64,000 bases of DNA from IMG/VR virus record IMGVR_UViG_3300025383_000009; one strand, given 5' to 3'. The position numbers were made by a program, and so were the translations under genes. This DNA is from a virus. Its lineage: Duplodnaviria; Caudoviricetes. The notes beneath the pieces are model-generated. The model was given only the letters and a program-made list of their open reading frames with translations, was not told where the DNA came from and did not search any database. Numbering within the stretch: the stretch's first letter is position 1; each line of letters begins with the position of its first letter. Positions 1 through 64,000 of this stretch are shown here, one piece after another.

Positions 1-552
1 GATCTTGAAGTTTGCACCTTCCCATAAGTCAAACACGTTGACTGGTTTTTCATCTTCAAACGTTGGTCTTGCTTTGTTCATGATCATATCAAATATCTTT
101 TTACCATACTTGAATAGCATGACTTTGCCATTGTTTTCTGGGTGTACAGGGTCTGATACAACTAAGATGTTTGAGATGAAGTTTAATCTACGTTTTTGTG
201 TACGTGCGATCTCTTTGTTTGCATCTGAACCAGAGTTCCATAGCTTGGTGTTAAGTTCACCAACTGGATCGTTCTGACCTAGTGTCGTGAGTGAGTTCTC
301 AATGTACCATTTACCTGTTGGTCCTTGGAATCCATGTGAGAAGATCTTTACCCATGGTAACTCATCACCTTCCACTCTTGGTAAGAAACGGATAACTGCA
401 GCTGCATTACCTGCTTTATCTCTTTCTAATTTCCAAAAGCGATCGTCTGTGTAAGACTTAGTATCTGAGGAGGGGTTTACTGTCTTTTCGAATGCTGATG
501 CTATAGCACCGAAGTCTTGATTGCGCGAAGCGCGGAGTGTGTTAATGTCCAT
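1..552 (-). CDS. gp32: T4-like single-stranded DNA binding protein, N-terminal part (runs off window edge)
   Basis: Manual translation from ATG at 552: MDINTLRASRN...DDRFWKLERDKAGNAAAVIRFLP...PWVKIFSHGFQGPTGKWYIENSLTTLGQNDPV, typical gp32 motifs; missed by ORF track because it is open at the edge. Confidence 0.95.
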   Translation of the reverse strand, partial: MDINTLRASRNQDFGAIASAFEKTVNPSSDTKSYTDDRFWKLERDKAGNAAAVIRFLPRVEGDELPWVKIFSHGFQGPTGKWYIENSLTTLGQNDPVGELNTKLWNSGSDANKEIARTQKRRLNFISNILVVSDPVHPENNGKVMLFKYGKKIFDMIMNKARPTFEDEKPVNVFDLWEGANFKI

Positions 553-609
553 CGTATTTTCCTTTTAACGTTGTATTAATGTGTATAGAGCATGACTTCT
601 GCTCAGCTT

Positions 610-617
610 TATTTATA
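610..617 (-). promoter_or_regulatory. T4-type late promoter TATAAATA upstream of gp32
   Basis: Exact TATAAATA on minus strand 58 nt before the gp32 ATG. Confidence 0.6.
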
Positions 618-644
618 CATCCACACATCACGAATGCAATAAAT

Positions 645-872
645 TTATATATCAAGAGTACCTTTTTTGGGGAGGTAGTTATTCTCTATCATGTTCAATT
701 CAATCTTTTGTTTGAGGTTCTTATTGATTAACTTACTGATATCTTCAGGATCAATGAAGTTCTTTTCACAGTATAGTAAGACTGCATCCATATGAGAGAT
801 TCGTTTATCTACCACTAGCTCTTCAATAAACAAAGCAAACTCATTTGTGGTCTTAAATATACGGCCTTCCAT
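645..872 (-). CDS. gp33: Late transcription coactivator gp33-like
   Basis: F..FIEELV..K.ISHMDAVLLYCEKN.IDPEDISKLI...LKQKIE pattern, 75 aa, adjacent to gp32. Confidence 0.8.
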   Translation of the reverse strand: MEGRIFKTTNEFALFIEELVVDKRISHMDAVLLYCEKNFIDPEDISKLINKNLKQKIELNMIENNYLPKKGTLDI

Positions 873-1132
873 TACAGCATACCTAGATAATAATCTGTCA
901 TCTTGATATTGTGCTTGATGTTCTCAAAAGCCTTATACTTATCGTTATATGCTTTCCAGACTGGCGATGTCTTATCTGTAGTAGCATTCATCTGATCATC
1001 GAATAATTCAAGGTACTCCTCGAAGAAAACGTTTAGTTCATTAAGATTCTTATTAAGTTCACCTTTTACCCTGATTAGTTCTGCTTTGTTACCTGTTTGG
1101 TAACTATGATTTATATGTTGAGCCACGTTCAT
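872..1132 (-). CDS. Hypothetical protein
   Basis: 86 aa ORF with SD, directly downstream of an early promoter, coupled to gp33. Confidence 0.6.
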   Translation of the reverse strand: MNVAQHINHSYQTGNKAELIRVKGELNKNLNELNVFFEEYLELFDDQMNATTDKTSPVWKAYNDKYKAFENIKHNIKMTDYYLGML

Positions 1133-1156
1133 GTCCTATTCCTGATTTAAAATAAC

Positions 1157-1185
1157 ATTATACCATGATAAAGAATTAATGTACA
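1157..1185 (-). promoter_or_regulatory. Early sigma70-like promoter TGTACA-17-TATAAT
   Basis: TGTACATTAATTCTTTATCATGGTATAAT on minus strand. Confidence 0.75.
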
Positions 1186-1187
1186 TG

Positions 1188-1865
1188 CTAATCTATTGAA
1201 CCGTCTTCAACTTTAAGTTTTATCTTTTTAGCTGGTTTTGGTTGGTCAACGATCTCATTTTGTTTTTCTGCTAACTTTTTAGATTGTTGGTCCACAGCCT
1301 CGAACCTCTTCTTAAGTCTTGGCTTGATGTCTTCTGAATTGAACCATAACTCGATGCCGTTTAGGACCTTCTGGATCTCATCAGCTGATAAGAAACCTTT
1401 ATATGCATCCTTTAACAGCTTCTCACATTGGGCGATAGTGAAGTCTGTGTGTGCTTTAACTGTAGGAGTGTTACCGGCCGATCCGAATGATGCTGTGTGG
1501 ATCATGATGTATGCTGTATCATAGACATGGACAGCATGGCAATACATGGCGATAAGAGAGGCAGCAGAGTGACATGCACCCATAAGGAATGCAGTCACTT
1601 CTGCCTGAGATGAAAGGATGCCTGATATGATTGCTCCAGCAGAATCAAGGTTACCACCATTTGAGTTTATGTATAGGTGGATCTTGTCGTTCTCTGATGC
1701 ATTTACAAGTAAAGAGATAAGCTCTCTATACTTTCCAGGTTCCTCTATCTCTTGATCTAGGAATACTTCATGTGTTCTATATACAGATTCAATCGTATTG
1801 ATATGTACATTATTAAGTAATCCACTAAATATACTAGGGACGTTTTCACCTGCAAGTTTGTTCAT
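1188..1865 (-). CDS. ClpP-like (S14) protease
   Basis: IHLYINSNGG, CHSAAS (catalytic Ser), MIHTAS (His), ELWF motifs. Confidence 0.8.
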   Translation of the reverse strand: MNKLAGENVPSIFSGLLNNVHINTIESVYRTHEVFLDQEIEEPGKYRELISLLVNASENDKIHLYINSNGGNLDSAGAIISGILSSQAEVTAFLMGACHSAASLIAMYCHAVHVYDTAYIMIHTASFGSAGNTPTVKAHTDFTIAQCEKLLKDAYKGFLSADEIQKVLNGIELWFNSEDIKPRLKKRFEAVDQQSKKLAEKQNEIVDQPKPAKKIKLKVEDGSID

Positions 1866-1867
1866 GA

Positions 1868-2395
1868 TTAACTCTTTCTATAAAATATATGATTCCCGAT
1901 TACTGTTGTTATATGTACATTTTGCCATTGAGGATGTACTTCCTTTGTATGAAAGAACATGGCACCTTTTGTAACGTCTTCCATGTTCTTATAGTTCATG
2001 TATGCATATAAAGCTACGCTTCTTGCATGCTCAAATACTTCTTTCTCATGTCGTGTATACCTATAAGATATTGCTTTGATCCTCTTATAGTCATCACACC
2101 ACCAAGAAAACTGACACGTCTCTTCTATCTTCTGTGTCATTGTACCACATATAGATGTTGGGTACTTTCCTGAGTGCACCCTGTTAAGGGTAACCATCGC
2201 GACAGCTATCTGTCCTTTTGTTGGTTCATATCCAGCTTCGTAGTATACGTTTTGTGCTAGACACTCGACTTGTTGTTTTTCAACCTTTGTTAGTCGTTTA
2301 GGTTGTTCGTACTTTGTAAATAATGTTTGTGTTTGTGCTATGTTAAAGCAACACAGATAACACAGAGCCAATATTGCGGCGAAAGTCTTTCTCAT
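1868..2395 (-). CDS. Cell wall hydrolase, SleB/Hydrolase_2 family
   Basis: CLAQNVYYEAGYE..KGQIAVAMVTLNRV, CQFSW, GAMFFH, IGNHIFY; N-terminal signal/TM. Confidence 0.85.
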   Translation of the reverse strand: MRKTFAAILALCYLCCFNIAQTQTLFTKYEQPKRLTKVEKQQVECLAQNVYYEAGYEPTKGQIAVAMVTLNRVHSGKYPTSICGTMTQKIEETCQFSWWCDDYKRIKAISYRYTRHEKEVFEHARSVALYAYMNYKNMEDVTKGAMFFHTKEVHPQWQNVHITTVIGNHIFYRKS

Positions 2396-2463
2396 GGGGA
2401 TATTCTCCTTTTGATAGTACTTAGCTTTTTATGCGCTTAGTAGTATTATACTTTAGTTATGAA

Positions 2464-3114
2464 TTAAAGTAAATTTAATTTTTTGTATTGTTGACGGATA
2501 TCAACTAATTGATTAATGAAGCCCTTACGCTTCTGTTGGAAGATTTGTGGTTTTGCATCGTCTACTCCTATGATTATCGTTAAGTCTGGAACTTTAATTC
2601 CTGTAAGTTCTTCGAACATAACTGAATAAGCAGTTGCCTGTAAAAAGTAATGATCTATATTGTTAATATCTTTGGGGTTTTTGGATGTCTTAAAGTCTAT
2701 TATACTTAATAACCCATCAAACTCTCCGATACAGTCAACGGTTCCTGCCAATTGTAGTTTATCGGAATATAACTTGCTCTCTAGAGCATGTATATTGTCT
2801 ATCTTATCCACCACTGGTTTTAAACTATTCCATAATTCAACGTCGAACATGTCGGGTTGAAGTGGCTTCCCTAACAGGAAATCCTCACATAGTGTATGGA
2901 TACGAGTACCTCGGCTAGAAGCCTTTGCTGATACTCTATTTGCCTCTTCTTCACCTACTCGCTTACGCCATTCAGCGATGAATTGTCTATTCAAGAGGCC
3001 TGTTACTTGTGTTACGCTTGGATATTTATCTCCAGATGGGGTTTGATATACTCGCCCCTCTGGAGAATCAATCCTTTGTAACACCGGAAACTCATGATAT
3101 ATAAAGTTCTTCAA
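2464..3114 (-). CDS. PD-(D/E)XK exonuclease (T4-like phage type)
   Basis: YPSVT, RGTRIH, AGTVDCIG, IIDFKTS, YFLQATAY motifs. Confidence 0.85.
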   Translation of the reverse strand: MKNFIYHEFPVLQRIDSPEGRVYQTPSGDKYPSVTQVTGLLNRQFIAEWRKRVGEEEANRVSAKASSRGTRIHTLCEDFLLGKPLQPDMFDVELWNSLKPVVDKIDNIHALESKLYSDKLQLAGTVDCIGEFDGLLSIIDFKTSKNPKDINNIDHYFLQATAYSVMFEELTGIKVPDLTIIIGVDDAKPQIFQQKRKGFINQLVDIRQQYKKLNLL

Positions 3115-3330
3115 TTATTTTTTATCTGCGAACTTTGCCTTAAGAGTCGGTTTCTTTTTATGTTCTTTTTTAACTTCAGGCTTTGCTGCTTGTTTCTTTG
3201 CCGGTTCTGCCTTCTTAACCACAGCAGGTTTTGCCTTAACTGGCTCTGCTGCACAAACATAAACAGTGTAACTAATTAAACCAAATGTAACTGCGATTGC
3301 TGTTAATTCTTTTGCATAATTTTTTAACAT
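3115..3330 (-). CDS. Small membrane/secreted protein with Lys/Ala/Pro-rich tail
   Basis: N-terminal hydrophobic segment then AEPVKAKPAVVKKAEPAKK. Confidence 0.6.
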   Translation of the reverse strand: MLKNYAKELTAIAVTFGLISYTVYVCAAEPVKAKPAVVKKAEPAKKQAAKPEVKKEHKKKPTLKAKFADKK

Positions 3331-3339
3331 GATAGTCCT

Positions 3340-3368
3340 ATTATATAATAAAAGTTAATAAAAGTACA
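3340..3368 (-). promoter_or_regulatory. Early promoter TGTACT-17-TATAAT
   Basis: Minus-strand hexamers with 17 nt spacer, 9 nt before ATG at 3330. Confidence 0.6.
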
Positions 3369-3369
3369 A

Positions 3370-4002
3370 TTAAGCTGTGAGTATAGCCAAAGCCTTATCA
3401 TAGTGGGCTTGTCTCTCTTCGAGACCAAGATATCCACCATTAATAACCTTCGTCATACCTTTGATATCACCTGCATCAGCAAACCTGTTTAGGTTGTTCT
3501 TATTCCAAAACCATAGTGCTGAGTATAATGAAGTAGGTATATCATCTGTCACGAGGTCTGGATCATCCATCACTGTTTCTGGATCTTCGAAGAAGTCAGT
3601 AGCAAACTGTTTATAGTTTGCCTTACCAGTTAATTGGATTGGTCCTCTACCTCTATACTTCCAACCTTCACCTGATGATTCAGGACCATTACCCATCCTA
3701 TTTTCATAGATACGGTTAGCGATCTTTTCAGGTTGACGATGGTAGTTTGCTGCATCGCCATGAAAGTGTGTAGGGAAGAGTTTAACCAGTGCGTCTGAAG
3801 AGTAGTTTAGGTTCTCAGTCAACTTTGTAAAATCTAATGACTCATGTGCACATTGAGCAATGAATGCTGTTACCCTTTGTGCAGTAGTTACTTCAAATTG
3901 AGGCAACTGTGTAACCATAGCGTTAAACCAATCATGCACGTTATGGTTACGTGTGATGATCTGACCTAACTTCTCTTCAGTGAAATCGAAATTAAAACTC
4001 AT
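3370..4002 (-). CDS. Glycoside hydrolase family 19 endolysin (copy 1)
   Basis: FIAQCAHES..F..L.ENLNYS, IANRIY.NRMGNG, GWKYRGRGPIQLTGK.NY, INGG..GLEERQ. Confidence 0.9.
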   Translation of the reverse strand: MSFNFDFTEEKLGQIITRNHNVHDWFNAMVTQLPQFEVTTAQRVTAFIAQCAHESLDFTKLTENLNYSSDALVKLFPTHFHGDAANYHRQPEKIANRIYENRMGNGPESSGEGWKYRGRGPIQLTGKANYKQFATDFFEDPETVMDDPDLVTDDIPTSLYSALWFWNKNNLNRFADAGDIKGMTKVINGGYLGLEERQAHYDKALAILTA

Positions 4003-4244
4003 TATTGAGCTGTAGGTGTATCAGTAGGTTGAGCTGCTGGAGCTGCAACTGGTGCTGCGTCAACTGCTGGAGCTGGAGCTGCTTTGTGTGTAAAGATGCC
4101 TTTTAAAGCATTCCATGCACCAACTACTGCACCGATAACTGTGTGTACAAGACCAACAACTTTTGCAATTACTAATTCGATTAAAGTTGCAAACTTGCTT
4201 TCTACGTATGCGCCTGCTAAAAATGCTAATGCTAATGTTAACAT
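4002..4244 (-). CDS. Membrane protein with Ala/Pro-rich tail, possible holin
   Basis: Hydrophobic segments; directly upstream of GH19 lysin. Confidence 0.55.
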   Translation of the reverse strand: MLTLALAFLAGAYVESKFATLIELVIAKVVGLVHTVIGAVVGAWNALKGIFTHKAAPAPAVDAAPVAAPAAQPTDTPTAQ

Positions 4245-4304
4245 GTGTTTCTCCTTTATTAACTTGTCGATCTTATATTGCTATGGGGTCGACAGACCCA
4301 TATT

Positions 4305-4550
4305 TTAAAAATAACTGCTTGTTTCTTTAAGACGGCTACCTGCTGTCTTTTCATCGATACGTTGTAACACTTCTTTGAATCCTTGATCTGGTCTATGTAG
4401 ACCTAATCTAACCGGATCTATAAGAGCATTCATACCTAACATTGACTCGATGTTAGGGTTTTCTTTTAAGTATTCCTCTTTTGCGGCGATACTCATCATC
4501 TTTTCAAACACCTCACCGGTATCTTTATTACGAAAATCATACAATGGCAT
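4305..4550 (-). CDS. FmdB-like small protein (Cys-less phage variant)
   Basis: MPLYDF....TGEVFEKMMS...EEYL..NP pattern common in T4-like phages. Confidence 0.6.
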   Translation of the reverse strand: MPLYDFRNKDTGEVFEKMMSIAAKEEYLKENPNIESMLGMNALIDPVRLGLHRPDQGFKEVLQRIDEKTAGSRLKETSSYF

Positions 4551-5106
4551 AGTTTTCTCCTGTAGTTTTATTTATAAACTCCGGGACTGACCTTTTCTTC
4601 CAAGAGAACATCCTTTGCTTCTCACCATTGTAGTAGTTACGATATGACTGTACTCCATCACCCGGTACTTTATATTGATCAGGCATGGCTGGAGTAGGAT
4701 CCGTAAATTCTCCGTGTGGTAGATTATTAGGAAACCATTTTAATTTATCTACCAAACCAATCTCTTGACACTTATGAACCTTACCGTATCGATATGTATA
4801 CTCGGTACATAATGCTTTAAGTAAACACCATAACCAATAATAGTTGTCTCTATTTTGTCTGCACCATACAGCTGATGGATGGTTAACATGTGTTGCACTA
4901 TACAATACTTCGTTGCGATCATCAGATAATATCCAACGTTTTACGTTACGACCAGTTGCTGTCTTACCCATAGTTTGGTCGCCGTCGAGTATACGATGCG
5001 CCGTAGACAATAGTTGACAAGATTCAAGTATCATCTTGACACAGTGTTTATCTACATGGTATTCTGCGGCTTTGGTAGGGTTACGAGATAGGTAAAATAT
5101 ATTCAT
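4537..5106 (-). CDS. Pyrimidine dimer DNA glycosylase / endonuclease V family
   Basis: MNIFYL..NP..AAEYHVDKHCVKMILESCQLLSTAH, H.NHPSAVW.R, Y..RYGKVH. Confidence 0.8.
   Translation of the reverse strand: MNIFYLSRNPTKAAEYHVDKHCVKMILESCQLLSTAHRILDGDQTMGKTATGRNVKRWILSDDRNEVLYSATHVNHPSAVWCRQNRDNYYWLWCLLKALCTEYTYRYGKVHKCQEIGLVDKLKWFPNNLPHGEFTDPTPAMPDQYKVPGDGVQSYRNYYNGEKQRMFSWKKRSVPEFINKTTGENYAIV
4569..4576 (-). promoter_or_regulatory. Late promoter TATAAATA upstream of FmdB-like/membrane/GH19 genes
   Basis: Exact consensus 19 nt before ATG at 4550. Confidence 0.65.
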
Positions 5107-5617
5107 CTTCAATTTTTGGTAAGAAGCGCGGGTGATTTATTAACCACTTCTTAATCTTCAATGCACCTTTTTGTTCAAGTTTATAAGCTTCAATTTCCCA
5201 TGGCTGACGGCGGTATATGTATCTATGCTTATCGTCCTCATAAGTTAAGTATTTAATCCTAACGTCATACTTTAGTTGACCAGATATAAATTGCCTGGCA
5301 TGAACTAACTCATGTGCTATAGTCTTGCATAAGTTAGTAGTATTCTTTGCGTTTAACTCGATAATGATATCATCATCATATTCTTGATCTGTAGTACCAA
5401 GTAACTCTTCAGACTTAAAGTTTTTAAACAGGAAAGTGTACTTTATGTCTTTAGATTTTTTAGGATATTTTTTGGATATGTCTTTGATCAGGGTCTTTTC
5501 AGCTGCAAGGCATTGCTTAACAAACGTAGTAAGCCTGCGCGCAGAAAGCTTCCGTACAGCAGGTGTACAGTAGACCGAAATCTTATCTGTTTTATGAAGT
5601 AATATTTGTCTTATCAT
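5081..5617 (-). CDS. HExxH zinc metallopeptidase-like protein
   Basis: TIAHELVHARQ and QPWEIEAY motifs; start reassigned to ATG at 5617. Confidence 0.65.
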   Translation of the reverse strand: MIRQILLHKTDKISVYCTPAVRKLSARRLTTFVKQCLAAEKTLIKDISKKYPKKSKDIKYTFLFKNFKSEELLGTTDQEYDDDIIIELNAKNTTNLCKTIAHELVHARQFISGQLKYDVRIKYLTYEDDKHRYIYRRQPWEIEAYKLEQKGALKIKKWLINHPRFLPKIEDEYILPIS

Positions 5618-5624
5618 ACTATAT

Positions 5625-5653
5625 AGTATACCACAACTCCTAATTAATGTACA
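5625..5653 (-). promoter_or_regulatory. Early promoter TGTACA-17-TATACT
   Basis: TGTACATTAATTAGGAGTTGTGGTATACT. Confidence 0.75.
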
Positions 5654-5746
5654 TGCTAACATAAGTTGTTGATTATAAAGACAATTTAAAACTCACCTGG
5701 ACTCACGAGTATCCAGACCTATAGCTTACTATCTATTTATGTAAAA

Positions 5747-6166
5747 CTATGCTCCAGGAGCTTCAGGTGCGATGAATCCTGCTGCCTCTACAGCCTTACG
5801 AGTGATCTTTTTGTATAGCTTAGGAAGCTTTTGATCCTTGATAGCTATGATAAGCTTAGCCTCAGATGGATGTACTGACTCCAACAGAGATATGAATAAC
5901 GCTTCACGCTTGATAGGTTTTAAGTCTTTCCTAAGGAACACATAGAAACGTCTAAGTTCCTGTGTAAGGATAGCTGGACTCATTCCAATGGGTGCAGCAT
6001 CTGGTCTATACGGAGGTTCATCCTCAGGAAGTAGGAACTTCTTCTCAGGTAGGAAAGCATACTCAAATATGATCTTGAGTGCTGAGTTACCTTTATATTT
6101 TGTTCCTAATAGCTTGGGATCTGCATTGATCTCATCTAATATTTCGGGTAAAAATCTAATTGCCAT
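5747..6166 (-). CDS. Conserved T4-like hypothetical downstream of RNase H (copy 1)
   Basis: LP..EPPY, E.RRFY.F, KRE.LFI.LLESVHPSEAKLII; homologous to 54700..55122. Confidence 0.75.
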   Translation of the reverse strand: MAIRFLPEILDEINADPKLLGTKYKGNSALKIIFEYAFLPEKKFLLPEDEPPYRPDAAPIGMSPAILTQELRRFYVFLRKDLKPIKREALFISLLESVHPSEAKLIIAIKDQKLPKLYKKITRKAVEAAGFIAPEAPGA

Positions 6167-6167
6167 T

Positions 6168-7061
6168 TTAAAAGTCCTCAATTGAGTCGAGTAATAATCG
6201 ACATTTGTTTTTTATAAGGTAATTCATCACAGAATTCTTGTCACCTAGTGGGACAGTCTTCTCATATATATCTATAATACTTTTAGCTAGATCCTCGGGG
6301 ATATAGTCAAAATTAACGAGAGTCTGGTTACGTTGATAGTTACGTCTCTCTTCGTCATTCTTACAAGCATCGATACCCTTCTCAAAGAATTCAGGTAAAC
6401 GCTTTGCTGAGAATGGTTTTTGTCGATCACCCGATACGAACACATCGTCGTTACTTAGGATGTTTGGTATACCATCACCTGAGTCACCCTTAACTATGTG
6501 TGTTATCGTATATTCTTGTATGTCCTTCTGAGATCCTTCTACGAACTTACGTTGCATAGGTGACCACTGACGGACGTTCTTGTTACGTTGTAGCTGTATG
6601 AAATCCTTATCAGATGATACTATTAACACCTTTTGTGGTTCAGAGAATAGTCCTTGCTCCACTAATAAGTTTTCTTGTGTATACTCTGTTAGTACTGCAA
6701 TGATATCATCTGCCTCCGCAGTGTCAATCAATAATAATTTATATGGAAAATAGTTTAATAAGTCTGTACGTAGCTCTGCAAGCGTATCAAATATGAAACC
6801 CCAATCAAGGTCGGACTTATCTCTGTTTGCCTTACGGTGTGCTTTATAATGAGGGAATATAGACTTACGCCAATAGTTACGACCATCACATGCGATGACC
6901 ACCTCCCCATAGTCTTTGTACTTCTTCTTATAAGACTGGATAGTAGATAGTGTCGTATGTCTGATTAGGTTCTTGATCTCTTCAGGAGTTTGATTCTTTA
7001 TATCCTTCTGAAAGGGTAAGATGTTACTTAATGCGATTTGACTGTAGTCTAAGATTATAAT
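6168..7061 (-). CDS. rnh: T4-type RNase H / 5'-3' exonuclease (copy 1), apparent ATT start
   Basis: Frame is open 53 codons upstream of the track ORF (IIILDYSQIALSN...); ACDGRNYWRK, EADDIIAVL, SSDKDFIQLQ, GDSGDGIPN motifs; SD AAGGAG 8 nt before ATT at 7061. Confidence 0.9.
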   Translation of the reverse strand: MIILDYSQIALSNILPFQKDIKNQTPEEIKNLIRHTTLSTIQSYKKKYKDYGEVVIACDGRNYWRKSIFPHYKAHRKANRDKSDLDWGFIFDTLAELRTDLLNYFPYKLLLIDTAEADDIIAVLTEYTQENLLVEQGLFSEPQKVLIVSSDKDFIQLQRNKNVRQWSPMQRKFVEGSQKDIQEYTITHIVKGDSGDGIPNILSNDDVFVSGDRQKPFSAKRLPEFFEKGIDACKNDEERRNYQRNQTLVNFDYIPEDLAKSIIDIYEKTVPLGDKNSVMNYLIKNKCRLLLDSIEDF

Positions 7062-7136
7062 TTTGTTTTCTCCTTAATAAGAGTCCATTCTATAGTGTTG
7101 GCTCTTTTTTCACGTATTTTTATATTTCCATAATCT

Positions 7137-7325
7137 CTAAATTTTGAAGATATACTGCCTACTGGATATCCAACGCATCTTCTTAGGTGAGTTCTTCTTC
7201 TTGTTTGATACGATCTCAGGGATATCCACATCACTCTCATATACTGAGGTGACTTGATCTGAGTTGATAGCGATTTGTTTTGTTGCATTGCCATCGAATG
7301 CATTTTCAAATAATACGATTGGCAT
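7137..7325 (-). CDS. Small hypothetical protein
   Basis: 62 aa, TAATG-coupled to upstream gene. Confidence 0.55.
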   Translation of the reverse strand: MPIVLFENAFDGNATKQIAINSDQVTSVYESDVDIPEIVSNKKKNSPKKMRWISSRQYIFKI

Positions 7326-8419
7326 TAGAACGCTCCCAATAAAATAGTTTCTTCGTTGATCCGACCATTTGGAACTGTTGGCTTGGTCGTTAAAGCCTTT
7401 GCTGCTGTATTCAAATTCTTTTTACTTATAGATAAGTCTTTGAAGAACTTCTCAGGATTCCTAAGTGTCCATGACCATGACTTAGCTACACTGTAATTAA
7501 TTATAGTTGTACCCTTAACTGATAATAAGTCTGAGTCATCAGCTATATAAGCCACAAGTTTTCTATACTTGATATTATATGCCCATAACTCCTTAGCACC
7601 AACGATGTCTGTAGGATTACATGACTTAAGATTCAATAGATCGTGCTTAAACATATACTTAAGTTTCTTAACTAATACTGCAGGAGGCTTAACCTTAACT
7701 ACCCTTGGCTTCTTAACAGTAACTTGATGTTGAGCACAGTCATCTACAATAGATTGGATCGCAGCTCTAAACTTTTTAAGTTCTGTCTTAGTAAGGAATG
7801 AATAGCCTTCTGTAAGTTGTTCATCTGTACCAGTCAATGCTTCATCTATCTCATCAACGTTAAGCTTATAGTAGTCACCGATACGTTTAGCGACCATGCC
7901 TGACACGTTGTTAGATAACAAGTGTGCTTTAGTATTGAAGTCCCACGTTTTAGAATGGATAAACTTATCAATAGCATAGTCGATGTCCTCAGAGGCAGCA
8001 CGAGCTGCATCAGTCACACGTTGATCTATAGAGATGACTGGTGCCTTAGGACGATCGTCTACTATAGGTTGATTATAAGAATAGCACTCGTATAATGAGT
8101 CAAGCTTATCTTGTATACCCTTTTGATCCTTATCAGATAGATGCTCACCTTTATTGAGTATAGTAATAAGAGATCCTAATGATAGGAACTCATAATCTGG
8201 CGCCTTTGATAAGACATCATAATATTTCTTATTAGTCTTCTTAAGATAATTATGTACGGCCTTAGCACGTTCACTGTTATCCATATTAAGGTTATAGTAT
8301 CCTAAAGCTTTCATCAAAGACGTACGATAGTCGTCTTGTGTTACCACAGGAGCGCCAGCACCTATGCCTTTAGCGATAGCCTTTTCTTGCCATTCTTTGG
8401 TTGGTTTTTTAGTTTTCAT
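7325..8419 (-). CDS. Conserved T4-like hypothetical upstream of RNase H
   Basis: 364 aa; central part homologous to 53382..53804 (DEQL.EGYS.LTKT.LKK..A.I.SI.DDC). Confidence 0.75.
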   Translation of the reverse strand: MKTKKPTKEWQEKAIAKGIGAGAPVVTQDDYRTSLMKALGYYNLNMDNSERAKAVHNYLKKTNKKYYDVLSKAPDYEFLSLGSLITILNKGEHLSDKDQKGIQDKLDSLYECYSYNQPIVDDRPKAPVISIDQRVTDAARAASEDIDYAIDKFIHSKTWDFNTKAHLLSNNVSGMVAKRIGDYYKLNVDEIDEALTGTDEQLTEGYSFLTKTELKKFRAAIQSIVDDCAQHQVTVKKPRVVKVKPPAVLVKKLKYMFKHDLLNLKSCNPTDIVGAKELWAYNIKYRKLVAYIADDSDLLSVKGTTIINYSVAKSWSWTLRNPEKFFKDLSISKKNLNTAAKALTTKPTVPNGRINEETILLGAF

Positions 8420-8425
8420 ATTGGC

Positions 8426-8454
8426 AGTATACCATAATTAATTATTAATGTACA
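8426..8454 (-). promoter_or_regulatory. Early promoter TGTACA-17-TATACT
   Basis: TGTACATTAATAATTAATTATGGTATACT, 6 nt before ATG at 8419. Confidence 0.75.
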
Positions 8455-8455
8455 A

Positions 8456-8713
8456 TTATTCAGCTTCTTGGTTTGTAACTGTTTGATAGATCGTCTCAAA
8501 CTCATCGTTCAAAGCTACCTCTTCATTAAAGTTTTGCTTATGATACGTATTAGCAAGCTTAGCAAGCGTTTTCTTAGGGATCTTAAATTCGTCATAAAGG
8601 TTCTTAAGTACTTCTTTTACAAAGTCCTTCTCAGCCTCAACGCGTGTCATAGAATCAGAGATCTCGTTAAGAGCACCTTTGATTTTCTTTTTGTCTTCGT
8701 CTAATAATTGCAT
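8456..8713 (-). CDS. DsbA-like dsDNA-binding protein
   Basis: 85 aa, LA..YHK.N..E....DEFE..Y.TV pattern like T4 DsbA; near rnh as in T4. Confidence 0.6.
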   Translation of the reverse strand: MQLLDEDKKKIKGALNEISDSMTRVEAEKDFVKEVLKNLYDEFKIPKKTLAKLANTYHKQNFNEEVALNDEFETIYQTVTNQEAE

Positions 8714-8735
8714 AATATACCTTTCAAGTTAAAAA

Positions 8736-8934
8736 TAAAAACACACTAGACGAGGCGACCTCGTGGCCACAAGTTCCTGCTTATCTCTAATGTGTTTTTA
8801 TATTTAGTAAGACTCTCGAAACTACGAAGTGCACTCGTAGCTGACCCATCGGAAGCAGTGGCCCGCTGAGCATGCATACCCATTAAAGCACAGCCAGTGT
8901 CCGCATATATTTTATTGATTGGCTGAGAGTCTTA
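8736..8934 (-). ncRNA. Candidate structured non-coding RNA (two closed domains)
   Basis: 10 bp closing stem TAAGACTCTC/GAGAGTCTTA (8808-8934) enclosing several hairpins; second 15 bp stem 8736-8800; G-U wobbles favour the minus strand; no known family recognised. Confidence 0.5.
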
Positions 8935-9066
8935 TTCGTCATAGCCAGGTCCCCAGAAGTGAGGGTCGATACCACCTAGATAGTTTAGGTCTTCGTTATC
9001 ATCCTCTTCAATAGGATCTGGCACTGGTGTAATGTAACCGTCTTTTTTGTCTTTGACATTTAACAT
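8932..9066 (-). CDS. Small acidic protein (44 aa) not in ORF track
   Basis: MLNVKDKKDGYITPVPDPIEEDDNEDLNYLGGIDPHFWGPGYDE; ATG 6 nt after a TATAAT. Confidence 0.6.
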   Translation of the reverse strand: MLNVKDKKDGYITPVPDPIEEDDNEDLNYLGGIDPHFWGPGYDE

Positions 9067-9072
9067 GATATC

Positions 9073-9101
9073 ATTATACCCTTTTTTTGGTTTATTGTAC
9101 A
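9073..9101 (-). promoter_or_regulatory. Early promoter TGTACA-17-TATAAT
   Basis: Hexamers at 9096-9101 and 9073-9078. Confidence 0.75.
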
Positions 9102-9108
9102 TATATTT

Positions 9109-9297
9109 TTAAGCCTTAACACTGTCAACTGTTGCAAAGCCAGTCACCGCTGCTTTACTGTAACCCTTAGACCAAATGCTGCCAGTCCTATTTACAGGTA
9201 CTTCACTGCCTCGTGGACCATGATATGGCAACTGTTGAACCTTACCACCATTATCTAAAAATTCTTGAACTGCTTGTTGAAATTCTTGTTCTGTCAT
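9109..9297 (-). CDS. Hypothetical protein
   Basis: MTEQEFQQAVQEFLDNGGKVQQLP, SD AAGGAG upstream. Confidence 0.6.
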   Translation of the reverse strand: MTEQEFQQAVQEFLDNGGKVQQLPYHGPRGSEVPVNRTGSIWSKGYSKAAVTGFATVDSVKA

Positions 9298-9307
9298 AGC
9301 TTTCTCC

Positions 9308-9718
9308 TTACCAACTTGAATTATAAAATACTTCTTCGCCTCTCGCAATTGCTTCGCGAGCTTTCTTGATGAACTCTAAGTCTGATGCTTTATCATCAGC
9401 ATCGAACCTTGAGTCATAACCAAAGAAGAAACCTTCGGTCATAGGTAACTGGTTAGTCTTAACGCGGGCCTCGATATAATCAAGGTCTGCCTCTGTAAGT
9501 TGAAGCTCAACTCCGTTGAAGTCGATCTTTGAGTCTTCGCTGTACTCGTCAGGATACTCGTCGATCAACCATTGTGGAACCTTAGCTCCCTTATCATGCC
9601 ATAACTCTTCCATAAGACCATGAAGAGCGTTGTGTTTTCTCCAGTATTGAAGCTCCGTTGATGGTGCTTCAGCTGCAGATTCTTTAGCGCGGCTATACGC
9701 ATACATATCTAAACCCAT
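9308..9718 (-). CDS. Conserved phage hypothetical (MGLDMY family)
   Basis: MGLDMYAY, YWRKHNALHG, GFFFG, FY.SSW. Confidence 0.75.
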   Translation of the reverse strand: MGLDMYAYSRAKESAAEAPSTELQYWRKHNALHGLMEELWHDKGAKVPQWLIDEYPDEYSEDSKIDFNGVELQLTEADLDYIEARVKTNQLPMTEGFFFGYDSRFDADDKASDLEFIKKAREAIARGEEVFYNSSW

Positions 9719-9879
9719 TATCTAATCTCCTTGATAAATTTTGCTTTGAGTAAACTTTCAACTATACCATTATCATTATCTTGAGCGGTTAACATCCAAC
9801 CTTCTAAAGTAGTACCTGAAAAGGCATATTGTGGGTTAACAAGGCATTTATAATAATGTCCATTGATTTTAAAAATCAT
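9718..9879 (-). CDS. Small hypothetical (53 aa) not in ORF track
   Basis: MIFKINGHYYKCLVNPQY...KEIR; TAATG-coupled on both ends. Confidence 0.6.
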   Translation of the reverse strand: MIFKINGHYYKCLVNPQYAFSGTTLEGWMLTAQDNDNGIVESLLKAKFIKEIR

Positions 9880-10166
9880 TATGCAGCCTCCCTTTCATCC
9901 TTCATTAAGCTAAACATGATGTGCTTAGCACGGTTGATGAATTGACGAGCTTCGTTAGCTTGTTGAGGTGATACCCAACCTTCGTTAGCACCGTTGAAGT
10001 CAGCACCGATAACTTCTTGTGCATCACTTAACATGCCTGCTGCGAACATCATTTCCTGACCTGGAAAAGCTTGCATTTTTACCATTTGGTCTAACTGAGC
10101 TTTAGTCATACCGTAAGCTTGTTTTTCCCATTCTAAATCTGATCCTATTGTCATTGCTGGTTTCAT
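9879..10166 (-). CDS. Hypothetical early protein, homolog of 62495..62764
   Basis: WE.QAYG..KA.L..MVK.QAFPG.E.MFAAG.LSDAQE shared. Confidence 0.7.
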   Translation of the reverse strand: MKPAMTIGSDLEWEKQAYGMTKAQLDQMVKMQAFPGQEMMFAAGMLSDAQEVIGADFNGANEGWVSPQQANEARQFINRAKHIMFSLMKDEREAA

Positions 10167-10197
10167 ATATCTCTCCGTTTGTTGATTTAATATAACC

Positions 10198-10226
10198 ATT
10201 ATACCGGAAAGTCTAATTAATGTACA
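10198..10226 (-). promoter_or_regulatory. Early promoter TGTACA-17-TATAAT
   Basis: TGTACATTAATTAGACTTTCCGGTATAAT. Confidence 0.75.
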
Positions 10227-10355
10227 TAGGCCCCCTTAAAATAAATAAGGTATACAGATCAATAACTTACGTATTATGCAAGTTATTGATTATATTGGAC
10301 TTTAGTTTGGGTGTGCCCTGGAGCGCCTGGGACAGCGCGGGCTGGAGGATATATG

Positions 10356-12365
10356 CTACTTAGATTGTGCCCTAAAAGTGCCATCCCATTCAGCCGGGAG
10401 GCCCTCTTCCATACGTTCAATCATGTTCATGTAGTACTGCTTGATGGTTACGCTGTCATCTTCGACCAAACCTTTGGCCCATTTGATAGCTTTATCCCAG
10501 TTTCCACGATAGTATTCTTTTATGTATTCATTATGCGCGTGTTTAACTGTCTCACCGATCGTGTAGATCTTAATGCCTTCAGTCTTACCTTTCACTGCGA
10601 TGTTATCTAGTTCAATAACGTTGTAATGGTCTTTAACTAGTTCTGCTGTGCGTGCACCTAAAACAAGCTTAACACCGTACGGCTTAGATTGTCCTTCAAG
10701 CCTTGACGCCAAATTGACTCCGTCACCGAGACAAGTATAGTCAAAACGCTGGCTAGAACCCATATTACCCACAACGACATCAGCAGTGTTAATACCAAGT
10801 CCCATCCCGAAAGCCGGTACGCCTTCTTTAGCAATCTCTTGATTGAACGCATCTAAGTCTCCTAACATTGATAGTGCAGTCTTAACTGCGTTGAGAGCAT
10901 GATCTTTATCATCAAGTGGAGCATTCCAAAAAGCCATCTGTGCATCACCAATATACTTATCAAGTGTTCCGTTGTTCTCTATGATCTTAGCAGTCATAGC
11001 TGTCATGTAACGATTCATGATCTTAGTTAAGCCTTGTACATCCTTACCATAGTGTTCTGATATGGTTGTGAAGCCTCTTACGTCTGTAAACATGATACTT
11101 AATTCTCTTGTTTCACCACCAAGCTTTAATAGTTCTGGGTTCTTTTGTAGTTTATCAACCATTGCTGGTGATAGGTATGTACCAAACTGTTTCTTGATCT
11201 GTAGTTTTTGGTTTAACTCGCTTACAAACTTAACAGTATATGTATGAGCATATACGATAGCCAAAGCAACGATAGGAAAAATCCCATCCAAAAGAACGCC
11301 GTAATGAGAGAAAACATAACTAGAAGCGTAATACAAAAAGCCAAGAAGAAGCAAAATAGGGATAATAGCATATTTCCACCTTGATAGGATAATGATAAAG
11401 ATTGATAATAATATGACTGCTAATACTTCAGCGCCATCTGCCCAGCCAGGTCGTGATATGCTAGTACCTGATGTGAGCGTGTCTAGAACTGACGCTTGAA
11501 GGTAATGAGGAAAGAGTCCACCTCGAGCTGTTGCAACTGGGTTGTTAAGTCCCTTTGCGGTAAGCCCAACAATGACGATACCTCCGTTAAATGATTCTGG
11601 GAGGTCCATAAGACTGTGTTCAATTGGAGTCGAGCTCCAGTCGACCCAGATACGACCGATTGGGTCGGTTGTAATTTTGGAGAAGCTTGGGATTCGAACA
11701 GCTTCGATTCCTGAAACGGAAGATTTGACTTGGAAACTTGGGTCTCCGACTGCGACACGCAAAGTTTCGAGAGTAATACTTGGGTAGAGCAAGCCTCCGC
11801 TTGATACGACCATAGGGATACGACGAACAACACCATCAATTTCAGGTAAGACATTTACAACTCCTATTCCAGCAGCTTTGTTATTAAATAGTTCAATGTT
11901 AGGTTGGATCCCAGGGTAATCAATAGTGAAGTCATGAGCTGGTGATCCAATCTCAGAGACTCCCGGTCTAAATGCTTGTCTAACTTGTTTATCTGTCGAT
12001 GCTACCTGAGGTAAGACGACAGGGTGTCCAGCAAGACTATCAACCAAGTTGGCATCGCGTCCAAAGCGATCAGAGTCAGGCATAAAGATATTAAAAACAA
12101 CAAGACCAGCATGACGGTGATAAAGATCCTCGATAATATTTGCATATTGACTCCTTGGAAATGGGAATTGACCAAGTCTTTCAATCGACTTATCATCGAT
12201 GTTAACCACGTGGACTTGCTTGGAAACGGTCTGTGGTTTACTAGTAATTAGTGTATCAAAGTACCTTAGTCGAACTGACTGCACAAAAGATGGGTCAGAT
12301 GCTCTAATACCTACTAGCAGAGCTAACGTTAACAGTGCAAACCAGGGTGATAATAATCTTTTCAT
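10356..12365 (-). CDS. CHASE2-domain class III adenylyl cyclase
   Basis: N-terminal TM, CHASE2 motifs (VVNIDDKSI..LGQFPFPR, DGVVRR.P), three TM helices, FTDVRGFT, DKYIGD, YTCLGDGVNLASRLE. Confidence 0.92.
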   Translation of the reverse strand: MKRLLSPWFALLTLALLVGIRASDPSFVQSVRLRYFDTLITSKPQTVSKQVHVVNIDDKSIERLGQFPFPRSQYANIIEDLYHRHAGLVVFNIFMPDSDRFGRDANLVDSLAGHPVVLPQVASTDKQVRQAFRPGVSEIGSPAHDFTIDYPGIQPNIELFNNKAAGIGVVNVLPEIDGVVRRIPMVVSSGGLLYPSITLETLRVAVGDPSFQVKSSVSGIEAVRIPSFSKITTDPIGRIWVDWSSTPIEHSLMDLPESFNGGIVIVGLTAKGLNNPVATARGGLFPHYLQASVLDTLTSGTSISRPGWADGAEVLAVILLSIFIIILSRWKYAIIPILLLLGFLYYASSYVFSHYGVLLDGIFPIVALAIVYAHTYTVKFVSELNQKLQIKKQFGTYLSPAMVDKLQKNPELLKLGGETRELSIMFTDVRGFTTISEHYGKDVQGLTKIMNRYMTAMTAKIIENNGTLDKYIGDAQMAFWNAPLDDKDHALNAVKTALSMLGDLDAFNQEIAKEGVPAFGMGLGINTADVVVGNMGSSQRFDYTCLGDGVNLASRLEGQSKPYGVKLVLGARTAELVKDHYNVIELDNIAVKGKTEGIKIYTIGETVKHAHNEYIKEYYRGNWDKAIKWAKGLVEDDSVTIKQYYMNMIERMEEGLPAEWDGTFRAQSK

Positions 12366-12493
12366 TTGATAGCGTGTGTCTTGTTATGTTTTAAACTCTT
12401 CTTGATTGCTTTCTTCCAAAGCTTCTCTTCTTTTTTAGGCTTATGCTTAACGCATGCCTTATACATCTTCATTATTAGTTCTTTAACTTTCAT
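12362..12493 (-). CDS. Small basic protein (43 aa) coupled to the cyclase
   Basis: MKVKELIMKMYKACVKHKPKKEEKLWKKAIKKSLKHNKTHAIK; ATGA overlap with cyclase start. Confidence 0.55.
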   Translation of the reverse strand: MKVKELIMKMYKACVKHKPKKEEKLWKKAIKKSLKHNKTHAIK

Positions 12494-12494
12494 G

Positions 12495-13385
12495 CTATGC
12501 TCCTTGTATTTTAAACTTAATATACTCTGTTATCAAGTCAGCGACGTCAGTCTCACAATACTGTTCAAACCCTTTAAATCCTGGGTTTGAGTTAGCTTCG
12601 CATACTCTAAAGCCTCTTTTGTCGAATAGTAAATCCACACCTGCAATATCTAGCTTAAGTACTTTTGCAGTCTCTCTAGCTATATATTCAATCTCGTCTG
12701 TTATCTCGTAGTTATGACCAGTGCCACCATTAGTGATGTTAGCTCTGAAGTCACCCTCTGGTGCTGTACGTCTCATAGCTCCTACTACTTTACCACCTAT
12801 GACAAGAACCCTTAAGTCCTCACCTGGACGGTCACCAAGATATTCCTGTACTATCATCGTCTTCTTAGCGTTTAAGATATCGATGAACTCCATCATCTTT
12901 TTGTACTCTCTTATGGTCTCACAGAGGTGTACACCTTCCCCATAAGAACCTGATACCAGCTTAACGACACACGGAAAGCCTATGTTATCAGTCACTAAGT
13001 CATCGTCTATAGGCAACCTTACTAACATCGTGTTTGGTATAGGTAACCCGTTCTTACTTAATATCTGTGATGTCCTTAGCTTATCTTTTACTATCTCGAC
13101 AGCAGAGCTTGAGTTAACACACATCACGCCTGCTTGTTCAAAGTGTCTTATCACTGCTAGCTGGAAAGGTAGTATGCCTGCACCCAACCTAACCAATAAT
13201 AACTTTGGTAACTCTATCGTCTCACCGTCGTACTTGATACCTTCACGTAGGTCTTTATCTACGATGATGTCAAAGTTATCAGGATGGCAGACACGAGCAG
13301 TTATACCTTTTGATGTAAAGCTTTCTACGAGCTTATTAGTCTCGTACTCGTTTCTTTCCTGCTTTGATAATATAATTACAGTCAT
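12495..13385 (-). CDS. RimK-family ATP-grasp ligase
   Basis: KDKL.T.Q.L...GLPIP.T, GFP.VVK..SGSYGEGV, IVQEY, DLRVLVIGGKV, FRAN...GG, IAGVDLL, EANSNPGF. Confidence 0.88.
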   Translation of the reverse strand: MTVIILSKQERNEYETNKLVESFTSKGITARVCHPDNFDIIVDKDLREGIKYDGETIELPKLLLVRLGAGILPFQLAVIRHFEQAGVMCVNSSSAVEIVKDKLRTSQILSKNGLPIPNTMLVRLPIDDDLVTDNIGFPCVVKLVSGSYGEGVHLCETIREYKKMMEFIDILNAKKTMIVQEYLGDRPGEDLRVLVIGGKVVGAMRRTAPEGDFRANITNGGTGHNYEITDEIEYIARETAKVLKLDIAGVDLLFDKRGFRVCEANSNPGFKGFEQYCETDVADLITEYIKFKIQGA

Positions 13386-13390
13386 GACAC

Positions 13391-13419
13391 ATTATAACTT
13401 ATTATTTAATTAATGTAAA
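13391..13419 (-). promoter_or_regulatory. Early promoter TTTACA-17-TATAAT
   Basis: TTTACATTAATTAAATAATAAGTTATAAT, 5 nt before RimK ATG. Confidence 0.7.
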
Positions 13420-13420
13420 A

Positions 13421-13774
13421 TTATTCGAAGCCTTCGTTGCGTTTTACACGCCATACATAAGACATCTGTGTTCCATCTGGCCTATCATCATTGATAAGTA
13501 TACGCTCACCGTTTGGTAAGTTAAAGATGATGTCGTCAAACCTAATATCATGTTTCTCTAAGAACTTTATAGTATGCTTCTTAAGATACTTTGGTCTAGC
13601 AGTAATTAAGATTATATGGTCCTTTTCAGGTATAGTATCCCAAAACTCTTTAACACCAGGCAATAACTTATCTTTACATACCGCAGACTTTAATAGGTTA
13701 TACCTTAATATAGTCCCATCAAGATCGATAAACCAAGTCTTGCGATGTTTAGACTTTAAGTTAGTTAACTTCAT
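13421..13774 (-). CDS. HAD-superfamily phosphatase-like (PNKP phosphatase type)
   Basis: WFIDLDGT, IILITARP, FDDIIF, RILINDD. Confidence 0.7.
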   Translation of the reverse strand: MKLTNLKSKHRKTWFIDLDGTILRYNLLKSAVCKDKLLPGVKEFWDTIPEKDHIILITARPKYLKKHTIKFLEKHDIRFDDIIFNLPNGERILINDDRPDGTQMSYVWRVKRNEGFE

Positions 13775-14338
13775 TTATAGTGGTAACCAGAGCCATAAAC
13801 CTTGTGACATCAATACTACACCAACCAAACATAATAGGAATGATGAGTAGAATAATGGCATTGATACAGCAAGGATAGACGCTGATAACAACACGATAGA
13901 TAGCTGATAAGCTGTACCTGCATAACCGATCCATGGAGATCTCTTCTTAGCATAGTCACGGTCAGCTTCTAACTTCTTAGCTGTATCATATAATGCAGGT
14001 TTTCCTTCTGGTCCTTCATCATAGCTTTTAGCTTTTACTGCAAATTTCTTAGCTAGATCTGGGTTTGTAGCAGTCTGAGCTGAGATCTCATACTGTGTTT
14101 GCTTTACTGATTTAGCTTGGTAGAAGTTCCATAAGTCGTTTGCTTTGATCGTGTTGTTCATGATGAGTGAACCTAATGAACCTCCGAACCATACGTTAAA
14201 TGCCAATAAAGCAGCAAATATATTAATGATTAAACCCGCATGTGATTTAATCTTAACCTCTTTTTCTGATCTTGAAGGTCCAATGTTCTTAGTCTCTTCC
14301 TTTGTTAATGTCTTAATGACCATATCTTCTAAAGCCAT
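13775..14338 (-). CDS. DUF4337-like membrane protein
   Basis: IFAALLA, ANDLWNFYQAKSVKQ, QLSIVLLSASIL pattern, three TM segments. Confidence 0.65.
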   Translation of the reverse strand: MALEDMVIKTLTKEETKNIGPSRSEKEVKIKSHAGLIINIFAALLAFNVWFGGSLGSLIMNNTIKANDLWNFYQAKSVKQTQYEISAQTATNPDLAKKFAVKAKSYDEGPEGKPALYDTAKKLEADRDYAKKRSPWIGYAGTAYQLSIVLLSASILAVSMPLFYSSFLLCLVGVVLMSQGLWLWLPL

Positions 14339-14339
14339 G

Positions 14340-15404
14340 TTAGTTTCCTTTTTGATTGATGGTTATACTATTGGTCGTTTGGTCTTGATTTTTTAAATTT
14401 ACCGTTACGCCATTTTGTATAATATTTATATTGTATCCTTTATCTTTATCTATTAATACTGTAGCACTATCTTTAACTGTTCTTTGTATCATCCAATATG
14501 TTTGTTTGTCAAAAATATAAACTTGATTTAGAGCATTATATCCTACAACAAAAGTAGCTAACAATGTATTATCAAGAGCATTTGTTAAATAGTTTGTATC
14601 AAGAGGATTAACATCTAGTTCATTGAAACCCGCATATGGGTCTTTAAATACTTTTGAATCTAATGCATTTTGTTCCAATCCTGTAAACTCTAAAGCAGAA
14701 CCAGATTTATTGGCTATTTCAGCTTGTATTCTTTCAACAACTTCTTTTGGAGGTTTAACGATAAGCATATTATCAATAGCTGATTCTGATAAAGCTAATA
14801 GAACAGGTTTAAGAGGTTTAATTTCTGATGATTTTGTTACTGTAGCTTGAAATGCTTGGTTTAAAACAACTTTTCCCATAGCTGTGCTAACTTCAATTGA
14901 ACCAACTGAACCATCTGGATTAGGTAATAAAATAATGAGAGATTGACCTATTTCATCTACTGTCATTGTGAATGCTGTACCACGAACAGCAACAGTTGCC
15001 GTTGGTGTATTAATAGCCACATTTTTATTATTTTCATGGGCAATATTACCAGATGCATAACGAACAGTTCCCATTGTTACATTGAGAGCTAATTTACCTG
15101 CACCTTTTTTATTGGGGTCATAGACAAAATCGTCTATAAGAAGTTTTGAATGTTCGGTAACACGAACTTGTGTGTTATCTTCAAATGTAATGCCTACTAT
15201 TCCATTGCCTGTTTGAACAATATCATTACTATCTATATTTGATTTAGGTTTAGCCTCTATTACATCTTTATTTCTAGTAATAGAGGCTGGACCTTTTTGT
15301 TCAGTTATAGAACCAATTACCGCCCAACTAGTGTTGGATGACAGACACAGAAGCACCGCTACCAGTAAGGTTAACGATTGCACTATTTGGGTTGGTCGTA
15401 CCAT
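14340..15404 (-). CDS. FecR-domain periplasmic protein
   Basis: Signal-like N-terminus; D.VQTGNG.VGITFEDNT.VRV.E.SKL.ID, GTVRYASG, INTPTATVAVRGT.F. Confidence 0.85.
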   Translation of the reverse strand: MVRPTQIVQSLTLLVAVLLCLSSNTSWAVIGSITEQKGPASITRNKDVIEAKPKSNIDSNDIVQTGNGIVGITFEDNTQVRVTEHSKLLIDDFVYDPNKKGAGKLALNVTMGTVRYASGNIAHENNKNVAINTPTATVAVRGTAFTMTVDEIGQSLIILLPNPDGSVGSIEVSTAMGKVVLNQAFQATVTKSSEIKPLKPVLLALSESAIDNMLIVKPPKEVVERIQAEIANKSGSALEFTGLEQNALDSKVFKDPYAGFNELDVNPLDTNYLTNALDNTLLATFVVGYNALNQVYIFDKQTYWMIQRTVKDSATVLIDKDKGYNINIIQNGVTVNLKNQDQTTNSITINQKGN

Positions 15405-16035
15405 CTTGAGTCACACTTATATTATTTGAATTACCAATGTTGTTAATACTAATACTATGGCCTGCACCAGCACCAGTACCATTTGCACCTGTTTGGCTTG
15501 TGGTGATACTGTTATTGTTACCTGCAATTGCTATAGTATCTGTAACATTTTTACTGTTTATGGTACTTGTTATCGAATTACTATTTCCTACAGTAGTGAT
15601 GCTATAGTTATAATTACTCGAATCTCTCATTGTTCCTATATTCAATACAGAATTATTGTTACTACCTGAAAACGATAAATTTAAATTACCGTTATCAGTA
15701 CCAAAGTTTCCGTAATTCAATACGATACCGTTACTATTACCATCTTGAGATATTACTCCTGTAGAACCACCACCAACAAAATTACCTGTGATAGAGTTGT
15801 TCATACCGTTTTGTGTGATACCTAAATTAATACTGTTACCATCAATCACAAATGATGGACTACCAACATTAGTAGGATCTCCTACCGTGTTGTTAGAACC
15901 TGTTTGTGTTATGGTGACTGTAGAATTATCAGCGTTAGTTTGGTCAATATAAACACTATTACCTCCACTATCGACTGCCAAAGCACTAAATGCTAATAAC
16001 AAACCCATCACAAAAGTGATAAGCTTACTTTTCAT
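15328..16035 (-). CDS. Secreted curlin-like beta-repeat protein
   Basis: Signal peptide, then Q/x-x-G-x-x-N repeats (ITQTGSNN, ITQNGMNN, ISQDGNSN, IAGNNN, VTQDG), rich in N/S/G/T. Confidence 0.7.
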   Translation of the reverse strand: MKSKLITFVMGLLLAFSALAVDSGGNSVYIDQTNADNSTVTITQTGSNNTVGDPTNVGSPSFVIDGNSINLGITQNGMNNSITGNFVGGGSTGVISQDGNSNGIVLNYGNFGTDNGNLNLSFSGSNNNSVLNIGTMRDSSNYNYSITTVGNSNSITSTINSKNVTDTIAIAGNNNSITTSQTGANGTGAGAGHSISINNIGNSNNISVTQDGTTNPNSAIVNLTGSGASVSVIQH

Positions 16036-16807
16036 TCTTTTTCTCCTTAAATTGCCACATACCTTTTTTTTCACCTTGAATAATCAATTGCTCTACCGCC
16101 AGGTCTGTAGCTGCTTTTATGGCGTGTATAGAAGCCTCTGTTTGAGATATTCCTATCTCTTGTTCAAAATTTTGTGTTCCATTATCAAAAAACTTAAATA
16201 TAGCTACACCTGCTGTATAACTCAATATGGTTTTTTGAGCGTTTACTGTTAATAGCACTTCACCTGTTTGTGTGCTAATTGCTCTAATACTTACAGTCAC
16301 CACATCTTCTTGATATTGTGTGTCTGGTCCAATTCCTAACCAACGAACACCAATACCACCTGTTCTTATATTTGTATCATAACTTATAATTCCGCCTTCA
16401 ATAATCATACCTGCATACAACATAGGTCTGATTCCAGAAGGATCTCTTGCTTCATCTCTTGCTGAACGAATTAGTTGTCTTTCTTTTAATAAGTTGTCTA
16501 TACCAACTCGTTCTACTATTCTAAACCATTTTCCATCACCAGCATCTTCTAATGATTTTAATAATACTGTTTCACCGCCTTGTGTTACAGCTGATGATAA
16601 TTTAGCAATTGTAGCAGAATCTTTTCTTTGACCAGTTTTATCAGCAAAACTATAAACAGCTACAACTACTTTACCTTTAGCAGGTTCAGGTAATGGAGCT
16701 CTAGCCCATTTCATTGGCATAATTTCTGGTTCTTTTTTAATAACATTCATTGGCGGTGTGCAGCCAATTATTGTTATACACATAAGTGCTATTAATATTT
16801 TTTTCAT
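16025..16807 (-). CDS. csgG: CsgG/HfaB-family outer membrane lipoprotein channel
   Basis: Lipobox IIGC; VAVYSFADKTGQRK, SSAVTQG, WFRIVERVGIDNLLKERQLIR, EGGIISYDTN..TGG.G. Confidence 0.88.
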   Translation of the reverse strand: MKKILIALMCITIIGCTPPMNVIKKEPEIMPMKWARAPLPEPAKGKVVVAVYSFADKTGQRKDSATIAKLSSAVTQGGETVLLKSLEDAGDGKWFRIVERVGIDNLLKERQLIRSARDEARDPSGIRPMLYAGMIIEGGIISYDTNIRTGGIGVRWLGIGPDTQYQEDVVTVSIRAISTQTGEVLLTVNAQKTILSYTAGVAIFKFFDNGTQNFEQEIGISQTEASIHAIKAATDLAVEQLIIQGEKKGMWQFKEKKNEK

Positions 16808-16808
16808 A

Positions 16809-17249
16809 TTAGAAACTTAAAGTTCCAATAGGAATACTAACTTGTGTTACATTACCATTTTGATCCTTAACAGTCATGTTAATCATGTCAGCTGTTTTAG
16901 TGTATGTAATAGTATTGCCTTCAATGGTAACAGTTCCACTATTTTGTGGATTTTCACCAAACAGATTATTAATTAATTGTGTAGATAGTTGAGCATAGAC
17001 TCTGCTCTCAAAGTTAGTCAAGAACTTGGCTAATATAGTATTACCTGCAGCTGTAGCAGCATCAATTGCAGCTTGTTTTTTGGCCGCATAAATTGCTTGT
17101 TTACGAGTGTATTCAGTATTCTCTATTGTTTGAACGTGAGAAGAGTATCCTATACCTGAAAAAGAAGGAGATTTAAATTGAAACGTCTGTTCTGCATATG
17201 CGCTACTTGACAGTATCGTCAGTATGAGAATTCTTATTGTTTTCTTCAT
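16809..17249 (-). CDS. csgF: CsgF-like curli assembly protein
   Basis: Signal peptide then EQTFQFKSPSFSG, matching the CsgF N-terminus TMTFQFRNPNFGG; F..N.ESR.YAQLS. Confidence 0.8.
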   Translation of the reverse strand: MKKTIRILILTILSSSAYAEQTFQFKSPSFSGIGYSSHVQTIENTEYTRKQAIYAAKKQAAIDAATAAGNTILAKFLTNFESRVYAQLSTQLINNLFGENPQNSGTVTIEGNTITYTKTADMINMTVKDQNGNVTQVSIPIGTLSF

Positions 17250-17484
17250 CTTTAATTTCTCGCATCATTAATACTACATTAAGTTTTTGATTTAATCTAA
17301 TCAAATCATTATCTAGCATTCTAATACGGTCAATCAAAGCAATCACTATCTTTTCAGTTTCATTTAATACTGGTTCTGTTTCTTCTGTTGCCCACTTCCA
17401 AACATAAAAAATAAGATAACCCATACCGCAAGCAGCGATAATAGGAAATCCATATTTACTAATTAAATCTGCTAATTCTTCCAT
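17203..17484 (-). CDS. Small membrane protein (paralog of 18271..18549)
   Basis: GFPIIAACGMGY.IFYVW, DRIRMLDNDLIR. Confidence 0.7.
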   Translation of the reverse strand: MEELADLISKYGFPIIAACGMGYLIFYVWKWATEETEPVLNETEKIVIALIDRIRMLDNDLIRLNQKLNVVLMMREIKDEENNKNSHTDDTVK

Positions 17485-18269
17485 TAAATTTTATCCTGTG
17501 GATGCTCAACACCTTGAGACCAATCATATAGATTTAAAACATAATGACCTATAGCATGGTTATCAAGTAAACTGAATTTTTTATTTTTAACACCTCTGAT
17601 AAAGCCACGCCATACATCTTTAGTCAATTGCCATCCACTAAAACTTCTCAAATTGCCCCAATGGTTCATGTAATACATTCCACCAAAATGTTTATAAGGC
17701 CAAACAGGAACACGAGGAACCATATCTGTATTGTTTACAAATCTAAAATGTAATACACCTGTGTTTGTAATGCCTTCAATATACTCATGTGTTCCAACTC
17801 TTGGACTTCCATAAGTAAATAATGCTTGAGCACTTGGTAAATTTTCATCTCTTTGTAGTTTATAAGCTACAATAGTTGCCATCGCTGCACCTAAACTATG
17901 ACCGGTACACCAGATGGTTCTTTTCTTACCTAATTCTTTTAACATTGGTTCTAATGTTGGCCAAATATTATCTACACTATGTTTAAAACCATAATGAACT
18001 AAACCTTTGCCTGTTGAACTTGGAACAGGATTAGCTTCTAAATCTGCCGCTAAATCTCTCCAATCAGTTGGTTGTGTGCCTCGGCAAACAACGATTGCAT
18101 CTTCATCATTAGTCAATAAATAAGCTTGACTTCCATTGCAATCAAAGAACTCACTTCTAAAACCTAACTCATCAAATTTGGGTTTTGAATCGAATGGATC
18201 CGAATATGCTAAATTGCTTAATACAGCAAATAAATGAGCTTGTTTTGGAAAAGGCATTACTTTAATCAT
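17484..18269 (-). CDS. Class 3 lipase (alpha/beta hydrolase)
   Basis: VVCRGT, VHYGF, CTGHSLGAAMA, TYGSPRVG, RFVNNTDMVPRVP. Confidence 0.88.
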   Translation of the reverse strand: MIKVMPFPKQAHLFAVLSNLAYSDPFDSKPKFDELGFRSEFFDCNGSQAYLLTNDEDAIVVCRGTQPTDWRDLAADLEANPVPSSTGKGLVHYGFKHSVDNIWPTLEPMLKELGKKRTIWCTGHSLGAAMATIVAYKLQRDENLPSAQALFTYGSPRVGTHEYIEGITNTGVLHFRFVNNTDMVPRVPVWPYKHFGGMYYMNHWGNLRSFSGWQLTKDVWRGFIRGVKNKKFSLLDNHAIGHYVLNLYDWSQGVEHPQDKI

Positions 18270-18270
18270 T

Positions 18271-18549
18271 TTAATCCTTTCTAGCGTCGTTTTTGCCATC
18301 TGCTCTAGCAATACGATCCAAATCAGGACGAACTTTTAAAGCGTTAGACATTAAAGTATCAATTCTAATAATATCATGATTCATGGTTTTAACTCTATTG
18401 TCCAAAGCTATAATTATACCATTTAAGCCCTTGACTCTTGAGAGAACTCCTGCGAGGATAAACTTTACAGTTAAAAAGATGAAATAACCACCAGCACAAG
18501 CAGCGGCTATTGGAAAACCCAAATCGGCAATTAACTTAAATATATCCAT
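18271..18549 (-). CDS. Small membrane protein (paralog of 17203..17484)
   Basis: GFPIAAACAGGYFIF, NRVKTMNHDIIRID. Confidence 0.7.
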   Translation of the reverse strand: MDIFKLIADLGFPIAAACAGGYFIFLTVKFILAGVLSRVKGLNGIIIALDNRVKTMNHDIIRIDTLMSNALKVRPDLDRIARADGKNDARKD

Positions 18550-18555
18550 ATTAAC

Positions 18556-18584
18556 TTGACATTCATGAATGATTATTGTATAAT
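18556..18584 (+). promoter_or_regulatory. Consensus sigma70 promoter for the DNA polymerase operon
   Basis: TTGACA-17-TATAAT with TG immediately before -10. Confidence 0.85.
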
Positions 18585-18594
18585 CCTTGATAAG

Positions 18595-18602
18595 TATTTA
18601 TA
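18595..18602 (-). promoter_or_regulatory. Late promoter TATAAATA driving curli-like operon
   Basis: Exact T4 late consensus 46 nt before ATG at 18549. Confidence 0.7.
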
Positions 18603-18618
18603 TAACTAGGAGAGTCAA

Positions 18619-18930
18619 ATGGAAGTAATTGCATTCAAATTAATCACAGGTGAAGACGTTTTAGGCGAAGTAGAAAGTCAGTCTGAAACAGAATTCGTTG
18701 TTTTAAATCCAGTAGGTATTTCAATTGTTCGAGGACAAGATGGTAAACCAAACGTAGGTTTTTCGCCTTTTCCACTCCATGCAGAACAAAAGAAAGATGC
18801 CACAGTCATTTTAAGTAAAAGAAACGTAGTATATAACTATGTTCCAGCAGAAGACTTTATCACAAACTATAAACAAATATTTGGGGCAGGTTTAGTTGTT
18901 CCACCACAAAAGAAAATCATCACAGGATAA
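18619..18930 (+). CDS. Conserved Sm-like hypothetical upstream of DNA polymerase
   Basis: FKLITGEDVLGEV...NP pattern typical just before gp43 in T4-like phages. Confidence 0.7.
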   Translation: MEVIAFKLITGEDVLGEVESQSETEFVVLNPVGISIVRGQDGKPNVGFSPFPLHAEQKKDATVILSKRNVVYNYVPAEDFITNYKQIFGAGLVVPPQKKIITG

Positions 18931-21461
18931 TGAGTAACTTTTACACTAATGTTCAAAGTTTTGGCAATAACATTCTCTATCGAGGTGTTATGGATGGCAA
19001 AAGAGTAAAACAGAGAATTGAATATTCTCCATCTCTTTTTGTTCCATCCAAACGTATAACAAACTTCACAACACTTGAAGGTGATTACCTCGACCAAAAA
19101 GTATTTGGTACCATGAAAGACGCTAGAGATTATATCAAACAATTCGATGGTGTGTCAAATGGTCCTAAAATATATGGTAATACAAAATATGAGTATGCGT
19201 TTATTGCCGACCAACACAAAGGTATGGTTGAATGGGACCAAGATAAGATATCAATTGCAGTAATCGATATTGAAGTTGGTTCTGAAAATGGTTTCCCAGA
19301 CCCATACGAAGCAAATGAACCTATTATTGCTATTGCTGTTAAGTATCTCAATGGCGAAATGTATGTCTTTGGTCTTGGTGCATATGAAACTCAAGGTAAA
19401 GAAATCTATGTTAAATGCCGTGATGAATATACATTGTGTAAAAGATTTATGGAACTATGGACAAGAAAATGTCCAGATATCGTAACTGGATGGAATACAA
19501 AATTCTTTGATATACCATACATCATCAATCGATTTAGAAGAATACTTGGTGAAGATGAGGCAAAGAAACTTTCTCCATGGAATTATATTGGTGAAAGAAA
19601 AACTGTTGTGAACAATCGTCAGATGATTGCCTATGATATTCTTGGTGTTTCTTCTTTAGACTACATTGAACTATACAGATGGTATGCTCCTGGTGGCAAG
19701 TCACAAGAATCCTATAAACTTAATTCTATTGCATCAGTTGAACTTGGTGAAGAAAAGATATCATATGATGAATATGATTCTCTACATGATTTATACAAAA
19801 TGAACCATCAAAAGTTTATTGAATATAATATCAAAGACGTAGAACTTATTGTTTCATTGGAAGACAAATTAAAACTCATTGAACTTGGTTTAACTTTGGC
19901 ATATGATACAAAATCAAACTATGATGATATCTTTGCACAAACTAGAATGTGGGATTCATTAACATATTCTTATTTGCTTGAAAAGAACATCATTGTTCCA
20001 CCTAAAGTTGTTAAAGATAAAGATTCAGCATTTGAAGGCGCATATGTAAAAGACCCACAAGTAGGCAAGCATGATTATATCGCCAGCTTTGACCTAAATT
20101 CACTCTACCCCCACCTCATGATGCAATTCAATATCTCACCTGAAACACTTATTGATCCAGAAGATTATACAGATGAGATGAGAGAAGTGTTATCTCAAGG
20201 TGTTAATGTTGATAAGTTATTATATAAAAAGATTGATACATCAAAACTCCAAAACGCAACACTTACTCCAAATGGTCAATTCTTTAGAACTGATATGATG
20301 GGTTTCTTACCAAAGATGATGGAAGAAATGTATGAAGATAGAAAGAAATTTAAAAAATTAATGTTAAAGGCGAAACAAGATTATGAAGACGAAACAGATG
20401 ACACGAAAAAGTATGAAATTGAAAAACGAATTGCAAGATACGATAATCTTCAACTTGCTAAGAAAGTTTCTCTTAATAGTGCTTACGGTGCTCTTGGTAG
20501 TCAGTATTTTAGATTCTACGATTTACGCATGGCTTTGGGAGTAACAACATCTGGTCAATTAGCAATTCGTTGGATTGAAAACAAACTCAATGACTATATG
20601 AACAAGTTATTACAAACTGAAACAGATTATGTTATTGCTTCAGATACAGATTCAATTTATCTTAAACTTGGTCCTATCGTTGATAAATTCTGTAAAGATA
20701 AGTCGATTGAACAAACTATTCAATTCATGGATAAAATCTGTGAAGATAAGATTCAGCCATACATTGATAAGTCTTATGGCGAACTAGCAGATTATCTCAA
20801 GGCATATTCCCAAAAGATGCAAATGAAACGAGAAGCGTTGGCTAACAAAGGTATTTGGACTGCTAAGAAACGATACATTCTCAATGTGTTTAATAACGAA
20901 GGTGTTGCTTATAAAGAACCAAAGATGAAAGTCATGGGTCTTGAGATGATTAAGTCATCAACACCATCTGCCATTAGAACAAAGATGGCAGAAGCAATTA
21001 AACTTATGATGATTGGCTCTGAAAACGATATACATGAGTTTATTAAAAAGTTTAAAGAAGATTTCAAAAAGTTACCACCAGAAGAGATTTCTTTTCCTCG
21101 TGGCATCAATGGTTTAAATAAATACTCTGATGCTGTGACTTTATATAAATCAGGAACACCGATTCATGTAAAGGGAGCAATCTTATATAATAACTTTATT
21201 AAACAAAATAAACTAACAAAAAAATACAATCTCATACAAGAAGGCGAAAAGATAAAGTTTGCTTATTTGAAAATGCCTAATCACTTTAAGGATACTGTTA
21301 TATCCTATCCTAGCAGATTACCTAAAGAATTAAATTTACATGATTATATTGATTATGATATGCAATTTGAAAAAGCATTCATAGAGCCAATTAAAATCAT
21401 TCTTGATTGTATGGGTTGGACAACAGAAAAGATTAACACTTTGGAGGATTTCTTCTCATGA
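18930..21461 (+). CDS. gp43: Family B DNA polymerase
   Basis: DIEV, GWN..FFDIPY, SFDLNSLYP, K..LNSAYGALG, ASDTDS, KKRYIL; 843 aa, no intein. Confidence 0.98.
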   Translation: MSNFYTNVQSFGNNILYRGVMDGKRVKQRIEYSPSLFVPSKRITNFTTLEGDYLDQKVFGTMKDARDYIKQFDGVSNGPKIYGNTKYEYAFIADQHKGMVEWDQDKISIAVIDIEVGSENGFPDPYEANEPIIAIAVKYLNGEMYVFGLGAYETQGKEIYVKCRDEYTLCKRFMELWTRKCPDIVTGWNTKFFDIPYIINRFRRILGEDEAKKLSPWNYIGERKTVVNNRQMIAYDILGVSSLDYIELYRWYAPGGKSQESYKLNSIASVELGEEKISYDEYDSLHDLYKMNHQKFIEYNIKDVELIVSLEDKLKLIELGLTLAYDTKSNYDDIFAQTRMWDSLTYSYLLEKNIIVPPKVVKDKDSAFEGAYVKDPQVGKHDYIASFDLNSLYPHLMMQFNISPETLIDPEDYTDEMREVLSQGVNVDKLLYKKIDTSKLQNATLTPNGQFFRTDMMGFLPKMMEEMYEDRKKFKKLMLKAKQDYEDETDDTKKYEIEKRIARYDNLQLAKKVSLNSAYGALGSQYFRFYDLRMALGVTTSGQLAIRWIENKLNDYMNKLLQTETDYVIASDTDSIYLKLGPIVDKFCKDKSIEQTIQFMDKICEDKIQPYIDKSYGELADYLKAYSQKMQMKREALANKGIWTAKKRYILNVFNNEGVAYKEPKMKVMGLEMIKSSTPSAIRTKMAEAIKLMMIGSENDIHEFIKKFKEDFKKLPPEEISFPRGINGLNKYSDAVTLYKSGTPIHVKGAILYNNFIKQNKLTKKYNLIQEGEKIKFAYLKMPNHFKDTVISYPSRLPKELNLHDYIDYDMQFEKAFIEPIKIILDCMGWTTEKINTLEDFFS

Positions 21462-22444
21462 TATTTTTCACATTTTTAGCTGCATTCTTATTATCAAGTA
21501 TAGCAGCTTATTATTCAGTCATAGGTTTAGCAAAGATATTCGTTGGTGCTTTTTGGCCAATCGTATTCATGGGTTCAGTTTTAGAATTTGCTAAATTAGT
21601 AACCGCTTCATGGTTATATCGTAATTGGAAAACAGCACCAGTATTATTAAGAACATATTTAACTATTGCTGTTTTAATTCTAATGCTAATCACATCAATG
21701 GGTATTTTTGGTTTCTTAGCAAAAGCACATATTGATTCTACAATTTCAACTGGTGAAAATACTGTTGAATTAAGAACATTAAACCAACAAGAAAAGATTA
21801 CACATGATAGATTAGACTATCTTCTTGCTCGTGCTAAAGACCCATCAACAGCAAGTAATAAACTTGATAGACAAATTCAAGAAACACAAAAAGAATTATC
21901 ATCAATCAATAAACAAAGATTGCCATTATTAAGTCAAGAGAATAAACAACTTGCCGATATTGGTCCAATCAAATATGTTTCCGAATTAATTTACGGTACA
22001 GATGATATAAATGGTGTAGATAAGGCTGTCCGCTTGGTAATCATGATAATAATGGTTGTATTTGACCCCTTAGCTGTGTTATTATTGGTAGCTGCTAATA
22101 TGGGAATAGCGGCAAAGAAAGAAGAAGAAAAGCCAGAAGGTTGGAAACAAGTTTGGCAACCGGTAAGTGAAGACCCATGGCATGATGAACCTAAAGAACA
22201 AGTAAAAGAACCGGAAGTAGAGAAACAAAACGATACAATTGAAGTTGAAAAAAAGAATGTAGCAAAAATAGATACACCTGAGCCGTCTATTGTAATAGAT
22301 GGTGCTTCAGGTGAAACTATTCCGCCATTATACGAAACAAGAATGGTTCATAATGGCCACGGAAGATTTGAAGAGCAATCAGTTCCAATTCAAACATATG
22401 ATGAGAAAGTTGAATTGGCTTTTAAGGAAAAAAAGGAGAAGTAA
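21458..22444 (+). CDS. Multi-TM membrane protein with coiled coil
   Basis: LSSIAAYYSV.GL..IF, LEFAKLVTASWL, ITSMGIFGFL, FDPLAVLLL. Confidence 0.75.
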   Translation: MIFFTFLAAFLLSSIAAYYSVIGLAKIFVGAFWPIVFMGSVLEFAKLVTASWLYRNWKTAPVLLRTYLTIAVLILMLITSMGIFGFLAKAHIDSTISTGENTVELRTLNQQEKITHDRLDYLLARAKDPSTASNKLDRQIQETQKELSSINKQRLPLLSQENKQLADIGPIKYVSELIYGTDDINGVDKAVRLVIMIIMVVFDPLAVLLLVAANMGIAAKKEEEKPEGWKQVWQPVSEDPWHDEPKEQVKEPEVEKQNDTIEVEKKNVAKIDTPEPSIVIDGASGETIPPLYETRMVHNGHGRFEEQSVPIQTYDEKVELAFKEKKEK

Positions 22445-22445
22445 A

Positions 22446-22778
22446 ATGAAGAAGTTGTTGATTGGTTTATTATTAGTGTCAAGCACAGCAATGGCACATG
22501 AACACGGTGGTTTCCGTGGTGGTTATGGCGGATATCATGGTGGTTATCATGGAGGTTATCATAATGGCGGTATGGGTTGGGTTGGACCAGCATTAATTGG
22601 TGGAGTAATTGGTTATGAATTAGCACAACCAAGATATTATGCACCTCCGGTAGTTATAGCACCATCTACACCATCTGTAGCGTGTCCATATCCATACCAA
22701 GCGATATATAATACAGTAATACAATATGATGCTTACGGAAGAAGTTATACAACACAACAATTCGTAGGATGTAGATAA
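22446..22778 (+). CDS. Secreted Gly/Tyr/His-rich small protein
   Basis: Signal peptide MKKLLIGLLLVSSTAMA, GGYHGGYH repeats, PALIGGVIGYEL; homolog at 63380..63673. Confidence 0.7.
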   Translation: MKKLLIGLLLVSSTAMAHEHGGFRGGYGGYHGGYHGGYHNGGMGWVGPALIGGVIGYELAQPRYYAPPVVIAPSTPSVACPYPYQAIYNTVIQYDAYGRSYTTQQFVGCR

Positions 22779-22801
22779 TAATTAAATTTGAAAGGTAGAT
22801 T

Positions 22802-23884
22802 ATGAGTATTCTTGACAAGATTAAGAAAAATAGTAGTATCAAAGAAGCCGCCATTTTATCAAAGTCTAAATTTTTTACAGACAAAGATATGATACCAACT
22901 TCGGTGCCGATTATCAATGTGGCACTATCTGGTAAATTAGATGGCGGTTTAACACCAGGTCTTACAATGTGGGCAGGCCCATCAAAACACTTTAAGACCG
23001 CATTTTCACTTTTGATGGCTAAATCTTACTTGGACAAATATCCTGATGCTGCCTTATTATTCTATGATTCAGAGTTCGGTTCCCCACAATCTTATTTCGA
23101 GTCCTTCGGCATTGATCCAAATCGTGTGCTTCATACTCCTCTTACAGATATTGAGGAATTAAAATTTGACATTATGCAACAATTATCTAATCTTGAAAGA
23201 GATGATAGATTAATTATTGTTATTGATTCTATTGGTAATCTTGCTTCAAAGAAAGAAGTTGAAGATGCACTAGAACAAAAATCTGTTGCTGATATGTCAA
23301 GAGCAAAACAAGTTAAATCATTATTCAGAATGGTTACACCACATTTAAATCTTAAAAATATTCCAATGATTGTTGTCAATCACACATATAAAGAAATTGG
23401 TATGTTCCCTAAAGATATCGTTGGTGGTGGAACAGGTTCATATTATTCTGCTGATAATATCTTTATTCTAGGTCGTCAGCAAGAAAAAGAAGGCACGGAA
23501 GTGATTGGTTATAACTTTATTATTAATGTGGAGAAATCAAGATATGTTAAAGAAAAAAGTAAGATACCTGTTACCGTTTCGTTTGAAGGTGGCGTTAGCC
23601 GTTGGTCAGGTTTACTTGACCTTGCGCTTGAAGGCAACTTCGTTGTTAAACCTTCAAATGGTTGGTATTCGCAGGTTGATACGGAAACCGGTGTTGTGGA
23701 AGAGAAGAAATACCGTATAAAAGAAACTGACACTAAAGAATTTTGGATGCCAATTTTAACAAATAAGAAGTTCCGTGAATTTGTTGAAAACAAATATAGA
23801 GTGGCATCAGCAGAAATTATGCAAGGTGGTCATGAAAATCTTTTTGCTGAAATTAAAACAACTAACGGAGCAGATGATGATTGA
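22802..23884 (+). CDS. uvsX: RecA-like recombinase UvsX
   Basis: AGPSKHFKT Walker A variant, FYDSEFG, IDSIGNLAS, GGG.G..YSA. Confidence 0.95.
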   Translation: MSILDKIKKNSSIKEAAILSKSKFFTDKDMIPTSVPIINVALSGKLDGGLTPGLTMWAGPSKHFKTAFSLLMAKSYLDKYPDAALLFYDSEFGSPQSYFESFGIDPNRVLHTPLTDIEELKFDIMQQLSNLERDDRLIIVIDSIGNLASKKEVEDALEQKSVADMSRAKQVKSLFRMVTPHLNLKNIPMIVVNHTYKEIGMFPKDIVGGGTGSYYSADNIFILGRQQEKEGTEVIGYNFIINVEKSRYVKEKSKIPVTVSFEGGVSRWSGLLDLALEGNFVVKPSNGWYSQVDTETGVVEEKKYRIKETDTKEFWMPILTNKKFREFVENKYRVASAEIMQGGHENLFAEIKTTNGADDD

Positions 23885-24200
23885 AGGCGTTGATTACTGC
23901 TTCATCTACCCAAAAGAAGATGAAAAGTCGGTACATATAAAGTTTCTAGACGGTCCTTATAAAGATACCTTATTCAAATATGGTAAGGTTAAATTTGAGG
24001 AAAAGAATGAGCAAATGTATTTACTTTTTGGCTACGATGTGTTAGAATCCAAGGTAGATAAACCTAGGAAGTTAGAAAAAGATGAAACATTTAAAAACTA
24101 TATTGGTGATTTGCTTGTTGAAATCATGTCATCAAACATTGAGCAGGATATAACTGATGAAACTGGAACAAACGATATTAAAGAATCTGATTTACAATGA
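23874..24200 (+). CDS. Hypothetical, possible gp40-like head vertex chaperone
   Basis: Position between uvsX and gp41 as in T4; weak sequence support. Confidence 0.45.
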   Translation: MMIEGVDYCFIYPKEDEKSVHIKFLDGPYKDTLFKYGKVKFEEKNEQMYLLFGYDVLESKVDKPRKLEKDETFKNYIGDLLVEIMSSNIEQDITDETGTNDIKESDLQ

Positions 24201-25524
24201 AGACTACTTACGAAAAGTATTACCATTTCTAAAGGCGGAATATTTTGCTGACAAATCAGAAAAGATTCTTTTTGAAGAAACGGAAAAATTTACTACCTCG
24301 TATAATGCCGCACCGACTATCGAGGCGCTTTCAATCGCTGTTAAGGAGAAATCAGCACTCACAGCTGAAGAAGTTGAGAAATCTGAAAATCTTCTCAGCG
24401 AGATTCGCAAAGATAGCCAAGATAAAACGGAGATACAATGGCTAATTGATAAGACTGAAAAGTTTTGTCAAGAGAAAGCCGTCTATAATGCCGTTCTAAA
24501 TTCAATTACTATTCTTGACGGCAAAGATAAAACTCACGATAAAGGCGCAATACCTCAAATTCTTGCTGATGCACTATCAGTATCTTTCGACAGAAATGTT
24601 GGTCATGATTATTTGGAGAACTCCGATGAACGATTTGAATTCTATCATAGAAAAGAAGAAAGAATTCCATTTGATTTGGAATACTTTAACAAAATTACGA
24701 ATGGCGGTCTACCGTCAAAGACACTCAATATTGCTTTGGCTGGAACAGGAGTCGGTAAGAGCTTGTTTATGTGCCATGTTGCTGCTTCTTGCATGGTTCA
24801 AGGTAAGAATGTTCTTTATATCACTTTAGAAATGGCGGAAGAAAAGATTGCTGAACGAATTGATGCTAATCTTCTCAACGTAACACTAGATGATTTGAAA
24901 GAATTACCTAAAGACATCTATGATAAGAAAGTATCCAAAGTCAGAGATATGACTACAGGCAAACTTATCATTAAAGAATATCCGACCGCTTCAGCATCTG
25001 CTATTCATTTCAGGACATTATTAAATGAACTCAATCTTAAAAGGAATTTTATTCCTGATATTATCTTTATTGATTATCTTAATATTTGTTGTTCCGCTAG
25101 AATCAAACCTGGCGCCTCAATCAACTCTTACACATATGTTAAAGCCATTGCTGAAGAATTACGTGGTCTTGCCGTAGAAACTAATGTGCCGATTGTTTCA
25201 GCAACTCAAACGACAAGAAGTGGTTATACAAGTTCCGATCCAGGCCTTGAAGATACTTCCGAATCATTTGGTTTACCAGCAACTGCCGATTTGATGTTTG
25301 CTTTGATTGCTTCAGAAGAACTTGATGAACTTGGCCAAATTATGGTTAAACAATTAAAAAATCGATATGCTGATCCAACACATTATAAGAGATTTACAGT
25401 TGGTATTGACCGTGCTAAAATGAAACTCTATGATATTGAACAATCTGCTCAAACAGGTCTTGCTGATGCTGGTCATGGTCATCAAAAACCACAAACGAAG
25501 AAATTTGAAGGCTTTAAAGTATGA
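24157..25524 (+). CDS. gp41: Replicative DnaB-like helicase
   Basis: AGTGVGKS, YITLEMAEE, IFIDYL, SATQTTR, ESFGLPATAD, KQLKNRY. Confidence 0.97.
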   Translation: MKLEQTILKNLIYNEDYLRKVLPFLKAEYFADKSEKILFEETEKFTTSYNAAPTIEALSIAVKEKSALTAEEVEKSENLLSEIRKDSQDKTEIQWLIDKTEKFCQEKAVYNAVLNSITILDGKDKTHDKGAIPQILADALSVSFDRNVGHDYLENSDERFEFYHRKEERIPFDLEYFNKITNGGLPSKTLNIALAGTGVGKSLFMCHVAASCMVQGKNVLYITLEMAEEKIAERIDANLLNVTLDDLKELPKDIYDKKVSKVRDMTTGKLIIKEYPTASASAIHFRTLLNELNLKRNFIPDIIFIDYLNICCSARIKPGASINSYTYVKAIAEELRGLAVETNVPIVSATQTTRSGYTSSDPGLEDTSESFGLPATADLMFALIASEELDELGQIMVKQLKNRYADPTHYKRFTVGIDRAKMKLYDIEQSAQTGLADAGHGHQKPQTKKFEGFKV

Positions 25525-26633
25525 TAAGTTTACATAGAGAAGATGCTTTACATTGTTCTAAAGTGTTCCAAGATTACTTCGATAATTTTGAGAATATAGA
25601 ACAATACATGAGAGATGAAAAACTAAAGCATGTAGAAAGTATTCCATCATCTTTATTTCCGCCAGAAGATGATTTGTTTTCAGACTTTTCTATGCATCCA
25701 AATGATATGGATATCGAAGTTTGTGAATTACCAAATGAAACATGGGAAACACTTTTGGCAATAACATCATCTCATGTTAATAAAGCACCAGTTGGCAGAA
25801 ATATACAATTGGCAGTTAGAGAGAAAAACACAGGAAAGATACTAGGATTCATTCGTTTAGGTTCTCCAGTCATTTATATGAGACCAAGAAATGAAATGCT
25901 AGGACAAGTGTTCTCGCAAACAACGGAGGGTGCTAAACTCTTTAATGACAGCAGTATTATGGGTTTTGTGATTGTTCCATCTCAACCATTTGGTTTCAAT
26001 TATCTAGGTGGTAAATTACTAGCTGCCATTTGCACATCACATACCGTTAGAGAGATATGTAATAAAAAATATGGTATGAATCTGTGTCTATTTGAAACTA
26101 CCAGTCTTTATGGTAGTAGTAAAGCGGTATCTCAATATGACGGTATGAAACCATTCATTCGATTTAAAGGTTTAACTGATTCGGATGTTGTACCAATGAT
26201 GCACGGTGAAAGATATAATGACTTAAAGACTTTTGTTGAAAGCAAAGTTGGTGACATATTAGAAGGTGAAGAATCATCTACTAGTAGAAAGTTAAGAACA
26301 TTTACCAAGATTATTGCTATGACTAAAGCTGCATTAAAAGGAACACCAGAAGGTGATACATTCTTGAAGACGATTGAGAATGCTAAAAGTCTAACAGAAA
26401 AGAAAAGATATTTTGTTTCAGACTATGGTTTTAAGAATATGGTTGATTTTGTCAATGGCAAAGCAGATACATTAATACCTGGTGAAAACTACGAAAAGCA
26501 TGAATTAAACAATATTATTGCTTGGTGGAAGAATAAGGCATCTAATCGTTATGATACATTGAAAGCGGAAGGTCGATTAAGAACAGAACTCGAAGTTTGG
26601 ACATCTGGTAAAGACATACAAATTATTAGATAA
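25521..26633 (+). CDS. DUF4338-like (possible GNAT/Mom-related) protein
   Basis: ILGFIRLGSP, FGFNYLGGKLLA..C.SH, FETTSLYG..K.VSQY. Confidence 0.5.
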   Translation: MISLHREDALHCSKVFQDYFDNFENIEQYMRDEKLKHVESIPSSLFPPEDDLFSDFSMHPNDMDIEVCELPNETWETLLAITSSHVNKAPVGRNIQLAVREKNTGKILGFIRLGSPVIYMRPRNEMLGQVFSQTTEGAKLFNDSSIMGFVIVPSQPFGFNYLGGKLLAAICTSHTVREICNKKYGMNLCLFETTSLYGSSKAVSQYDGMKPFIRFKGLTDSDVVPMMHGERYNDLKTFVESKVGDILEGEESSTSRKLRTFTKIIAMTKAALKGTPEGDTFLKTIENAKSLTEKKRYFVSDYGFKNMVDFVNGKADTLIPGENYEKHELNNIIAWWKNKASNRYDTLKAEGRLRTELEVWTSGKDIQIIR

Positions 26634-26636
26634 ATA
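26629..26636 (+). promoter_or_regulatory. Late promoter variant GATAAATA
   Basis: Just upstream of ATG at 26643. Confidence 0.45.
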
Positions 26637-26642
26637 AGGCTT

Positions 26643-27893
26643 ATGGCAGATAAAACCACACTATCGGAATCATCTCAAGCACTCTTTTGTGCTTTGGCAG
26701 ATTATGTCTTATTGACTAGCGGTAAAAAAGGTGTATCTGATTTATTTAATATTGATTTATATAAGTCATATGAGGTGTTTGCTAAATATTGGGACAGTTT
26801 ATACAAAACTAAATCAATAGAATCTATTTTTCACTCGCATGTAGAATCACCTGCTATATCATATAAAGATATAGTTAAGTTTTTAAAAGAAAATCCTGAT
26901 TGGTTTATTTCTTCTGTTCTCATAGCAAAAAAACTTATAGAAGATATTGATAAAGTTATTACAAATTTTAAAGGTATAAAAAAACCTAAAGCAGCAGAAA
27001 TATGGTTTGTTCGTGGTGATAAACCAGTAATGAAAAATATTGAAGAGCTTTTTAAGAAAGCTAATGAAACACAAAAAGAATTTAATAAAACAAAAGGTGC
27101 TAAAAAAGGCGCTGTCTTTGCAAACCTTAACAAATGGTCACCTGCTGATATTTACTTTGCTTCAGATTTAGCAAGAGATAATATTGAAGAGGCTGTAAAA
27201 AATAATTCTGGTAAAGATAAAAAAGGATATAGTTTTGCTGATTTAAATGTATTGATTAGTGATTTGATTGATGGTGGGCAATTACTTCCATTATCACTAA
27301 AAAAACAAACTAAACAAGTTGTATTACAAAAAGTTAATTTTGATAGAAAACAAGAGTTAGATGAAATTAAAAAATTCTCATTTAATGGAACAAATAACTT
27401 TAAAAAGTATACACCAAAATCACCTCAACCTAGATATTTGAGTATCTATCTAGATAAAACTGATAAGAAAAAAACTATTATTATGAGGCATGATCCATCA
27501 TCAAATGCTTTCAAAGCTGAATTTGTGGTATCTGGTGGAGAAGCGAGAGGAGGCTCAGTAAGTTCATCCGATGTATTTTATTCACTATTTGCTTTAATAG
27601 ATGAGCAATTTGCTAGTAAATTTTATTCAACGCTTGAAAAAGTTAAAAAAGAATTTAACAAAAAAGTTAAAGATATGGGAGAAAATCCTGGCAAATCAAA
27701 CAAAAAGTTAAAAGAAGCATACGATAATATTAGAGAAGAATATAGTGCTTTAATTGTAACCAATGTTCTTATACCAGAGATAGTTAGTTTTTTAGATAAA
27801 GATAAAAATAGAAGTGACAAATTTGTTCGATTGATGTACCAATATGTCACATCTAGAACAGAAGAATCCAGTAAATTTGTAATAGCAAAATAA
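26643..27893 (+). CDS. Hypothetical, possible PD-(D/E)XK endonuclease
   Basis: KWSPADIY ... LLPLSLK resembles a D...(D/E/S)xK active site; Lys-rich. Confidence 0.45.
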   Translation: MADKTTLSESSQALFCALADYVLLTSGKKGVSDLFNIDLYKSYEVFAKYWDSLYKTKSIESIFHSHVESPAISYKDIVKFLKENPDWFISSVLIAKKLIEDIDKVITNFKGIKKPKAAEIWFVRGDKPVMKNIEELFKKANETQKEFNKTKGAKKGAVFANLNKWSPADIYFASDLARDNIEEAVKNNSGKDKKGYSFADLNVLISDLIDGGQLLPLSLKKQTKQVVLQKVNFDRKQELDEIKKFSFNGTNNFKKYTPKSPQPRYLSIYLDKTDKKKTIIMRHDPSSNAFKAEFVVSGGEARGGSVSSSDVFYSLFALIDEQFASKFYSTLEKVKKEFNKKVKDMGENPGKSNKKLKEAYDNIREEYSALIVTNVLIPEIVSFLDKDKNRSDKFVRLMYQYVTSRTEESSKFVIAK

Positions 27894-27894
27894 T

Positions 27895-28347
27895 ATGACA
27901 CTAGACGATATACAACATTCAGTTTACCATGGCCAAAAAGGCGTAGAACAGGCATTTAAAATTGTCGAGGCTTATATCGAAAAGAAAAAAGAAGATTTGC
28001 CTGATGTTAGTCGAGCATTAAGAATTGCTAAAAAGAAATTAGAAGACATTCCGCCTGGCGTTATCAATCAAATTTCTGTTACAGAAAGATATAGAGATTA
28101 CTTTAAAAAGATTTTACCTGAAGGTAAGATAAATGACACTAAGGCTGAAGGCGTAAAGTTGTTAGATAGAATTAGAGAAGATTTAAATCATAGAATACTT
28201 GATGCTAAAGAACCATCAACAAAAAGAAATCGTGAATATGAAAAGAATGAGATTACTAAATTCTTCCGTAATAACTTTAGTTCCATCGTGGATTTATTAG
28301 ACCTATATAATTTACTACATGATATTAAAATAGAGATAAACAAATAA
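27895..28347 (+). CDS. Helical paralog of 36403..37584 lacking the catalytic core
   Basis: HGQKGVEQAF vs HGGKGFTHAF and matching C-terminal helices. Confidence 0.55.
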   Translation: MTLDDIQHSVYHGQKGVEQAFKIVEAYIEKKKEDLPDVSRALRIAKKKLEDIPPGVINQISVTERYRDYFKKILPEGKINDTKAEGVKLLDRIREDLNHRILDAKEPSTKRNREYEKNEITKFFRNNFSSIVDLLDLYNLLHDIKIEINK

Positions 28348-28625
28348 TGGCATTAATTGATTTTGATAAGTTAGCAAAACAATATGAATCTGATAATGAT
28401 TATGGATTTTCAGCAGTATCAGAAGAAGAATATAATTCTGTCATAAAGAATACAGCACAAACAGCAGATGATTATAAAGCAAGATTGAATGAAGTTGAAA
28501 AAATTATTATTCCTTTCCTTACAAAACTCCATTCTACAGGCGATAAAGAATACATATATTGGCCTAACAGAACACCTATCATAGAGAAACAAATAGAACG
28601 AATTTTAAAACTAACTAGAGATTAA
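28347..28625 (+). CDS. Conserved hypothetical
   Basis: DYGFSAVSEEEY, YIYWPNR. Confidence 0.65.
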   Translation: MALIDFDKLAKQYESDNDYGFSAVSEEEYNSVIKNTAQTADDYKARLNEVEKIIIPFLTKLHSTGDKEYIYWPNRTPIIEKQIERILKLTRD

Positions 28626-28627
28626 TT

Positions 28628-29344
28628 ATGAGTGCTACCGTGATTATACCTATAACAGGTAATCCTGTTTGTAGGAATGCTATTGAATCTGCTTTAAATC
28701 AAACTTACCCAACAACAGTTTATGTTGTAATTGATGGTCAAGAATTTAAAGGTCCATCTAGTGTTATTGTAAGTGATTATCTTGGTAACAAAAATCTAAA
28801 AGTTTGTTATTTACCAATCAATGTTGGTGCCAATGGTTTCTATGGCCATCGAGTCTATGCTGCATTCAGTCATCTAATAGATACAGAATATGTATTATAT
28901 CTTGACCAAGATGTATCATTAAAACCTAATCACGTTAAATCTTGTATCGATACTATTAAAGAAAAAGACCTAGACTGGTCATACTCATTACGAGAAATCT
29001 ATGACAAAGATGGAAATTATTCATGTCGAGATGATTGTGAATCACTAGGTAAATGGCCTGTTTTTAGTGGAGATTATAATCACATAGATACTAATTGTTA
29101 TTGTATCAAAACAAGTGTAGCAACAAAAATAGCATCAGCATGGCATGGCGGTTGGGGTCAAGATAGAATATTCTTTCAAGCTATGGCACAACACTTTCCT
29201 AAATTTGATTGCACAGGTGAGTATACAGTAAAATATCAAGTTGATGGTAATGCAGGTTCAGTAAAGAAAGAATTCTTTGAATACGGTAATAATATTATGA
29301 CAAACAAATATAATGGAGATTTCCCATGGCGCAAAAAGATTTAA
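28628..29344 (+). CDS. GT2-family glycosyltransferase
   Basis: VIIP, AIESALNQTY, VVIDG, YLDQD, IDTNCY, GQDR. Confidence 0.85.
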   Translation: MSATVIIPITGNPVCRNAIESALNQTYPTTVYVVIDGQEFKGPSSVIVSDYLGNKNLKVCYLPINVGANGFYGHRVYAAFSHLIDTEYVLYLDQDVSLKPNHVKSCIDTIKEKDLDWSYSLREIYDKDGNYSCRDDCESLGKWPVFSGDYNHIDTNCYCIKTSVATKIASAWHGGWGQDRIFFQAMAQHFPKFDCTGEYTVKYQVDGNAGSVKKEFFEYGNNIMTNKYNGDFPWRKKI

Positions 29345-30168
29345 TCATTGGTGCATTTACAAACTATAACTACAATCAATTAAAACCTTGGTGTGAATCA
29401 ATTGATAAGTGTGGTTTTACAGGCGATAAAATTTTAGTTGTTGGTAAAACTGATAATAATACAATAATAGAATTAGAAAAAAGAAACTTTATATTAATCC
29501 CTATGCCGGATTTAGATAATGTTCCTATTCATGTAGCAAGATTTTTAGCCATCTATGATTATCTACAAGCAACATGGACGAATTATAGATATGTCGTAAC
29601 AACAGATGTCAAAGATGTTTACTTTCAAACAAACCCAATTGATTTTATTGAAAGTGGAAACCATAAACTTGTTATTGCTTCAGAAGGATTAAAATATGAA
29701 GATGAATCTTGGGGTGATGAAAATCTCAAACAAGCATACGGTCCATATGTTTATGAATTATTCAAAGATAAAGAAATCTTTAATGTTGGAACATTTGGTG
29801 GTCAAGCAGAATATGTAAAAGATATGGTGTTTCATATTTTCACCAACGGAGTTAATAGACCTATTCCAATTGTCGACCAAGCAGTATTCAATGTGTTAAT
29901 CAATACACAACCATTTAAAGATATAGTTTTTAAGACAGTCGATTGGGCTTGTGAAGCCGGCACAGTTGCTGACCCTTCAAAGATTAACAGATTTAGACCA
30001 AATTTATTATGTGATGAACCAACAGTAAAAGATGGTATCGTGTATTACAAAGATAAACCATTTGCTATTGTTCATCAATATGATAGAGTTCCACAATGGA
30101 AAGAGTTTGTTCGTGTAACATATGGACAAGATGATGAATCACAGATGTTTGTTTACAGGACTGCATAA
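29326..30168 (+). CDS. GT-A fold glycosyltransferase-like
   Basis: VVTTDVKDVYFQ.NP, FNVG.FGG, DQAVFN, IVHQYDR. Confidence 0.75.
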   Translation: MAQKDLIIGAFTNYNYNQLKPWCESIDKCGFTGDKILVVGKTDNNTIIELEKRNFILIPMPDLDNVPIHVARFLAIYDYLQATWTNYRYVVTTDVKDVYFQTNPIDFIESGNHKLVIASEGLKYEDESWGDENLKQAYGPYVYELFKDKEIFNVGTFGGQAEYVKDMVFHIFTNGVNRPIPIVDQAVFNVLINTQPFKDIVFKTVDWACEAGTVADPSKINRFRPNLLCDEPTVKDGIVYYKDKPFAIVHQYDRVPQWKEFVRVTYGQDDESQMFVYRTA

Positions 30169-30983
30169 TGAGTAAAATTTCAATAGTAACGGCTTTCTTT
30201 GATATTGGTCGTGGTGAATGGACACCAGATAAAGGACTACCGCATTATTTGCATAGAACAACTGATACTTATCTAGAAAGATTTAGTAATCTATGCAAAT
30301 TGGAAAATGACATTACTGTTTTCACGTCAGATGATTTAAAACATAAGGTAATTGATATATGTAAAGACCGTTTAGACACAACAAAAATTATTCCAATTGA
30401 TGTGAATAGTCATTTTTCTAATATGAGAGATTTAATCATTAATGTTCAAAAAGATCCTGAATTCCAAAAGAAAGTTAATCCTCAACAAGTAAGAAATCCA
30501 GAATATTGGAATCCTGATTATGTTCTTGTGACTAATCTGAAAGCATACTTTGCAAATATGGCTGTCAAATATAATTATACACAAAATGATATGGTTGCAT
30601 GGATTGATTTTGGTTATTGCCGTAGTGAAAATAATATTCCTGCTAGTAAAATATGGGAATATGATTTTGATGAAACAAAAATTCACCTATTCAATTACAA
30701 ACCATATGATGATAAACCAATAGACCACGCTGTTCTTAATAATGATGTTTATATCTTGGGTGCAAAAGTGGTGGCTCATAAAGATATGTGGCAAAAAATG
30801 TCCGACCTAATGACACAATCTTTTGTTGATTTACAAGAAAAAGGTTTAGTTGATGATGACCAAGGTCTATGGCTACAGTCATATATAAATGAACCTAAGG
30901 TATTTGAATTGCATCAGATTCCTGACCATCAGCTTGGTCACGATCCATTTGTATTGTTTAATAAATTTAATAATAAAGTTTAA
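30168..30983 (+). CDS. WlaTC/HtrL-family glycosyltransferase
   Basis: IVTAFFDIGRG.W, WNPDYV, AWIDFGY, DDDQ. Confidence 0.8.
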   Translation: MSKISIVTAFFDIGRGEWTPDKGLPHYLHRTTDTYLERFSNLCKLENDITVFTSDDLKHKVIDICKDRLDTTKIIPIDVNSHFSNMRDLIINVQKDPEFQKKVNPQQVRNPEYWNPDYVLVTNLKAYFANMAVKYNYTQNDMVAWIDFGYCRSENNIPASKIWEYDFDETKIHLFNYKPYDDKPIDHAVLNNDVYILGAKVVAHKDMWQKMSDLMTQSFVDLQEKGLVDDDQGLWLQSYINEPKVFELHQIPDHQLGHDPFVLFNKFNNKV

Positions 30984-30984
30984 T

Positions 30985-31608
30985 ATGATTGATAATTATG
31001 AATTGATAGAACCTGGACATTGGTTTCAAAGTAAACCTACCGGTGAAATTATGAAGTATGATACTAACTATATGCAGTATTATACTAAAATGGACTTTAG
31101 TATGTCCAAATTACGTTTTGATTTACTTTCAAAATATGTTAAGTTTGATTCTATATGTGACTTTGGTTATGGTGATGGAGCATTTCTGAAGTATGCTCAC
31201 ATGAATGGTAAGAAATGTTTTGGACATGATATATCAAACTATCCTCTCCCAAATGATGTGGAGTTTGTGGCTAATGTCAAAGATGTTGAAGTTGATGTCA
31301 TTACATTCTTTGATTCTATTGAACATATTCCTTCTCCAAATATCCATGAGTTTCTCGGTTCAATTAACACAAAATATGTTATGATATCATTACCATGGAT
31401 GCACGAAAGAATGGGTGCTGAATGGTTTAGAACATGGAAACACCGTAAAGAAAATGAACACTTCCATCATTTTGATTCTCATGGATTAATTACATTGATA
31501 GACAAAGCAGGATTCATACCAATGTATATCTGTAATCATGAGGATGAAATTCGTAAACCGGTTTCATACCTTCCAAACATTTTAACTATTATTGCAAAAA
31601 AGAGATAA
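30985..31608 (+). CDS. Class I SAM-dependent methyltransferase
   Basis: ICDFGYGDGAFL, G.DIS, FFDSIEHI. Confidence 0.8.
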   Translation: MIDNYELIEPGHWFQSKPTGEIMKYDTNYMQYYTKMDFSMSKLRFDLLSKYVKFDSICDFGYGDGAFLKYAHMNGKKCFGHDISNYPLPNDVEFVANVKDVEVDVITFFDSIEHIPSPNIHEFLGSINTKYVMISLPWMHERMGAEWFRTWKHRKENEHFHHFDSHGLITLIDKAGFIPMYICNHEDEIRKPVSYLPNILTIIAKKR

Positions 31609-31610
31609 TC

Positions 31611-32354
31611 ATGCAAGTATATCTTAGCTCAACTGCCAACTTAGGTGATTTTTTAAATGGCTTTCCTGTTTTGTCTGGTCTTTATAAACAATATGGAAAA
31701 TTTGACCTCATTGTTAAAAGAGATTTGAATAAATTTAAAGGTATCAAAGAGTTTTTGAATTATCAAGATATCTTTTCTTCAGTTGAGTTTGATAGTGATG
31801 TTTTTGTGTATGGCAGTATCATTAACCTCAGTTCTTGGACTAGAGAAGAACAAAGTAATCCAAATCGACCAATTGAAACTTGTCGTTATGAAAACTGGTT
31901 GAGAGATAACTATCCTAATTTAGAATTTGAAGTTGATGATGATGTAGAAATTAAAGTACCTGAATTAGATATTGAAATTGAAGATGCTTATTACTGTGGT
32001 GACCGATGGGATGCACCAGGCACAGATGATAGAAGAGCAACTGCTGTTCTATCTCATTTAAAAGATTTTAAATTCTTATCGTATGAAAATTCATTATTGA
32101 CTAACGCATACATCATTAAAAATCTAAAGAAACCTTTCATTACTAATTTTACTGGTGTGGCCGTTCTTGCAGACTTATTAAATGTTTCCTCTTATGTTGT
32201 ATGGAAAGCAGAAGATTGGAATCCTGAATTCAGAAAAGGTGATAATTGTTATTGGGATAATGGTAAAGATATTAATCAAGTATTTAAAAAACATTTCTAT
32301 TTGGACCGTAAATCTAAACTAGTGCATAATAATGAATTAGAAAGTTTATTGTGA
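31611..32354 (+). CDS. GT9-like (GT-B) glycosyltransferase
   Basis: NLGDFLNG.PVLSGL, FITNFTG.AVLADL. Confidence 0.55.
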   Translation: MQVYLSSTANLGDFLNGFPVLSGLYKQYGKFDLIVKRDLNKFKGIKEFLNYQDIFSSVEFDSDVFVYGSIINLSSWTREEQSNPNRPIETCRYENWLRDNYPNLEFEVDDDVEIKVPELDIEIEDAYYCGDRWDAPGTDDRRATAVLSHLKDFKFLSYENSLLTNAYIIKNLKKPFITNFTGVAVLADLLNVSSYVVWKAEDWNPEFRKGDNCYWDNGKDINQVFKKHFYLDRKSKLVHNNELESLL

Positions 32355-33061
32355 TTATCAATATTATTGAAGGAGTGTTTGGTGGTCCACTTCGTAATGG
32401 TGATTTAATTGGTGTTGCAAATGTTATAGCACATTTAAGAAAACAAACACCAGAAATTAAGTTTCATATGAAACAAGGCTCAGTTAATTCTGCCGATTAT
32501 GTGCAGAAGTTTTACCAGTTTATGTTAAAGAATACAGATTATTTTTCTACTGAACCTGGTGATAAAGAATTAGCGTGGCGAAGAGTCAATCTTTGGGATT
32601 TCCGTGATATCATTGGTGACAATGTTATTATACCAAATAATGAACCTATGCAAAAGAAGATTGTAGTTTGTCCAATCTTTGATGCTCCATATAATGTATA
32701 TCGTAATTGGCCTCGCCACGTCTTTGAGGAAATTATTGCAAAGTATTCAACGAATGAATATAAGGATTATGAAAAGGTAATTTGTGTGCATGACCATTTT
32801 GCCAAAGCCTGTGAGTTTGAAGGCTGGAGATACTCTACCAATTTTGACCAAAATTTATACCACATTATGACTGCCGAAACATTCATTGGTGGTGACACAG
32901 GTACTAGCCATTTTGCTTGGTCGCTTGACAGAGCACCAGCAAATCTGTTATACTATAATTCTGGTCGGGGTTTAATGCATTGTTTACCATTCTATCTTTT
33001 AGAAGGCAAAGGTAAAATAGTTAAGTATTGGCTAGATTTAGAAGGAACAACATGGCAGTAA
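32351..33061 (+). CDS. GT9-like glycosyltransferase
   Basis: GDLIGV, YRNWP, FIGGDTGTSHFA. Confidence 0.65.
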   Translation: MIINIIEGVFGGPLRNGDLIGVANVIAHLRKQTPEIKFHMKQGSVNSADYVQKFYQFMLKNTDYFSTEPGDKELAWRRVNLWDFRDIIGDNVIIPNNEPMQKKIVVCPIFDAPYNVYRNWPRHVFEEIIAKYSTNEYKDYEKVICVHDHFAKACEFEGWRYSTNFDQNLYHIMTAETFIGGDTGTSHFAWSLDRAPANLLYYNSGRGLMHCLPFYLLEGKGKIVKYWLDLEGTTWQ

Positions 33062-34431
33062 AGTTAGTTATATTTGACCTTGATGGTGTTTTAATGGACA
33101 GTAGAGAGCTACATTATGAAGCTCTCAATCGTGCTATACATACAGTAACCGATTCATACAACTATATTATTACCCGTGAAGAACATTTATCAAAATATGA
33201 CGGACTAAACACTACAAAAAAATTACAGATGCTTACTCAAGAAAAAGGTTTGCATATTGATTGGTATGATGAAATTTGGAAAGAAAAACAAAAACAAACA
33301 TTTGATTTAATTCATACAGCACCAAAGAATCCTGATATTCTTAAAATAATGCATAATCTGAATTCTAAAGGATGGAAGATTGCAGTAGCGTCCAACAGTA
33401 TTCGTGAAACAGTAAAGACATCTTTATTATGTATGGATATTTTAAATTATGTTGATTATTATGTAAGCAACGAAGATGTGTTTAATCCAAAACCATTTCC
33501 TGAAATGTATTGGAAATGTATGACAATGATGAAAGCTCTACCTAAAGATACTATCATTGTGGAAGATTCACATATTGGCCGTGAAGGCGCATTTAACTCT
33601 GGTGCACATTTGTATCCAGTAAAAGATGCTTATGATTTGAATGTGGAAGATTTTTTAAGCTATATTGAAGAATTTGAAGATAGTGGTCGTATAAAATCCA
33701 TACCTTGGAGAAATAAGAAGATGAATGTATTGATTCCTATGGCAGGTGCCGGTAGTAGATTTGCTTCAGCAGGTTATACTTTCCCTAAACCATTGATTGA
33801 AGTCAAAGGTAAACCAATGATTCAAGTTGTAGTGGATAATCTAAATGTAGATGCACATTTTATTTTTATTTGCCAAAAAGAACATTACGAGAAATATAAT
33901 TTACAATCAGTTTTAAATTTGATTGCGCCCGGTTGTGATATTATACAAGTTGATGGTTTGACCGAAGGCGCTGCATGTACCACGTTACTAGCTAAAGAAT
34001 TAATTAATAGTGACGAACCTCTATTGATGGCAAACTCTGACCAGTTTGTTGAATGGAATTCAAATGAATGTTTATATGCCTTTACTGCTGATTCTATCGA
34101 TGGAGGCATTATTACTTTTGAAGCCACTCATCCTAAATGGTCTTATGCTAAGTTAGGTGAAGATGGTTTTGTATCTGAAGTTGCAGAGAAGAAACCTATT
34201 TCTAATATGGCAACAGTTGGTATCTATTATTGGAAAAAAGGTTCTGACTATGTTAAGTATGCAGAACAGATGATTGAAAAGAATATTCGCACTAATAATG
34301 AATTTTATGTTTGTCCTGTATTCAATGAAGCTATTGGTGATGGCAAAAAGATTCGTGTTAAAAATATTAAGAAAATGTGGGGTATTGGTACTCCAGAAGA
34401 TTTAAATTACTTTTTGGAGCATTACAAATGA
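33052..34431 (+). CDS. HAD phosphatase fused to sugar nucleotidyltransferase
   Basis: IFDLDGVL, VASNS, KPFPE, VEDS.IG; then LIPMAGAGSRF..AGY..PKPLI, ANSDQ, EVAEK, GIGTPEDL. Confidence 0.88.
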   Translation: MAVKLVIFDLDGVLMDSRELHYEALNRAIHTVTDSYNYIITREEHLSKYDGLNTTKKLQMLTQEKGLHIDWYDEIWKEKQKQTFDLIHTAPKNPDILKIMHNLNSKGWKIAVASNSIRETVKTSLLCMDILNYVDYYVSNEDVFNPKPFPEMYWKCMTMMKALPKDTIIVEDSHIGREGAFNSGAHLYPVKDAYDLNVEDFLSYIEEFEDSGRIKSIPWRNKKMNVLIPMAGAGSRFASAGYTFPKPLIEVKGKPMIQVVVDNLNVDAHFIFICQKEHYEKYNLQSVLNLIAPGCDIIQVDGLTEGAACTTLLAKELINSDEPLLMANSDQFVEWNSNECLYAFTADSIDGGIITFEATHPKWSYAKLGEDGFVSEVAEKKPISNMATVGIYYWKKGSDYVKYAEQMIEKNIRTNNEFYVCPVFNEAIGDGKKIRVKNIKKMWGIGTPEDLNYFLEHYK

Positions 34432-35141
34432 AAACAGCGGTAATGATTGTTGGAAATTATAGAACTTGGAACGAAACAAAGCCAAGTTTTCTAAAACAAT
34501 TTGGAGATATTGATACATTTATTTGTTCATACGATTTACGATATGGATATCATCCTAGAGGATGGGGTGTGACTGATACACAAGATGAACTTATTACCGA
34601 ACAGACATGGATTGAAGGATTATCTGACGTAAATGTTAAATTGGCAAACATTGAACAATTTTCTCAAGTAGACGAAATAATTAAGAATGAACTGCGAGAA
34701 ATTAAATTGAACATACCAGAAAATGCTTATCAGTCGTATGGTCAATATCGTAAGTTTAAAATTGCAACAGAAATGGTTCAACATTACGAGAACCAAAACA
34801 ATTTTAAGTATGATATTTTAGTCCGCACTCGATTTGATTTGGTGTATCAAGACGAACCTATTATATTAGATATTCAAGAAAATGAAATGGGTTATCATCA
34901 CGGTACTAGCCCAGCTGATGCTTTACCTGGTGACCAATTCTTTTTCACTTCAAGAGATAACATGATTAAGATGTCCGATTTTATGTTTAATGAGTTTTAT
35001 AATCCTATCTACGAAGATAGTCATCTATGTCCTCCACATGGCATATTACAAAACGCACTTAAACATAATAATATAACCAAATTGGTCCGTAATTCAATTA
35101 AACATCTATTAAGAAAGAATGGAACAGAACTAGTGCTATGA
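34428..35141 (+). CDS. Glycosyltransferase-like hypothetical
   Basis: YDILVRTRFDL, DQFF motifs seen in capsule-cluster proteins. Confidence 0.55.
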   Translation: MKTAVMIVGNYRTWNETKPSFLKQFGDIDTFICSYDLRYGYHPRGWGVTDTQDELITEQTWIEGLSDVNVKLANIEQFSQVDEIIKNELREIKLNIPENAYQSYGQYRKFKIATEMVQHYENQNNFKYDILVRTRFDLVYQDEPIILDIQENEMGYHHGTSPADALPGDQFFFTSRDNMIKMSDFMFNEFYNPIYEDSHLCPPHGILQNALKHNNITKLVRNSIKHLLRKNGTELVL

Positions 35142-35839
35142 CAAATCTATACAACGACAATTCCGATATCCAAAAAAATCAAAATATGTATGACAGTTAC
35201 AATAACTTTATGTTTAGTAATGATAGAGTTGTGTTTAATAAGTTATACAGTAAAATGTATTTCTATGAAATGACAAAACATCTACCTGGCGATATTGTTG
35301 AGTGTGGAGTTTTCAAAGGTTCAGGAATCTTGGCATGGTTAAAAATATTGGCCATGAACGAACCTAATAGTATCAAGAAAGTAATGGGTTATGATTTTTT
35401 TGATCCAAGTTTTGTTGATGATATGAAAACTGGTGTAGATAAAGATACAATGAAGCAAGTTTTTACAAGAGATAAAAATTTAATTGTAGATGATGTTTCG
35501 TATGAAGGAATTCAAAATAAAATTATTAATGCTGGTTTTGATTCATCAAAGTTTGAGTTGATTAAAGGTGATATCATTGAAACCTCACAAAATACAGTAG
35601 AAGAAAAACCAGGTTTAAGAATCAGTATATTGTATTTGGATATGGACCTAGATAAACCAACATATGCAGCACTCAAAACATTTTGGAATAATATTGTAAC
35701 TGGCGGAGTAATTGTATTTGATGAATATGCTTATCATAGTTGGAGTGAATCGAATGGTGCAGATGATTTTATTAAAGAAATGGGTCTAACATTACATACA
35801 ACCGGTATTAAAGCGCCAACCGCTTATATTATAAAATGA
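35138..35839 (+). CDS. TylF/MycF-family O-methyltransferase
   Basis: PGDIVECGVFKGS, GYDFF, LIKGD, LYLDMDL..PT, GGVIVFDEY. Confidence 0.85.
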   Translation: MTNLYNDNSDIQKNQNMYDSYNNFMFSNDRVVFNKLYSKMYFYEMTKHLPGDIVECGVFKGSGILAWLKILAMNEPNSIKKVMGYDFFDPSFVDDMKTGVDKDTMKQVFTRDKNLIVDDVSYEGIQNKIINAGFDSSKFELIKGDIIETSQNTVEEKPGLRISILYLDMDLDKPTYAALKTFWNNIVTGGVIVFDEYAYHSWSESNGADDFIKEMGLTLHTTGIKAPTAYIIK

Positions 35840-36306
35840 AATATATTGCACATCGTGGTCTTTTTGATGGTCCAGATAAAGATAAAGAAAATAGTCCTAC
35901 TCAAATCAATCAAGCTTTAATTAAAGGATTTGATGTTGAAGTTGATGTTTGGTTTGTAGATAATCAATGGTATCTTGGCCATGATAGTCCAACATACAAA
36001 GTTGAATATAGTTTTTTAGAAGATTCTAGATTTTGGATTCACGCAAAAAATTTAGATGCTCTATATGTATTGGGTGCCGATTCAAAATTAAATTTCTTTT
36101 GGCATCAAGAAGATAACTTCACTTTAACTTCTAAAGGTTATATTTGGACTTATCCAGATAAACCATTAACCAAGAATAGTATTTGTGTTTTACCTGAATG
36201 GAACAATGATATCTCTAAAGGATATAATCCTGATTGTTATGGAATTTGTTCGGATTTTGTATCTATTATTACCAAAACTCAATTTTCCGATATCTATATA
36301 TCATAG
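35836..36306 (+). CDS. Short glycerophosphodiester phosphodiesterase-like protein
   Basis: IAHRG, ENSP, FDVEVDVW, LGHD, WIHAKN, GICSD. Confidence 0.8.
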   Translation: MKYIAHRGLFDGPDKDKENSPTQINQALIKGFDVEVDVWFVDNQWYLGHDSPTYKVEYSFLEDSRFWIHAKNLDALYVLGADSKLNFFWHQEDNFTLTSKGYIWTYPDKPLTKNSICVLPEWNNDISKGYNPDCYGICSDFVSIITKTQFSDIYIS

Positions 36307-36347
36307 CCAACAATTCTAGCGTTCCAAAAGCAAAAGCATCAAAGTTG

Positions 36348-36355
36348 TATAAATA
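36348..36355 (+). promoter_or_regulatory. Late promoter TATAAATA
   Basis: Exact consensus 47 nt before ATG at 36403. Confidence 0.7.
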
Positions 36356-36402
36356 GGTAATCGTTACAGGCAACCATAGTGTGTTGCAGTCAGAAAGATT
36401 TA

Positions 36403-37584
36403 ATGATAACATTCAAGACGTTTTTAAAAGAAGAATACGAGCCATCACCAGAAGGCAAACTTAAGCACATTCATCATGCTGAAGACAGGCCTTTATTACA
36501 TGGTGGCAAAGGTTTTACTCACGCCTTCAATGCATTAAATCAAGCGCACGAACACATAAAATCTGGCGGTCACAGTTCAGCATTAACAATGAAATATGAT
36601 GGTTCGCCTGCTGTTGTTTTTGGTCATCATCCAGAAACAGGTAAATTCTTTGTAGCATCCAAATCAGCATTCAATAAAAATCCAAAGTTGAATTATACCC
36701 ATAAGGATATAGAAAAGAATCACGGCCATGCGCCTGGTCTTATGGACAAACTCCATGACGCTTTAAATCATCTCAAAAAAGTATCACCTAAAACAGGCGT
36801 TTATCAAGGTGATATGATGTTTGGTTCAACTGATAAAAAAGAAACTAAAAACGGTGTTTCTTTCACTCCTAATACCATTACATATACAGGAAAAGGTGAA
36901 GAAGCAAATAAGATTAGAAAATCTAAAATGGGTGTTATTGTTCACACACAATATCATGGTGACAATATTGCTTCAATGAAAGCAGACCCACATCCAGATT
37001 TACATAACTTCGCACAACATCCAGATGTATGGCACAAATCAGCCAATCACGATACTAAACAAGTCCATTATTCAGAAAATGACCAAAAAGAATTTAATTC
37101 TCATATGGCCGCAGCAAAAGCAATACATGATGAACATAAATCAACAATGTATAAAGCTACACAACCACATCAAGGAGATGCTGGGCATTTAGCAACATAT
37201 ATAAATCATACAGTCAGAACAGGTGAAACTCCATCTGCTGAAGGACTTAAAAAGCATATAGCTAGTAAGTATAAAAAAGAGATTGATAAGTTAAAAACAC
37301 CAGCAGCACAATCTCGTAAAGCAAGTGAAGCTAATAAGCATGCAGACCATATAGATAACAATAAAGAACACTATAATAATTTGTTGAAAATGCATCATCA
37401 TTTACAGCAAGCAAAAGATATATTAGTTAATAATTTAAACCAACATGAGGGCGGTTTAGAACACCATATTGGTAAAAAGAGAACAAATCCAGAAGGGTTT
37501 GTTATCAATCATGCTGGTGAACCAACAAAATTAGTTAATAGAGCAGAATTTAGTAAAGCCAACCTTTTAAAAGTGAGAAAATGA
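36403..37584 (+). CDS. His-rich ligase-superfamily-like protein (DUF6267-like)
   Basis: TMKYDGSPA (KxDG motif I), FFVASKS, YQGDMMF, EGFV; CTS-like N-terminus. Confidence 0.6.
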   Translation: MITFKTFLKEEYEPSPEGKLKHIHHAEDRPLLHGGKGFTHAFNALNQAHEHIKSGGHSSALTMKYDGSPAVVFGHHPETGKFFVASKSAFNKNPKLNYTHKDIEKNHGHAPGLMDKLHDALNHLKKVSPKTGVYQGDMMFGSTDKKETKNGVSFTPNTITYTGKGEEANKIRKSKMGVIVHTQYHGDNIASMKADPHPDLHNFAQHPDVWHKSANHDTKQVHYSENDQKEFNSHMAAAKAIHDEHKSTMYKATQPHQGDAGHLATYINHTVRTGETPSAEGLKKHIASKYKKEIDKLKTPAAQSRKASEANKHADHIDNNKEHYNNLLKMHHHLQQAKDILVNNLNQHEGGLEHHIGKKRTNPEGFVINHAGEPTKLVNRAEFSKANLLKVRK

Positions 37585-39497
37585 AGACCTTTTTAGAATT
37601 AGTAGAAGAAAAACAATCGACACATAAACCTGTGGTGGTAGGTTTTGGTCGTATGAATCCTCCTACATCAGGTCATCTAAAACTTATTGATAAGGTTAGA
37701 GAAATAGCAGATAAAAACAAAGCTAAACATAAAGTTATTGTTACTCATACACAAGATTCAAAAAGAAATCCATTATCAGGCCAACAAAAACTTAAACATT
37801 TAAAAAGATATTCACCTGGTACTAATTTTGAAACATCTTCAAAAGACCATCCAACTATATTACATCATGCTGCTAAATTGCATGCTCAAGGACACGACCA
37901 TTTGATTATGGTTGCTGGTTCTGATAGAGTTAAAGAATATCAGGACTTATTACACAAATACAATGGTAAAGAAGGACAACACGGTTACTTCAATTTCAAA
38001 AAGATAGAAGTTAAGTCAGCAGGCCATCGTGATCCAGATTCGGAAGGTGCAGAAGGTATGTCTGGTACAAAGATGAGAGAACACGCTAAGAACAATGATT
38101 TCTCATCATTTAGACAAGGTGTTCCATCTCATGTTCCTGACCATCACGCTAGAGAATTAATGAAAGATGTTCGTAGAGGCATGGGTCTTAATGAACAATT
38201 CGATAGAGGTATGTTTAAAGCAATATTTGTGACTGGTGGTCCAGGTTCAGGTAAAGATATTGTTATTCGTGAAGCTATTGCTGAATCAAAGATTACTGAA
38301 TTAAACTTTACACAAGTGGTAGATATTCTTAACGATAAACAAAAACTTGCTATGAAATCAATGAATCCTAGAAATGAAGCAGTCAGAACAAGAGGTCCAT
38401 TAATTATCAACGGTCCAGCTGATGATTTAGAAAAAATCAATCATATCAAAGAAGAATTAGAAGAACTTGGTTACGAAACCATGATGATTTTTGTCAATAC
38501 AACTAACGAAGTATCTAAAGAAAGAAATACTTTACTATCCAGAATGATGGTTGAATCTATTAGACAGGATAAGTGGAGTAAATCTCAAGAAAATACTAAA
38601 TATTTCATTGAGGCATTTAACAACTTTGTTGCCTTTGATAATACAGGTTATATTGATACAAAAGAAGAAGATATCAATGACATCTATCAATCAACAAAGA
38701 TATTTTTAGATGCTAAGGCGATAAACGAAACAGTTGATGATTGGTATTTGAGAAACATTAACTTGAATGAAAAAGTTAATGAATTATTCAATGAAAAAGA
38801 TGCCAAAGGTATTCAACTTAAAACTGTAGGTAAATATAATGCTTTCTATAAAGCAAAAGGTCCTGCAGATATTAAAAGAGATAATCGCACAAGTAGATTT
38901 AGTGTTACAAGTGACAATACACTAAAAGGTGACCAAATTAAAGGTAATGTATTACCTAGAAAAGACCCAAACGGTCAAGGTCATTCGGGTGGTTCTTGGT
39001 CTGGTGCTTATAATGAAGCAGCACCAACATTAACTTGGAATAAACCACCAAAAGAACCAAACTTTAATTATGACAATGATAAGAACAAGAAGTTAAAAAG
39101 AGGTAATAGTTCATTAAGTGCTGGTCGAGTGACTCAACCACCAGGCTTAGGAAGAACATACGATACAAGAGCAGGTGGTCAAGGTGCCGCAGCAGGTGCC
39201 GGACTTGGCGACCAAACATATAGCGAAGATAGAGAATATAGTAACGCAAGTCAGAACGGTACAGCAATGCTAGGTGCTAAATTAGAACCTAATCCATTAG
39301 CAGAAAAGAAACCGTTTAATAAATTTAGAAAAAGCATTAAAGAGTTTAATGGCTTTCAAAATGATGTAGAATCTGGTGTTGGTGGTGTCTTGGGCGGTTC
39401 AGACAATAAAGAACGTATGGACAGTTATAAAGACCCTATTAGACATATACAAAATGACTATTCATTAAAGAAGAAGAAGAAAAATGCTAAAATTTAA
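37581..39497 (+). CDS. HxGH nucleotidyltransferase fused to P-loop kinase-like domain
   Basis: GRMNPPTSGHLKL, VAGSDRV, SAG.RDPD, MSGTKMR; then FVTGGPGSGKD. Confidence 0.75.
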   Translation: MKTFLELVEEKQSTHKPVVVGFGRMNPPTSGHLKLIDKVREIADKNKAKHKVIVTHTQDSKRNPLSGQQKLKHLKRYSPGTNFETSSKDHPTILHHAAKLHAQGHDHLIMVAGSDRVKEYQDLLHKYNGKEGQHGYFNFKKIEVKSAGHRDPDSEGAEGMSGTKMREHAKNNDFSSFRQGVPSHVPDHHARELMKDVRRGMGLNEQFDRGMFKAIFVTGGPGSGKDIVIREAIAESKITELNFTQVVDILNDKQKLAMKSMNPRNEAVRTRGPLIINGPADDLEKINHIKEELEELGYETMMIFVNTTNEVSKERNTLLSRMMVESIRQDKWSKSQENTKYFIEAFNNFVAFDNTGYIDTKEEDINDIYQSTKIFLDAKAINETVDDWYLRNINLNEKVNELFNEKDAKGIQLKTVGKYNAFYKAKGPADIKRDNRTSRFSVTSDNTLKGDQIKGNVLPRKDPNGQGHSGGSWSGAYNEAAPTLTWNKPPKEPNFNYDNDKNKKLKRGNSSLSAGRVTQPPGLGRTYDTRAGGQGAAAGAGLGDQTYSEDREYSNASQNGTAMLGAKLEPNPLAEKKPFNKFRKSIKEFNGFQNDVESGVGGVLGGSDNKERMDSYKDPIRHIQNDYSLKKKKKNAKI

Positions 39498-40179
39498 ACA
39501 ATATCTTGACGAAGTTAAGAAACCTACAGGTGCCTTAAAAAAGGCTTGTTGGAAAGGTTATACAGCAATTGGTACTAAACAAAAGAATGGTAGAACAGTA
39601 CCAAACTGTGTACCTGAAGAAGTAGAACAAGTAAATGAAATAGACAAAGAAACAGTTAAGAGATATTTGGATAAAGTTACAACAGACCAATTAAAAAAGA
39701 CTGGCTATCAACCTGATATGTATGGTAAATTAGTACCAAAAAGACAAAAAGGTGTTGATAACGCATTTAAGAGATTACAAGTTAAGCCTACAACAGAAGA
39801 ACTTGAAGAATTGTTTGATATTTTAGAAGAAGTAGTTGATGGCATCGCAGAAGAAAGTAATATTGATCCAGATATTCTTTGGGAAAATCTTGAAGATGTT
39901 TCAGATGAAGAACTATACGAAACTGCCGCTTGGCGCAGAAAAGAAGGTAAAAGTCCTACAGGTGGTTTAAATGCAAAAGGAATTGCTTCTTATCGTAGAG
40001 AGAATCCAGGATCTAAATTAAAAAAGGCCGTTACAGGCAAAGTAAAACCAGGAAGTAAAGCCGCTAAACGCAGAAAATCATTCTGTGCTAGAATGGGTGG
40101 AATGCCTGGACCAATGAAAAAACCAGATGGTAAACCAACAAGAAAAGCACTCGCATTACGCAAGTGGAAATGCAGATAA
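39484..40179 (+). CDS. Putative internal head protein
   Basis: CTS-like MLKFKQYLDE, CWKGY..VPNCVP, EEVEQVNE, AAWRRKEGK..GGLNAKG, RRKSFCARM. Confidence 0.6.
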   Translation: MLKFKQYLDEVKKPTGALKKACWKGYTAIGTKQKNGRTVPNCVPEEVEQVNEIDKETVKRYLDKVTTDQLKKTGYQPDMYGKLVPKRQKGVDNAFKRLQVKPTTEELEELFDILEEVVDGIAEESNIDPDILWENLEDVSDEELYETAAWRRKEGKSPTGGLNAKGIASYRRENPGSKLKKAVTGKVKPGSKAAKRRKSFCARMGGMPGPMKKPDGKPTRKALALRKWKCR

Positions 40180-40192
40180 AGGAGAAATAAAA

Positions 40193-42214
40193 ATGTTTCA
40201 AAAAGATAAAGTAACCCAATCAATGATTGATGCCGTTAACCAAGTATTAGGAGAGGCTAAAGTTGAACCAGCTAAACCTGATCCAGAGGCTATTGCTCGT
40301 AAAAAGAAACTAGACGCATTACGAGATAAACAAGATGCTGAAAAGGCAGAAAAAGGACATTCTCCATCTGCTACCCGTAAGGTTGCTGGTCATGCTTACG
40401 GTGGTGCTAAACAAAAAGATGATGAAATGGATGAAGAAGTTAAATTAGATGAAGCTGAAATGGATGAATCTGGCTTACGCATGGCTGCACATGCTGCTCA
40501 CAAAGCAGGCCAATCACATTTTGAATTCAAAGGCAAAAAATATCCAGTTAAGGTTACAGAAGATGGTAAAGTTGATTGTGACTATGCTAAAGTTAAAGAT
40601 ATTGCTAGAAAAGAAGTTAAGGGTCATGAAAAATCAATGCATAAAGAAGAATTATCTTTTGCTAAGAAATTAAAATCAATGTTAGAAGCAAAAGGTCCTT
40701 TAGCAGGTGCTCCTGACGTATTCACCGATAACAATCTTGGTGAAGAAGAAATGTCTGATGCTCAAATGAAGAAAAGAGAAAAAATTGTAATGAGCATGAA
40801 AGATAAAACTGCTCAGTTTAAAGCAAAGTATGGTAAAAATTGGAAAAATGTAATGTATGCTACTGCTACTAAGCAAGCGATGAAAGAAGATGCAGACATT
40901 ACTAAACCTAATACAGAAAATAAAGGTGAAACAAAAGAAAGACAAAAGATTACTACTAATCCAGGTCCTGTAGATATCAAAACAGATGACAAATTAGGTA
41001 AACCTACTCCACAAGCTTATTTCACATCTAAAGAATTAGAGCAAGTAACACAAGAAGAAGTTATGGGTGAATTAAAACATTTACGCCATAAAGAAAAAGG
41101 AGAGCATAAAAAGAGAGTGTCTGATTTTAAAAAACATCACGACAAACATCAAGTAGATGATGGATGTGACCATTATCAAGAAGATATTGAATTTGATTTA
41201 ATCGATGAAGGTAAAGATGATGGTGATTATACTCATGTTGCTCACTACGAAGACAATGATGGTAACTGGATGGCTAAATTATTAATCGATGCTGAACATG
41301 ACGGTCATGCTATTGAAACAGCAAACAAAGCTATGGGTAAAGGTCCATTTGCTGGTTTAAGAGTTCGTAAGATTGAACGAGTAATGAAAGTTCATGACGG
41401 TAGAATGCAAGAAGAAGTAGAACAACTTGATGAGTTGGATCCAAAAACTTTAGCATCATATGCTAAGAAAGCCTCTCATGATGCTCGTATTAAACAAACA
41501 GTAGCTAGAGATTTTCTTGCTAAATCTAATACAGCTAGAAGTCCAAGAAAAAAAGAAACATGGTCTAGTCTTTCTAAAAAGTACCAAAGTGGTGCATGGA
41601 AAAGAGAAAAAGGCCATGATTTAGCTATTGATAAGTTAGCTAAAGAAGATGTAGAATATATTGATGAAGGCAAGATGAAAGATATCTACACTTCAATGAT
41701 GATGCATGCTGATAAAAAAGGTTATAAGAGCCATAAAGAATTTACACCAGCTGATTATACTGCTGTAGGTAAAGAACATGGTATTTCAGGTAAAGATTTA
41801 GCAGTAATTGCTGGTCATAAAACAGCATCACAAGTTGCTAAAGAAGAAACTGAAGTTGAAATCAATGAAGGCAAAATGAAAGATATCTACACTTCAATGA
41901 TGAACCATGCTGATAAAAAAGGATACAAAAGTCATAAAGAATTTACTTCAGCAGACTACAATGCAGTAGGCAAAGAACATGGCATTTCAGGTAAAGATTT
42001 AGCAGTTATTGCTGGTCATAAAACAGCATCACAAGTTGCTAAAGAAGAAGCAGAAGGTTCATGGCAAAAAGAATCACCATGGAAAAAATCACCTGGTACT
42101 GTAACAGATAAGTCTGGTGCTAAACATACACCAATGTCTAGAGTTAAAGATATTGCTAAACAAGCACTAAAAAAAGTAAAACAAGAAACAATGATGGGTA
42201 AAATTTCTAACTAA
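40193..42214 (+). CDS. Modular putative internal head polyprotein
   Basis: Modules separated by EEVKLDE, EDIEFDLIDE, EEVEQLDE, EDVEYIDE, EETEVEINE. Confidence 0.6.
   Translation: MFQKDKVTQSMIDAVNQVLGEAKVEPAKPDPEAIARKKKLDALRDKQDAEKAEKGHSPSATRKVAGHAYGGAKQKDDEMDEEVKLDEAEMDESGLRMAAHAAHKAGQSHFEFKGKKYPVKVTEDGKVDCDYAKVKDIARKEVKGHEKSMHKEELSFAKKLKSMLEAKGPLAGAPDVFTDNNLGEEEMSDAQMKKREKIVMSMKDKTAQFKAKYGKNWKNVMYATATKQAMKEDADITKPNTENKGETKERQKITTNPGPVDIKTDDKLGKPTPQAYFTSKELEQVTQEEVMGELKHLRHKEKGEHKKRVSDFKKHHDKHQVDDGCDHYQEDIEFDLIDEGKDDGDYTHVAHYEDNDGNWMAKLLIDAEHDGHAIETANKAMGKGPFAGLRVRKIERVMKVHDGRMQEEVEQLDELDPKTLASYAKKASHDARIKQTVARDFLAKSNTARSPRKKETWSSLSKKYQSGAWKREKGHDLAIDKLAKEDVEYIDEGKMKDIYTSMMMHADKKGYKSHKEFTPADYTAVGKEHGISGKDLAVIAGHKTASQVAKEETEVEINEGKMKDIYTSMMNHADKKGYKSHKEFTSADYNAVGKEHGISGKDLAVIAGHKTASQVAKEEAEGSWQKESPWKKSPGTVTDKSGAKHTPMSRVKDIAKQALKKVKQETMMGKISN
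41666..42049 (+). repeat. In-frame tandem duplication of a 61 aa module (period 201 nt)
   Basis: EGKMKDIYTSMM.HADKKGYKSHKEFT.ADY.AVGKEHGISGKDLAVIAGHKTASQVAKEE twice, with synonymous differences. Confidence 0.95.
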
Positions 42215-42224
42215 AGAGAACAAC

Positions 42225-43424
42225 ATGGCTAAAACACTAAAAGATGTAATTAAAAAGAATATTGCACCAGCAAGCAGATTTGGAAAAAATCCATCTGATC
42301 CTTGGTCAGTAAAATCTAATATCAATGAAACAGCTATGCTAGATAAATTCTTATCATCTAGAGGAATTAATCCTAAATTTGCTGCCGTTGATACAAAAGA
42401 TGCTTATGCTAAATCTAATGAATTTAAGAAATGGTTAAGAGACCATCAATCAGGCACTCAAATGGAAGATATGACAACTAGCCGATATGCTGGTGATGCT
42501 CGTTCTAAAGATGTTCATTCACCTACAGCACAAAGAGAAAAAGATTTAGAAAAGGTTAGTAAACATCACGAAATTAAACCTGTTCATACAAATTCATCAA
42601 AGGTTGTTACTATGAAAAAACCAACAAGTGAAGCAGCTCATCCTGATGAAAAGACCACAGATATGCTTCGTGGTCGTGTCAAAGGTGGTAAACCAAACGA
42701 GTTTAAGAGTTATAAGATTAGAATTTCTAAAGAAGAAGTTGAATACACTACAGAAATAGCAGCTTCAGTAATGGCTTCAAAATTAAATAAAGACGCAGAT
42801 GAAAATCGCACTAGCATTGATGCTGAAGAATTGACTACAGACACTTTAGCTGGTAGAGTTAAAGGCGGTAAAGCTAATGCTGTATTATCATATAAAATTA
42901 GATTATCTCATGCTAAAGGTGAAGATGCTGATACTTTAGATGTAACAAAAGAACCAGAAGATTCTAGTTTTCCACACAGAGAACAGTTTGAAATACAAGA
43001 AGACTTAATAGGTGATACAAAATCAGCAACAATTTCACCAGCAGATGGAGCAAACGGTGGCGCAGAATCTGTTACAAAAAAATTATCTAGAAAAGCTCAA
43101 TTAATTTTAGGTGTAGTTAAAAAAAGAGCTATGAAAGAAGATATGCATGATTGGGAAAAAGAAGATAAATCTGTAGCATCTTATGGTAAAAAACCTAAAT
43201 TTGAAAAGCAAGAAGATAAGAATGCAGAAAATAATAATGGTGAAAAGAAATCTGAAGCTGCAGGCACATTATCTGGCGGTACTACACTAACAGGTGAGAA
43301 AAGAGATACAGTAGAACTTGATCCATTGATGAGAAGTCGTCCTAATCAACCAGATCCAACAAAGAAGAAAGACGACAAAAAAGATGACAAGAAAGACAAG
43401 CCTAAAGAAGCACCAAGAGGCTAG
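42225..43424 (+). CDS. Putative internal/virion protein with internal repeat
   Basis: TTDMLRGRVKGGK..FKSYKI and TTDTLAGRVKGGK..VLSYKI; NINE and EEVEYTTE motifs. Confidence 0.6.
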   Translation: MAKTLKDVIKKNIAPASRFGKNPSDPWSVKSNINETAMLDKFLSSRGINPKFAAVDTKDAYAKSNEFKKWLRDHQSGTQMEDMTTSRYAGDARSKDVHSPTAQREKDLEKVSKHHEIKPVHTNSSKVVTMKKPTSEAAHPDEKTTDMLRGRVKGGKPNEFKSYKIRISKEEVEYTTEIAASVMASKLNKDADENRTSIDAEELTTDTLAGRVKGGKANAVLSYKIRLSHAKGEDADTLDVTKEPEDSSFPHREQFEIQEDLIGDTKSATISPADGANGGAESVTKKLSRKAQLILGVVKKRAMKEDMHDWEKEDKSVASYGKKPKFEKQEDKNAENNNGEKKSEAAGTLSGGTTLTGEKRDTVELDPLMRSRPNQPDPTKKKDDKKDDKKDKPKEAPRG

Positions 43425-43428
43425 ATTA

Positions 43429-43436
43429 GATAAATA
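43429..43436 (+). promoter_or_regulatory. Late promoter variant GATAAATA
   Basis: 38 nt before ATG at 43475. Confidence 0.5.
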
Positions 43437-43474
43437 CTTAACATAACTAACCCGAGGTTAAAAGGAGAAAAGAA

Positions 43475-44098
43475 ATGCCAACATGGGGAAATACCGATAC
43501 TGGTAATCAAAAACCAAAGTTTGACTATTTACGTCAAACAAGAGAAGTTTTACAATTTATAGTTTCATCTGGTAATACAGCAGGAAATAACGTAATTAGA
43601 GTTAGTTACAACGATGGCGCACAAAACAATGTAGCCAATGCTGGTGTAACTTCAGGTCAATATGTTTATTTCATGGCAAACGGATTTGCACTACCTGGCG
43701 GCACAGCAGGTAATGGTTATCCAGGTTTCTTTGCATCAAATACAACAGTAGCATCAGTTAGTGGTAACACAATTACATTAACACAAAACTTATTCAATAC
43801 AGTAAACGTAGGTTTTGGTGTTGAATTTGACAATGCTATCAATTATGGAACAACAGCAGGTGCAAATACTTATTTCCTAGATACTATTTTAGTTACAGCA
43901 TCTCGCACAGCAAATGGTAATAACGCAATTGCAAACGTAGGTAATATGACTGCTGGTTGGGTTCATATTCAAAAGAAAGTGAACAGCGACGGTACAGTTC
44001 GTTACTTAAAAGAAACATTAGTTGCTTTAGCGAATGCTACTGCTTCAAATACAAGTTCAGGTAACACAAGCTTTGGTTCTATTGTAACTGGTTTATAA
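43475..44098 (+). CDS. Putative virion structural protein
   Basis: MPTWGNTD start, rich in G/N/T/A, AGWVH ... ETLVAL C-terminus typical of T4-like head appendage proteins. Confidence 0.55.
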   Translation: MPTWGNTDTGNQKPKFDYLRQTREVLQFIVSSGNTAGNNVIRVSYNDGAQNNVANAGVTSGQYVYFMANGFALPGGTAGNGYPGFFASNTTVASVSGNTITLTQNLFNTVNVGFGVEFDNAINYGTTAGANTYFLDTILVTASRTANGNNAIANVGNMTAGWVHIQKKVNSDGTVRYLKETLVALANATASNTSSGNTSFGSIVTGL

Positions 44099-44580
44099 TG
44101 ATTAAGTTTCATGATTTCGTTGTTGAGGAATTAAATTTTCCTGTAATAACTCTTGATAAAGAGAAAGTAGACCTTGATAAGGAATCTACTCGCAACGAAA
44201 TCAATAGAAACCTATCATCTGAATTAGTTACTAATTTTATTAATCCTTATGCTGGCTGGTTAAAAGTTGGAAAAGTATTAACACTCTATAACATTACATT
44301 ACCTAAGGTAATATTTAAAAATGATATAGAAGGCGAAGAAGTTGTTGCTATAACACAATTTGGTGCAGACCTTTCGGGTAAGGAATCTGCACCACAATTG
44401 CCTTATGAAGAAGAATATTATTTGTATTATAGTTATGAAGTTGTTGAATCTGGTTTATATGAAGCTTATGCTGTTATTGTAAACGGTGATGAATTAGAAA
44501 ATATGCTTGAAGCTGATGACGAAGATGATGATGACATTGACGTTTTAGGACCTAAAAGCGAATTAGATTATAGAAAATAG
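44098..44580 (+). CDS. Acidic protein with CTS-like N-terminus
   Basis: MIKFHDFVVEE. Confidence 0.6.
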   Translation: MIKFHDFVVEELNFPVITLDKEKVDLDKESTRNEINRNLSSELVTNFINPYAGWLKVGKVLTLYNITLPKVIFKNDIEGEEVVAITQFGADLSGKESAPQLPYEEEYYLYYSYEVVESGLYEAYAVIVNGDELENMLEADDEDDDDIDVLGPKSELDYRK

Positions 44581-44592
44581 TTAAATTATATT

Positions 44593-44979
44593 ATGATTGA
44601 TAATTTGACAGAAGAAAACTTTTTGATATATGCTATGAAGTGCTATAATGCACCTAATTACATTATGTCAGAATTTGAAGGAGATATTAAGAGAACAAAA
44701 TATCTTAAACGATTATTTCGTAGATATAAAACCAATAAATCTCTTAAAGAACGATTAATTCTAAATCATATTATTTTGTTGAATAATGTTTTTGGTCCAA
44801 AAGTGACCGCAAGAATATTATTCTACAAGATAGATGAACGAGATTATGATATATTGAAAACATTTTTATTGTATGTAAATATATTACCAGACTTAATAGA
44901 AGGTATTAATGGCAAATCAATTAATACATCTGAAATACCTGTAGACATGACTGTTGCTGAAAAATTAAGGAATCTATGA
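44593..44979 (+). CDS. Conserved T4-like hypothetical
   Basis: LTEENF..YAMK.Y, EF..D.KR.KY.KRLF.RY, ERLILNHII.L.NVFG. Confidence 0.75.
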   Translation: MIDNLTEENFLIYAMKCYNAPNYIMSEFEGDIKRTKYLKRLFRRYKTNKSLKERLILNHIILLNNVFGPKVTARILFYKIDERDYDILKTFLLYVNILPDLIEGINGKSINTSEIPVDMTVAEKLRNL

Positions 44980-45167
44980 AATCATTTAAAGAATATATCA
45001 AAGAAATGGGTGCAGGTGCTGTAGGTAGTGCTGGTCCAACTAATGTAGTTGGCGGTGGTGCAATTGCAGGTACAGGCGGTAAAGGCGGAGAACCTGGCGT
45101 TGATTTAAGAAAAAGGAAAAGAAATACACATAATCCAGTTATGATGGGTATTGGTAGAAGGAAATAA
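44976..45167 (+). CDS. Small Gly-rich protein with CTS-like N-terminus
   Basis: MKSFKEYIKE then PTNVVGGGAIAG. Confidence 0.65.
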   Translation: MKSFKEYIKEMGAGAVGSAGPTNVVGGGAIAGTGGKGGEPGVDLRKRKRNTHNPVMMGIGRRK

Positions 45168-45169
45168 TT

Positions 45170-45751
45170 ATGTTCTTTCCTGAGTTTCTATCATATAATT
45201 GGATATTAGGTTACATACCTACTTGGGTTCCTATAGCAATTATTTGTTTTGGTGTCTTTCTAGCTATTCTAGAAATGACTTTTGAAATGTTGCAACTTAT
45301 TCCTTACGGTTATAGGTTGCCTTTAAGAATAATCACTATTGTGATTCTTGCTCACGGTATCTATATAAAAGGACGCCAAGATGCAATTGTTCATGCTGAA
45401 GAAGAATTGAAGAAAACTGTAGCTGAACAAAAAGATGTAACTAATAAGGTACAACAAGATTTTACTAGACAACTTAATGATGTGAGAGCTAAAAATGAAG
45501 CACTTAAAAAAACTATTAATACCAAAGACGATACTATGTGTGATTTGCCTAAGTCTTTTGTCGAGTTGCACGACAGCGCTGCTAAAGGCACCGTTCCCGA
45601 CACCTCCAAAAGAATTGATGGTACCTCCTCCGGAGTTGCACTCTCTACAGCAGAACAAACAGTAGTAGAAAATTATAGTTTATATAATCAAATAGCAGAA
45701 CAATTAAAAGCTTTACAATATTGGGTAGATGAACAAAGGAAATTACACTAA
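45170..45751 (+). CDS. Rz-like spanin
   Basis: N-terminal TMs, coiled coil, C.LP.SFV.LHD.AA and QL.ALQ.W; upstream of endolysin. Confidence 0.6.
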   Translation: MFFPEFLSYNWILGYIPTWVPIAIICFGVFLAILEMTFEMLQLIPYGYRLPLRIITIVILAHGIYIKGRQDAIVHAEEELKKTVAEQKDVTNKVQQDFTRQLNDVRAKNEALKKTINTKDDTMCDLPKSFVELHDSAAKGTVPDTSKRIDGTSSGVALSTAEQTVVENYSLYNQIAEQLKALQYWVDEQRKLH

Positions 45752-55606: not shown

Positions 55607-56280
55607 TAGCCTATAAACCAAGTAGTAATATTATTCATTTTGAATTTGATACTCGCAAAGAGATTACTACAACCTTTTTCCGTATTCAAGAATATTATGA
55701 ATCACCATTAGAAGGCCTAGTAGGCAAAAAGTTTTCGGTATATGATTTCTTAATTGAATCTATGGATAACATGGGTAATTTAAATTACTTCAATTTTTGG
55801 ACAGGCTTTAACTTTCCGGATTATATTCTTAAAGAATGGATTAAATTAAATCCACAAAAAGAATGGACACCTAAAGAAAAAGAACTAATTGATAAAATCA
55901 AAGAGAAGGTCAATTGGAATGAAAAGTTTTATGTCATTGGTTCATTAAAGACGGATAAGACTGCATATAGGCATGAAATGGCGCATGCTCATTATTATAC
56001 TGAAACCTTATATAAGGTTGATATGGACATTTTAACACATAGGCTATTGAGTAAGCATAAGAAACAATACCAAATCATTCGTAAGCATTTAATAAAACTT
56101 GGTTATAATACCAAAGTTATTATGGATGAAATTCAAGCATACCTATCTACCGAACCAAAGAAATTTTTAATTGAAGAATTTGGTATCAATTATGAAGAAT
56201 TATCACCACTTATTAAAAGATACCAAAAGACATTCAAACAATACCGTGAGCAATCATATGAGCTTGAGGTATACCAATAG
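55603..56280 (+). CDS. Hypothetical protein (HExxH-like RHEMAHA)
   Basis: FFRIQEYYES, HEMAHA, DEIQAY. Confidence 0.65.
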   Translation: MIAYKPSSNIIHFEFDTRKEITTTFFRIQEYYESPLEGLVGKKFSVYDFLIESMDNMGNLNYFNFWTGFNFPDYILKEWIKLNPQKEWTPKEKELIDKIKEKVNWNEKFYVIGSLKTDKTAYRHEMAHAHYYTETLYKVDMDILTHRLLSKHKKQYQIIRKHLIKLGYNTKVIMDEIQAYLSTEPKKFLIEEFGINYEELSPLIKRYQKTFKQYREQSYELEVYQ

Positions 56281-56316
56281 TTGTTGTAAAAAAACAACAA
56301 ATGCCAAATAAAGTGC

Positions 56317-56345
56317 TTGACTGGCAAGTATTCTTGTAGTATAAT
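56317..56345 (+). promoter_or_regulatory. Promoter TTGACT-17-TATAAT, preceded by TTGTTG..CAACAA inverted repeat
   Basis: Hexamers at 56317-56322 and 56340-56345. Confidence 0.8.
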
Positions 56346-56372
56346 GGTCTCATATTAATTAGAAAGGTTTAT

Positions 56373-58484
56373 ATGGAACTAGTGCAGTCAAAATCACTTC
56401 TTGCCAAGTTAATGGCAACAGAAAATCTTATCGTAGAGCAACGCAATGTTGATACGGCATCTTTTGATGTTAAGAACCGTGTTTTAACCGTACCTGTGCT
56501 TGATAAGAATATATCAGGTTACCTATATGACCTTTTCATGGGTCACGAAGTAGGCCATGCTTTATACACACCTAGCGAAGGTATGTTAAAAGCTAATGAA
56601 CTTGAAATACCAATGTCACTTATGAATGTCCTTGAAGATGTTCGTATCGAAAGAAAAATCAAAAACAAATATCCTGGTATTCGTAGCTCTTTTGTAAAAG
56701 GTTATCAAGACCTAATTAAAAAAGATTTCTTTGGTATCAATGATGTTGATGTTAATGAAATGAATTTTATTGACCGTATCAATATGTTTTCAAAAGGCGG
56801 TCCAACACTTGGTATCAAATTCAATGATGATGAACAATCATTACTTAAAAAAGTAGAATCAACCGAATCTTATGATGATGTTATCGAAGTGGCTAAAGAA
56901 GTCATGGAATACATGAAGATGCAAAAAGAAGCCAAAGATAAACTTAAAATGGAAATGGATGATAACGAAGAATACGAAGAAGACAATGATGAAGATGGTA
57001 ATTCTGATGACGCATCCAATTATGATTTAGAAGGTGAAGGTAATGACGAAGTGAACCAAAACGATCCTGACCAATCAGGCAAACCTTTAGATGATAAAGC
57101 AGGTACATCAGCAGGTTCTGAATATTCATCACATACTGATGAAAACTATATGAAGAATCAAAAGAAACTATTTGCTTCTGATGGTTCATCATACTATTAC
57201 GGTAACATTCCTGATTATGACTTAACAAAATGTATTATTGGTCATAAAGCATTATGGGATAGATATCGTAAATACCAAGAAAAAATGGAATATGAAAGTC
57301 GTGGTATCAATATGGACAAGTATCAAAAGATCCGTAAAGATGCTGCTAAGGTTGTATCATATCTTGCTAAAGAATTTGAACTTAAAAAGAATGCTGAACA
57401 ATTAAAACGAGCATCTATTGCCAAAACAGGCGAACTTAACATGAGTAGAATTTTCTCATATAAGTTTAGTGAAGATATATTCAAAAAGGCAACTATTGTT
57501 CCTGATGGTAAATCTCACGGTCTTGTAATGTTCCTTGATTGGTCTGGTTCAATGGCTAATCATTTAGAAAGTACCGTAAAACAAGTAATTAATCTAGCAT
57601 TATTCTGCCGTAAGGTAAGTATTCCTTTTGAAGTATATACCTTTACATCAGAATATGATGATTATGATGCCAATACAACATATGGCGGTTATCGTCCTAC
57701 ACCTAAAGTTGGTGATATCGCTTGTGAGAGAATGAACCTATTGAATATCTTATCAAGTAAAATGTCATCAGCAGAATTTACTTATGCTGGTGCTGCTCTT
57801 GCTAAAATGTCAGCTGGTAGATTCTCTAATAGACCTAGATTCTTTGAATTAGGCGGTACACCATTTAGTGAATGTATTATGGCTGCTATGAAGTTAGTGC
57901 CACAATTTCAAAAAGATTATAAACTTCAAATTGTGAATACCGTGTTCTTAACAGATGGTGATGGCCATGCATTGAATCGTGTGGTTAATGAAATGAATGA
58001 GCATGGCGGTTTCAGAGCAGATGCATACGATCCTGCAAACGGTGATGATTTCAGAAGTCAAAAAATGGTGATTGTTGATCCTGTTACCAAAAATCAAGAA
58101 TATGCTCCTGATAGATATGGTCGTGAATTAACAACTACATATATAAAGATGCTTAAAGCTAGAACAAATTCTAATATCGTAGGTTTCTATATTCTTAATG
58201 GTAGAGAGTTTAATCGCAATTCATATGATTTCTTTTCAGCCGCTGCTGACCATGATAAGATTAGATTAAACTTCCGTAAGAATAAGTATGCTATAGCGAC
58301 ATCAGCAGGATATGATGAGTATTATTTACTCCGAGCTGAAGGTATGGATACTGATGATGATGTAGAATTTGTGGTTAAAGAAAATGCTACAACAAGAGGT
58401 TTAGTATCAGCGTTTAGTAAGTATGCTGGTAATAGATTATCTAACCGTGTAGTGCTAAATAGATTTATTGAAATGATTGCATAG
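56373..58484 (+). CDS. Metallopeptidase-vWA (CobT-like) protein
   Basis: GHEVGHALYTP, NVLED.RIE, acidic linker, FLDWSGSM, GGTP, FLTDG. Confidence 0.85.
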   Translation: MELVQSKSLLAKLMATENLIVEQRNVDTASFDVKNRVLTVPVLDKNISGYLYDLFMGHEVGHALYTPSEGMLKANELEIPMSLMNVLEDVRIERKIKNKYPGIRSSFVKGYQDLIKKDFFGINDVDVNEMNFIDRINMFSKGGPTLGIKFNDDEQSLLKKVESTESYDDVIEVAKEVMEYMKMQKEAKDKLKMEMDDNEEYEEDNDEDGNSDDASNYDLEGEGNDEVNQNDPDQSGKPLDDKAGTSAGSEYSSHTDENYMKNQKKLFASDGSSYYYGNIPDYDLTKCIIGHKALWDRYRKYQEKMEYESRGINMDKYQKIRKDAAKVVSYLAKEFELKKNAEQLKRASIAKTGELNMSRIFSYKFSEDIFKKATIVPDGKSHGLVMFLDWSGSMANHLESTVKQVINLALFCRKVSIPFEVYTFTSEYDDYDANTTYGGYRPTPKVGDIACERMNLLNILSSKMSSAEFTYAGAALAKMSAGRFSNRPRFFELGGTPFSECIMAAMKLVPQFQKDYKLQIVNTVFLTDGDGHALNRVVNEMNEHGGFRADAYDPANGDDFRSQKMVIVDPVTKNQEYAPDRYGRELTTTYIKMLKARTNSNIVGFYILNGREFNRNSYDFFSAAADHDKIRLNFRKNKYAIATSAGYDEYYLLRAEGMDTDDDVEFVVKENATTRGLVSAFSKYAGNRLSNRVVLNRFIEMIA

Positions 58485-58492
58485 GAGAAATA

Positions 58493-58717
58493 ATGGTGGA
58501 ATTATCAAAATTTTATTCGGATGACGAAAGACGCCGAGCAGAGGTAGAATATACAGGTAATGGTTTTCTTATTAATTTTTATCTTGATGAGAAACTAATT
58601 CAAAAACGAACAACATATTCAGAAGACGATGCTGAAATGATTGCTGAAGATTTTGTTCTAGGTCAAGCTGGCCCTAGTTTATTAAATGAAAATTTAGTTG
58701 GCCCAGCTGATTGTTAA
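58493..58717 (+). CDS. Hypothetical protein
   Basis: 74 aa, SD AGGAG. Confidence 0.65.
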   Translation: MVELSKFYSDDERRRAEVEYTGNGFLINFYLDEKLIQKRTTYSEDDAEMIAEDFVLGQAGPSLLNENLVGPADC

Positions 58718-58718
58718 T

Positions 58719-58973
58719 ATGACACAAACTACCGAAATATTAAATATCACACAAGAAGAATGTGCTGAAGTTATTCAAGCGATATCTAAAATACATAGAT
58801 TTGGATTCGACATACATAATGCTAAAGAAAATTTAGAACATGAGATTGGTGATGTCCTTTGTATGATTGATTTATTGGTAGAGAATTGTATTGTATCAGA
58901 TTCTAATATTAATGAAGCAAGAAAAGCAAAAAGAGAAAAATTAAAACTTTGGTCAAAGATTAAGAACCTATGA
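58719..58973 (+). CDS. MazG-like nucleotide pyrophosphohydrolase
   Basis: EECAEVIQAISK, LEHEIGDVL. Confidence 0.75.
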   Translation: MTQTTEILNITQEECAEVIQAISKIHRFGFDIHNAKENLEHEIGDVLCMIDLLVENCIVSDSNINEARKAKREKLKLWSKIKNL

Positions 58974-59092
58974 ACCCACATGATTTATTAAAATTCTTAC
59001 AGACGATATATTGTTTTACTTCTGAAAGTAATCCAATTAAGCCGGTCATAAAACAAAAGATTGATGAACTAAAGAGAGTAGTGTTTCAATGA
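58970..59092 (+). CDS. Small hypothetical (40 aa)
   Basis: ATGA overlaps at both ends. Confidence 0.5.
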   Translation: MNPHDLLKFLQTIYCFTSESNPIKPVIKQKIDELKRVVFQ

Positions 59093-59919
59093 AGAAAGTT
59101 TTGATTACAGGTTCATCTGGCTATATTGGACAACATTTAGTTTCTTTATTGCGCCATAGAGGTGATATTGAACTTCATCTGTTAGATAAAGAAATTGTAC
59201 CAAAGAGTAAACGATATTTGATTGATATTCGTTCAAGTGATATGATAAGGCATTCTGCTGCAAGATTAGAACACTATGACACAATCGTTCATTTAGCTGC
59301 ATTGGTTCGTGTAGGCGATTCTGTAAGACAACCTATATTGTATTATGATACTAATATCAATGGTACAACAAACATAATTAAAGAGTTGAGTTATAACAAT
59401 TTTGTTTTTGCATCTACAGGTGCCGCTTCAAATCCAAATTCACCTTATGGTTATTCAAAGAGAGTGGCAGAAGATATAGTTGCCGGATATTGTGATAACT
59501 ATACCACTTTTAGATTTTATAATGTTATTGGTTCAGAACATGGAATTCAACCTACTAATCCCGATGGATTGTTCCATAATCTCATCCAAGCGACCAGGAC
59601 AGGTGAGTTTAATCTCTATGGTAATGACTATGATACTAAAGACGGTACTTGTGTGAGAGAGTATGTCCATGTTATGGATATTTGCCTTTCTATCATCAAA
59701 GCCATTGATAAACCATCAAATAAGATAGAAAACCTTGCCTATGGAGACACTAGGACGACCTTGGAGATAGTTAATGAGTTTAAACGTATACATAATACTG
59801 ATTTTAAAATAAACTATCAACCAAGACGACCAGGTGATTTAGAAAAATCTTACCTAGATAATCCATCGACATATATGGAAAGGAATTACACATATGAAGA
59901 AATGTTACGGTATAATTAG
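59089..59919 (+). CDS. NAD-dependent epimerase/dehydratase (GalE-like)
   Basis: ITGSSGYIG, HLAA, FASTGA, YGYSK, RFYNV, REYVHV.D, RRPGD. Confidence 0.9.
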   Translation: MKKVLITGSSGYIGQHLVSLLRHRGDIELHLLDKEIVPKSKRYLIDIRSSDMIRHSAARLEHYDTIVHLAALVRVGDSVRQPILYYDTNINGTTNIIKELSYNNFVFASTGAASNPNSPYGYSKRVAEDIVAGYCDNYTTFRFYNVIGSEHGIQPTNPDGLFHNLIQATRTGEFNLYGNDYDTKDGTCVREYVHVMDICLSIIKAIDKPSNKIENLAYGDTRTTLEIVNEFKRIHNTDFKINYQPRRPGDLEKSYLDNPSTYMERNYTYEEMLRYN

Positions 59920-60196
59920 ACGTATTAGATTGACTTTTTACTTAATTTTTGTTAGGATAGCACGAATGTTTTGGATGAATTTAGATACTACAGAATCGCT
60001 TCAAGAAGAATACAAGGATATTCATAGGGCTTTGTATGGTTTTGCACCACAACCAGATAAAGACTATTCTGCTAGACAATGGAGTAATACAAGATGGTTA
60101 AAGTTACAGATTAAAAAGACACACCATGTCATTAAGAAGTTAAAGAAGACACCAGAAGGTAGAAGTAAGTTAATACAACGAAATATATTTTTTTAA
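59894..60196 (+). CDS. Hypothetical protein
   Basis: 100 aa ORF in operon. Confidence 0.5.
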   Translation: MKKCYGIIRRIRLTFYLIFVRIARMFWMNLDTTESLQEEYKDIHRALYGFAPQPDKDYSARQWSNTRWLKLQIKKTHHVIKKLKKTPEGRSKLIQRNIFF

Positions 60197-60211
60197 AATT
60201 TAAGGATTATT

Positions 60212-60535
60212 ATGTTAAGACCGATTGGCGATAAAATTATTGTAAAACTGATTGAAAGAAACTTAAAGACACAATCTGGTATTATCCTATCATCTAATGA
60301 CCCAGCCGAGGCACAAAAAGGCCGTGTGGTTGCTGTAGGTAATACTGTTAAAGAGGTTAGAGTAGGTGATGCTATTCTTCCTAACTGGCAAACTGCTTCA
60401 CAAACTAAATTTGAAGACGAAGACTATTGGATTGTCACCGAAGAAAATGTGGTTATGATATTTGATGATTTTGTTGAAGAAACTGATATCGTAAGACACG
60501 AAGACAACCTACGAGCATTCCCTAAACTACACTAA
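60212..60535 (+). CDS. groES: GroES-like co-chaperonin
   Basis: LRPIGDKIIVK, T.SGIIL, G.VVAVG, V.VGD. Confidence 0.85.
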   Translation: MLRPIGDKIIVKLIERNLKTQSGIILSSNDPAEAQKGRVVAVGNTVKEVRVGDAILPNWQTASQTKFEDEDYWIVTEENVVMIFDDFVEETDIVRHEDNLRAFPKLH

Positions 60536-60536
60536 T

Positions 60537-60725
60537 ATGAAAAAAATAGCTGATTGGGACAAAAAAAGACTTTCTGAACTAGCAGAAATCGGAAAATGCG
60601 GCTGTGGAAAGACAAAAGACCCAAATGGATGGTGCGATAGCTCTCATTCTACGCTAACCAAAGAAGAAATCGATAAACTAAACAAGAATTCACTAGTCAA
60701 AACTAAAAAATATGTTTCAATCTAA
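60537..60725 (+). CDS. CDGSH iron-sulfur domain protein
   Basis: CGCGKTKDPNGWCDSSH. Confidence 0.7.
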   Translation: MKKIADWDKKRLSELAEIGKCGCGKTKDPNGWCDSSHSTLTKEEIDKLNKNSLVKTKKYVSI

Positions 60726-60885
60726 ATTCCTTACAGTTTTTCCAGCGTTTCCAACGATTTTCCTATTCCTCCTACTTACCGGATGCTCATCTCTTGAGAA
60801 AACGTGCATAACCTCAAAGGATTCCAGTCAAATTCAGACTGGAGAATTTGTCCGTTGCACTCCGGGATTCAAAAAAGACTTTTAA
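60712..60885 (+). CDS. Small lipoprotein (57 aa) not in ORF track
   Basis: MFQSKFLTVFPAFPTIFLFLLLTG-C lipobox, two further Cys. Confidence 0.65.
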   Translation: MFQSKFLTVFPAFPTIFLFLLLTGCSSLEKTCITSKDSSQIQTGEFVRCTPGFKKDF

Positions 60886-60896
60886 AAGACAAAAAT

Positions 60897-61160
60897 ATGA
60901 CTTCCAAACACATTTCTAACACATTTTCTATACAACTTACAGATATCCAGATGGAATGCATCATCGTGGGAGAACTCCAAAGACAACTCGAAGTCGCTCT
61001 CAAGTATAAAGAAGACAAGGAAGAGATAAAACTCGCTATGTCCTTAAAAGATGTCTTACAATTTTACATGGAACCAGATGCTTACAAGAAATATATCAAA
61101 AAATTAGACTGTAAGCATATTCATAAGTATGATTCATCAAGATTTGTGATTGGCTTGTGA
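60897..61160 (+). CDS. Hypothetical protein
   Basis: Start reassigned to MTSKH. Confidence 0.6.
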   Translation: MTSKHISNTFSIQLTDIQMECIIVGELQRQLEVALKYKEDKEEIKLAMSLKDVLQFYMEPDAYKKYIKKLDCKHIHKYDSSRFVIGL

Positions 61161-61178
61161 TAATTTGGAGAAGAATAT

Positions 61179-61397
61179 ATGATTGTTATGTGCATAGTTT
61201 TCTTTATCATGGGTATCCTGATAGGTATTAATGTAACCCATGATTGGAAAAGTAAAGATAGGCAGAAATTATTTGAAAAAATAGATGATGAAGTCCGTCA
61301 TGAACTGTATATCAAGACAAATCAAGTGGTATCTCTACAAGAAGATGTGAGTTTTTTAAGAAAGCGACTTAAATTTCTAGAGGATAAAAATGGATAA
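61179..61397 (+). CDS. Small membrane-anchored coiled-coil protein
   Basis: N-terminal TM. Confidence 0.6.
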   Translation: MIVMCIVFFIMGILIGINVTHDWKSKDRQKLFEKIDDEVRHELYIKTNQVVSLQEDVSFLRKRLKFLEDKNG

Positions 61398-61650
61398 TTT
61401 TAATATATTCAATTATAATCTACCTTGGCCTCTGATATCCGCCTTTTTTATTGTATGTGTTGTGTATATTTTATGGCTTGAACACGATAAAAAAGATGCT
61501 ATGATAAAAGAAGAAGTTCCTAAGTTTCCTGGTGGTACTTTTGCTTACTTACTATCAGATTATAAGAGATGGAAGAGAAATCTGATAAAATATGATGGTT
61601 GGACTAAAGAAGAGATTGAAAGAGGATACAGATGGACAAAATTAAAATAG
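61390..61650 (+). CDS. Small membrane protein
   Basis: One TM. Confidence 0.6.
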   Translation: MDNFNIFNYNLPWPLISAFFIVCVVYILWLEHDKKDAMIKEEVPKFPGGTFAYLLSDYKRWKRNLIKYDGWTKEEIERGYRWTKLK

Positions 61651-61931
61651 GTAAAGATGACGTATTATTGGGATTAATCGTTATATTAATAGCGATGATT
61701 TGGTACTATGGCTCAGAATATCATAATAATTATATTGATGAAGTGACTAGAATAGACTCCGTGGTAAAGTCTGTAGATGAATTAGAAACTAAACTGATAA
61801 TGTCTAATGAAGTGATTCAAACGCTCAAGGTTCAATTAGCCGATAAAGACTTGGAGATTATAGACCTCCAGGAAAAAATTAAGGGAACACGAAAACCCTC
61901 CGGAAAAAATTTCGATTCCACAAAAAAATAG
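61632..61931 (+). CDS. Small membrane-anchored coiled-coil protein
   Basis: One TM then heptads. Confidence 0.6.
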   Translation: MDKIKIGKDDVLLGLIVILIAMIWYYGSEYHNNYIDEVTRIDSVVKSVDELETKLIMSNEVIQTLKVQLADKDLEIIDLQEKIKGTRKPSGKNFDSTKK

Positions 61932-61957
61932 GCTAGAAAAAAAGTTACTGAATTCAG

Positions 61958-61983
61958 AGTCCGACCATGGATGGCTTTTTTTT
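61958..61983 (+). terminator. Possible intrinsic terminator for plus-strand genes
   Basis: Weak hairpin followed by T8. Confidence 0.4.
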
Positions 61984-62015
61984 ATAGGACACATAGCGAT
62001 TCTTAAGCCGCCTCC

Positions 62016-62045
62016 AAAAAAAAGAGGTGCCCCAATGGACACCTC
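62016..62045 (-). terminator. Intrinsic terminator for minus-strand early genes
   Basis: GAGGTGTCC-ATTG-GGGCACCTC followed by T8 on minus strand. Confidence 0.8.
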
Positions 62046-62077
62046 CGGAGAGTGGCGCTGACTAGACGCCGATAAAA

Positions 62078-62209
62078 CTATTTGAACTGCTCGAATGAGC
62101 TCGTTGATTTGAACTCAGCGAATTCATCATGCTGAAACCACCTAGAGTCCGATACAGCATATTTTATTACCAATCCTAATACAATACCAATTAATAGTCC
62201 TTTAAGCAT
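62078..62209 (-). CDS. Small membrane protein (43 aa) not in ORF track
   Basis: MLKGLLIGIVLGLVIKYAV..., SD GGAGG. Confidence 0.6.
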   Translation of the reverse strand: MLKGLLIGIVLGLVIKYAVSDSRWFQHDEFAEFKSTSSFEQFK

Positions 62210-62498
62210 TTTCTACCTCCCTAATTATTGATTCAACCTTGTCCACTGCTCTTCTATCATACCCGCCAATGTGCCAGTCATAATAGTGCCTAGGGGTATC
62301 ACCGTATTCCTTCCAGTCGTATATGGTCACCACCGTGCCATCGATTTCTAGCACCCATTCACAGGTCACCTTATCGGATGGGTCCTCATCTGGACCGTAG
62401 GATGGTTCACCGAAGGCTGCCACCAGTGTATCATAGTCCGTATAGACTTCGCCTTGGAGGGAAGTGCCTCCTGCTGAAGATAGCTTTTCGATTCTCAT
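62202..62498 (-). CDS. Conserved phage hypothetical
   Basis: L...FGEP, K...EW.L, TIYDWK, WHIGG. Confidence 0.7.
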   Translation of the reverse strand: MRIEKLSSAGGTSLQGEVYTDYDTLVAAFGEPSYGPDEDPSDKVTCEWVLEIDGTVVTIYDWKEYGDTPRHYYDWHIGGYDRRAVDKVESIIREVENA

Positions 62499-62764
62499 AC
62501 AGGCTCCTTTCTGGATTCCATCAAGTTGAACATGATGCATTTAGCACGATTGAGGAACTGTCTAGCTTGATTCGCTTGGTCTGGAGATACCCAGCCGTCC
62601 TCGTTGAATTCAGCGCTGATGATTTCCTGTGCATCTGATAGGATACCAGCTGCGAACATGAGCTCTGTGCCTGGGAAGGCTTGCTCTTTTACCATTCTCA
62701 TAAGGGACGCTTTAGAGCATCCGTAAGCTTGTAATTCCCAATCTAATTTTTCTTTTTCAGTCAT
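62495..62764 (-). CDS. Hypothetical early protein, homolog of 9879..10166
   Basis: QAFPG.E.MFAAG.LSDAQE ... GWVSP.QAN.ARQF.NRAK. Confidence 0.7.
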   Translation of the reverse strand: MTEKEKLDWELQAYGCSKASLMRMVKEQAFPGTELMFAAGILSDAQEIISAEFNEDGWVSPDQANQARQFLNRAKCIMFNLMESRKEPV

Positions 62765-62791
62765 ATTTTTCTCCTTTTTAATTGTATGGCT

Positions 62792-62819
62792 AGGATAACA
62801 CATCCATGCCAAAAGTCAA
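62792..62819 (-). promoter_or_regulatory. Promoter TTGACT-16-TATCCT
   Basis: Near-identical to promoter at 63971-63998. Confidence 0.6.
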
Positions 62820-62825
62820 GCATTA

Positions 62826-63155
62826 TTAAGCGATTTCTGCTAAATAATCTCGATAATCAATGGTGGGTTCGGCATAGCGGATCTCGCCTTCGTATTCGAG
62901 CTGGCTCTTTTCAAATGGAGACATCCAGTCATCCGCTTGGAGGGAGTATCCGATAATGTCTGAGCGGAAGAAATTGTTATTCTCCTCGATGTCCAAGCGA
63001 ACCATCTCCACAACCTCAGCTGGGTCCACGCCTTGTGGAATGTTAGTGATTTTGTAGGATTGACCACCCTTCATTTTCCAGCGGTAGTCACCAGTGAAAC
63101 CTTGGTGGGCGGCATAATTTTCTTGGTCTTGCGTATCGATTACTAACATACTCAT
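62826..63155 (-). CDS. Conserved phage hypothetical
   Basis: TQ..ENY.AH, WK.KGG. Confidence 0.7.
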   Translation of the reverse strand: MSMLVIDTQDQENYAAHQGFTGDYRWKMKGGQSYKITNIPQGVDPAEVVEMVRLDIEENNNFFRSDIIGYSLQADDWMSPFEKSQLEYEGEIRYAEPTIDYRDYLAEIA

Positions 63156-63183
63156 TTTTTTATCTCCTTATCAATTATGTTCC

Positions 63184-63211
63184 ATTATACAGAAAATGGA
63201 TGGAATGTCAA
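63184..63211 (-). promoter_or_regulatory. Promoter TTGACA-16-TATAAT
   Basis: CTTGACATTCCATCCATTTTCTGTATAAT. Confidence 0.7.
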
Positions 63212-63291
63212 GCAGAATTTTAGCCCCCTATGGAAGACGACCAGGGGTGGATTAGAAGACCAGATTAATTGCTGCCTTACCAATGGTGTCC

Positions 63292-63319
63292 ATTATACAG
63301 AAACCAATGAAAAAGTCAA
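63292..63319 (-). promoter_or_regulatory. Tandem promoter TTGACT-16-TATAAT
   Basis: Shares TTCTGTATAATGGAC/A with the promoter at 63184. Confidence 0.7.
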
Positions 63320-63344
63320 GCGAAATCTAGGGGGCCTAGGGGGC

Positions 63345-63372
63345 TTGACTTTATTGCCAGATGTGATATAAT
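63345..63372 (+). promoter_or_regulatory. Rightward promoter TTGACT-16-TATAAT, antisense to 63380..63673
   Basis: Consensus-like hexamers facing the 3' end of a minus-strand gene. Confidence 0.55.
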
Positions 63373-63379
63373 AGGGGGC

Positions 63380-63673
63380 TTAATTACAGCCCAAATACTG
63401 CTGAAACGGAACCACTCCACCGAATCCGTTTGGAGCCCATACGGTCTGATAGATGGGGCGGCAACCTCGACCGAACTGGCCAACGTAGGGATTAGCATTG
63501 TATCCATAAGAGCGATTAAGCTCATATCCTACGATGCCCCCTATAATAGCTGGAGCGATCCAATTGTTACCACCGCCATGATGGTACCCACCGCCATATC
63601 CGCCTCTGAACCCATCGTGAGCCTGAGCCCCGATGGAGACTGATAATAATAGAACTGCTAATAATTTGCTCAT
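63380..63673 (-). CDS. Secreted Gly/Tyr/His-rich small protein (homolog of 22446..22778)
   Basis: Signal peptide, HDGFRGGYGGGYHHGGG, PAIIGGIVGYEL, Q..GC end. Confidence 0.7.
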   Translation of the reverse strand: MSKLLAVLLLSVSIGAQAHDGFRGGYGGGYHHGGGNNWIAPAIIGGIVGYELNRSYGYNANPYVGQFGRGCRPIYQTVWAPNGFGGVVPFQQYLGCN

Positions 63674-63873
63674 GCTTTAATCTCCTCTGCTTCCATATCA
63701 TGATACCACACTTCCCTAGTTTCCCATCCGTCTTCCTCATAGAGGACATTTGGATCTCCACTAGAATTCATTACTATTTCCATTGCCTCTTCAGCAGAGT
63801 CAGCCTCGATTGTATGAACCTCGGTCTCGATAAACTCTACCAATTTTGGTAGCCTTACTGTAAACTTAGCCAT
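63670..63873 (-). CDS. Small acidic hypothetical
   Basis: IEADSAEEAME pattern, SD GGAG. Confidence 0.65.
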   Translation of the reverse strand: MAKFTVRLPKLVEFIETEVHTIEADSAEEAMEIVMNSSGDPNVLYEEDGWETREVWYHDMEAEEIKA

Positions 63874-63970
63874 TTTATTTTCTCTCCAAAATATAGAGCC
63901 CGATGGTTATTATTACTAGTCCGATCCAGAGCCCTATTAAAAGTGTTATTAAATTATTCATAGTGTAGCC

Positions 63971-63998
63971 ATCCTAACATATCCATACCAAAAGTCAA
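63971..63998 (-). promoter_or_regulatory. Promoter TTGACT-16-TAGGAT
   Basis: CTTGACTTTTGGTATGGATATGTTAGGAT. Confidence 0.55.
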
Positions 63999-64000
63999 GC

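What the first reader, a model, noticed from the sequence alone, without database searches (positions are those of the whole stretch)
8736..8934. Candidate novel structured RNA between an early micro-ORF and dsbA
Seen on the minus strand: domain 1 (8808-8934) is closed by a perfect 10 bp stem that begins at the upstream stop codon and holds AGCCA/TGGCT, GTGC/GCAT, GCTC/GGGC and CTACGA/TCGTAG helices around a multibranch junction. Domain 2 (8736-8800) is a 15 bp stem enclosing ATAAG/CTTGT and ACGAGG/CCTCGT hairpins, ends in a U-rich tract and sits about 20 nt before the dsbA start. It is GC-rich relative to its flanks, and G-U pairs are consistent only with the minus strand. It is not a tRNA and I cannot assign a family. 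It could be a riboswitch/attenuator, ribozyme or sRNA.
Basis: seen in the sequence. Interest (0 to 1): 0.65.

Follow-up and report, generated by a model that had tools for sequence, protein, structure and literature searches.

The report
Two self-pairing small phage RNAs
The flagged stretch is not a switch controlling the next gene but two separate small folded RNA genes that freshwater phages usually carry among their tRNA genes; each keeps a self-complementary loop that probably lets two copies pair, and their job is unknown.

Summary
The structured RNA is real, but it is two independent RNA genes, not one dsbA leader. RNA-1 (8808-8934, minus) belongs to an uncatalogued family: 118 distinct variants in freshwater T4-like phage contigs, a near-invariant core of about 30 nt and strongly covarying stems (96.8% paired; window held out, 44.9 bits). 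RNA-2 (8736-8800) belongs to a second family (18 variants), mostly lying directly after a tRNA gene. RNA-1 occurs 17 times in the excised spacer of two-piece tmRNA genes and directly precedes dsbA in only 2 of 118 cases. Both families keep palindromic hairpin loops whose letters change while self-complementarity is kept (83/84 loops, 14 hexamers, at least 17 switches among near-identical copies), the signature of intermolecular kissing pairs. No Rfam family, cultured phage or T4 RNA C/D matches. Best reading: processed, trans-acting, self-dimerising RNAs whose core binds a host factor (target inferred, not shown). Expression is untested. The scan has noted similar cassette RNAs on other DNA, one probably of this family.

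The parts
8808..8934 (-). RNA-1: member of an uncatalogued three-way-junction RNA family of freshwater T4-like phages (usually 85-120 nt; 127 nt here because of an insert)
   Evidence: 118 variants; 44.9 bits, E 4.6e-9, window not in the seed
8925..8934 (-). P1 5' strand, starting in the TAA stop of the micro-ORF; pairs with 8808-8817
   Evidence: sequence; all 8 modelled P1 pairs change on both sides; swapped-partner control median 5 bp against 12 bp
8808..8817 (-). P1 3' strand
8905..8923 (-). Near-invariant 5' core strand, mostly unpaired and A/U-rich; its first three bases probably pair with GGU at 8844-8846
   Evidence: one G-U to A-U change in L277: weak support for that pairing
8898..8904 (-). 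P2 5' strand (GCGGA plus two covarying pairs); pairs with 8848-8857 across a 2-nt bulge
   Evidence: G-C to A-U in L297; the two outer pairs are standard in 94/94 distinct inserts
8848..8857 (-). P2 3' strand
8858..8897 (-). Lineage-specific extension of P2 (window and L030 only), most likely a long irregular hairpin
   Evidence: only two sequences, so its inner fold is not settled by covariation
8872..8877 (-). Palindromic loop AUGCAU at the tip of P2: candidate intermolecular kissing site
8842..8847 (-). Conserved 3' core strand GGGUCA
8821..8841 (-). P3 hairpin with palindromic tip GUGCAC (8829-8834): second candidate kissing site
   Evidence: (7/7 pairs change on both sides)
8736..8800 (-). 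RNA-2: member of a second uncatalogued family; one long irregular hairpin with a 15-bp closing stem and conserved internal loops
   Evidence: 95.6% paired, 13 pairs with double change
8760..8773 (-). Apical hairpin of RNA-2 with palindromic tetraloop GGCC (8765-8768)
   Evidence: the loop is GGCC, GUAC, GCGC, UGCA or UCGA in all 18 variants
8932..9066 (-). Upstream 44-codon ORF, probably leaderless; conserved small protein of no known family; neighbour, not part of the RNA
   Evidence: directly upstream in 13 variants
9073..9101 (-). Sigma-70-like promoter match (TGTACA, 17 nt, TATAAT) that could drive the transcript
   Evidence: consensus match only (the same pair recurs at 10226 and, with TATACT, at 8454)
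8456..8713 (-). T4-type DsbA transcription regulator gene (not the disulfide oxidoreductase); Shine-Dalgarno at 8720-8725 lies outside RNA-2
   Evidence: PF11126 E 1.4e-9; phrog_639

Best explanation
Two small non-coding RNA genes from the tRNA/tmRNA cassette of large freshwater T4-like phages. They are co-transcribed with their neighbours and closed by long terminal stems. Where they sit between tRNAs or in the tmRNA spacer, tRNA-processing enzymes (RNase P and 3' trimming) would release them as discrete RNAs; in this genome, which has no tRNA at this locus, release would need other nucleases or they stay in the mRNA. Each presents a G/C-rich palindromic loop that pairs with the same loop of a second copy, giving homodimers; RNA-1 variants with two such loops could form larger assemblies. 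The near-invariant unpaired core of RNA-1 is most likely a binding surface for a host factor, so that the dimer acts in trans as a decoy or sponge during infection. Shown: families, folds, strand, context, palindrome conservation. Inferred: expression, processing, dimerisation. Guessed (about 35%): a host protein as target.
For: Covariation. Palindrome in 83/84 distinct short P2 loops at a fixed position against 43 +/- 4 in shuffles; 6 nt or more in 71 against 12 +/- 3; 14 hexamers. At least 17 tetramer switches inside clusters that are 90% identical elsewhere. 63 of 71 hexamers hold 4 or more G/C while most G/C-containing palindromic tetramers are under-represented in the window. All 11 long-P2 variants carry UGCA in P3. 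P2 and P3 palindromes match each other in only 9 of 70 (4.5 expected), so the pairing is mostly not intramolecular. 79/118 have a tRNA or tmRNA within 500 nt, 17 lie in the spacer of a permuted tmRNA, 93/93 tRNAs are co-oriented. RNA-2 starts within 7 nt of a tRNA 3' end in 13 of 17 homologs. Both RNAs are kept here without tRNAs. The same kind of loop covariance marked bridges seen by cryo-EM in OLE and GOLLD (PMC12286853).
Against: No expression or biochemical data. The core's invariance is partly built into the search patterns; two relaxed scans added only L277 and L297. About 30% of P3 loops are not palindromic. No fixed neighbouring protein gene suggests a partner (about 80 different first downstream ORFs). 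Phage template switching can perfect DNA palindromes without selection (own knowledge).
Confidence: 0.62

Rival explanations
1. Structured spacers: the closing stems only help to position processing sites of flanking tRNA/tmRNA, the interior is replaceable filler, and the palindromes are maintained by template-switch mutation.
For: Closing stems often extend into the upstream tRNA's CCA end (L196, L213, L219, L443). Different cassettes replace each other at one locus. Double substitutions between palindromes could arise in one template switch.
Against: About 30 mostly unpaired bases are near-invariant while the stems have 50 different 5' arms. The RNAs persist where no tRNA is near (39/118, the window included, some with short flanks). 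The mismatches flanking the palindrome are not corrected, and the palindromes are G/C-rich in an A/T-rich genome.
Confidence: 0.12
2. RNA-1 is a new class of small self-cleaving ribozyme that cuts tRNA-operon or mRNA precursors, in the manner of theta ribozymes next to phage tRNAs.
For: Small size, invariant core, freely varying stems and tRNA adjacency fit the profile of self-cleaving ribozymes (own knowledge).
Against: No match to any Rfam ribozyme. No circularly permuted form among the hits. A cut inside a stem-closed domain would not make mature tRNA ends. It does not explain the palindromes.
Confidence: 0.1
3. RNA-1 is a small-molecule aptamer acting in trans, for example a sponge for a nucleotide signal of anti-phage defence, with dimerisation organising the pocket.
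For: Three-way junction with an invariant A-rich strand resembles aptamer architecture; a glutamine-riboswitch-like RNA was predicted at the two-piece tmRNA of phage Melnitz (PMC9004378).
Against: No riboswitch family match; no gene association pointing to a ligand.
Confidence: 0.1
4. One two-domain riboswitch or attenuator controlling dsbA.
For: RNA-2 ends 22 nt before dsbA; a micro-ORF stops at the start of RNA-1; AGCCA/UGGCU is a possible alternative helix in this variant.
Against: dsbA follows directly in 2 of 118 variants; the domains occur separately; no terminator; Shine-Dalgarno outside the stem; copies inside an excised tmRNA spacer cannot control a gene.
Confidence: 0.03

Closest known systems
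Phage T4 RNA C and RNA D (species 1 and 2 stable RNAs, rnaC/rnaD)
   Same: Small (119-139 nt) structured RNAs of unknown function in the tRNA cluster of a T4-type phage (PMC9697503). RNA D begins with a hairpin whose 7-nt loop equals the long P2 loop of L374.
   Different: No hit of the RNA-1 model in the T4 locus or genome; different fold; no known palindromic-loop covariation (not tested).
GOLLD, ROOL and OLE RNAs
   Same: GOLLD and ROOL lie near phage tRNA islands; all three self-assemble through kissing loops, and palindrome-preserving loop changes supported those bridges in OLE and GOLLD (PMC12286853).
   Different: 550-830 nt, against 65 and about 100 nt here; no Rfam match; one or two candidate bridges rather than many.
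Intervening sequence of permuted (two-piece) tmRNA, Rfam RF04321/RF01849/RF01850
   Same: 17 RNA-1 variants and one RNA-2 variant fill this excised segment.
   Different: The segment is normally treated as discarded; the database paper reports a tRNA-Ala and a repetitive element as passengers (PMC11915505). Here the passenger also exists as a free-standing gene, as in the window.
Retroviral dimerisation initiation site (HIV-1 DIS)
   Same: Hairpin with a G/C-rich 6-nt palindromic loop, different palindromes in different lineages (own knowledge).
   Different: Analogy only: a cis element of a genomic RNA for packaging, not a small RNA of a DNA phage.
Y RNA-like YrlA (RF02553) and other tRNA mimics
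   Same: Long closing stem, tRNA neighbours, and a T-loop-like GUUCGAAAC in some P3 loops.
   Different: Only 19/118 P3 loops have the UCGA centre; 41 have UGCA and 37 no palindrome; no D-arm or CCA; no YrlA hit on the element.

Membership tests
Any Rfam 15 family | Covariance-model score at or near the gathering threshold | tested here: not met
   Window 6000-12000 at E<=10, 12 RNA-1 loci, L216 and 4 RNA-2 loci: only flanking tRNA/tmRNA and weak chance hits
tRNA / tRNA mimic (YrlA type) | Acceptor stem with CCA, D arm and conserved T loop | tested here: not met
   ARAGORN negative; P3 loop varies freely and is T-loop-like in a minority
T4 RNA C / RNA D | Sequence and structure homology | tested here: not met
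   Model R1 has no hit in L268 with filters off or in NC_000866
T4 RNA C / RNA D (as a kind: stable small RNA of a phage tRNA cluster) | Encoded co-oriented among tRNA genes | tested here: met
   For the families, not for this copy; the window has no tRNA
T4 RNA C / RNA D (as a kind) | Accumulates as a discrete stable RNA | not testable with these tools
   No RNA holder listed
Riboswitch / attenuator | Fixed position 5' of a functionally coherent gene set | tested here: not met
Riboswitch / attenuator | Expression platform (terminator or sequestered Shine-Dalgarno) | tested here: not met
Self-cleaving ribozymes (hammerhead, twister, pistol, hatchet, HDV-like/theta) | Class-specific core and topology | tested here: not met
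   No Rfam hit; family fold is a stem-closed three-way junction
Self-cleaving ribozymes | Self-cleavage | not testable with these tools
   Needs an in vitro assay
Homo-oligomeric RNAs with symmetric kissing loops (OLE/GOLLD-like behaviour) | Loop palindrome conserved through changing sequence | tested here: met
Homo-oligomeric RNAs with symmetric kissing loops | Physical oligomer | not testable with these tools
   Needs native gel, mass photometry or cryo-EM

The most novel reading that the evidence does not exclude
RNA-1 is the founding member of a new functional RNA class: a roughly 100-nt self-assembling phage RNA whose invariant core is a catalytic site or a binding pocket for a host defence signal or defence protein, and the palindromic-loop cassettes of phage tRNA arrays form a modular set of RNA-only counter-defence factors.
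Probability: 0.2. Interest if true: 0.88.

Novelty: new variant of a known kind. Interest (0 to 1): 0.58.

Why it matters
Why phages carry non-tRNA RNAs in their tRNA clusters is an old open question (T4 RNA C and D are still described as of unknown function, PMC9697503). These two families are small, have a sharply defined invariant core and come with natural loop variants that predict which copies should and should not pair. That makes dimerisation, cleavage and partner binding directly testable with short transcripts. If they dimerise, they are miniature counterparts of the OLE/GOLLD/ROOL assemblies. Their presence in the excised spacer of two-piece tmRNA also shows that this spacer can carry a conserved passenger RNA.

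Tried and rejected
Rfam scans of the window and of 17 homolog loci: nothing beyond flanking tRNA/tmRNA; the mir-3045 hit (E 0.002, 30 bits against 90) only reflects a long hairpin. blastn against 50,697 cultured phage records with the window, L252 and L443: short chance matches only. Model R1 on Melnitz, BUCT-ZZ01, DLP_6, ACP17 and T4: no match, without a positive control genome in that call; the Melnitz tmRNA spacer holds a different sequence. GTDB genomes: two true copies, both on contigs of 0.5 and 2 kb in MAGs, probably misbinned phage DNA. The first loose pattern returned almost only chance hits. RNAalifold on the raw MAFFT alignment recovered only P2 because variable stems were out of register; replaced by anchored counts and a model-based alignment, which leans towards the given structure. 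No whole genome held. Literature: no paper holds the core words; the 10,006 viral candidates of PMC10690425 could not be checked because its supplements are not held, so prior listing there is not excluded. Intramolecular P2-P3 kissing as the general rule was rejected (9/70), though both loops are UGCA-centred in the window. RNAcofold gives an extended duplex for both RNAs, which is expected for any hairpin and is not counted as evidence.

Full report
Setting. The window is a T4-like phage fragment (35% GC). The flagged stretch lies on the minus strand between a 44-codon ORF (8932-9066) and a T4-type dsbA gene (8456-8713; PF11126; phrog_639). A sigma-70-like promoter match ends 6 nt before the ORF's ATG. 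The window has no tRNA or tmRNA and no whole genome is held.

Observation. The 10-bp stem that starts in the stop codon, the CTACGA/TCGTAG hairpin, the 15-bp stem of domain 2 and the distance to dsbA are as described. Single-sequence folding gives z -1.9 for domain 1 and -4.3 for domain 2 and does not discriminate the strands. Rfam has no family for either. The decisive evidence came from relatives.

RNA-1 family. Loci fetched with DsbA showed domain 1 upstream in close relatives, usually without the 40-nt insert of the window. Several contigs exceed 200 kb. The fold is a three-way junction: P1 (median 12 bp, 50 different 5' arms; swapped partners give 5 bp), a near-invariant mostly unpaired strand of 18-19 nt, P2 (GCGGA/UCCGY, a 2-nt bulge, two more pairs that are standard in 94/94 distinct inserts), a conserved GGGU-Y-A linker and a freely varying P3 hairpin. 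On a model-based alignment of 97 sequences, 96.8% of cells pair and 18 of 25 pairs change on both sides; slid controls give 26-43% (the alignment leans towards the structure, but the anchored counts agree). The window was not in the seed and scores 44.9 bits, the next best site 11 bits. Core invariance is partly built into the patterns; scans that freed either half of the core added only L277 (G-U to A-U in a proposed 3-bp core helix) and L297 (G-C to A-U in P2), both keeping the pairing. The family fold is 4.5 kcal/mol more stable, but that helix remains a possible minor fold in this variant.

RNA-2 family. The interior of domain 2 recurs letter for letter in other phages directly after a tRNA 3' end. 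A wider scan gave 17 homologs; 13 start within 7 nt of a tRNA end and one fills a tmRNA spacer. The U-rich end is the stem's 3' strand. In most close relatives of this phage a third, unrelated hairpin RNA takes the place of RNA-2.

Context. 79 of 118 RNA-1 variants have a tRNA or tmRNA within 500 nt, all 93 nearby tRNAs are co-oriented, and 17 variants fill the excised spacer of a permuted tmRNA. dsbA lies within 1.5 kb downstream in 31, at 123-1280 nt, and follows the cassette directly in two; the micro-ORF is directly upstream in 13. These are therefore free-standing RNA modules of the tRNA cassette, not regulators of dsbA. In this genome the two RNAs are kept although no tRNA is present, which argues that they matter in themselves.

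Palindromic loops. 83 of 84 distinct short P2 loops contain a palindrome of 4 nt or more centred 5-6 nt from the stem in most cases (shuffles 43 +/- 4, maximum 59); 71 reach 6 nt (12 +/- 3); 14 hexamers and 8 tetramers occur. Within clusters 90% identical elsewhere the tetramer switches at least 17 times, each needing two coordinated changes. 63 of 71 hexamers have four or six G/C, whereas most such palindromes are under-represented in the window. All 11 long-P2 variants have UGCA in P3, and about 70% of all P3 loops are palindromic. All 18 RNA-2 variants have a palindromic tetraloop. The window has three: AUGCAU (8872-8877), GUGCAC (8829-8834) and GGCC (8765-8768). Adjacent bases in one loop cannot pair with each other, and P2 and P3 palindromes rarely match (9/70), so pairing with a second copy is the simplest reading. 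The same argument supported bridges seen by cryo-EM in OLE and GOLLD (PMC12286853). A mutational origin by template switching is the main alternative; it does not explain why the flanking mismatches stay or why the palindromes are G/C-rich.

Mechanism. Shown: two families, their folds, strand, mobility and loop palindromes. Inferred: transcription with the neighbours, release by tRNA-type processing where tRNAs or tmRNA flank them (established for two-piece tmRNA, PMC11915505), and homodimer formation. Least certain: the role of the core. I favour binding of a host protein as decoy or sponge (about 35%), ahead of passive spacer (12%), new ribozyme (10%) and small-molecule aptamer (10%). No neighbouring gene points to a partner, and no expression data could be obtained.

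Comparison. It works like T4 RNA C/D (small RNAs of the tRNA cluster, function unknown, PMC9697503) but is not homologous. It may self-associate like OLE/GOLLD/ROOL but is far smaller. It is not a tRNA mimic as a family: only 19 of 118 P3 loops have the T-loop-like UCGA centre. No cultured phage record holds either RNA, and no paper holds the core words; the candidate list of PMC10690425 could not be checked. Earlier scan notes describe similar stem-closed cassettes on other DNA, one probably of the RNA-1 family; they are unchecked leads, not support.

Verdict. Real; two new RNA families of a known kind with a well-supported self-pairing signature; function open. Interest 0.58.

Noticed in passing
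L001:1866-1926 (+) and about 25 other loci: A third uncatalogued hairpin RNA usually follows RNA-1 in close relatives, in the place of RNA-2; its tip mostly carries GUAC or GGCC and its closing stem covaries (z -3.7).
   Followed up: partly
L008:290-400, L021:2840-2990, L001:2005-2115, L215 upstream of RNA-1: Further structured-looking non-coding modules in the same cassette, each shared by several loci.
   Followed up: no
window 9109-9297 (-): 62-aa protein with a weak match to the SutA RNA-polymerase-binding domain (PF20661, E 3e-4, below cut-off): possible phage modulator of host RNA polymerase.
   Followed up: no
window 8932-9066 (-): Conserved acidic micro-protein ending in a DPHF-x-GPG-Y/F-DE motif, probably leaderless here; no Pfam or PHROG family.
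   Followed up: partly
window 10356-12365 (-): CHASE2 plus class III adenylate/guanylate cyclase gene in a phage.
   Followed up: no
window 12495-13385 (-): RimK-family ATP-grasp ligase.
   Followed up: no
window 3370-4002 (-): Glycoside hydrolase 19 protein, probably the endolysin.
   Followed up: no
L196, L213, L219, L244, L443, L450: The closing stems of both RNAs extend to pair with the CCA end of the upstream tRNA, which could compete with its maturation.
   Followed up: no
L268:1554-1672 (T4 rnaD) and L236/L371/L374: The first hairpin of T4 RNA D has the same or a near-identical 7-nt loop as the long P2 hairpin of several RNA-1 variants; possibly a shared small module, possibly chance.
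   Followed up: partly
whole window: GATC is strongly under-represented (observed/expected 0.40), more than other palindromic tetramers.
   Followed up: no

What the first reader, a model, noticed from the sequence alone, without database searches (positions are those of the whole stretch)
10356..18602. Phage curli-like export operon contiguous with FecR and a CHASE2 adenylyl cyclase: candidate trans-envelope signalling system
Seen: one co-directional run from a late promoter (18595): membrane protein, lipase, paralogous membrane protein, CsgF, CsgG lipoprotein, secreted curlin-like repeat protein, FecR, DUF4337-like, HAD, RimK, small basic ORF, CHASE2 cyclase. Established: CsgG/CsgF form the outer-membrane curli pore, FecR domains relay signals across the periplasm, and CHASE2 is an extracytoplasmic sensor found on cyclases. 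CsgF/G genes have been reported in some marine T4-like phages (pelagiphage and methylophage), so their presence alone is not new. Inference: the parts could form an OM pore, periplasmic relay and IM cyclase chain that senses an envelope event (superinfection, contact, amyloid assembly) and makes cAMP, rather than only building fibres. No csgE, csgD or separate nucleator is visible. Caveat: the composition shift near 14.3 kb means the cyclase and curli halves may come from different genomes.
Basis: partly seen in the sequence, partly recalled or inferred. Interest (0 to 1): 0.85.

Follow-up and report, generated by a model that had tools for sequence, protein, structure and literature searches.

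The report
Known phage curli-FecR-cyclase module, freshwater copy
This is a freshwater copy of a gene cluster already published for ocean phages (an outer-membrane curli-type pore, a fibre-like protein, a periplasmic FecR-type protein and a membrane sensor that makes cAMP); the genes really belong together, but what the system does is still untested.

Summary
Observation confirmed. All twelve minus-strand genes and their domains are there, and TATAAATA lies at 18595-18602.

The gene linkage is real. Pelagibacter phage HTVC008M and Methylophilales phage Melnitz carry the same set. So do all 31 IMG/VR loci with at least 6 kb on both sides of the cyclase.

It is not new. Wittmers et al. 2022 (PMC9599517) described this "T8SS + FecR + adenylate cyclase" cluster in pelagiphages. 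This scan has also noted it before on other DNA, in at least 36 genomes.

What this check adds:
- The cyclase is an intact CHASE2 receptor adenylyl cyclase of class IIIb.
- A FecR-domain gene directly upstream of a CHASE2 sensor gene is a recurrent bacterial pairing.
- The FecR protein has no anti-sigma part, so it is not an iron regulator.
- CsgF-CsgG-curlin-FecR is inherited as one cassette. The cyclase is more loosely attached.
- The GC step near 14.3 kb is a natural cassette border, also present in independent contigs.
- The 64-kb record itself may still join two co-occurring phages, with the crossover inside the module.

A pore-to-FecR-to-cyclase relay is plausible but unproven. The complex prediction gave no verdict, and no co-variation was seen.

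The parts
18595..18602 (-). TATAAATA, a T4-type late-promoter-like motif 46 nt upstream of the first gene
   Evidence: The motif is present but not enriched in the window (5 found, 10.7 expected), so its function is unverified.
18271..18549 (-). mem1: 92-aa single-pass membrane protein with a C-terminal coiled coil (phrog_18771). This is the gene called 'HK' in the published module.
   Evidence: The family has 837 clusters, all 67-209 aa, and is virus-only in the Atlas. It has no kinase domain. Among cultured phages it occurs only in the six records that carry the module.
17484..18311 (-). Class 3 lipase with no signal peptide. Strain-variable cargo between mem1 and mem2.
   Evidence: Pfam E 8e-27. 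Absent from L003 and L004; present in L035 and L074. Unitig depth is lower here than over the rest of the module.
17203..17484 (-). mem2: 93-aa paralogue of mem1
   Evidence: Weak match of residues 1-48 to the holin family phrog_4898 (E 1e-5).
16809..17249 (-). CsgF-like protein with a signal peptide. The mature N-terminus reads TFQFKSPSF.
   Evidence: Pfam CsgF, E 1e-16; sequence.
16025..16807 (-). CsgG-like outer-membrane lipoprotein (lipobox IIGC)
   Evidence: Pfam E 4e-49. Full-length alignment to E. coli CsgG, E 3e-44. The constriction residues Y51/N55/F56 are replaced by S/K/L.
15328..16035 (-). Secreted curlin-like repeat protein with about eight strand-turn-strand rungs
   Evidence: Pfam Curlin_rpt above cut-off. 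Signal peptide. Periodic invariant Q/G/N columns. All-beta repeat model, pLDDT 80.6. Foldseek gives only weak beta-solenoid matches.
14340..15404 (-). Periplasmic FecR-fold protein. It has a signal peptide, an N-terminal beta domain (about residues 30-214), a disordered linker with LDxNxLD repeats (214-282), and a small C-terminal beta domain (288-351).
   Evidence: Residues 58-214 match the PupR C-terminal signalling domain (6ovk, Z 15.9). Residues 27-122 match the periplasmic plug domain of the MpIBP adhesin (5ix9, Z 7.1, 27% identity).
13775..14338 (-). DUF4337 membrane protein. Variable cargo between FecR and the cyclase.
   Evidence: Pfam E 3e-24. Three hydrophobic segments. Present in only a few relatives: L003, L004, L008, L015, L061.
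13421..13774 (-). Small HAD-like protein (cargo)
   Evidence: Pfam below cut-off. phrog_1238, E 2e-9.
13391..13419 (-). Sigma-70-like promoter TTTACA-17-TATAAT, ending 5 nt before the RimK ATG
Evidence: Consensus match only.
12495..13385 (-). RimK-type ATP-grasp ligase (cargo)
   Evidence: Pfam RimK E 3e-49 and Rimk_N E 9e-16. Present only in L003 and L004 among the relatives.
12362..12493 (-). 43-aa basic ORF that often precedes the cyclase in relatives
10356..12365 (-). Receptor adenylyl cyclase: one TM helix, periplasmic CHASE2 domain (about residues 22-312), a TM bundle, a class IIIb catalytic domain, and a conserved C-terminal extension
   Evidence: D428, D474, K470, T544, N551 and R555 are invariant in 32 phage homologues.

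Best explanation
What it is. This is the phage "type VIII secretion (curli) + FecR + adenylate cyclase" module already described in SAR11 and OM43 phages. Here it lies in freshwater T4-like phage DNA and carries extra cargo genes: lipase, DUF4337, HAD-like and RimK.

Most likely working.
1. In the infected cell the phage builds an outer-membrane CsgG/CsgF pore.
2. The pore exports a curlin-like beta-solenoid protein.
3. A periplasmic FecR-fold protein belongs to that export block.
4. An inner-membrane cyclase reads a periplasmic cue through its CHASE2 domain and makes cAMP in the cytoplasm. The most likely cue is the state of the pore or fibre block, passed on by the FecR-fold protein.
5. No phage cNMP-binding protein was found, so the cAMP would act on host targets.

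Shown: gene identities, membrane topology from sequence, an intact ATP-type active site, conserved linkage in phages, and FecR-CHASE2 gene pairing in bacteria.

Inferred: secretion of the curlin, any FecR-CsgG or FecR-CHASE2 contact, the nature of the signal, and the effect of cAMP.
For: Linkage:
- The same gene set is in HTVC008M and Melnitz.
- It is in 31 of 31 IMG/VR loci with at least 6 kb on both sides of the cyclase; some of these loci are near-duplicates.
- Three sub-blocks, [mem1, mem2], [CsgF-CsgG-curlin-FecR] and [cyclase], stay adjacent through at least three different arrangements.
- The FecR stop overlaps the cyclase start in many relatives.
- Among 50,697 cultured-phage records, CsgG, FecR, the cyclase and mem1 share one phyletic pattern: the same six records.

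Cyclase:
- Full-length CHASE2 plus class III domain.
- Catalytic D, D, K, T, N and R are invariant.
- CHASE2 is well conserved, so it looks like a working sensor.

FecR-CHASE2 pairing outside phages:
- The closest bacterial cyclases are alphaproteobacterial (Bradyrhizobium and others), 33-39% identical over the full length.
- 25 of 63 such loci have a co-directional FecR-domain ORF directly upstream.
- Published examples: the LysM-FecR plus CHASE2 histidine kinase operon in Burkholderia and P. aeruginosa (PMC5192318), and the FecR gene smc02177 next to cyaD1 in S. meliloti (PMC5498481).

Precedent for outer membrane to CHASE2 cyclase: the NsrA beta-barrel is needed for signalling to CyaD1, CyaD2 and CyaK (PMC13001267).

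FecR fold: it matches domains that dock under outer-membrane proteins, namely PupR (Z 15.9) and the adhesin plug RIN (Z 7.1).

Expression of the module in ocean metatranscriptomes is reported by PMC9599517.
Against: - No direct sign of a FecR-CHASE2 contact. The complex prediction gave no verdict.
- Distance matrices of the FecR N-domain and CHASE2 correlate only at r = 0.23, no better than FecR against the catalytic domain.
- Two FecR types combine freely with CHASE2 variants.
- FecR co-varies with CsgF, CsgG and curlin (r = 0.91-0.97) but much less with the cyclase (0.42-0.62).
- PMC9599517 reports podophage modules that keep FecR but often lack the cyclase. FecR must therefore have a role that does not need the cyclase.
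- In S. meliloti the FecR neighbour was not required for signal perception.
- No bacterial locus among the 80 examined joins CsgG to FecR-CHASE2. The only two that do look like phage contigs binned into MAGs.
- In this window a variable 2-kb cargo and a possible separate promoter lie between FecR and the cyclase.
- No cAMP receptor was found in five complete relatives.
Confidence: 0.5

Rival explanations
1. Fibre factory with separate regulators (the published reading). The module exists to make curli-like fibres on infected cells, for aggregation ("sibling capture") or to shield against superinfection. FecR and the cyclase are general regulators, sensing iron or giving cAMP control of expression, and are not a physical relay.
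For: CsgG, CsgF and a curlin-repeat protein with a signal peptide are all present. This reading is proposed in PMC9599517 and PMC7029224. FecR is inherited with the curli block. Some podophage modules lack the cyclase.
Against: The FecR protein lacks the cytoplasmic anti-sigma domain and TM helix, and no ECF sigma factor or TonB-dependent transducer is in the run. It therefore cannot act as a Fec-type iron regulator. No clumping or fibres were seen with Melnitz (PMC9004378). No CsgD-like or cAMP-dependent regulator is in the phage genomes. The CsgG constriction residues are changed.
Confidence: 0.25
2. Lysis-timing device. The CsgG/CsgF pore has been repurposed as a gated channel or pinholin-like element. 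Together with the two small holin-like membrane proteins, and perhaps cAMP, it sets the time of lysis.
For: Proposed for Melnitz from structure modelling and synteny (PMC9004378). mem2 matches a holin family weakly (phrog_4898, E 1e-5). The mem pair always accompanies the module. Earlier scan notes place the module inside lysis cassettes in other phages (not checked here).
Against: [quoted passage not shown] The holin match is weak, and Pfam finds nothing. This reading does not explain the curlin protein, FecR or a receptor cyclase. No lysin gene is in the run.
Confidence: 0.1
3. Uptake pore plus unrelated auxiliary genes. CsgG/CsgF, ungated because CsgE is missing, simply makes the outer membrane leaky to nutrients or cofactors. 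The cyclase and the other genes are independent cargo of a hypervariable region.
For: CsgE is absent. The idea is raised in PMC7029224 and PMC9599517. The region does collect variable cargo: lipase, DUF4337, HAD, RimK.
Against: Independent cargo would not give 31 of 31 co-occurrence, neighbourhood kept through inversions, or overlapping FecR and cyclase reading frames. An uptake pore needs neither CsgF nor a curlin.
Confidence: 0.08
4. Assembly artefact. The curli half and the cyclase half come from different genomes and are joined only in this contig.
For: - GC steps from 0.33-0.35 to 0.41-0.42 near 13.4-14.3 kb.
- The window holds diverged duplicates of an RNase H block, a lysin-like gene and an early gene.
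- Unitig depth left of 14.47 kb and over lipase/mem1 differs 1.8- to 3-fold, and the ratio changes between samples.
- Graph branch points lie inside the module.
- A second module copy is noted about 157 kb away in the same record.
Against: - Two IMG/VR contigs from other samples (L003, L004) align to window 9877-17474 in one piece at 95.5% identity.
- Unitigs of two runs cover 10356-14472 without a difference.
- In L003 the CsgF-to-FecR block is a low-GC island between GC-richer flanks on both sides, so the step is a natural cassette border.
- Dozens of more distant phages have the same order.
- A crossover between two co-occurring phages may exist. If so, it lies inside or to the right of the module (about 15.4-18.3 kb). 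It would not create the linkage.
Confidence: 0.02

Closest known systems
Viral T8SS (curli) module with FecR and adenylate cyclase of pelagiphages (Wittmers et al. 2022, PMC9599517; also HTVC008M, the pelagimyophages of PMC7029224, and Melnitz of PMC9004378)
   Same: Same genes in the same order: one or two small membrane proteins (called 'HK' there), CsgF, CsgG, curlin repeat protein, FecR, a variable slot, then the cyclase. Proteins are 37-59% identical to HTVC008M and Melnitz. The closest cellular relatives are alphaproteobacterial, as published.
   Different: Freshwater source. The slot between FecR and the cyclase holds DUF4337, HAD-like and RimK genes instead of a second curlin gene, and a lipase sits between the two small membrane genes. 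The papers do not mention CHASE2, read FecR as an iron regulator, and call the 92-aa proteins histidine kinases. None of these readings fits the sequences.
Sinorhizobium meliloti cAMP cascade: NsrA (outer-membrane beta-barrel), then the CHASE2 cyclases CyaD1/CyaD2/CyaK, then Clr
   Same: CHASE2 receptor adenylyl cyclases of the same alphaproteobacterial type. An outer-membrane protein is required upstream of them. A FecR-domain gene (smc02177) lies next to cyaD1.
   Different: The outer-membrane part is NsrA, not CsgG/CsgF, and there is no curlin. The FecR neighbour was not needed for signal perception. The output regulator Clr is known there; no receptor is known here.
LysM-FecR protein plus CHASE2 histidine kinase operon of Burkholderia and Pseudomonas aeruginosa (PMC5192318)
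   Same: A periplasmic FecR-domain protein is encoded directly upstream of a CHASE2 sensor, and the pair is conserved across genera.
   Different: The output there is a histidine kinase with a response regulator, not a cyclase. The FecR protein carries LysM. There are no secretion genes.
Enterobacterial curli system CsgBAC/CsgDEFG
   Same: CsgG lipoprotein pore (E 3e-44 to E. coli CsgG), CsgF with the conserved N-terminal peptide, and a curlin-repeat substrate.
   Different: No CsgE, CsgC or CsgD, and no separate nucleator. The constriction residues Y51/N55/F56 are replaced by S/K/L. The phage system also has FecR, a cyclase and two small membrane proteins.
Fec-type cell-surface signalling (FecA-FecR-FecI; PupR)
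   Same: The periplasmic beta domain has the FecR/PupR fold (Z 15.9 to 6ovk).
   Different: There is a signal peptide instead of the cytoplasmic anti-sigma domain and TM helix. No ECF sigma factor or TonB-dependent transducer is nearby.

Membership tests
Phage T8SS-FecR-adenylate cyclase module (Wittmers et al. 2022) | CsgF, CsgG, curlin-repeat gene and FecR in that order, preceded by one or two small 'HK' genes and followed by an adenylate cyclase | tested here: met
   The order matches HTVC008M and Melnitz and the description in PMC9599517.
Phage T8SS-FecR-adenylate cyclase module (Wittmers et al. 2022) | The small upstream genes are histidine kinases | tested here: not met
   They are 92-93 aa, with no HisKA or HATPase match in Pfam even at E 5. 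All 150 listed family representatives are 67-209 aa.
Curli type VIII secretion system | CsgG lipoprotein with a lipobox Cys and full-length similarity to solved CsgG | tested here: met
   Lipobox IIGC. Pfam E 4e-49. E 3e-44 over residues 4-257 to E. coli CsgG.
Curli type VIII secretion system | CsgG constriction residues Tyr51, Asn55 and Phe56 | tested here: not met
   They align to Ser, Lys and Leu. The residue numbering is from my own knowledge of E. coli CsgG.
Curli type VIII secretion system | CsgF with the N-terminal peptide that enters the CsgG barrel | tested here: met
   Pfam CsgF E 1e-16. The mature start reads TFQFKSPSF. Its likeness to the E. coli TFQFRNPNF motif is from memory.
Curli type VIII secretion system | Secreted curlin-repeat subunit that forms amyloid fibres | tested here: inconclusive
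   Repeats, signal peptide and a beta-repeat model are present. There is no significant structural match. Fibre formation cannot be tested here.
Curli type VIII secretion system | Accessory genes csgE, csgC, csgD and a separate nucleator csgB | tested here: not met
   None is in the run or elsewhere in the window. According to PMC9599517, these genes are also lacking in alphaproteobacterial systems.
Fec-type anti-sigma regulator (FecR/PupR) | Periplasmic FecR-fold domain | tested here: met
   Pfam PF04773, E 7e-9. Z 15.9 to 6ovk.
Fec-type anti-sigma regulator (FecR/PupR) | N-terminal cytoplasmic anti-sigma domain and TM helix, with a partner ECF sigma factor and TonB-dependent transducer | tested here: not met
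   The N-terminus is a signal peptide. No such domains are found in any ORF of the run.
CHASE2 receptor class III adenylyl cyclase | CHASE2 domain between an N-terminal TM helix and a TM bundle | tested here: met
   CHASE2 E 4e-38 over residues 13-325. Hydrophobic segments at 4-22, 309-327 and 355-373.
CHASE2 receptor class III adenylyl cyclase | Two metal-binding Asp, the substrate pair Lys plus Asp/Thr, and the transition-state Asn and Arg | tested here: met
   D428, D474, K470, T544, N551 and R555, by alignment to CyaB (3r5g) and Cya2 (2w01). They are invariant in 32 homologues. Assignment of roles is from established knowledge of class III cyclases.
CHASE2 receptor class III adenylyl cyclase | Makes cAMP in response to a periplasmic signal | not testable with these tools
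   Needs an enzyme assay or complementation of a cya-minus strain.
Bacterial FecR-CHASE2 sensor gene pair | A FecR-domain gene directly upstream of, and co-directional with, a CHASE2 sensor gene | tested here: met
   In relatives the two genes abut or overlap. In this window 2 kb of cargo separates them. In bacteria, 25 of 63 loci show the pair. Literature examples.
Holin (phrog_4898) | Significant similarity to a known holin family, and membrane permeabilisation | tested here: inconclusive
   Only mem2 residues 1-48 match, at E 1e-5. No Pfam match. Function not testable here.

The most novel reading that the evidence does not exclude
The FecR-fold protein is a physical coupler. It docks under the phage-built CsgG/CsgF pore, as FecR/PupR docks under its transducer and as the RIN plug sits under TolC. 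It then reports the state of the pore or of the surface fibre (assembly, pulling, contact with a particle or another phage) to the CHASE2 domain. An infected cell would thus carry a virus-encoded signalling chain running from the outer membrane through the periplasm to the inner membrane, with cAMP as its output. The bacterial relatives would work the same way. There, the FecR domain is the N-terminus of giant cadherin/RTX-type surface proteins encoded next to the cyclase.
Probability: 0.3. Interest if true: 0.75.

Novelty: new member of a known kind. Interest (0 to 1): 0.42.

Why it matters
The module is very common in aquatic viromes. More than 591 IMG/VR contigs encode a relative of the cyclase, and PMC9599517 reports the module at all 65 ocean stations it examined. 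It gives infected cells an outer-membrane pore and a cAMP source that the cultured hosts (SAR11, OM43) are reported not to encode for the curli part. Its function is an open question.

Two points from this check turn that question into specific experiments: cyclase activity with and without the FecR and pore genes, and binding tests. First, the cyclase is a CHASE2 receptor. Second, FecR-CHASE2 is a recurrent bacterial sensor pair, not an iron regulator next to a separate enzyme.

The same pair, attached to giant surface proteins in Bradyrhizobium and its relatives, hints at a wider and uncharacterised class of surface-coupled cyclases.

For this window alone the result is modest: another member, from fresh water, with different cargo.

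Tried and rejected
- Complex prediction of the CHASE2 periplasmic domain (residues 22-312) with the mature FecR protein (29-354): score 0.00, no verdict. This is not evidence either way.
- Co-variation of FecR with CHASE2 across 32 paired loci: r = 0.23, the same as with the catalytic domain. No signal, and the test has low power because even domains within the cyclase correlate only at about 0.4.
- Search for a phage cAMP receptor (Pfam cNMP_binding) in five complete relatives: none found.
- Pfam on mem1, mem2 and their HTVC008M and Melnitz homologues at E up to 5: nothing meaningful. The Atlas gives only a weak YvrJ lead.
- Profile search of the FecR family against PDB sequences: no hit below E 0.4. 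The relation is visible only by fold.
- Foldseek of the curlin model against PDB: no match at E <= 0.001, only weak beta-solenoid rows.
- Homologue search with the FecR protein: all 120 listed hits are close homologues (64-97% identity) from metagenomes, so it gave no view of bacterial relatives.
- Genomic context of distant mem-family members: the contigs were too short to tell whether the family occurs without the module.
- Late-promoter claim: TATAAATA is not enriched in the window.
- No whole genome is held for the window, so the second module copy reported by earlier notes could not be inspected.
- Host cAMP biology: a literature search gave nothing usable.

Full report
**1. What is there**

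The window is T4-like phage DNA. The polymerase at 18930-21461 is about 50% identical to cyanomyophage gp43. No whole genome is held for the window.

A minus-strand run of twelve ORFs lies between 18549 and 10356.
- two paralogous 92-93-aa membrane proteins (phrog_18771)
- a class 3 lipase between them
- CsgF
- CsgG, with a lipobox
- a curlin-repeat protein with a signal peptide
- a FecR-domain protein with a signal peptide
- DUF4337
- a small HAD-like protein
- RimK
- a 43-aa ORF
- a 669-aa CHASE2 plus class III cyclase

Hydropathy gives the expected topology. The cyclase has one N-terminal TM helix, a periplasmic CHASE2 domain and a TM bundle ahead of the catalytic domain.

TATAAATA lies at 18602-18595, but the motif is not enriched in the window. 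A sigma-70-like site sits directly before RimK. Transcription as a single late unit is therefore not shown.

**2. Is the linkage real?**

Yes. Among 50,697 cultured-phage records, CsgG, the FecR protein, the cyclase and mem1 hit the same six records, all HTVC008M or Melnitz. The only other hits are a 1.5-kb Salmonella fragment for CsgG and three partial, unrelated records for the cyclase. In those six records the genes stand in the same order.

IMG/VR holds more than 591 contigs with a relative of the cyclase. Of the 80 best loci, all 31 with at least 6 kb on both sides of the cyclase also carry CsgF, CsgG, curlin, FecR and the mem genes. Some of these loci are near-duplicates.

The arrangement varies:
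- 40 loci have the canonical order.
- 11 have the mem pair flipped to the far side of the cyclase.
- 5 have the whole CsgF-to-FecR block and the mem pair inverted.
In every case the three sub-blocks remain neighbours. In many loci the FecR stop overlaps the cyclase start by four bases. The slot between FecR and the cyclase is otherwise variable: 0-3.9 kb, sometimes holding a second curlin gene. In this window it holds DUF4337, HAD-like, RimK and the 43-aa ORF.

**3. It is already published**

- Zaragoza-Solas et al. 2020 (PMC7029224) and Buchholz et al. 2022 (PMC9004378) discuss only csgF and csgG. They never mention a cyclase, FecR or CHASE2.
- Wittmers et al. 2022 (PMC9599517) describe the whole cluster in podo- and myo-pelagiphages: "HK", CsgF, CsgG, CsgA/B, FecR, a second CsgA/B and an adenylate cyclase. 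They report alphaproteobacterial affinities, transfer between virus families, and expression in metatranscriptomes.
- No later paper on it was found.
- This scan has also met the module before, in at least 36 other genomes.

**4. What the sequences say beyond the papers**

(a) *The cyclase is a receptor.* It has a complete, well conserved CHASE2 domain. The six canonical class III residues are D428, D474, K470, T544, N551 and R555. The Lys/Thr pair is the ATP-specifying pair of class IIIb. All six are invariant in 32 homologues.

(b) *FecR here is only the periplasmic beta domain behind a signal peptide.* It has no anti-sigma domain or TM helix, and no ECF sigma factor or TonB-dependent transducer is nearby. 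It is therefore not a Fec-type iron regulator.

The model (pLDDT 72) shows three parts:
- An N-terminal domain. Residues 58-214 match the PupR C-terminal signalling domain (Z 15.9). Residues 27-122 match RIN, the periplasmic plug domain of the MpIBP adhesin (Z 7.1, 27% identity).
- A disordered linker.
- A small C-terminal beta domain with no clear match.
Both matched domains sit under outer-membrane proteins (PMC5550230; the role of PupR is from my own knowledge).

(c) *FecR next to CHASE2 is a bacterial habit.* The closest cellular cyclases are alphaproteobacterial and 33-39% identical over the full length. In 25 of 63 such loci with enough upstream DNA, a co-directional ORF with an N-terminal FecR domain ends just before the cyclase gene. 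These ORFs are 499-3080 aa long and carry cadherin-like, laminin-G, Big_9 or RTX repeats. One locus also has a LapG-type protease gene nearby.

The literature gives two more cases. One is the LysM-FecR plus CHASE2 histidine kinase operon of Burkholderia and P. aeruginosa. The other is the FecR gene smc02177 beside cyaD1 in S. meliloti. There, the outer-membrane protein NsrA is needed for signalling to the CHASE2 cyclases.

No bacterial locus joined CsgG to this pair. The two exceptions, L083 and L147, look like phage contigs binned into MAGs.

(d) *The "HK" genes are not kinases.* They are 92-93-aa single-pass proteins with a coiled coil. They belong to a family of 837 clusters whose listed members are all under 210 aa. 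They split into two very conserved paralogue types. One has a weak holin-family match.

(e) *CsgG is a full-length relative of E. coli CsgG,* but its constriction residues are changed to Ser, Lys and Leu.

(f) *The curlin protein* has periodic invariant Q/G/N columns and folds as about eight beta rungs in a confident model. It has no significant match to solved structures.

**5. How tightly is each part tied?**

Across 52 loci, identity to the window of CsgF, CsgG, curlin and FecR correlates at r = 0.91-0.97. The cyclase correlates with these four only at 0.42-0.62, and the mem genes do not correlate with them.

FecR occurs in two types with unrelated C-terminal parts. These combine freely with CHASE2 variants, and the FecR N-domain and CHASE2 distance matrices correlate at only 0.23.

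PMC9599517 reports that podophage modules often lack the cyclase but keep FecR. Taken together, FecR is first of all a part of the export block, and the cyclase is a looser partner. This weakens, but does not exclude, a direct FecR-CHASE2 relay. The complex prediction gave no verdict. No cNMP-binding protein is encoded in five complete relatives, so any cAMP would act on host targets.

**6. The composition step and the chimera caveat**

The step is real. Contiguity across it is independently supported:
- L003 and L004, from two other samples, align to window 9877-17474 in one piece at 95.5% identity.
- Unitigs of two public runs cover 10356-14472 without a difference.
- In L003 the flanks on both sides are GC 0.36-0.43, while the CsgF-to-FecR block is 0.32-0.36.
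The step is therefore the border of a low-GC cassette that moves between phages.

The graph branch points agree with that. They lie at 14352 and 14448-14472, at 16286-17000, and at 17284-17319.

The record as a whole is still suspect, for four reasons:
- Right of about 17.5 kb, identity to L003 drops to 68%.
- The window holds diverged duplicates of an RNase H block, a lysin-like gene and an early gene.
- Depth of the cyclase side and of the lipase/mem1 side differs 1.8- to 3-fold, with a ratio that changes between samples.
- Earlier notes report a second module copy about 157 kb away.
The record may join two co-occurring related phages, with a crossover inside the shared module. That does not affect the CsgF-to-cyclase linkage. 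It does mean that mem1, the lipase and the TATAAATA site may belong to a different genome from the cyclase.

**7. Source**

All 20 runs that hold the stretch are labelled freshwater metagenome. PMC7029224 states that the freshwater pelagimyophages it found lack the curli operon. The module is therefore also present in freshwater myophages. The host is unknown, and the window has no tRNA gene.

**8. Verdict**

This is a correct observation of a real, conserved, widespread and already published phage module.

It gains indirect support from the bacterial FecR-CHASE2 pairing, the NsrA precedent and the FecR fold. It stays unproven.

For this window the novelty is that of a new member with different cargo. 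The open functional question keeps some interest.

Noticed in passing
window 1-64000; duplicates at 3373-4020 / 45733-46356, 5750-8437 / 53364-55119, 9882-10235 / 62498-62815: The window holds diverged second copies (29-65% aa identity) of a three-gene block that includes RNase H, of a lysin-like gene and of an early gene. GC is 0.37-0.42 left of about 13.4 kb, 0.30-0.35 from about 14 to 62 kb, and 0.44-0.45 at 62-64 kb. The record may be a join of two related co-occurring phages.
   Followed up: partly
window 14352, 14448-14472, 16286-17000, 17284-17319: Assembly-graph branch points and strain variants in public freshwater runs bracket the CsgF-CsgG-curlin-FecR block. In contig L003 the same block is a low-GC island between GC-richer flanks. 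The four genes appear to move between phages as a cassette.
   Followed up: partly
window 10356-18602: All 20 public runs that hold this stretch are labelled freshwater metagenome. The literature states that the freshwater pelagimyophages it examined lack the curli operon.
   Followed up: partly
window 13391-13419: A sigma-70-like promoter (TTTACA, 17 nt, TATAAT) ends only 5 nt before the RimK ATG. That would give a nearly leaderless mRNA, and possibly earlier expression of RimK and the cyclase than of the pore genes.
   Followed up: no
window 17484-18311: A class 3 lipase without a signal peptide is inserted between the two paralogous membrane genes. It is absent from the closest relatives (L003, L004), present at the same place in L035 and L074, and has lower unitig depth than the rest of the module.
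   Followed up: partly
L086-L144 (for example L090:4577-9922 with the cyclase at L090:10001-12232): In Bradyrhizobium and its relatives, the CHASE2 cyclase gene follows a giant ORF (up to about 3000 aa). The ORF has an N-terminal FecR domain and cadherin-like, laminin-G, Big_9 or RTX repeats. In L090 a LapG-type (BTLCP) protease gene lies nearby. This looks like an uncharacterised surface-protein-coupled cyclase.
   Followed up: partly
model of window 14340-15404, residues 27-122: The start of the FecR-fold domain superposes on RIN, the periplasmic plug domain of the Marinomonas ice-binding adhesin (5ix9; Z 7.1, rmsd 2.1 A, 73 of 76 residues, 27% identity). The retention domain of such adhesins and the FecR domain may be related.
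   Followed up: partly
L083 (RGCF01000015.1) and L147 (JAKVCT010000429.1): Two contigs filed under a Bacteroidetes MAG and a Saprospiraceae MAG carry the phage-type module, or a curlin-cyclase junction, with 56% and 40% identity to the window cyclase. They are probably phage contigs binned into bacterial genomes.
   Followed up: no
A2 alignment (FecR proteins of 32 loci): The FecR proteins fall into two types. Their N-domains are about 50% identical, but their C-terminal parts are essentially unrelated (13-22% identity). The type goes with the type of curlin, CsgF and CsgG, not with the cyclase variant.
   Followed up: partly
L020:9200-9827, L010:9200-9856; window 50760-51416: In two relatives, the slot between FecR and the cyclase holds a homologue (68-70% DNA identity) of a gene that lies 35 kb away in this window. 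This is further evidence that the slot collects mobile cargo.
   Followed up: no

Follow-up and report, generated by a model that had tools for sequence, protein, structure and literature searches.

The window, i.e. the whole 64-kb stretch of phage DNA analysed here, contains a 9-kb gene block (Table 1) in which five ORFs, those of p1, p2, p3, p7 and p9, encode proteins sharing the N-terminal pattern M-x-x-F-x-x-[FYL]-[LIV]-x-E, hereafter the tag. The five N-termini quoted in the initial annotation are all present as stated. Its description of them as near-identical 10-mers holds for a shared pattern with four fixed positions but not for the sequences themselves, the pairwise DNA identity of the five tags being 14-21 of 30 nt (47-70%) with differing synonymous codons. 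Similarly, the proposal of a late block with tags and two enzymes is well supported, but p4, p5, p6 and p8 are untagged and the block is thus not uniformly composed of tagged cargo. Of the two late promoters that had been proposed, the one upstream of p1 is an exact T4-type box, whereas the one preceding p6 is only a near match to it. In the 111-kb relative G001, TATAAATA precedes the DUF6267 gene by 50 nt and the gp22 scaffold gene by 36 nt. None of the sequencing runs listed as containing this stretch is recorded as RNA.

Table 1. Features of the late gene block, with positions numbered along the window
Feature	Position	Strand	Description	Evidence or remark
Late promoter box	36348..36355	+	T4-type box TATAAATA	47 nt upstream of p1; only + strand copy in the window
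p1	36403..37584	+	393 aa; tag MITFKTFLKE; DUF6267	Pfam E 9e-101
p2	37581..39497	+	638 aa; tag MKTFLELVEE	Pfam CTP_transf_like and weak Zeta_toxin
p3	39484..40179	+	231 aa; tag MLKFKQYLDE; C-terminal DUF6321	Pfam E 1e-22
p4	40193..42214	+	673 aa; Lys/Glu-rich; untagged	tag in 0/14 orthologs
p5	42225..43424	+	399 aa; Lys/Glu-rich; untagged	tag in 0/19 orthologs
Near match to late promoter box	43429..43436	+	GATAAATA, 7 of 8 positions	in the gap before 43475
p6	43475..44098	+	207 aa; untagged	positional
p7	44098..44580	+	160 aa; acidic (pI 4.1); tag MIKFHDFVVE	tag in 4/4 orthologs
p8	44593..44979	+	128 aa; DUF7207; untagged	Pfam E 2e-33; tag in 0/29 orthologs
p9	44976..45167	+	63 aa; tag MKSFKEYIKE, Gly-rich stretch, basic tail	tag in 10/13 orthologs

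The tag is strikingly restricted within the window. The expression M..F..[FYL][LIV].E, anchored at the start Met, matches exactly 5 of the 653 Met-start ORFs of at least 40 aa on both strands, and none outside the five ORFs of the block. Without the Met anchor, the six-frame translation contains the motif at a rate of 1.8e-4 per position, giving an expectation of about 0.014 tags over approximately 80 gene starts, against the 5 seen. The expression was defined post hoc, from the data themselves, yet this cannot account for so large an excess. Each of the five tags begins at the start Met, with most close homologues being called from the same Met, and the tagged proteins belong to five unrelated families.

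The spacing of the tag is that of the T4 IPII/IPIII tag, with conserved positions 4, 7, 8 and 10. In the T4 tag residues 4 and 7 are associated with targeting and residues 8 and 10 with processing, and the prohead protease gp21 cleaves after the Glu of an I/L-x-E site (PMC9026906; PMC12991175). All five tags of the window possess the corresponding residues, namely F4, F/Y/L7, L/I/V8 and E10, with p2 having a non-aromatic Leu at position 7. The T4 record corroborates MKTYQEFIAE as the start of both ipII and ipIII; the second internal-protein start that had been given, MKTFKEF, is instead that of gp61.1 (MKTFKEFIKE), an ORF annotated as hypothetical rather than as an internal protein. The literature searched contains no statement that gp61.1 is packaged despite its tag, implying that even a perfect tag is no proof of packaging.

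Comparisons with 80 related loci show that the tag is a property of particular ortholog groups, the same ones being tagged as in the window. It is present in 79 of 79 DUF6267 orthologs and is never seen in orthologs of the untagged neighbours. Of 180 tagged starts in these loci, 178 belong to the five ortholog groups or to further genes inserted in the cluster, and the other two resemble spurious ORFs. At least five further, unrelated tagged families occur there that have no homologue in the window, suggesting that this is a variable cargo locus. In the 111-kb G001, the five tagged ORFs found genome-wide all lie in this cluster, within 9 kb. The DUF6267 N-termini were also aligned through their downstream homology, so that the motif played no part in their selection. 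In this alignment M1, F4 and E10 are invariant and F7 and L8 nearly so, while positions 2, 5, 6 and 9 vary freely. Approximately half of 150 divergent DUF6267 representatives are tagged, with many of the others starting directly at the domain, and the tag is also found fused to unrelated domains.

These patterns bear on two readings in which the N-termini have no role in the capsid. In the first, their similarity would be a functionless leftover of recent duplication or of cassette recombination at the 5' ends of genes. Hypervariable loci can indeed shuffle genes at conserved junctions, and relatives carry extra tagged genes at the same positions, but the tags retain only the limited DNA identity given above, with differing synonymous codons, and the pattern is kept across DUF6267 representatives of 33-72% identity as well as in cyanophages, Melnitz and T4. 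We consider this explanation very improbable. In the second, the N-terminus would serve gene expression or translation starts within a coupled operon, form a helix for oligomerisation or localisation, or be recognised by a further factor, for example the ClpP-like protease whose gene lies at 1188-1865 in the window. AT-rich genomes often have Lys-rich, A-rich second codons, and the overlap of four of the five tagged genes with the stop codon of the preceding gene suggests translational coupling; likewise, T4 gp61.1 is tagged without a known virion role. A translation-start feature, however, would not explain why F4, F/Y7, L/I8 and E10 are fixed when the codons, as well as positions 2, 5, 6 and 9, are free, and p4, p5 and p8, which belong to the same coupled operon, are never tagged. 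The exact match to the experimentally mapped T4 positions (PMC9026906) and the occurrence of tagged homologues in virions (see below) further argue against this reading, which appears quite unlikely.

The first tagged protein, p1, has an AlphaFold2 (AF2) model with a pLDDT of 94.5, in which residues 1-20 are of low confidence and include a short helix at 4-12. In the VIA structure search, ranks 1-16 are taken exclusively by ATP-dependent ligases of RNA or DNA, with Z of 8.9-6.0 and an rmsd of 3.8-5.8 A across 166-203 aligned residues, and the Foldseek matches, though weak, are likewise ligases; the moderate Z values support the fold rather than a function. No PDB match was recovered at the sequence level. 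The residues K64, D66 and G67 of a KxDG motif I recur in no fewer than 90% of 79 sequences (32-72% identity), and E364, G365, V367 and K376 are also conserved in this set; we read the first three of the latter as a putative motif IV (EGxV) and K376 as a candidate motif V. Taken together, the model supports p1 being a KxDG ATP-dependent RNA-ligase-like nucleotidyltransferase by fold. Its motif I and its adenylyltransferase fold recur, at Z 8.9 to 7.5, in Naegleria NgrRnl, T. brucei REL1, Trl1, and T4 Rnl1 and Rnl2. Their identity to p1 is low (9-13%), and p1 has an inserted bundle of helices, about 120 aa long (residues 225-345), and lacks the OB domain.

The second enzyme, p2, comprises the tag, an HxGH nucleotidyltransferase domain, a P-loop kinase domain and a disordered Gly-rich, basic tail of 230 aa. 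In its AF2 model (pLDDT 75) residues 4-12 form a separate low-confidence helix. The best Foldseek match is NadR (1lw7, E 2e-7), spanning both domains, followed by 6gye (E 7e-7); these alignments cover about 410 columns, and bifunctional ATP sulfurylase/APS kinase comes close to them in score. On the predicted structure, p2 has a NadR-like two-domain build, in which, as in NadR (NMN adenylyltransferase plus ribosylnicotinamide kinase), the nucleotidyltransferase precedes the kinase; the two differ in that identity is only about 15% and in the tag and disordered tail of p2. The motifs PPTSGH (H32), SGTKMR (S161-R166) and GGPGSGK (G219-K225) show little or no variation among 31 homologues, and all 120 close homologues begin with MK[ST]F. 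Internal [LIV]xE sites number 15 against 6.9 expected, indicating that protease sites are not avoided. In the sources this family variously goes by the names 'cytidyltransferase-like', 'predicted kinase' and 'NMNAT'.

Homologues of p2 connect the tag to virions. A cytidylyltransferase/NMNAT-like protein, T4-GC190, was reported in virions of the cyanophages S-SM1 (PMC3037559) and S-CREM2 (PMC10665884), and by mass spectrometry in those of S-SCSM1 (PMC9602691) and S-SZBM1 (PMC9146016). It is homologous to the p2 N-terminal domain (38-40% identity), and its gene occupies the same genome position, adjoins DUF6267 and carries the same N-terminal tag. The tag reads MKSFLQFLKE in the virion-detected protein of S-SCSM1 and MRFRQFIIE in that of S-SZBM1, and is also seen in Syn9 gp184 (MKKFSAFLSE) and S-B68 (MKNFNSFLTE). 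In contrast to p2, the proteins of Syn9, S-SZBM1, S-SCSM1 and S-B68 align over the nucleotidyltransferase domain only, and hence appear to lack the fused P-loop kinase. A further difference is that in the cyanophages the NMNAT-like protein alone is tagged and DUF6267 is untagged; the detections quoted from PMC9146016 do not include the untagged DUF6267 neighbour of S-SZBM1. The S-SCSM1 authors caution that CsCl-purified virions may contain carried-over abundant protein (PMC9602691). The cyanophage papers report the NMNAT-like protein in virions and give no targeting mechanism (PMC10665884, PMC9602691, PMC9146016).

Among the remaining tagged proteins, p3 is basic (pI 9.6) and contains, between the tag and DUF6321, a Cys-containing CWxGY mini-module that recurs in the virion-detected S-SZBM1_139. 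The family matches of p7 are confined to viral clusters of unknown function, and its positional counterparts in Melnitz and HTVC008M begin with MKNFKNHIAE and MKSFKDF, respectively. The count for p9 orthologs reflects the strict regular expression, with near-misses among the other 3. Its similarity to T4 gp61.1 (45% identity over 40 aa, E 1e-5 in a single comparison, much of it within the tag) raises the possibility that p9 is the gp61.1 counterpart. Among the untagged proteins, the start of p4 is fixed by a conserved MF.K.KVTQSMIDA; its gene contains a 201-bp tandem duplication at 41664-42056, and its [LIV]xE sites show no enrichment. For p5 neither Pfam nor a further family search gave a match. 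p6 resembles Syn9 gp188 (a 'head protein') and S-SZBM1_136 (a 'virion structural protein') in position and N-terminus, and its N-terminal M.(L/T)WG.TD...KPK is common to the same-position genes of Melnitz and HTVC008M; a BLASTP search with p6 returned no match at 1e-3, so that the link to gp188 and S-SZBM1_136 constitutes positional evidence only.

The 64-kb window contains neither a gp21 nor a gp22 gene. A gp21-type protease (Peptidase_S77) is encoded above the Pfam cut-off in three close relatives (75-79% DUF6267 identity), one of them being the 111-kb G001, where it lies in a portal-protease-scaffold-capsid module. Motif geometry, ortholog-specific conservation, restriction to the cluster, this protease in relatives and the virion-detected tagged p2 homologues together provide good support for the tags on this late block, including those of the two enzymes, being T4-type capsid targeting sequences. 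That the first ten residues of the five late-operon proteins act in this capacity, with the cargo being kept in the head, is in our view probable. We infer a course in which the late promoter TATAAATA would drive expression of the tagged proteins together with the head scaffold, and the N-terminal helix, with its aromatic residues at 4 and 7, would dock each protein on the scaffolding core of the assembling prohead. A gp21-type prohead protease would then cut at the [LIV]-x-E site, behind Glu10, leaving the mature proteins in the head beside the DNA; ejection into the cell and an early or counter-defence role might follow. The shared tag suggests that the phage may in this way pack with its DNA the RNA-ligase-like p1, the NadR-like p2 and three small proteins, namely the basic DUF6321 protein p3, the acidic p7 and the Gly-rich, basic p9.

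Alternatively, the tag might direct these proteins to the prohead core for a role in assembly only, as accessories or DNA-condensing proteins, which would later be degraded, expelled, or kept without a role in the next cell, there being no injected effector function. The T4 core proteins gp22, gp67 and gp68 are cut by gp21 and mostly lost from the mature head, and IPIII mutants show head-assembly defects (PMC9026906); p3 and p9 are small and basic, as are the T4 internal proteins, whose roles are still unclear (PMC9026906). The strongly conserved, complete catalytic signatures of p1 and p2 are, however, difficult to reconcile with scaffold filler, and tagged p2 homologues are still present in mature virions. 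T4 Alt, an ADP-ribosyltransferase of which about 40 copies are packaged, cut by gp21 and injected (PMC9026906), provides a precedent for a large enzyme carried in this way. A role confined to assembly thus appears fairly unlikely. A bolder extension of the capsid-targeting reading, which we regard as unlikely, is that p1 and p2 are ejected with the DNA as a repair kit acting before any phage gene expression. Such a kit might reseal RNA cut by abortive-infection nucleases and/or restore the NAD+ that NADase defence has destroyed. In that case relatives would have, in their variable tagged genes, a swappable arsenal of injected counter-defence proteins, resembling the T-even IP locus but with enzymes as its components.

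Among known systems, the closest parallel is with T4 IPII/IPIII (Mullaney and Black 1996, via PMC9026906). The shared features are an N-terminal decapeptide at Met1 with an aromatic residue at position 4, an aromatic or hydrophobic one at 7, an aliphatic one at 8 and Glu at 10; its presence on unrelated mature proteins; a gene set that differs between related phages; and late expression, here predicted from the promoter, beside gp21/gp22-type head assembly, here represented by the genes of relatives. For the window phage, cleavage and packaging are predictions. It also belongs to another lineage, being a freshwater relative of the Kyanoviridae-type T4-like phages without a near DNA match. Two of its cargo proteins are large enzymes rather than small, basic proteins, and its five tagged genes share an operon located between the genes for gp41 and gp61. 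For such cargo, T4 Alt offers the precedent of a large enzyme in a T4-type head that is processed by the protease and delivered with the DNA, although its enzyme class differs from those of p1 and p2.

The window derives from a T4-like myophage, and its gene content is typical of that group (see table). The sequencing runs that contain it come from freshwater and lake metagenomes, with no RNA run among those listed, and a search of a phage collection for near-identical DNA retrieved none. The block considered here lies in the interval between the gp41 and gp61 genes and comprises nine ORFs (p1-p9) arranged head to tail on the + strand. A homologous cluster occupies the same position in Syn9 (gp182-gp191), S-SZBM1, Methylophilales phage Melnitz and Pelagibacter phage HTVC008M, all members of the Kyanoviridae. 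The DUF6267 sequence of p1 (36403-37584, protein cluster P0001) is on record in 18 contigs, the longest of which measures 280 kb as against 140-230 kb for relatives; this may reflect an unusually large genome or a concatemeric contig. GC content is ~0.32-0.35 over most of the window, with values of 0.44 at 62001-64000 and 0.39-0.42 around 8001-12000.

Tagged ORFs, landmark genes and compared proteins (L-numbers denote compared loci)
Feature	Position	Strand	Remark
Tag MITFKTFLKE (p1, DUF6267)	ORF start 36403	+	
Tag MKTFLELVEE (p2, NadR-like)	ORF start 37581	+	
Tag MLKFKQYLDE (p3, DUF6321)	ORF start 39484	+	
Tag MIKFHDFVVE (p7)	ORF start 44098	+	
Tag MKSFKEYIKE (p9)	ORF start 44976	+	
ClpP-like protease gene	1188-1865	-	PHROG 'ATP-dependent protease'
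GH19-type endolysin-like gene	3370-4002	-	paralogue of 45751-46359 gene
gp43 polymerase gene	18930		
gp41 helicase gene	24157		
GH19-type endolysin-like gene	45751-46359	+	paralogue of 3370-4002 gene, opposite strand
gp61 primase gene	47098		
nrdA	48551		
Extra tagged gene, 323 aa	L013:11176-12144		no Pfam family
Extra tagged gene, 430 aa	L041:11179-12468		no Pfam family
Extra tagged gene, 465 aa	L035:3864-5258		no Pfam family
Extra tagged gene, 137 aa	L016:14056-14466		no Pfam family
Extra tagged gene, 115 aa	L043:15909-16253		no Pfam family
T4 gp61.1	NC_000866 18966-19130 (L009:267-431)	-	annotated hypothetical
S-SCSM1 ORF91			N-terminus MKSFLQFLKE
S-SZBM1_140			N-terminus MRFRQFIIE, register shifted by one
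Syn9 gp184			N-terminus MKKFSAFLSE
S-B68 protein (same cluster as S-CREM2)			N-terminus MKNFNSFLTE

The pattern M..F..[FYL][LIV].E, required at the initiator Met, matches 5 of 653 ORFs (Met-start, at least 40 aa, both strands), and these are precisely the five ORFs to which the initial annotation had assigned a shared N-terminal motif. Freed of the Met anchor, the pattern has a frequency of 1.8e-4 per position, with ~0.014 matches expected over ~80 gene starts versus the five found. The decapeptides had also been described as near-identical, which they are not: they have four fixed positions in common, and their DNA agrees pairwise at merely 14-21 of 30 nt, with different synonymous codons, which argues that selection acts on the peptide.

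Across 80 related IMG/VR loci with DUF6267 identity of 70-85%, the tag heads all 79 DUF6267 orthologs, all four p7 orthologs, 10 of the 13 p9 orthologs and most p2 orthologs, the misses among the last being start-calling artefacts or cases of Tyr at position 8. In the same loci, it is found on none of the orthologs of p4, p5, p6, p8, the lysis genes and the primase. When the DUF6267 N-termini were aligned through their downstream homology, such that the motif played no part in selection, M1, F4 and E10 were invariant, F7 and L8 were nearly so, and positions 2, 5, 6 and 9 had entropies of 1.7-2.4 bits. The loci contain 180 tagged ORF starts, every one on the strand of the cluster; 19 of them lack a window homologue, two being apparently spurious ORFs and 17 extra genes inserted in the cluster (sizes including 323-325, 430, 465, 137, 166 and 115 aa). 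Searches of Pfam, PHROGs and NCBIfam returned no informative family for these extra genes, any PHROG matches being weak and to groups of unknown function, and they may represent further cargo. In a relative, G001, a 111-kb contig likewise has five tagged ORFs, all inside 9 kb. In a divergent DUF6267 set (33-72% identity) about half of 150 representatives are tagged, and many of the untagged ones, one example of which belongs to another T4-like phage, open right at the domain start KLxHLEHxED, which marks the tag as a detachable module.

A scan of the T4 record NC_000866 with the degenerate tag pattern and controls yielded three sites and zero control matches. Of the two T4 sequences initially cited for internal proteins, MKTYQEFIAE does begin ipII and ipIII, but MKTFKEF, in full MKTFKEFIKE, begins gp61.1, a 54-aa hypothetical ORF directly upstream of gene 61. 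Head incorporation of IPIII needs its first 10 residues only, residues 4 and 7 serving targeting and 8 and 10 processing (review PMC9026906), and the T4 prohead protease gp21 cleaves after Glu within I/L-x-E motifs (PMC9026906; PMC12991175). All five window tags resemble the IPIII tag in identical register: position 4 is aromatic, position 7 aromatic or Leu, position 8 aliphatic and position 10 Glu. As T4 gp61.1 illustrates, a protein can bear a perfect tag and have no documented virion role. In this protein the tag is followed by a Gly-rich stretch and then a basic tail, and the adjacent upstream gene, gp61.2, has a Pfam match to AdfA (anti-DarT factor A; E 1e-135); this juxtaposition suggests that gp61.1 may be an unrecognised packaged peptide beside a counter-defence gene in T4. 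Literature searches on capsid targeting sequences in cyanophages, on DUF6267 and on gp61.1 yielded no prior description.

The genes for gp21 and the scaffold gp22 were checked in relatives, beyond the window. A Peptidase_S77 (gp21) protease scores above the Pfam cut-off in three of them, and that of G001 lies within a portal-protease-scaffold-capsid module. Homologues of p2, cytidylyltransferase/NMNAT-like proteins, have been detected in virions of S-SM1 (PMC3037559), S-CREM2 (PMC10665884), S-SCSM1 (PMC9602691, whose authors comment on the frequency of such proteins in cyanophage virions) and S-SZBM1 (PMC9146016). By contrast, albeit a single anecdotal one, the DUF6267 neighbour in S-SZBM1 is untagged and missing from the detected proteins quoted from PMC9146016. 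A targeting sequence is mentioned in none of the papers retrieved.

Late promoters had been proposed at 36348 and 43429: the former is an exact TATAAATA, the T4-type late promoter box and its sole + strand copy within the window, while the latter reads GATAAATA. The 111 kb of G001 contain seven copies of TATAAATA, of which one stands 36 nt upstream of the scaffold gene and another 50 nt upstream of the tagged DUF6267 gene. Counting both strands, the window has five exact copies, all co-oriented with local genes, and ATAAATA is strongly depleted across it (15 copies vs 40.6 +/- 6.9 in shuffles), a combination that fits selection against stray late promoters. Within the cluster, sigma-70-type promoters and terminators are not above chance. 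Immediately upstream of the primase gene, a near-consensus sigma-70-type promoter at 47060-47088 (TTGACA, 17 nt spacer, TATTAT; 11/12) marks the point at which the late cluster and the lysis genes give way again to an early or middle gene.

The AF2 model of p1 is very confident (pLDDT 94.5, pTM 0.91), with low-confidence residues 1-20 that include a short helix at 4-12. In an exhaustive structural search, ranks 1-16 are ATP-dependent ligases (NgrRnl Z 8.9, REL1 8.0, Trl1 7.9, T4 Rnl1 7.6, Rnl2 7.5), and the weak Foldseek matches are likewise ligases. Given these matches and the conserved residues K64-x-D66-G67, E364, G365, V367 and K376, we interpret p1 as a putative RNA-ligase-like adenylyltransferase, divergent and interrupted by a helical bundle. 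Searching PDB by sequence with p1, with p2 and with a profile of p1 produced no meaningful match. The p2 protein combines an HxGH nucleotidyltransferase domain (TSGH, SGTKMR) with a P-loop kinase domain (GPGSGK), the motifs being invariant among homologues, and ends in a disordered tail of ~230 aa; the top fold match across both domains is NadR (E 2e-7), with ATP sulfurylase/APS kinase close behind. The basic p3 unites DUF6321 with a Cys-bearing mini-module of ~35 aa (CWxGY...G...VPNC; window 39538-39645, residues 19-54), which recurs in otherwise different proteins, namely the virion-detected S-SZBM1_139 (L091) and the Melnitz p2 homologue (L001, 10634 protein), and, immediately after the tag, in ORFs of 141-166 aa from relatives (L016:18284, L090:14862, L036:5934). 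The acidic p7 matches viral clusters only, and p9 is 45% identical to T4 gp61.1 over 40 aa, the tag contributing part. No informative family was found in Pfam, PHROGs or NCBIfam for p5, p6 and p7. The untagged, Lys/Glu-rich p4 (673 aa) contains a 201-bp tandem duplication at 41664-42056 (2.0 copies, 90% identity) that duplicates a 67-aa module. A polyprotein with protease-site linkers was rejected for p4 and p5, their [LIV]xE counts being 8 vs 8.3 and 2 vs 4.4 expected. Avoidance of internal [LIV]xE gave no consistent signal: p1 has its tag site only (expected 3.3), and p2 and p3 have an excess.

The interpretation of the tags as capsid-targeting sequences is well supported and probably correct. 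Under this interpretation, the tagged cargo would be co-expressed late with the scaffold, the tag helix would dock on the prohead core, a gp21-type protease would cut after Glu10 and the mature proteins would stay in the head. T4 Alt is an example of a large enzyme that travels in the head and is injected (PMC9026906). Docking, cleavage, packaging and ejection in this phage are inferences, and an injected counter-defence payload is a plausible hypothesis. Four studies of the cyanophage virion NMNAT-like enzyme each left unsettled whether it is true cargo and how it enters the virion; a conserved T4-type tag on this protein and on four more here provides a concrete, testable mechanism. It also carries the T4 targeting code beyond T-even coliphages, to a highly abundant aquatic T4-like group (DUF6267 alone forms >2,000 clusters at 50% identity), directs attention to enzyme cargo and supplies a simple sequence rule by which head cargo can be predicted in metagenomic phage genomes. 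If injected, the cargo would constitute a novel class of effectors that environmental phages make in advance, and the tag might serve as a handle for putting foreign proteins into non-coliphage T4-like heads. On this reading, the system is a known mechanism in a new form, differing from the T4 case in its phage lineage, its enzyme cargo and its variable tagged locus.
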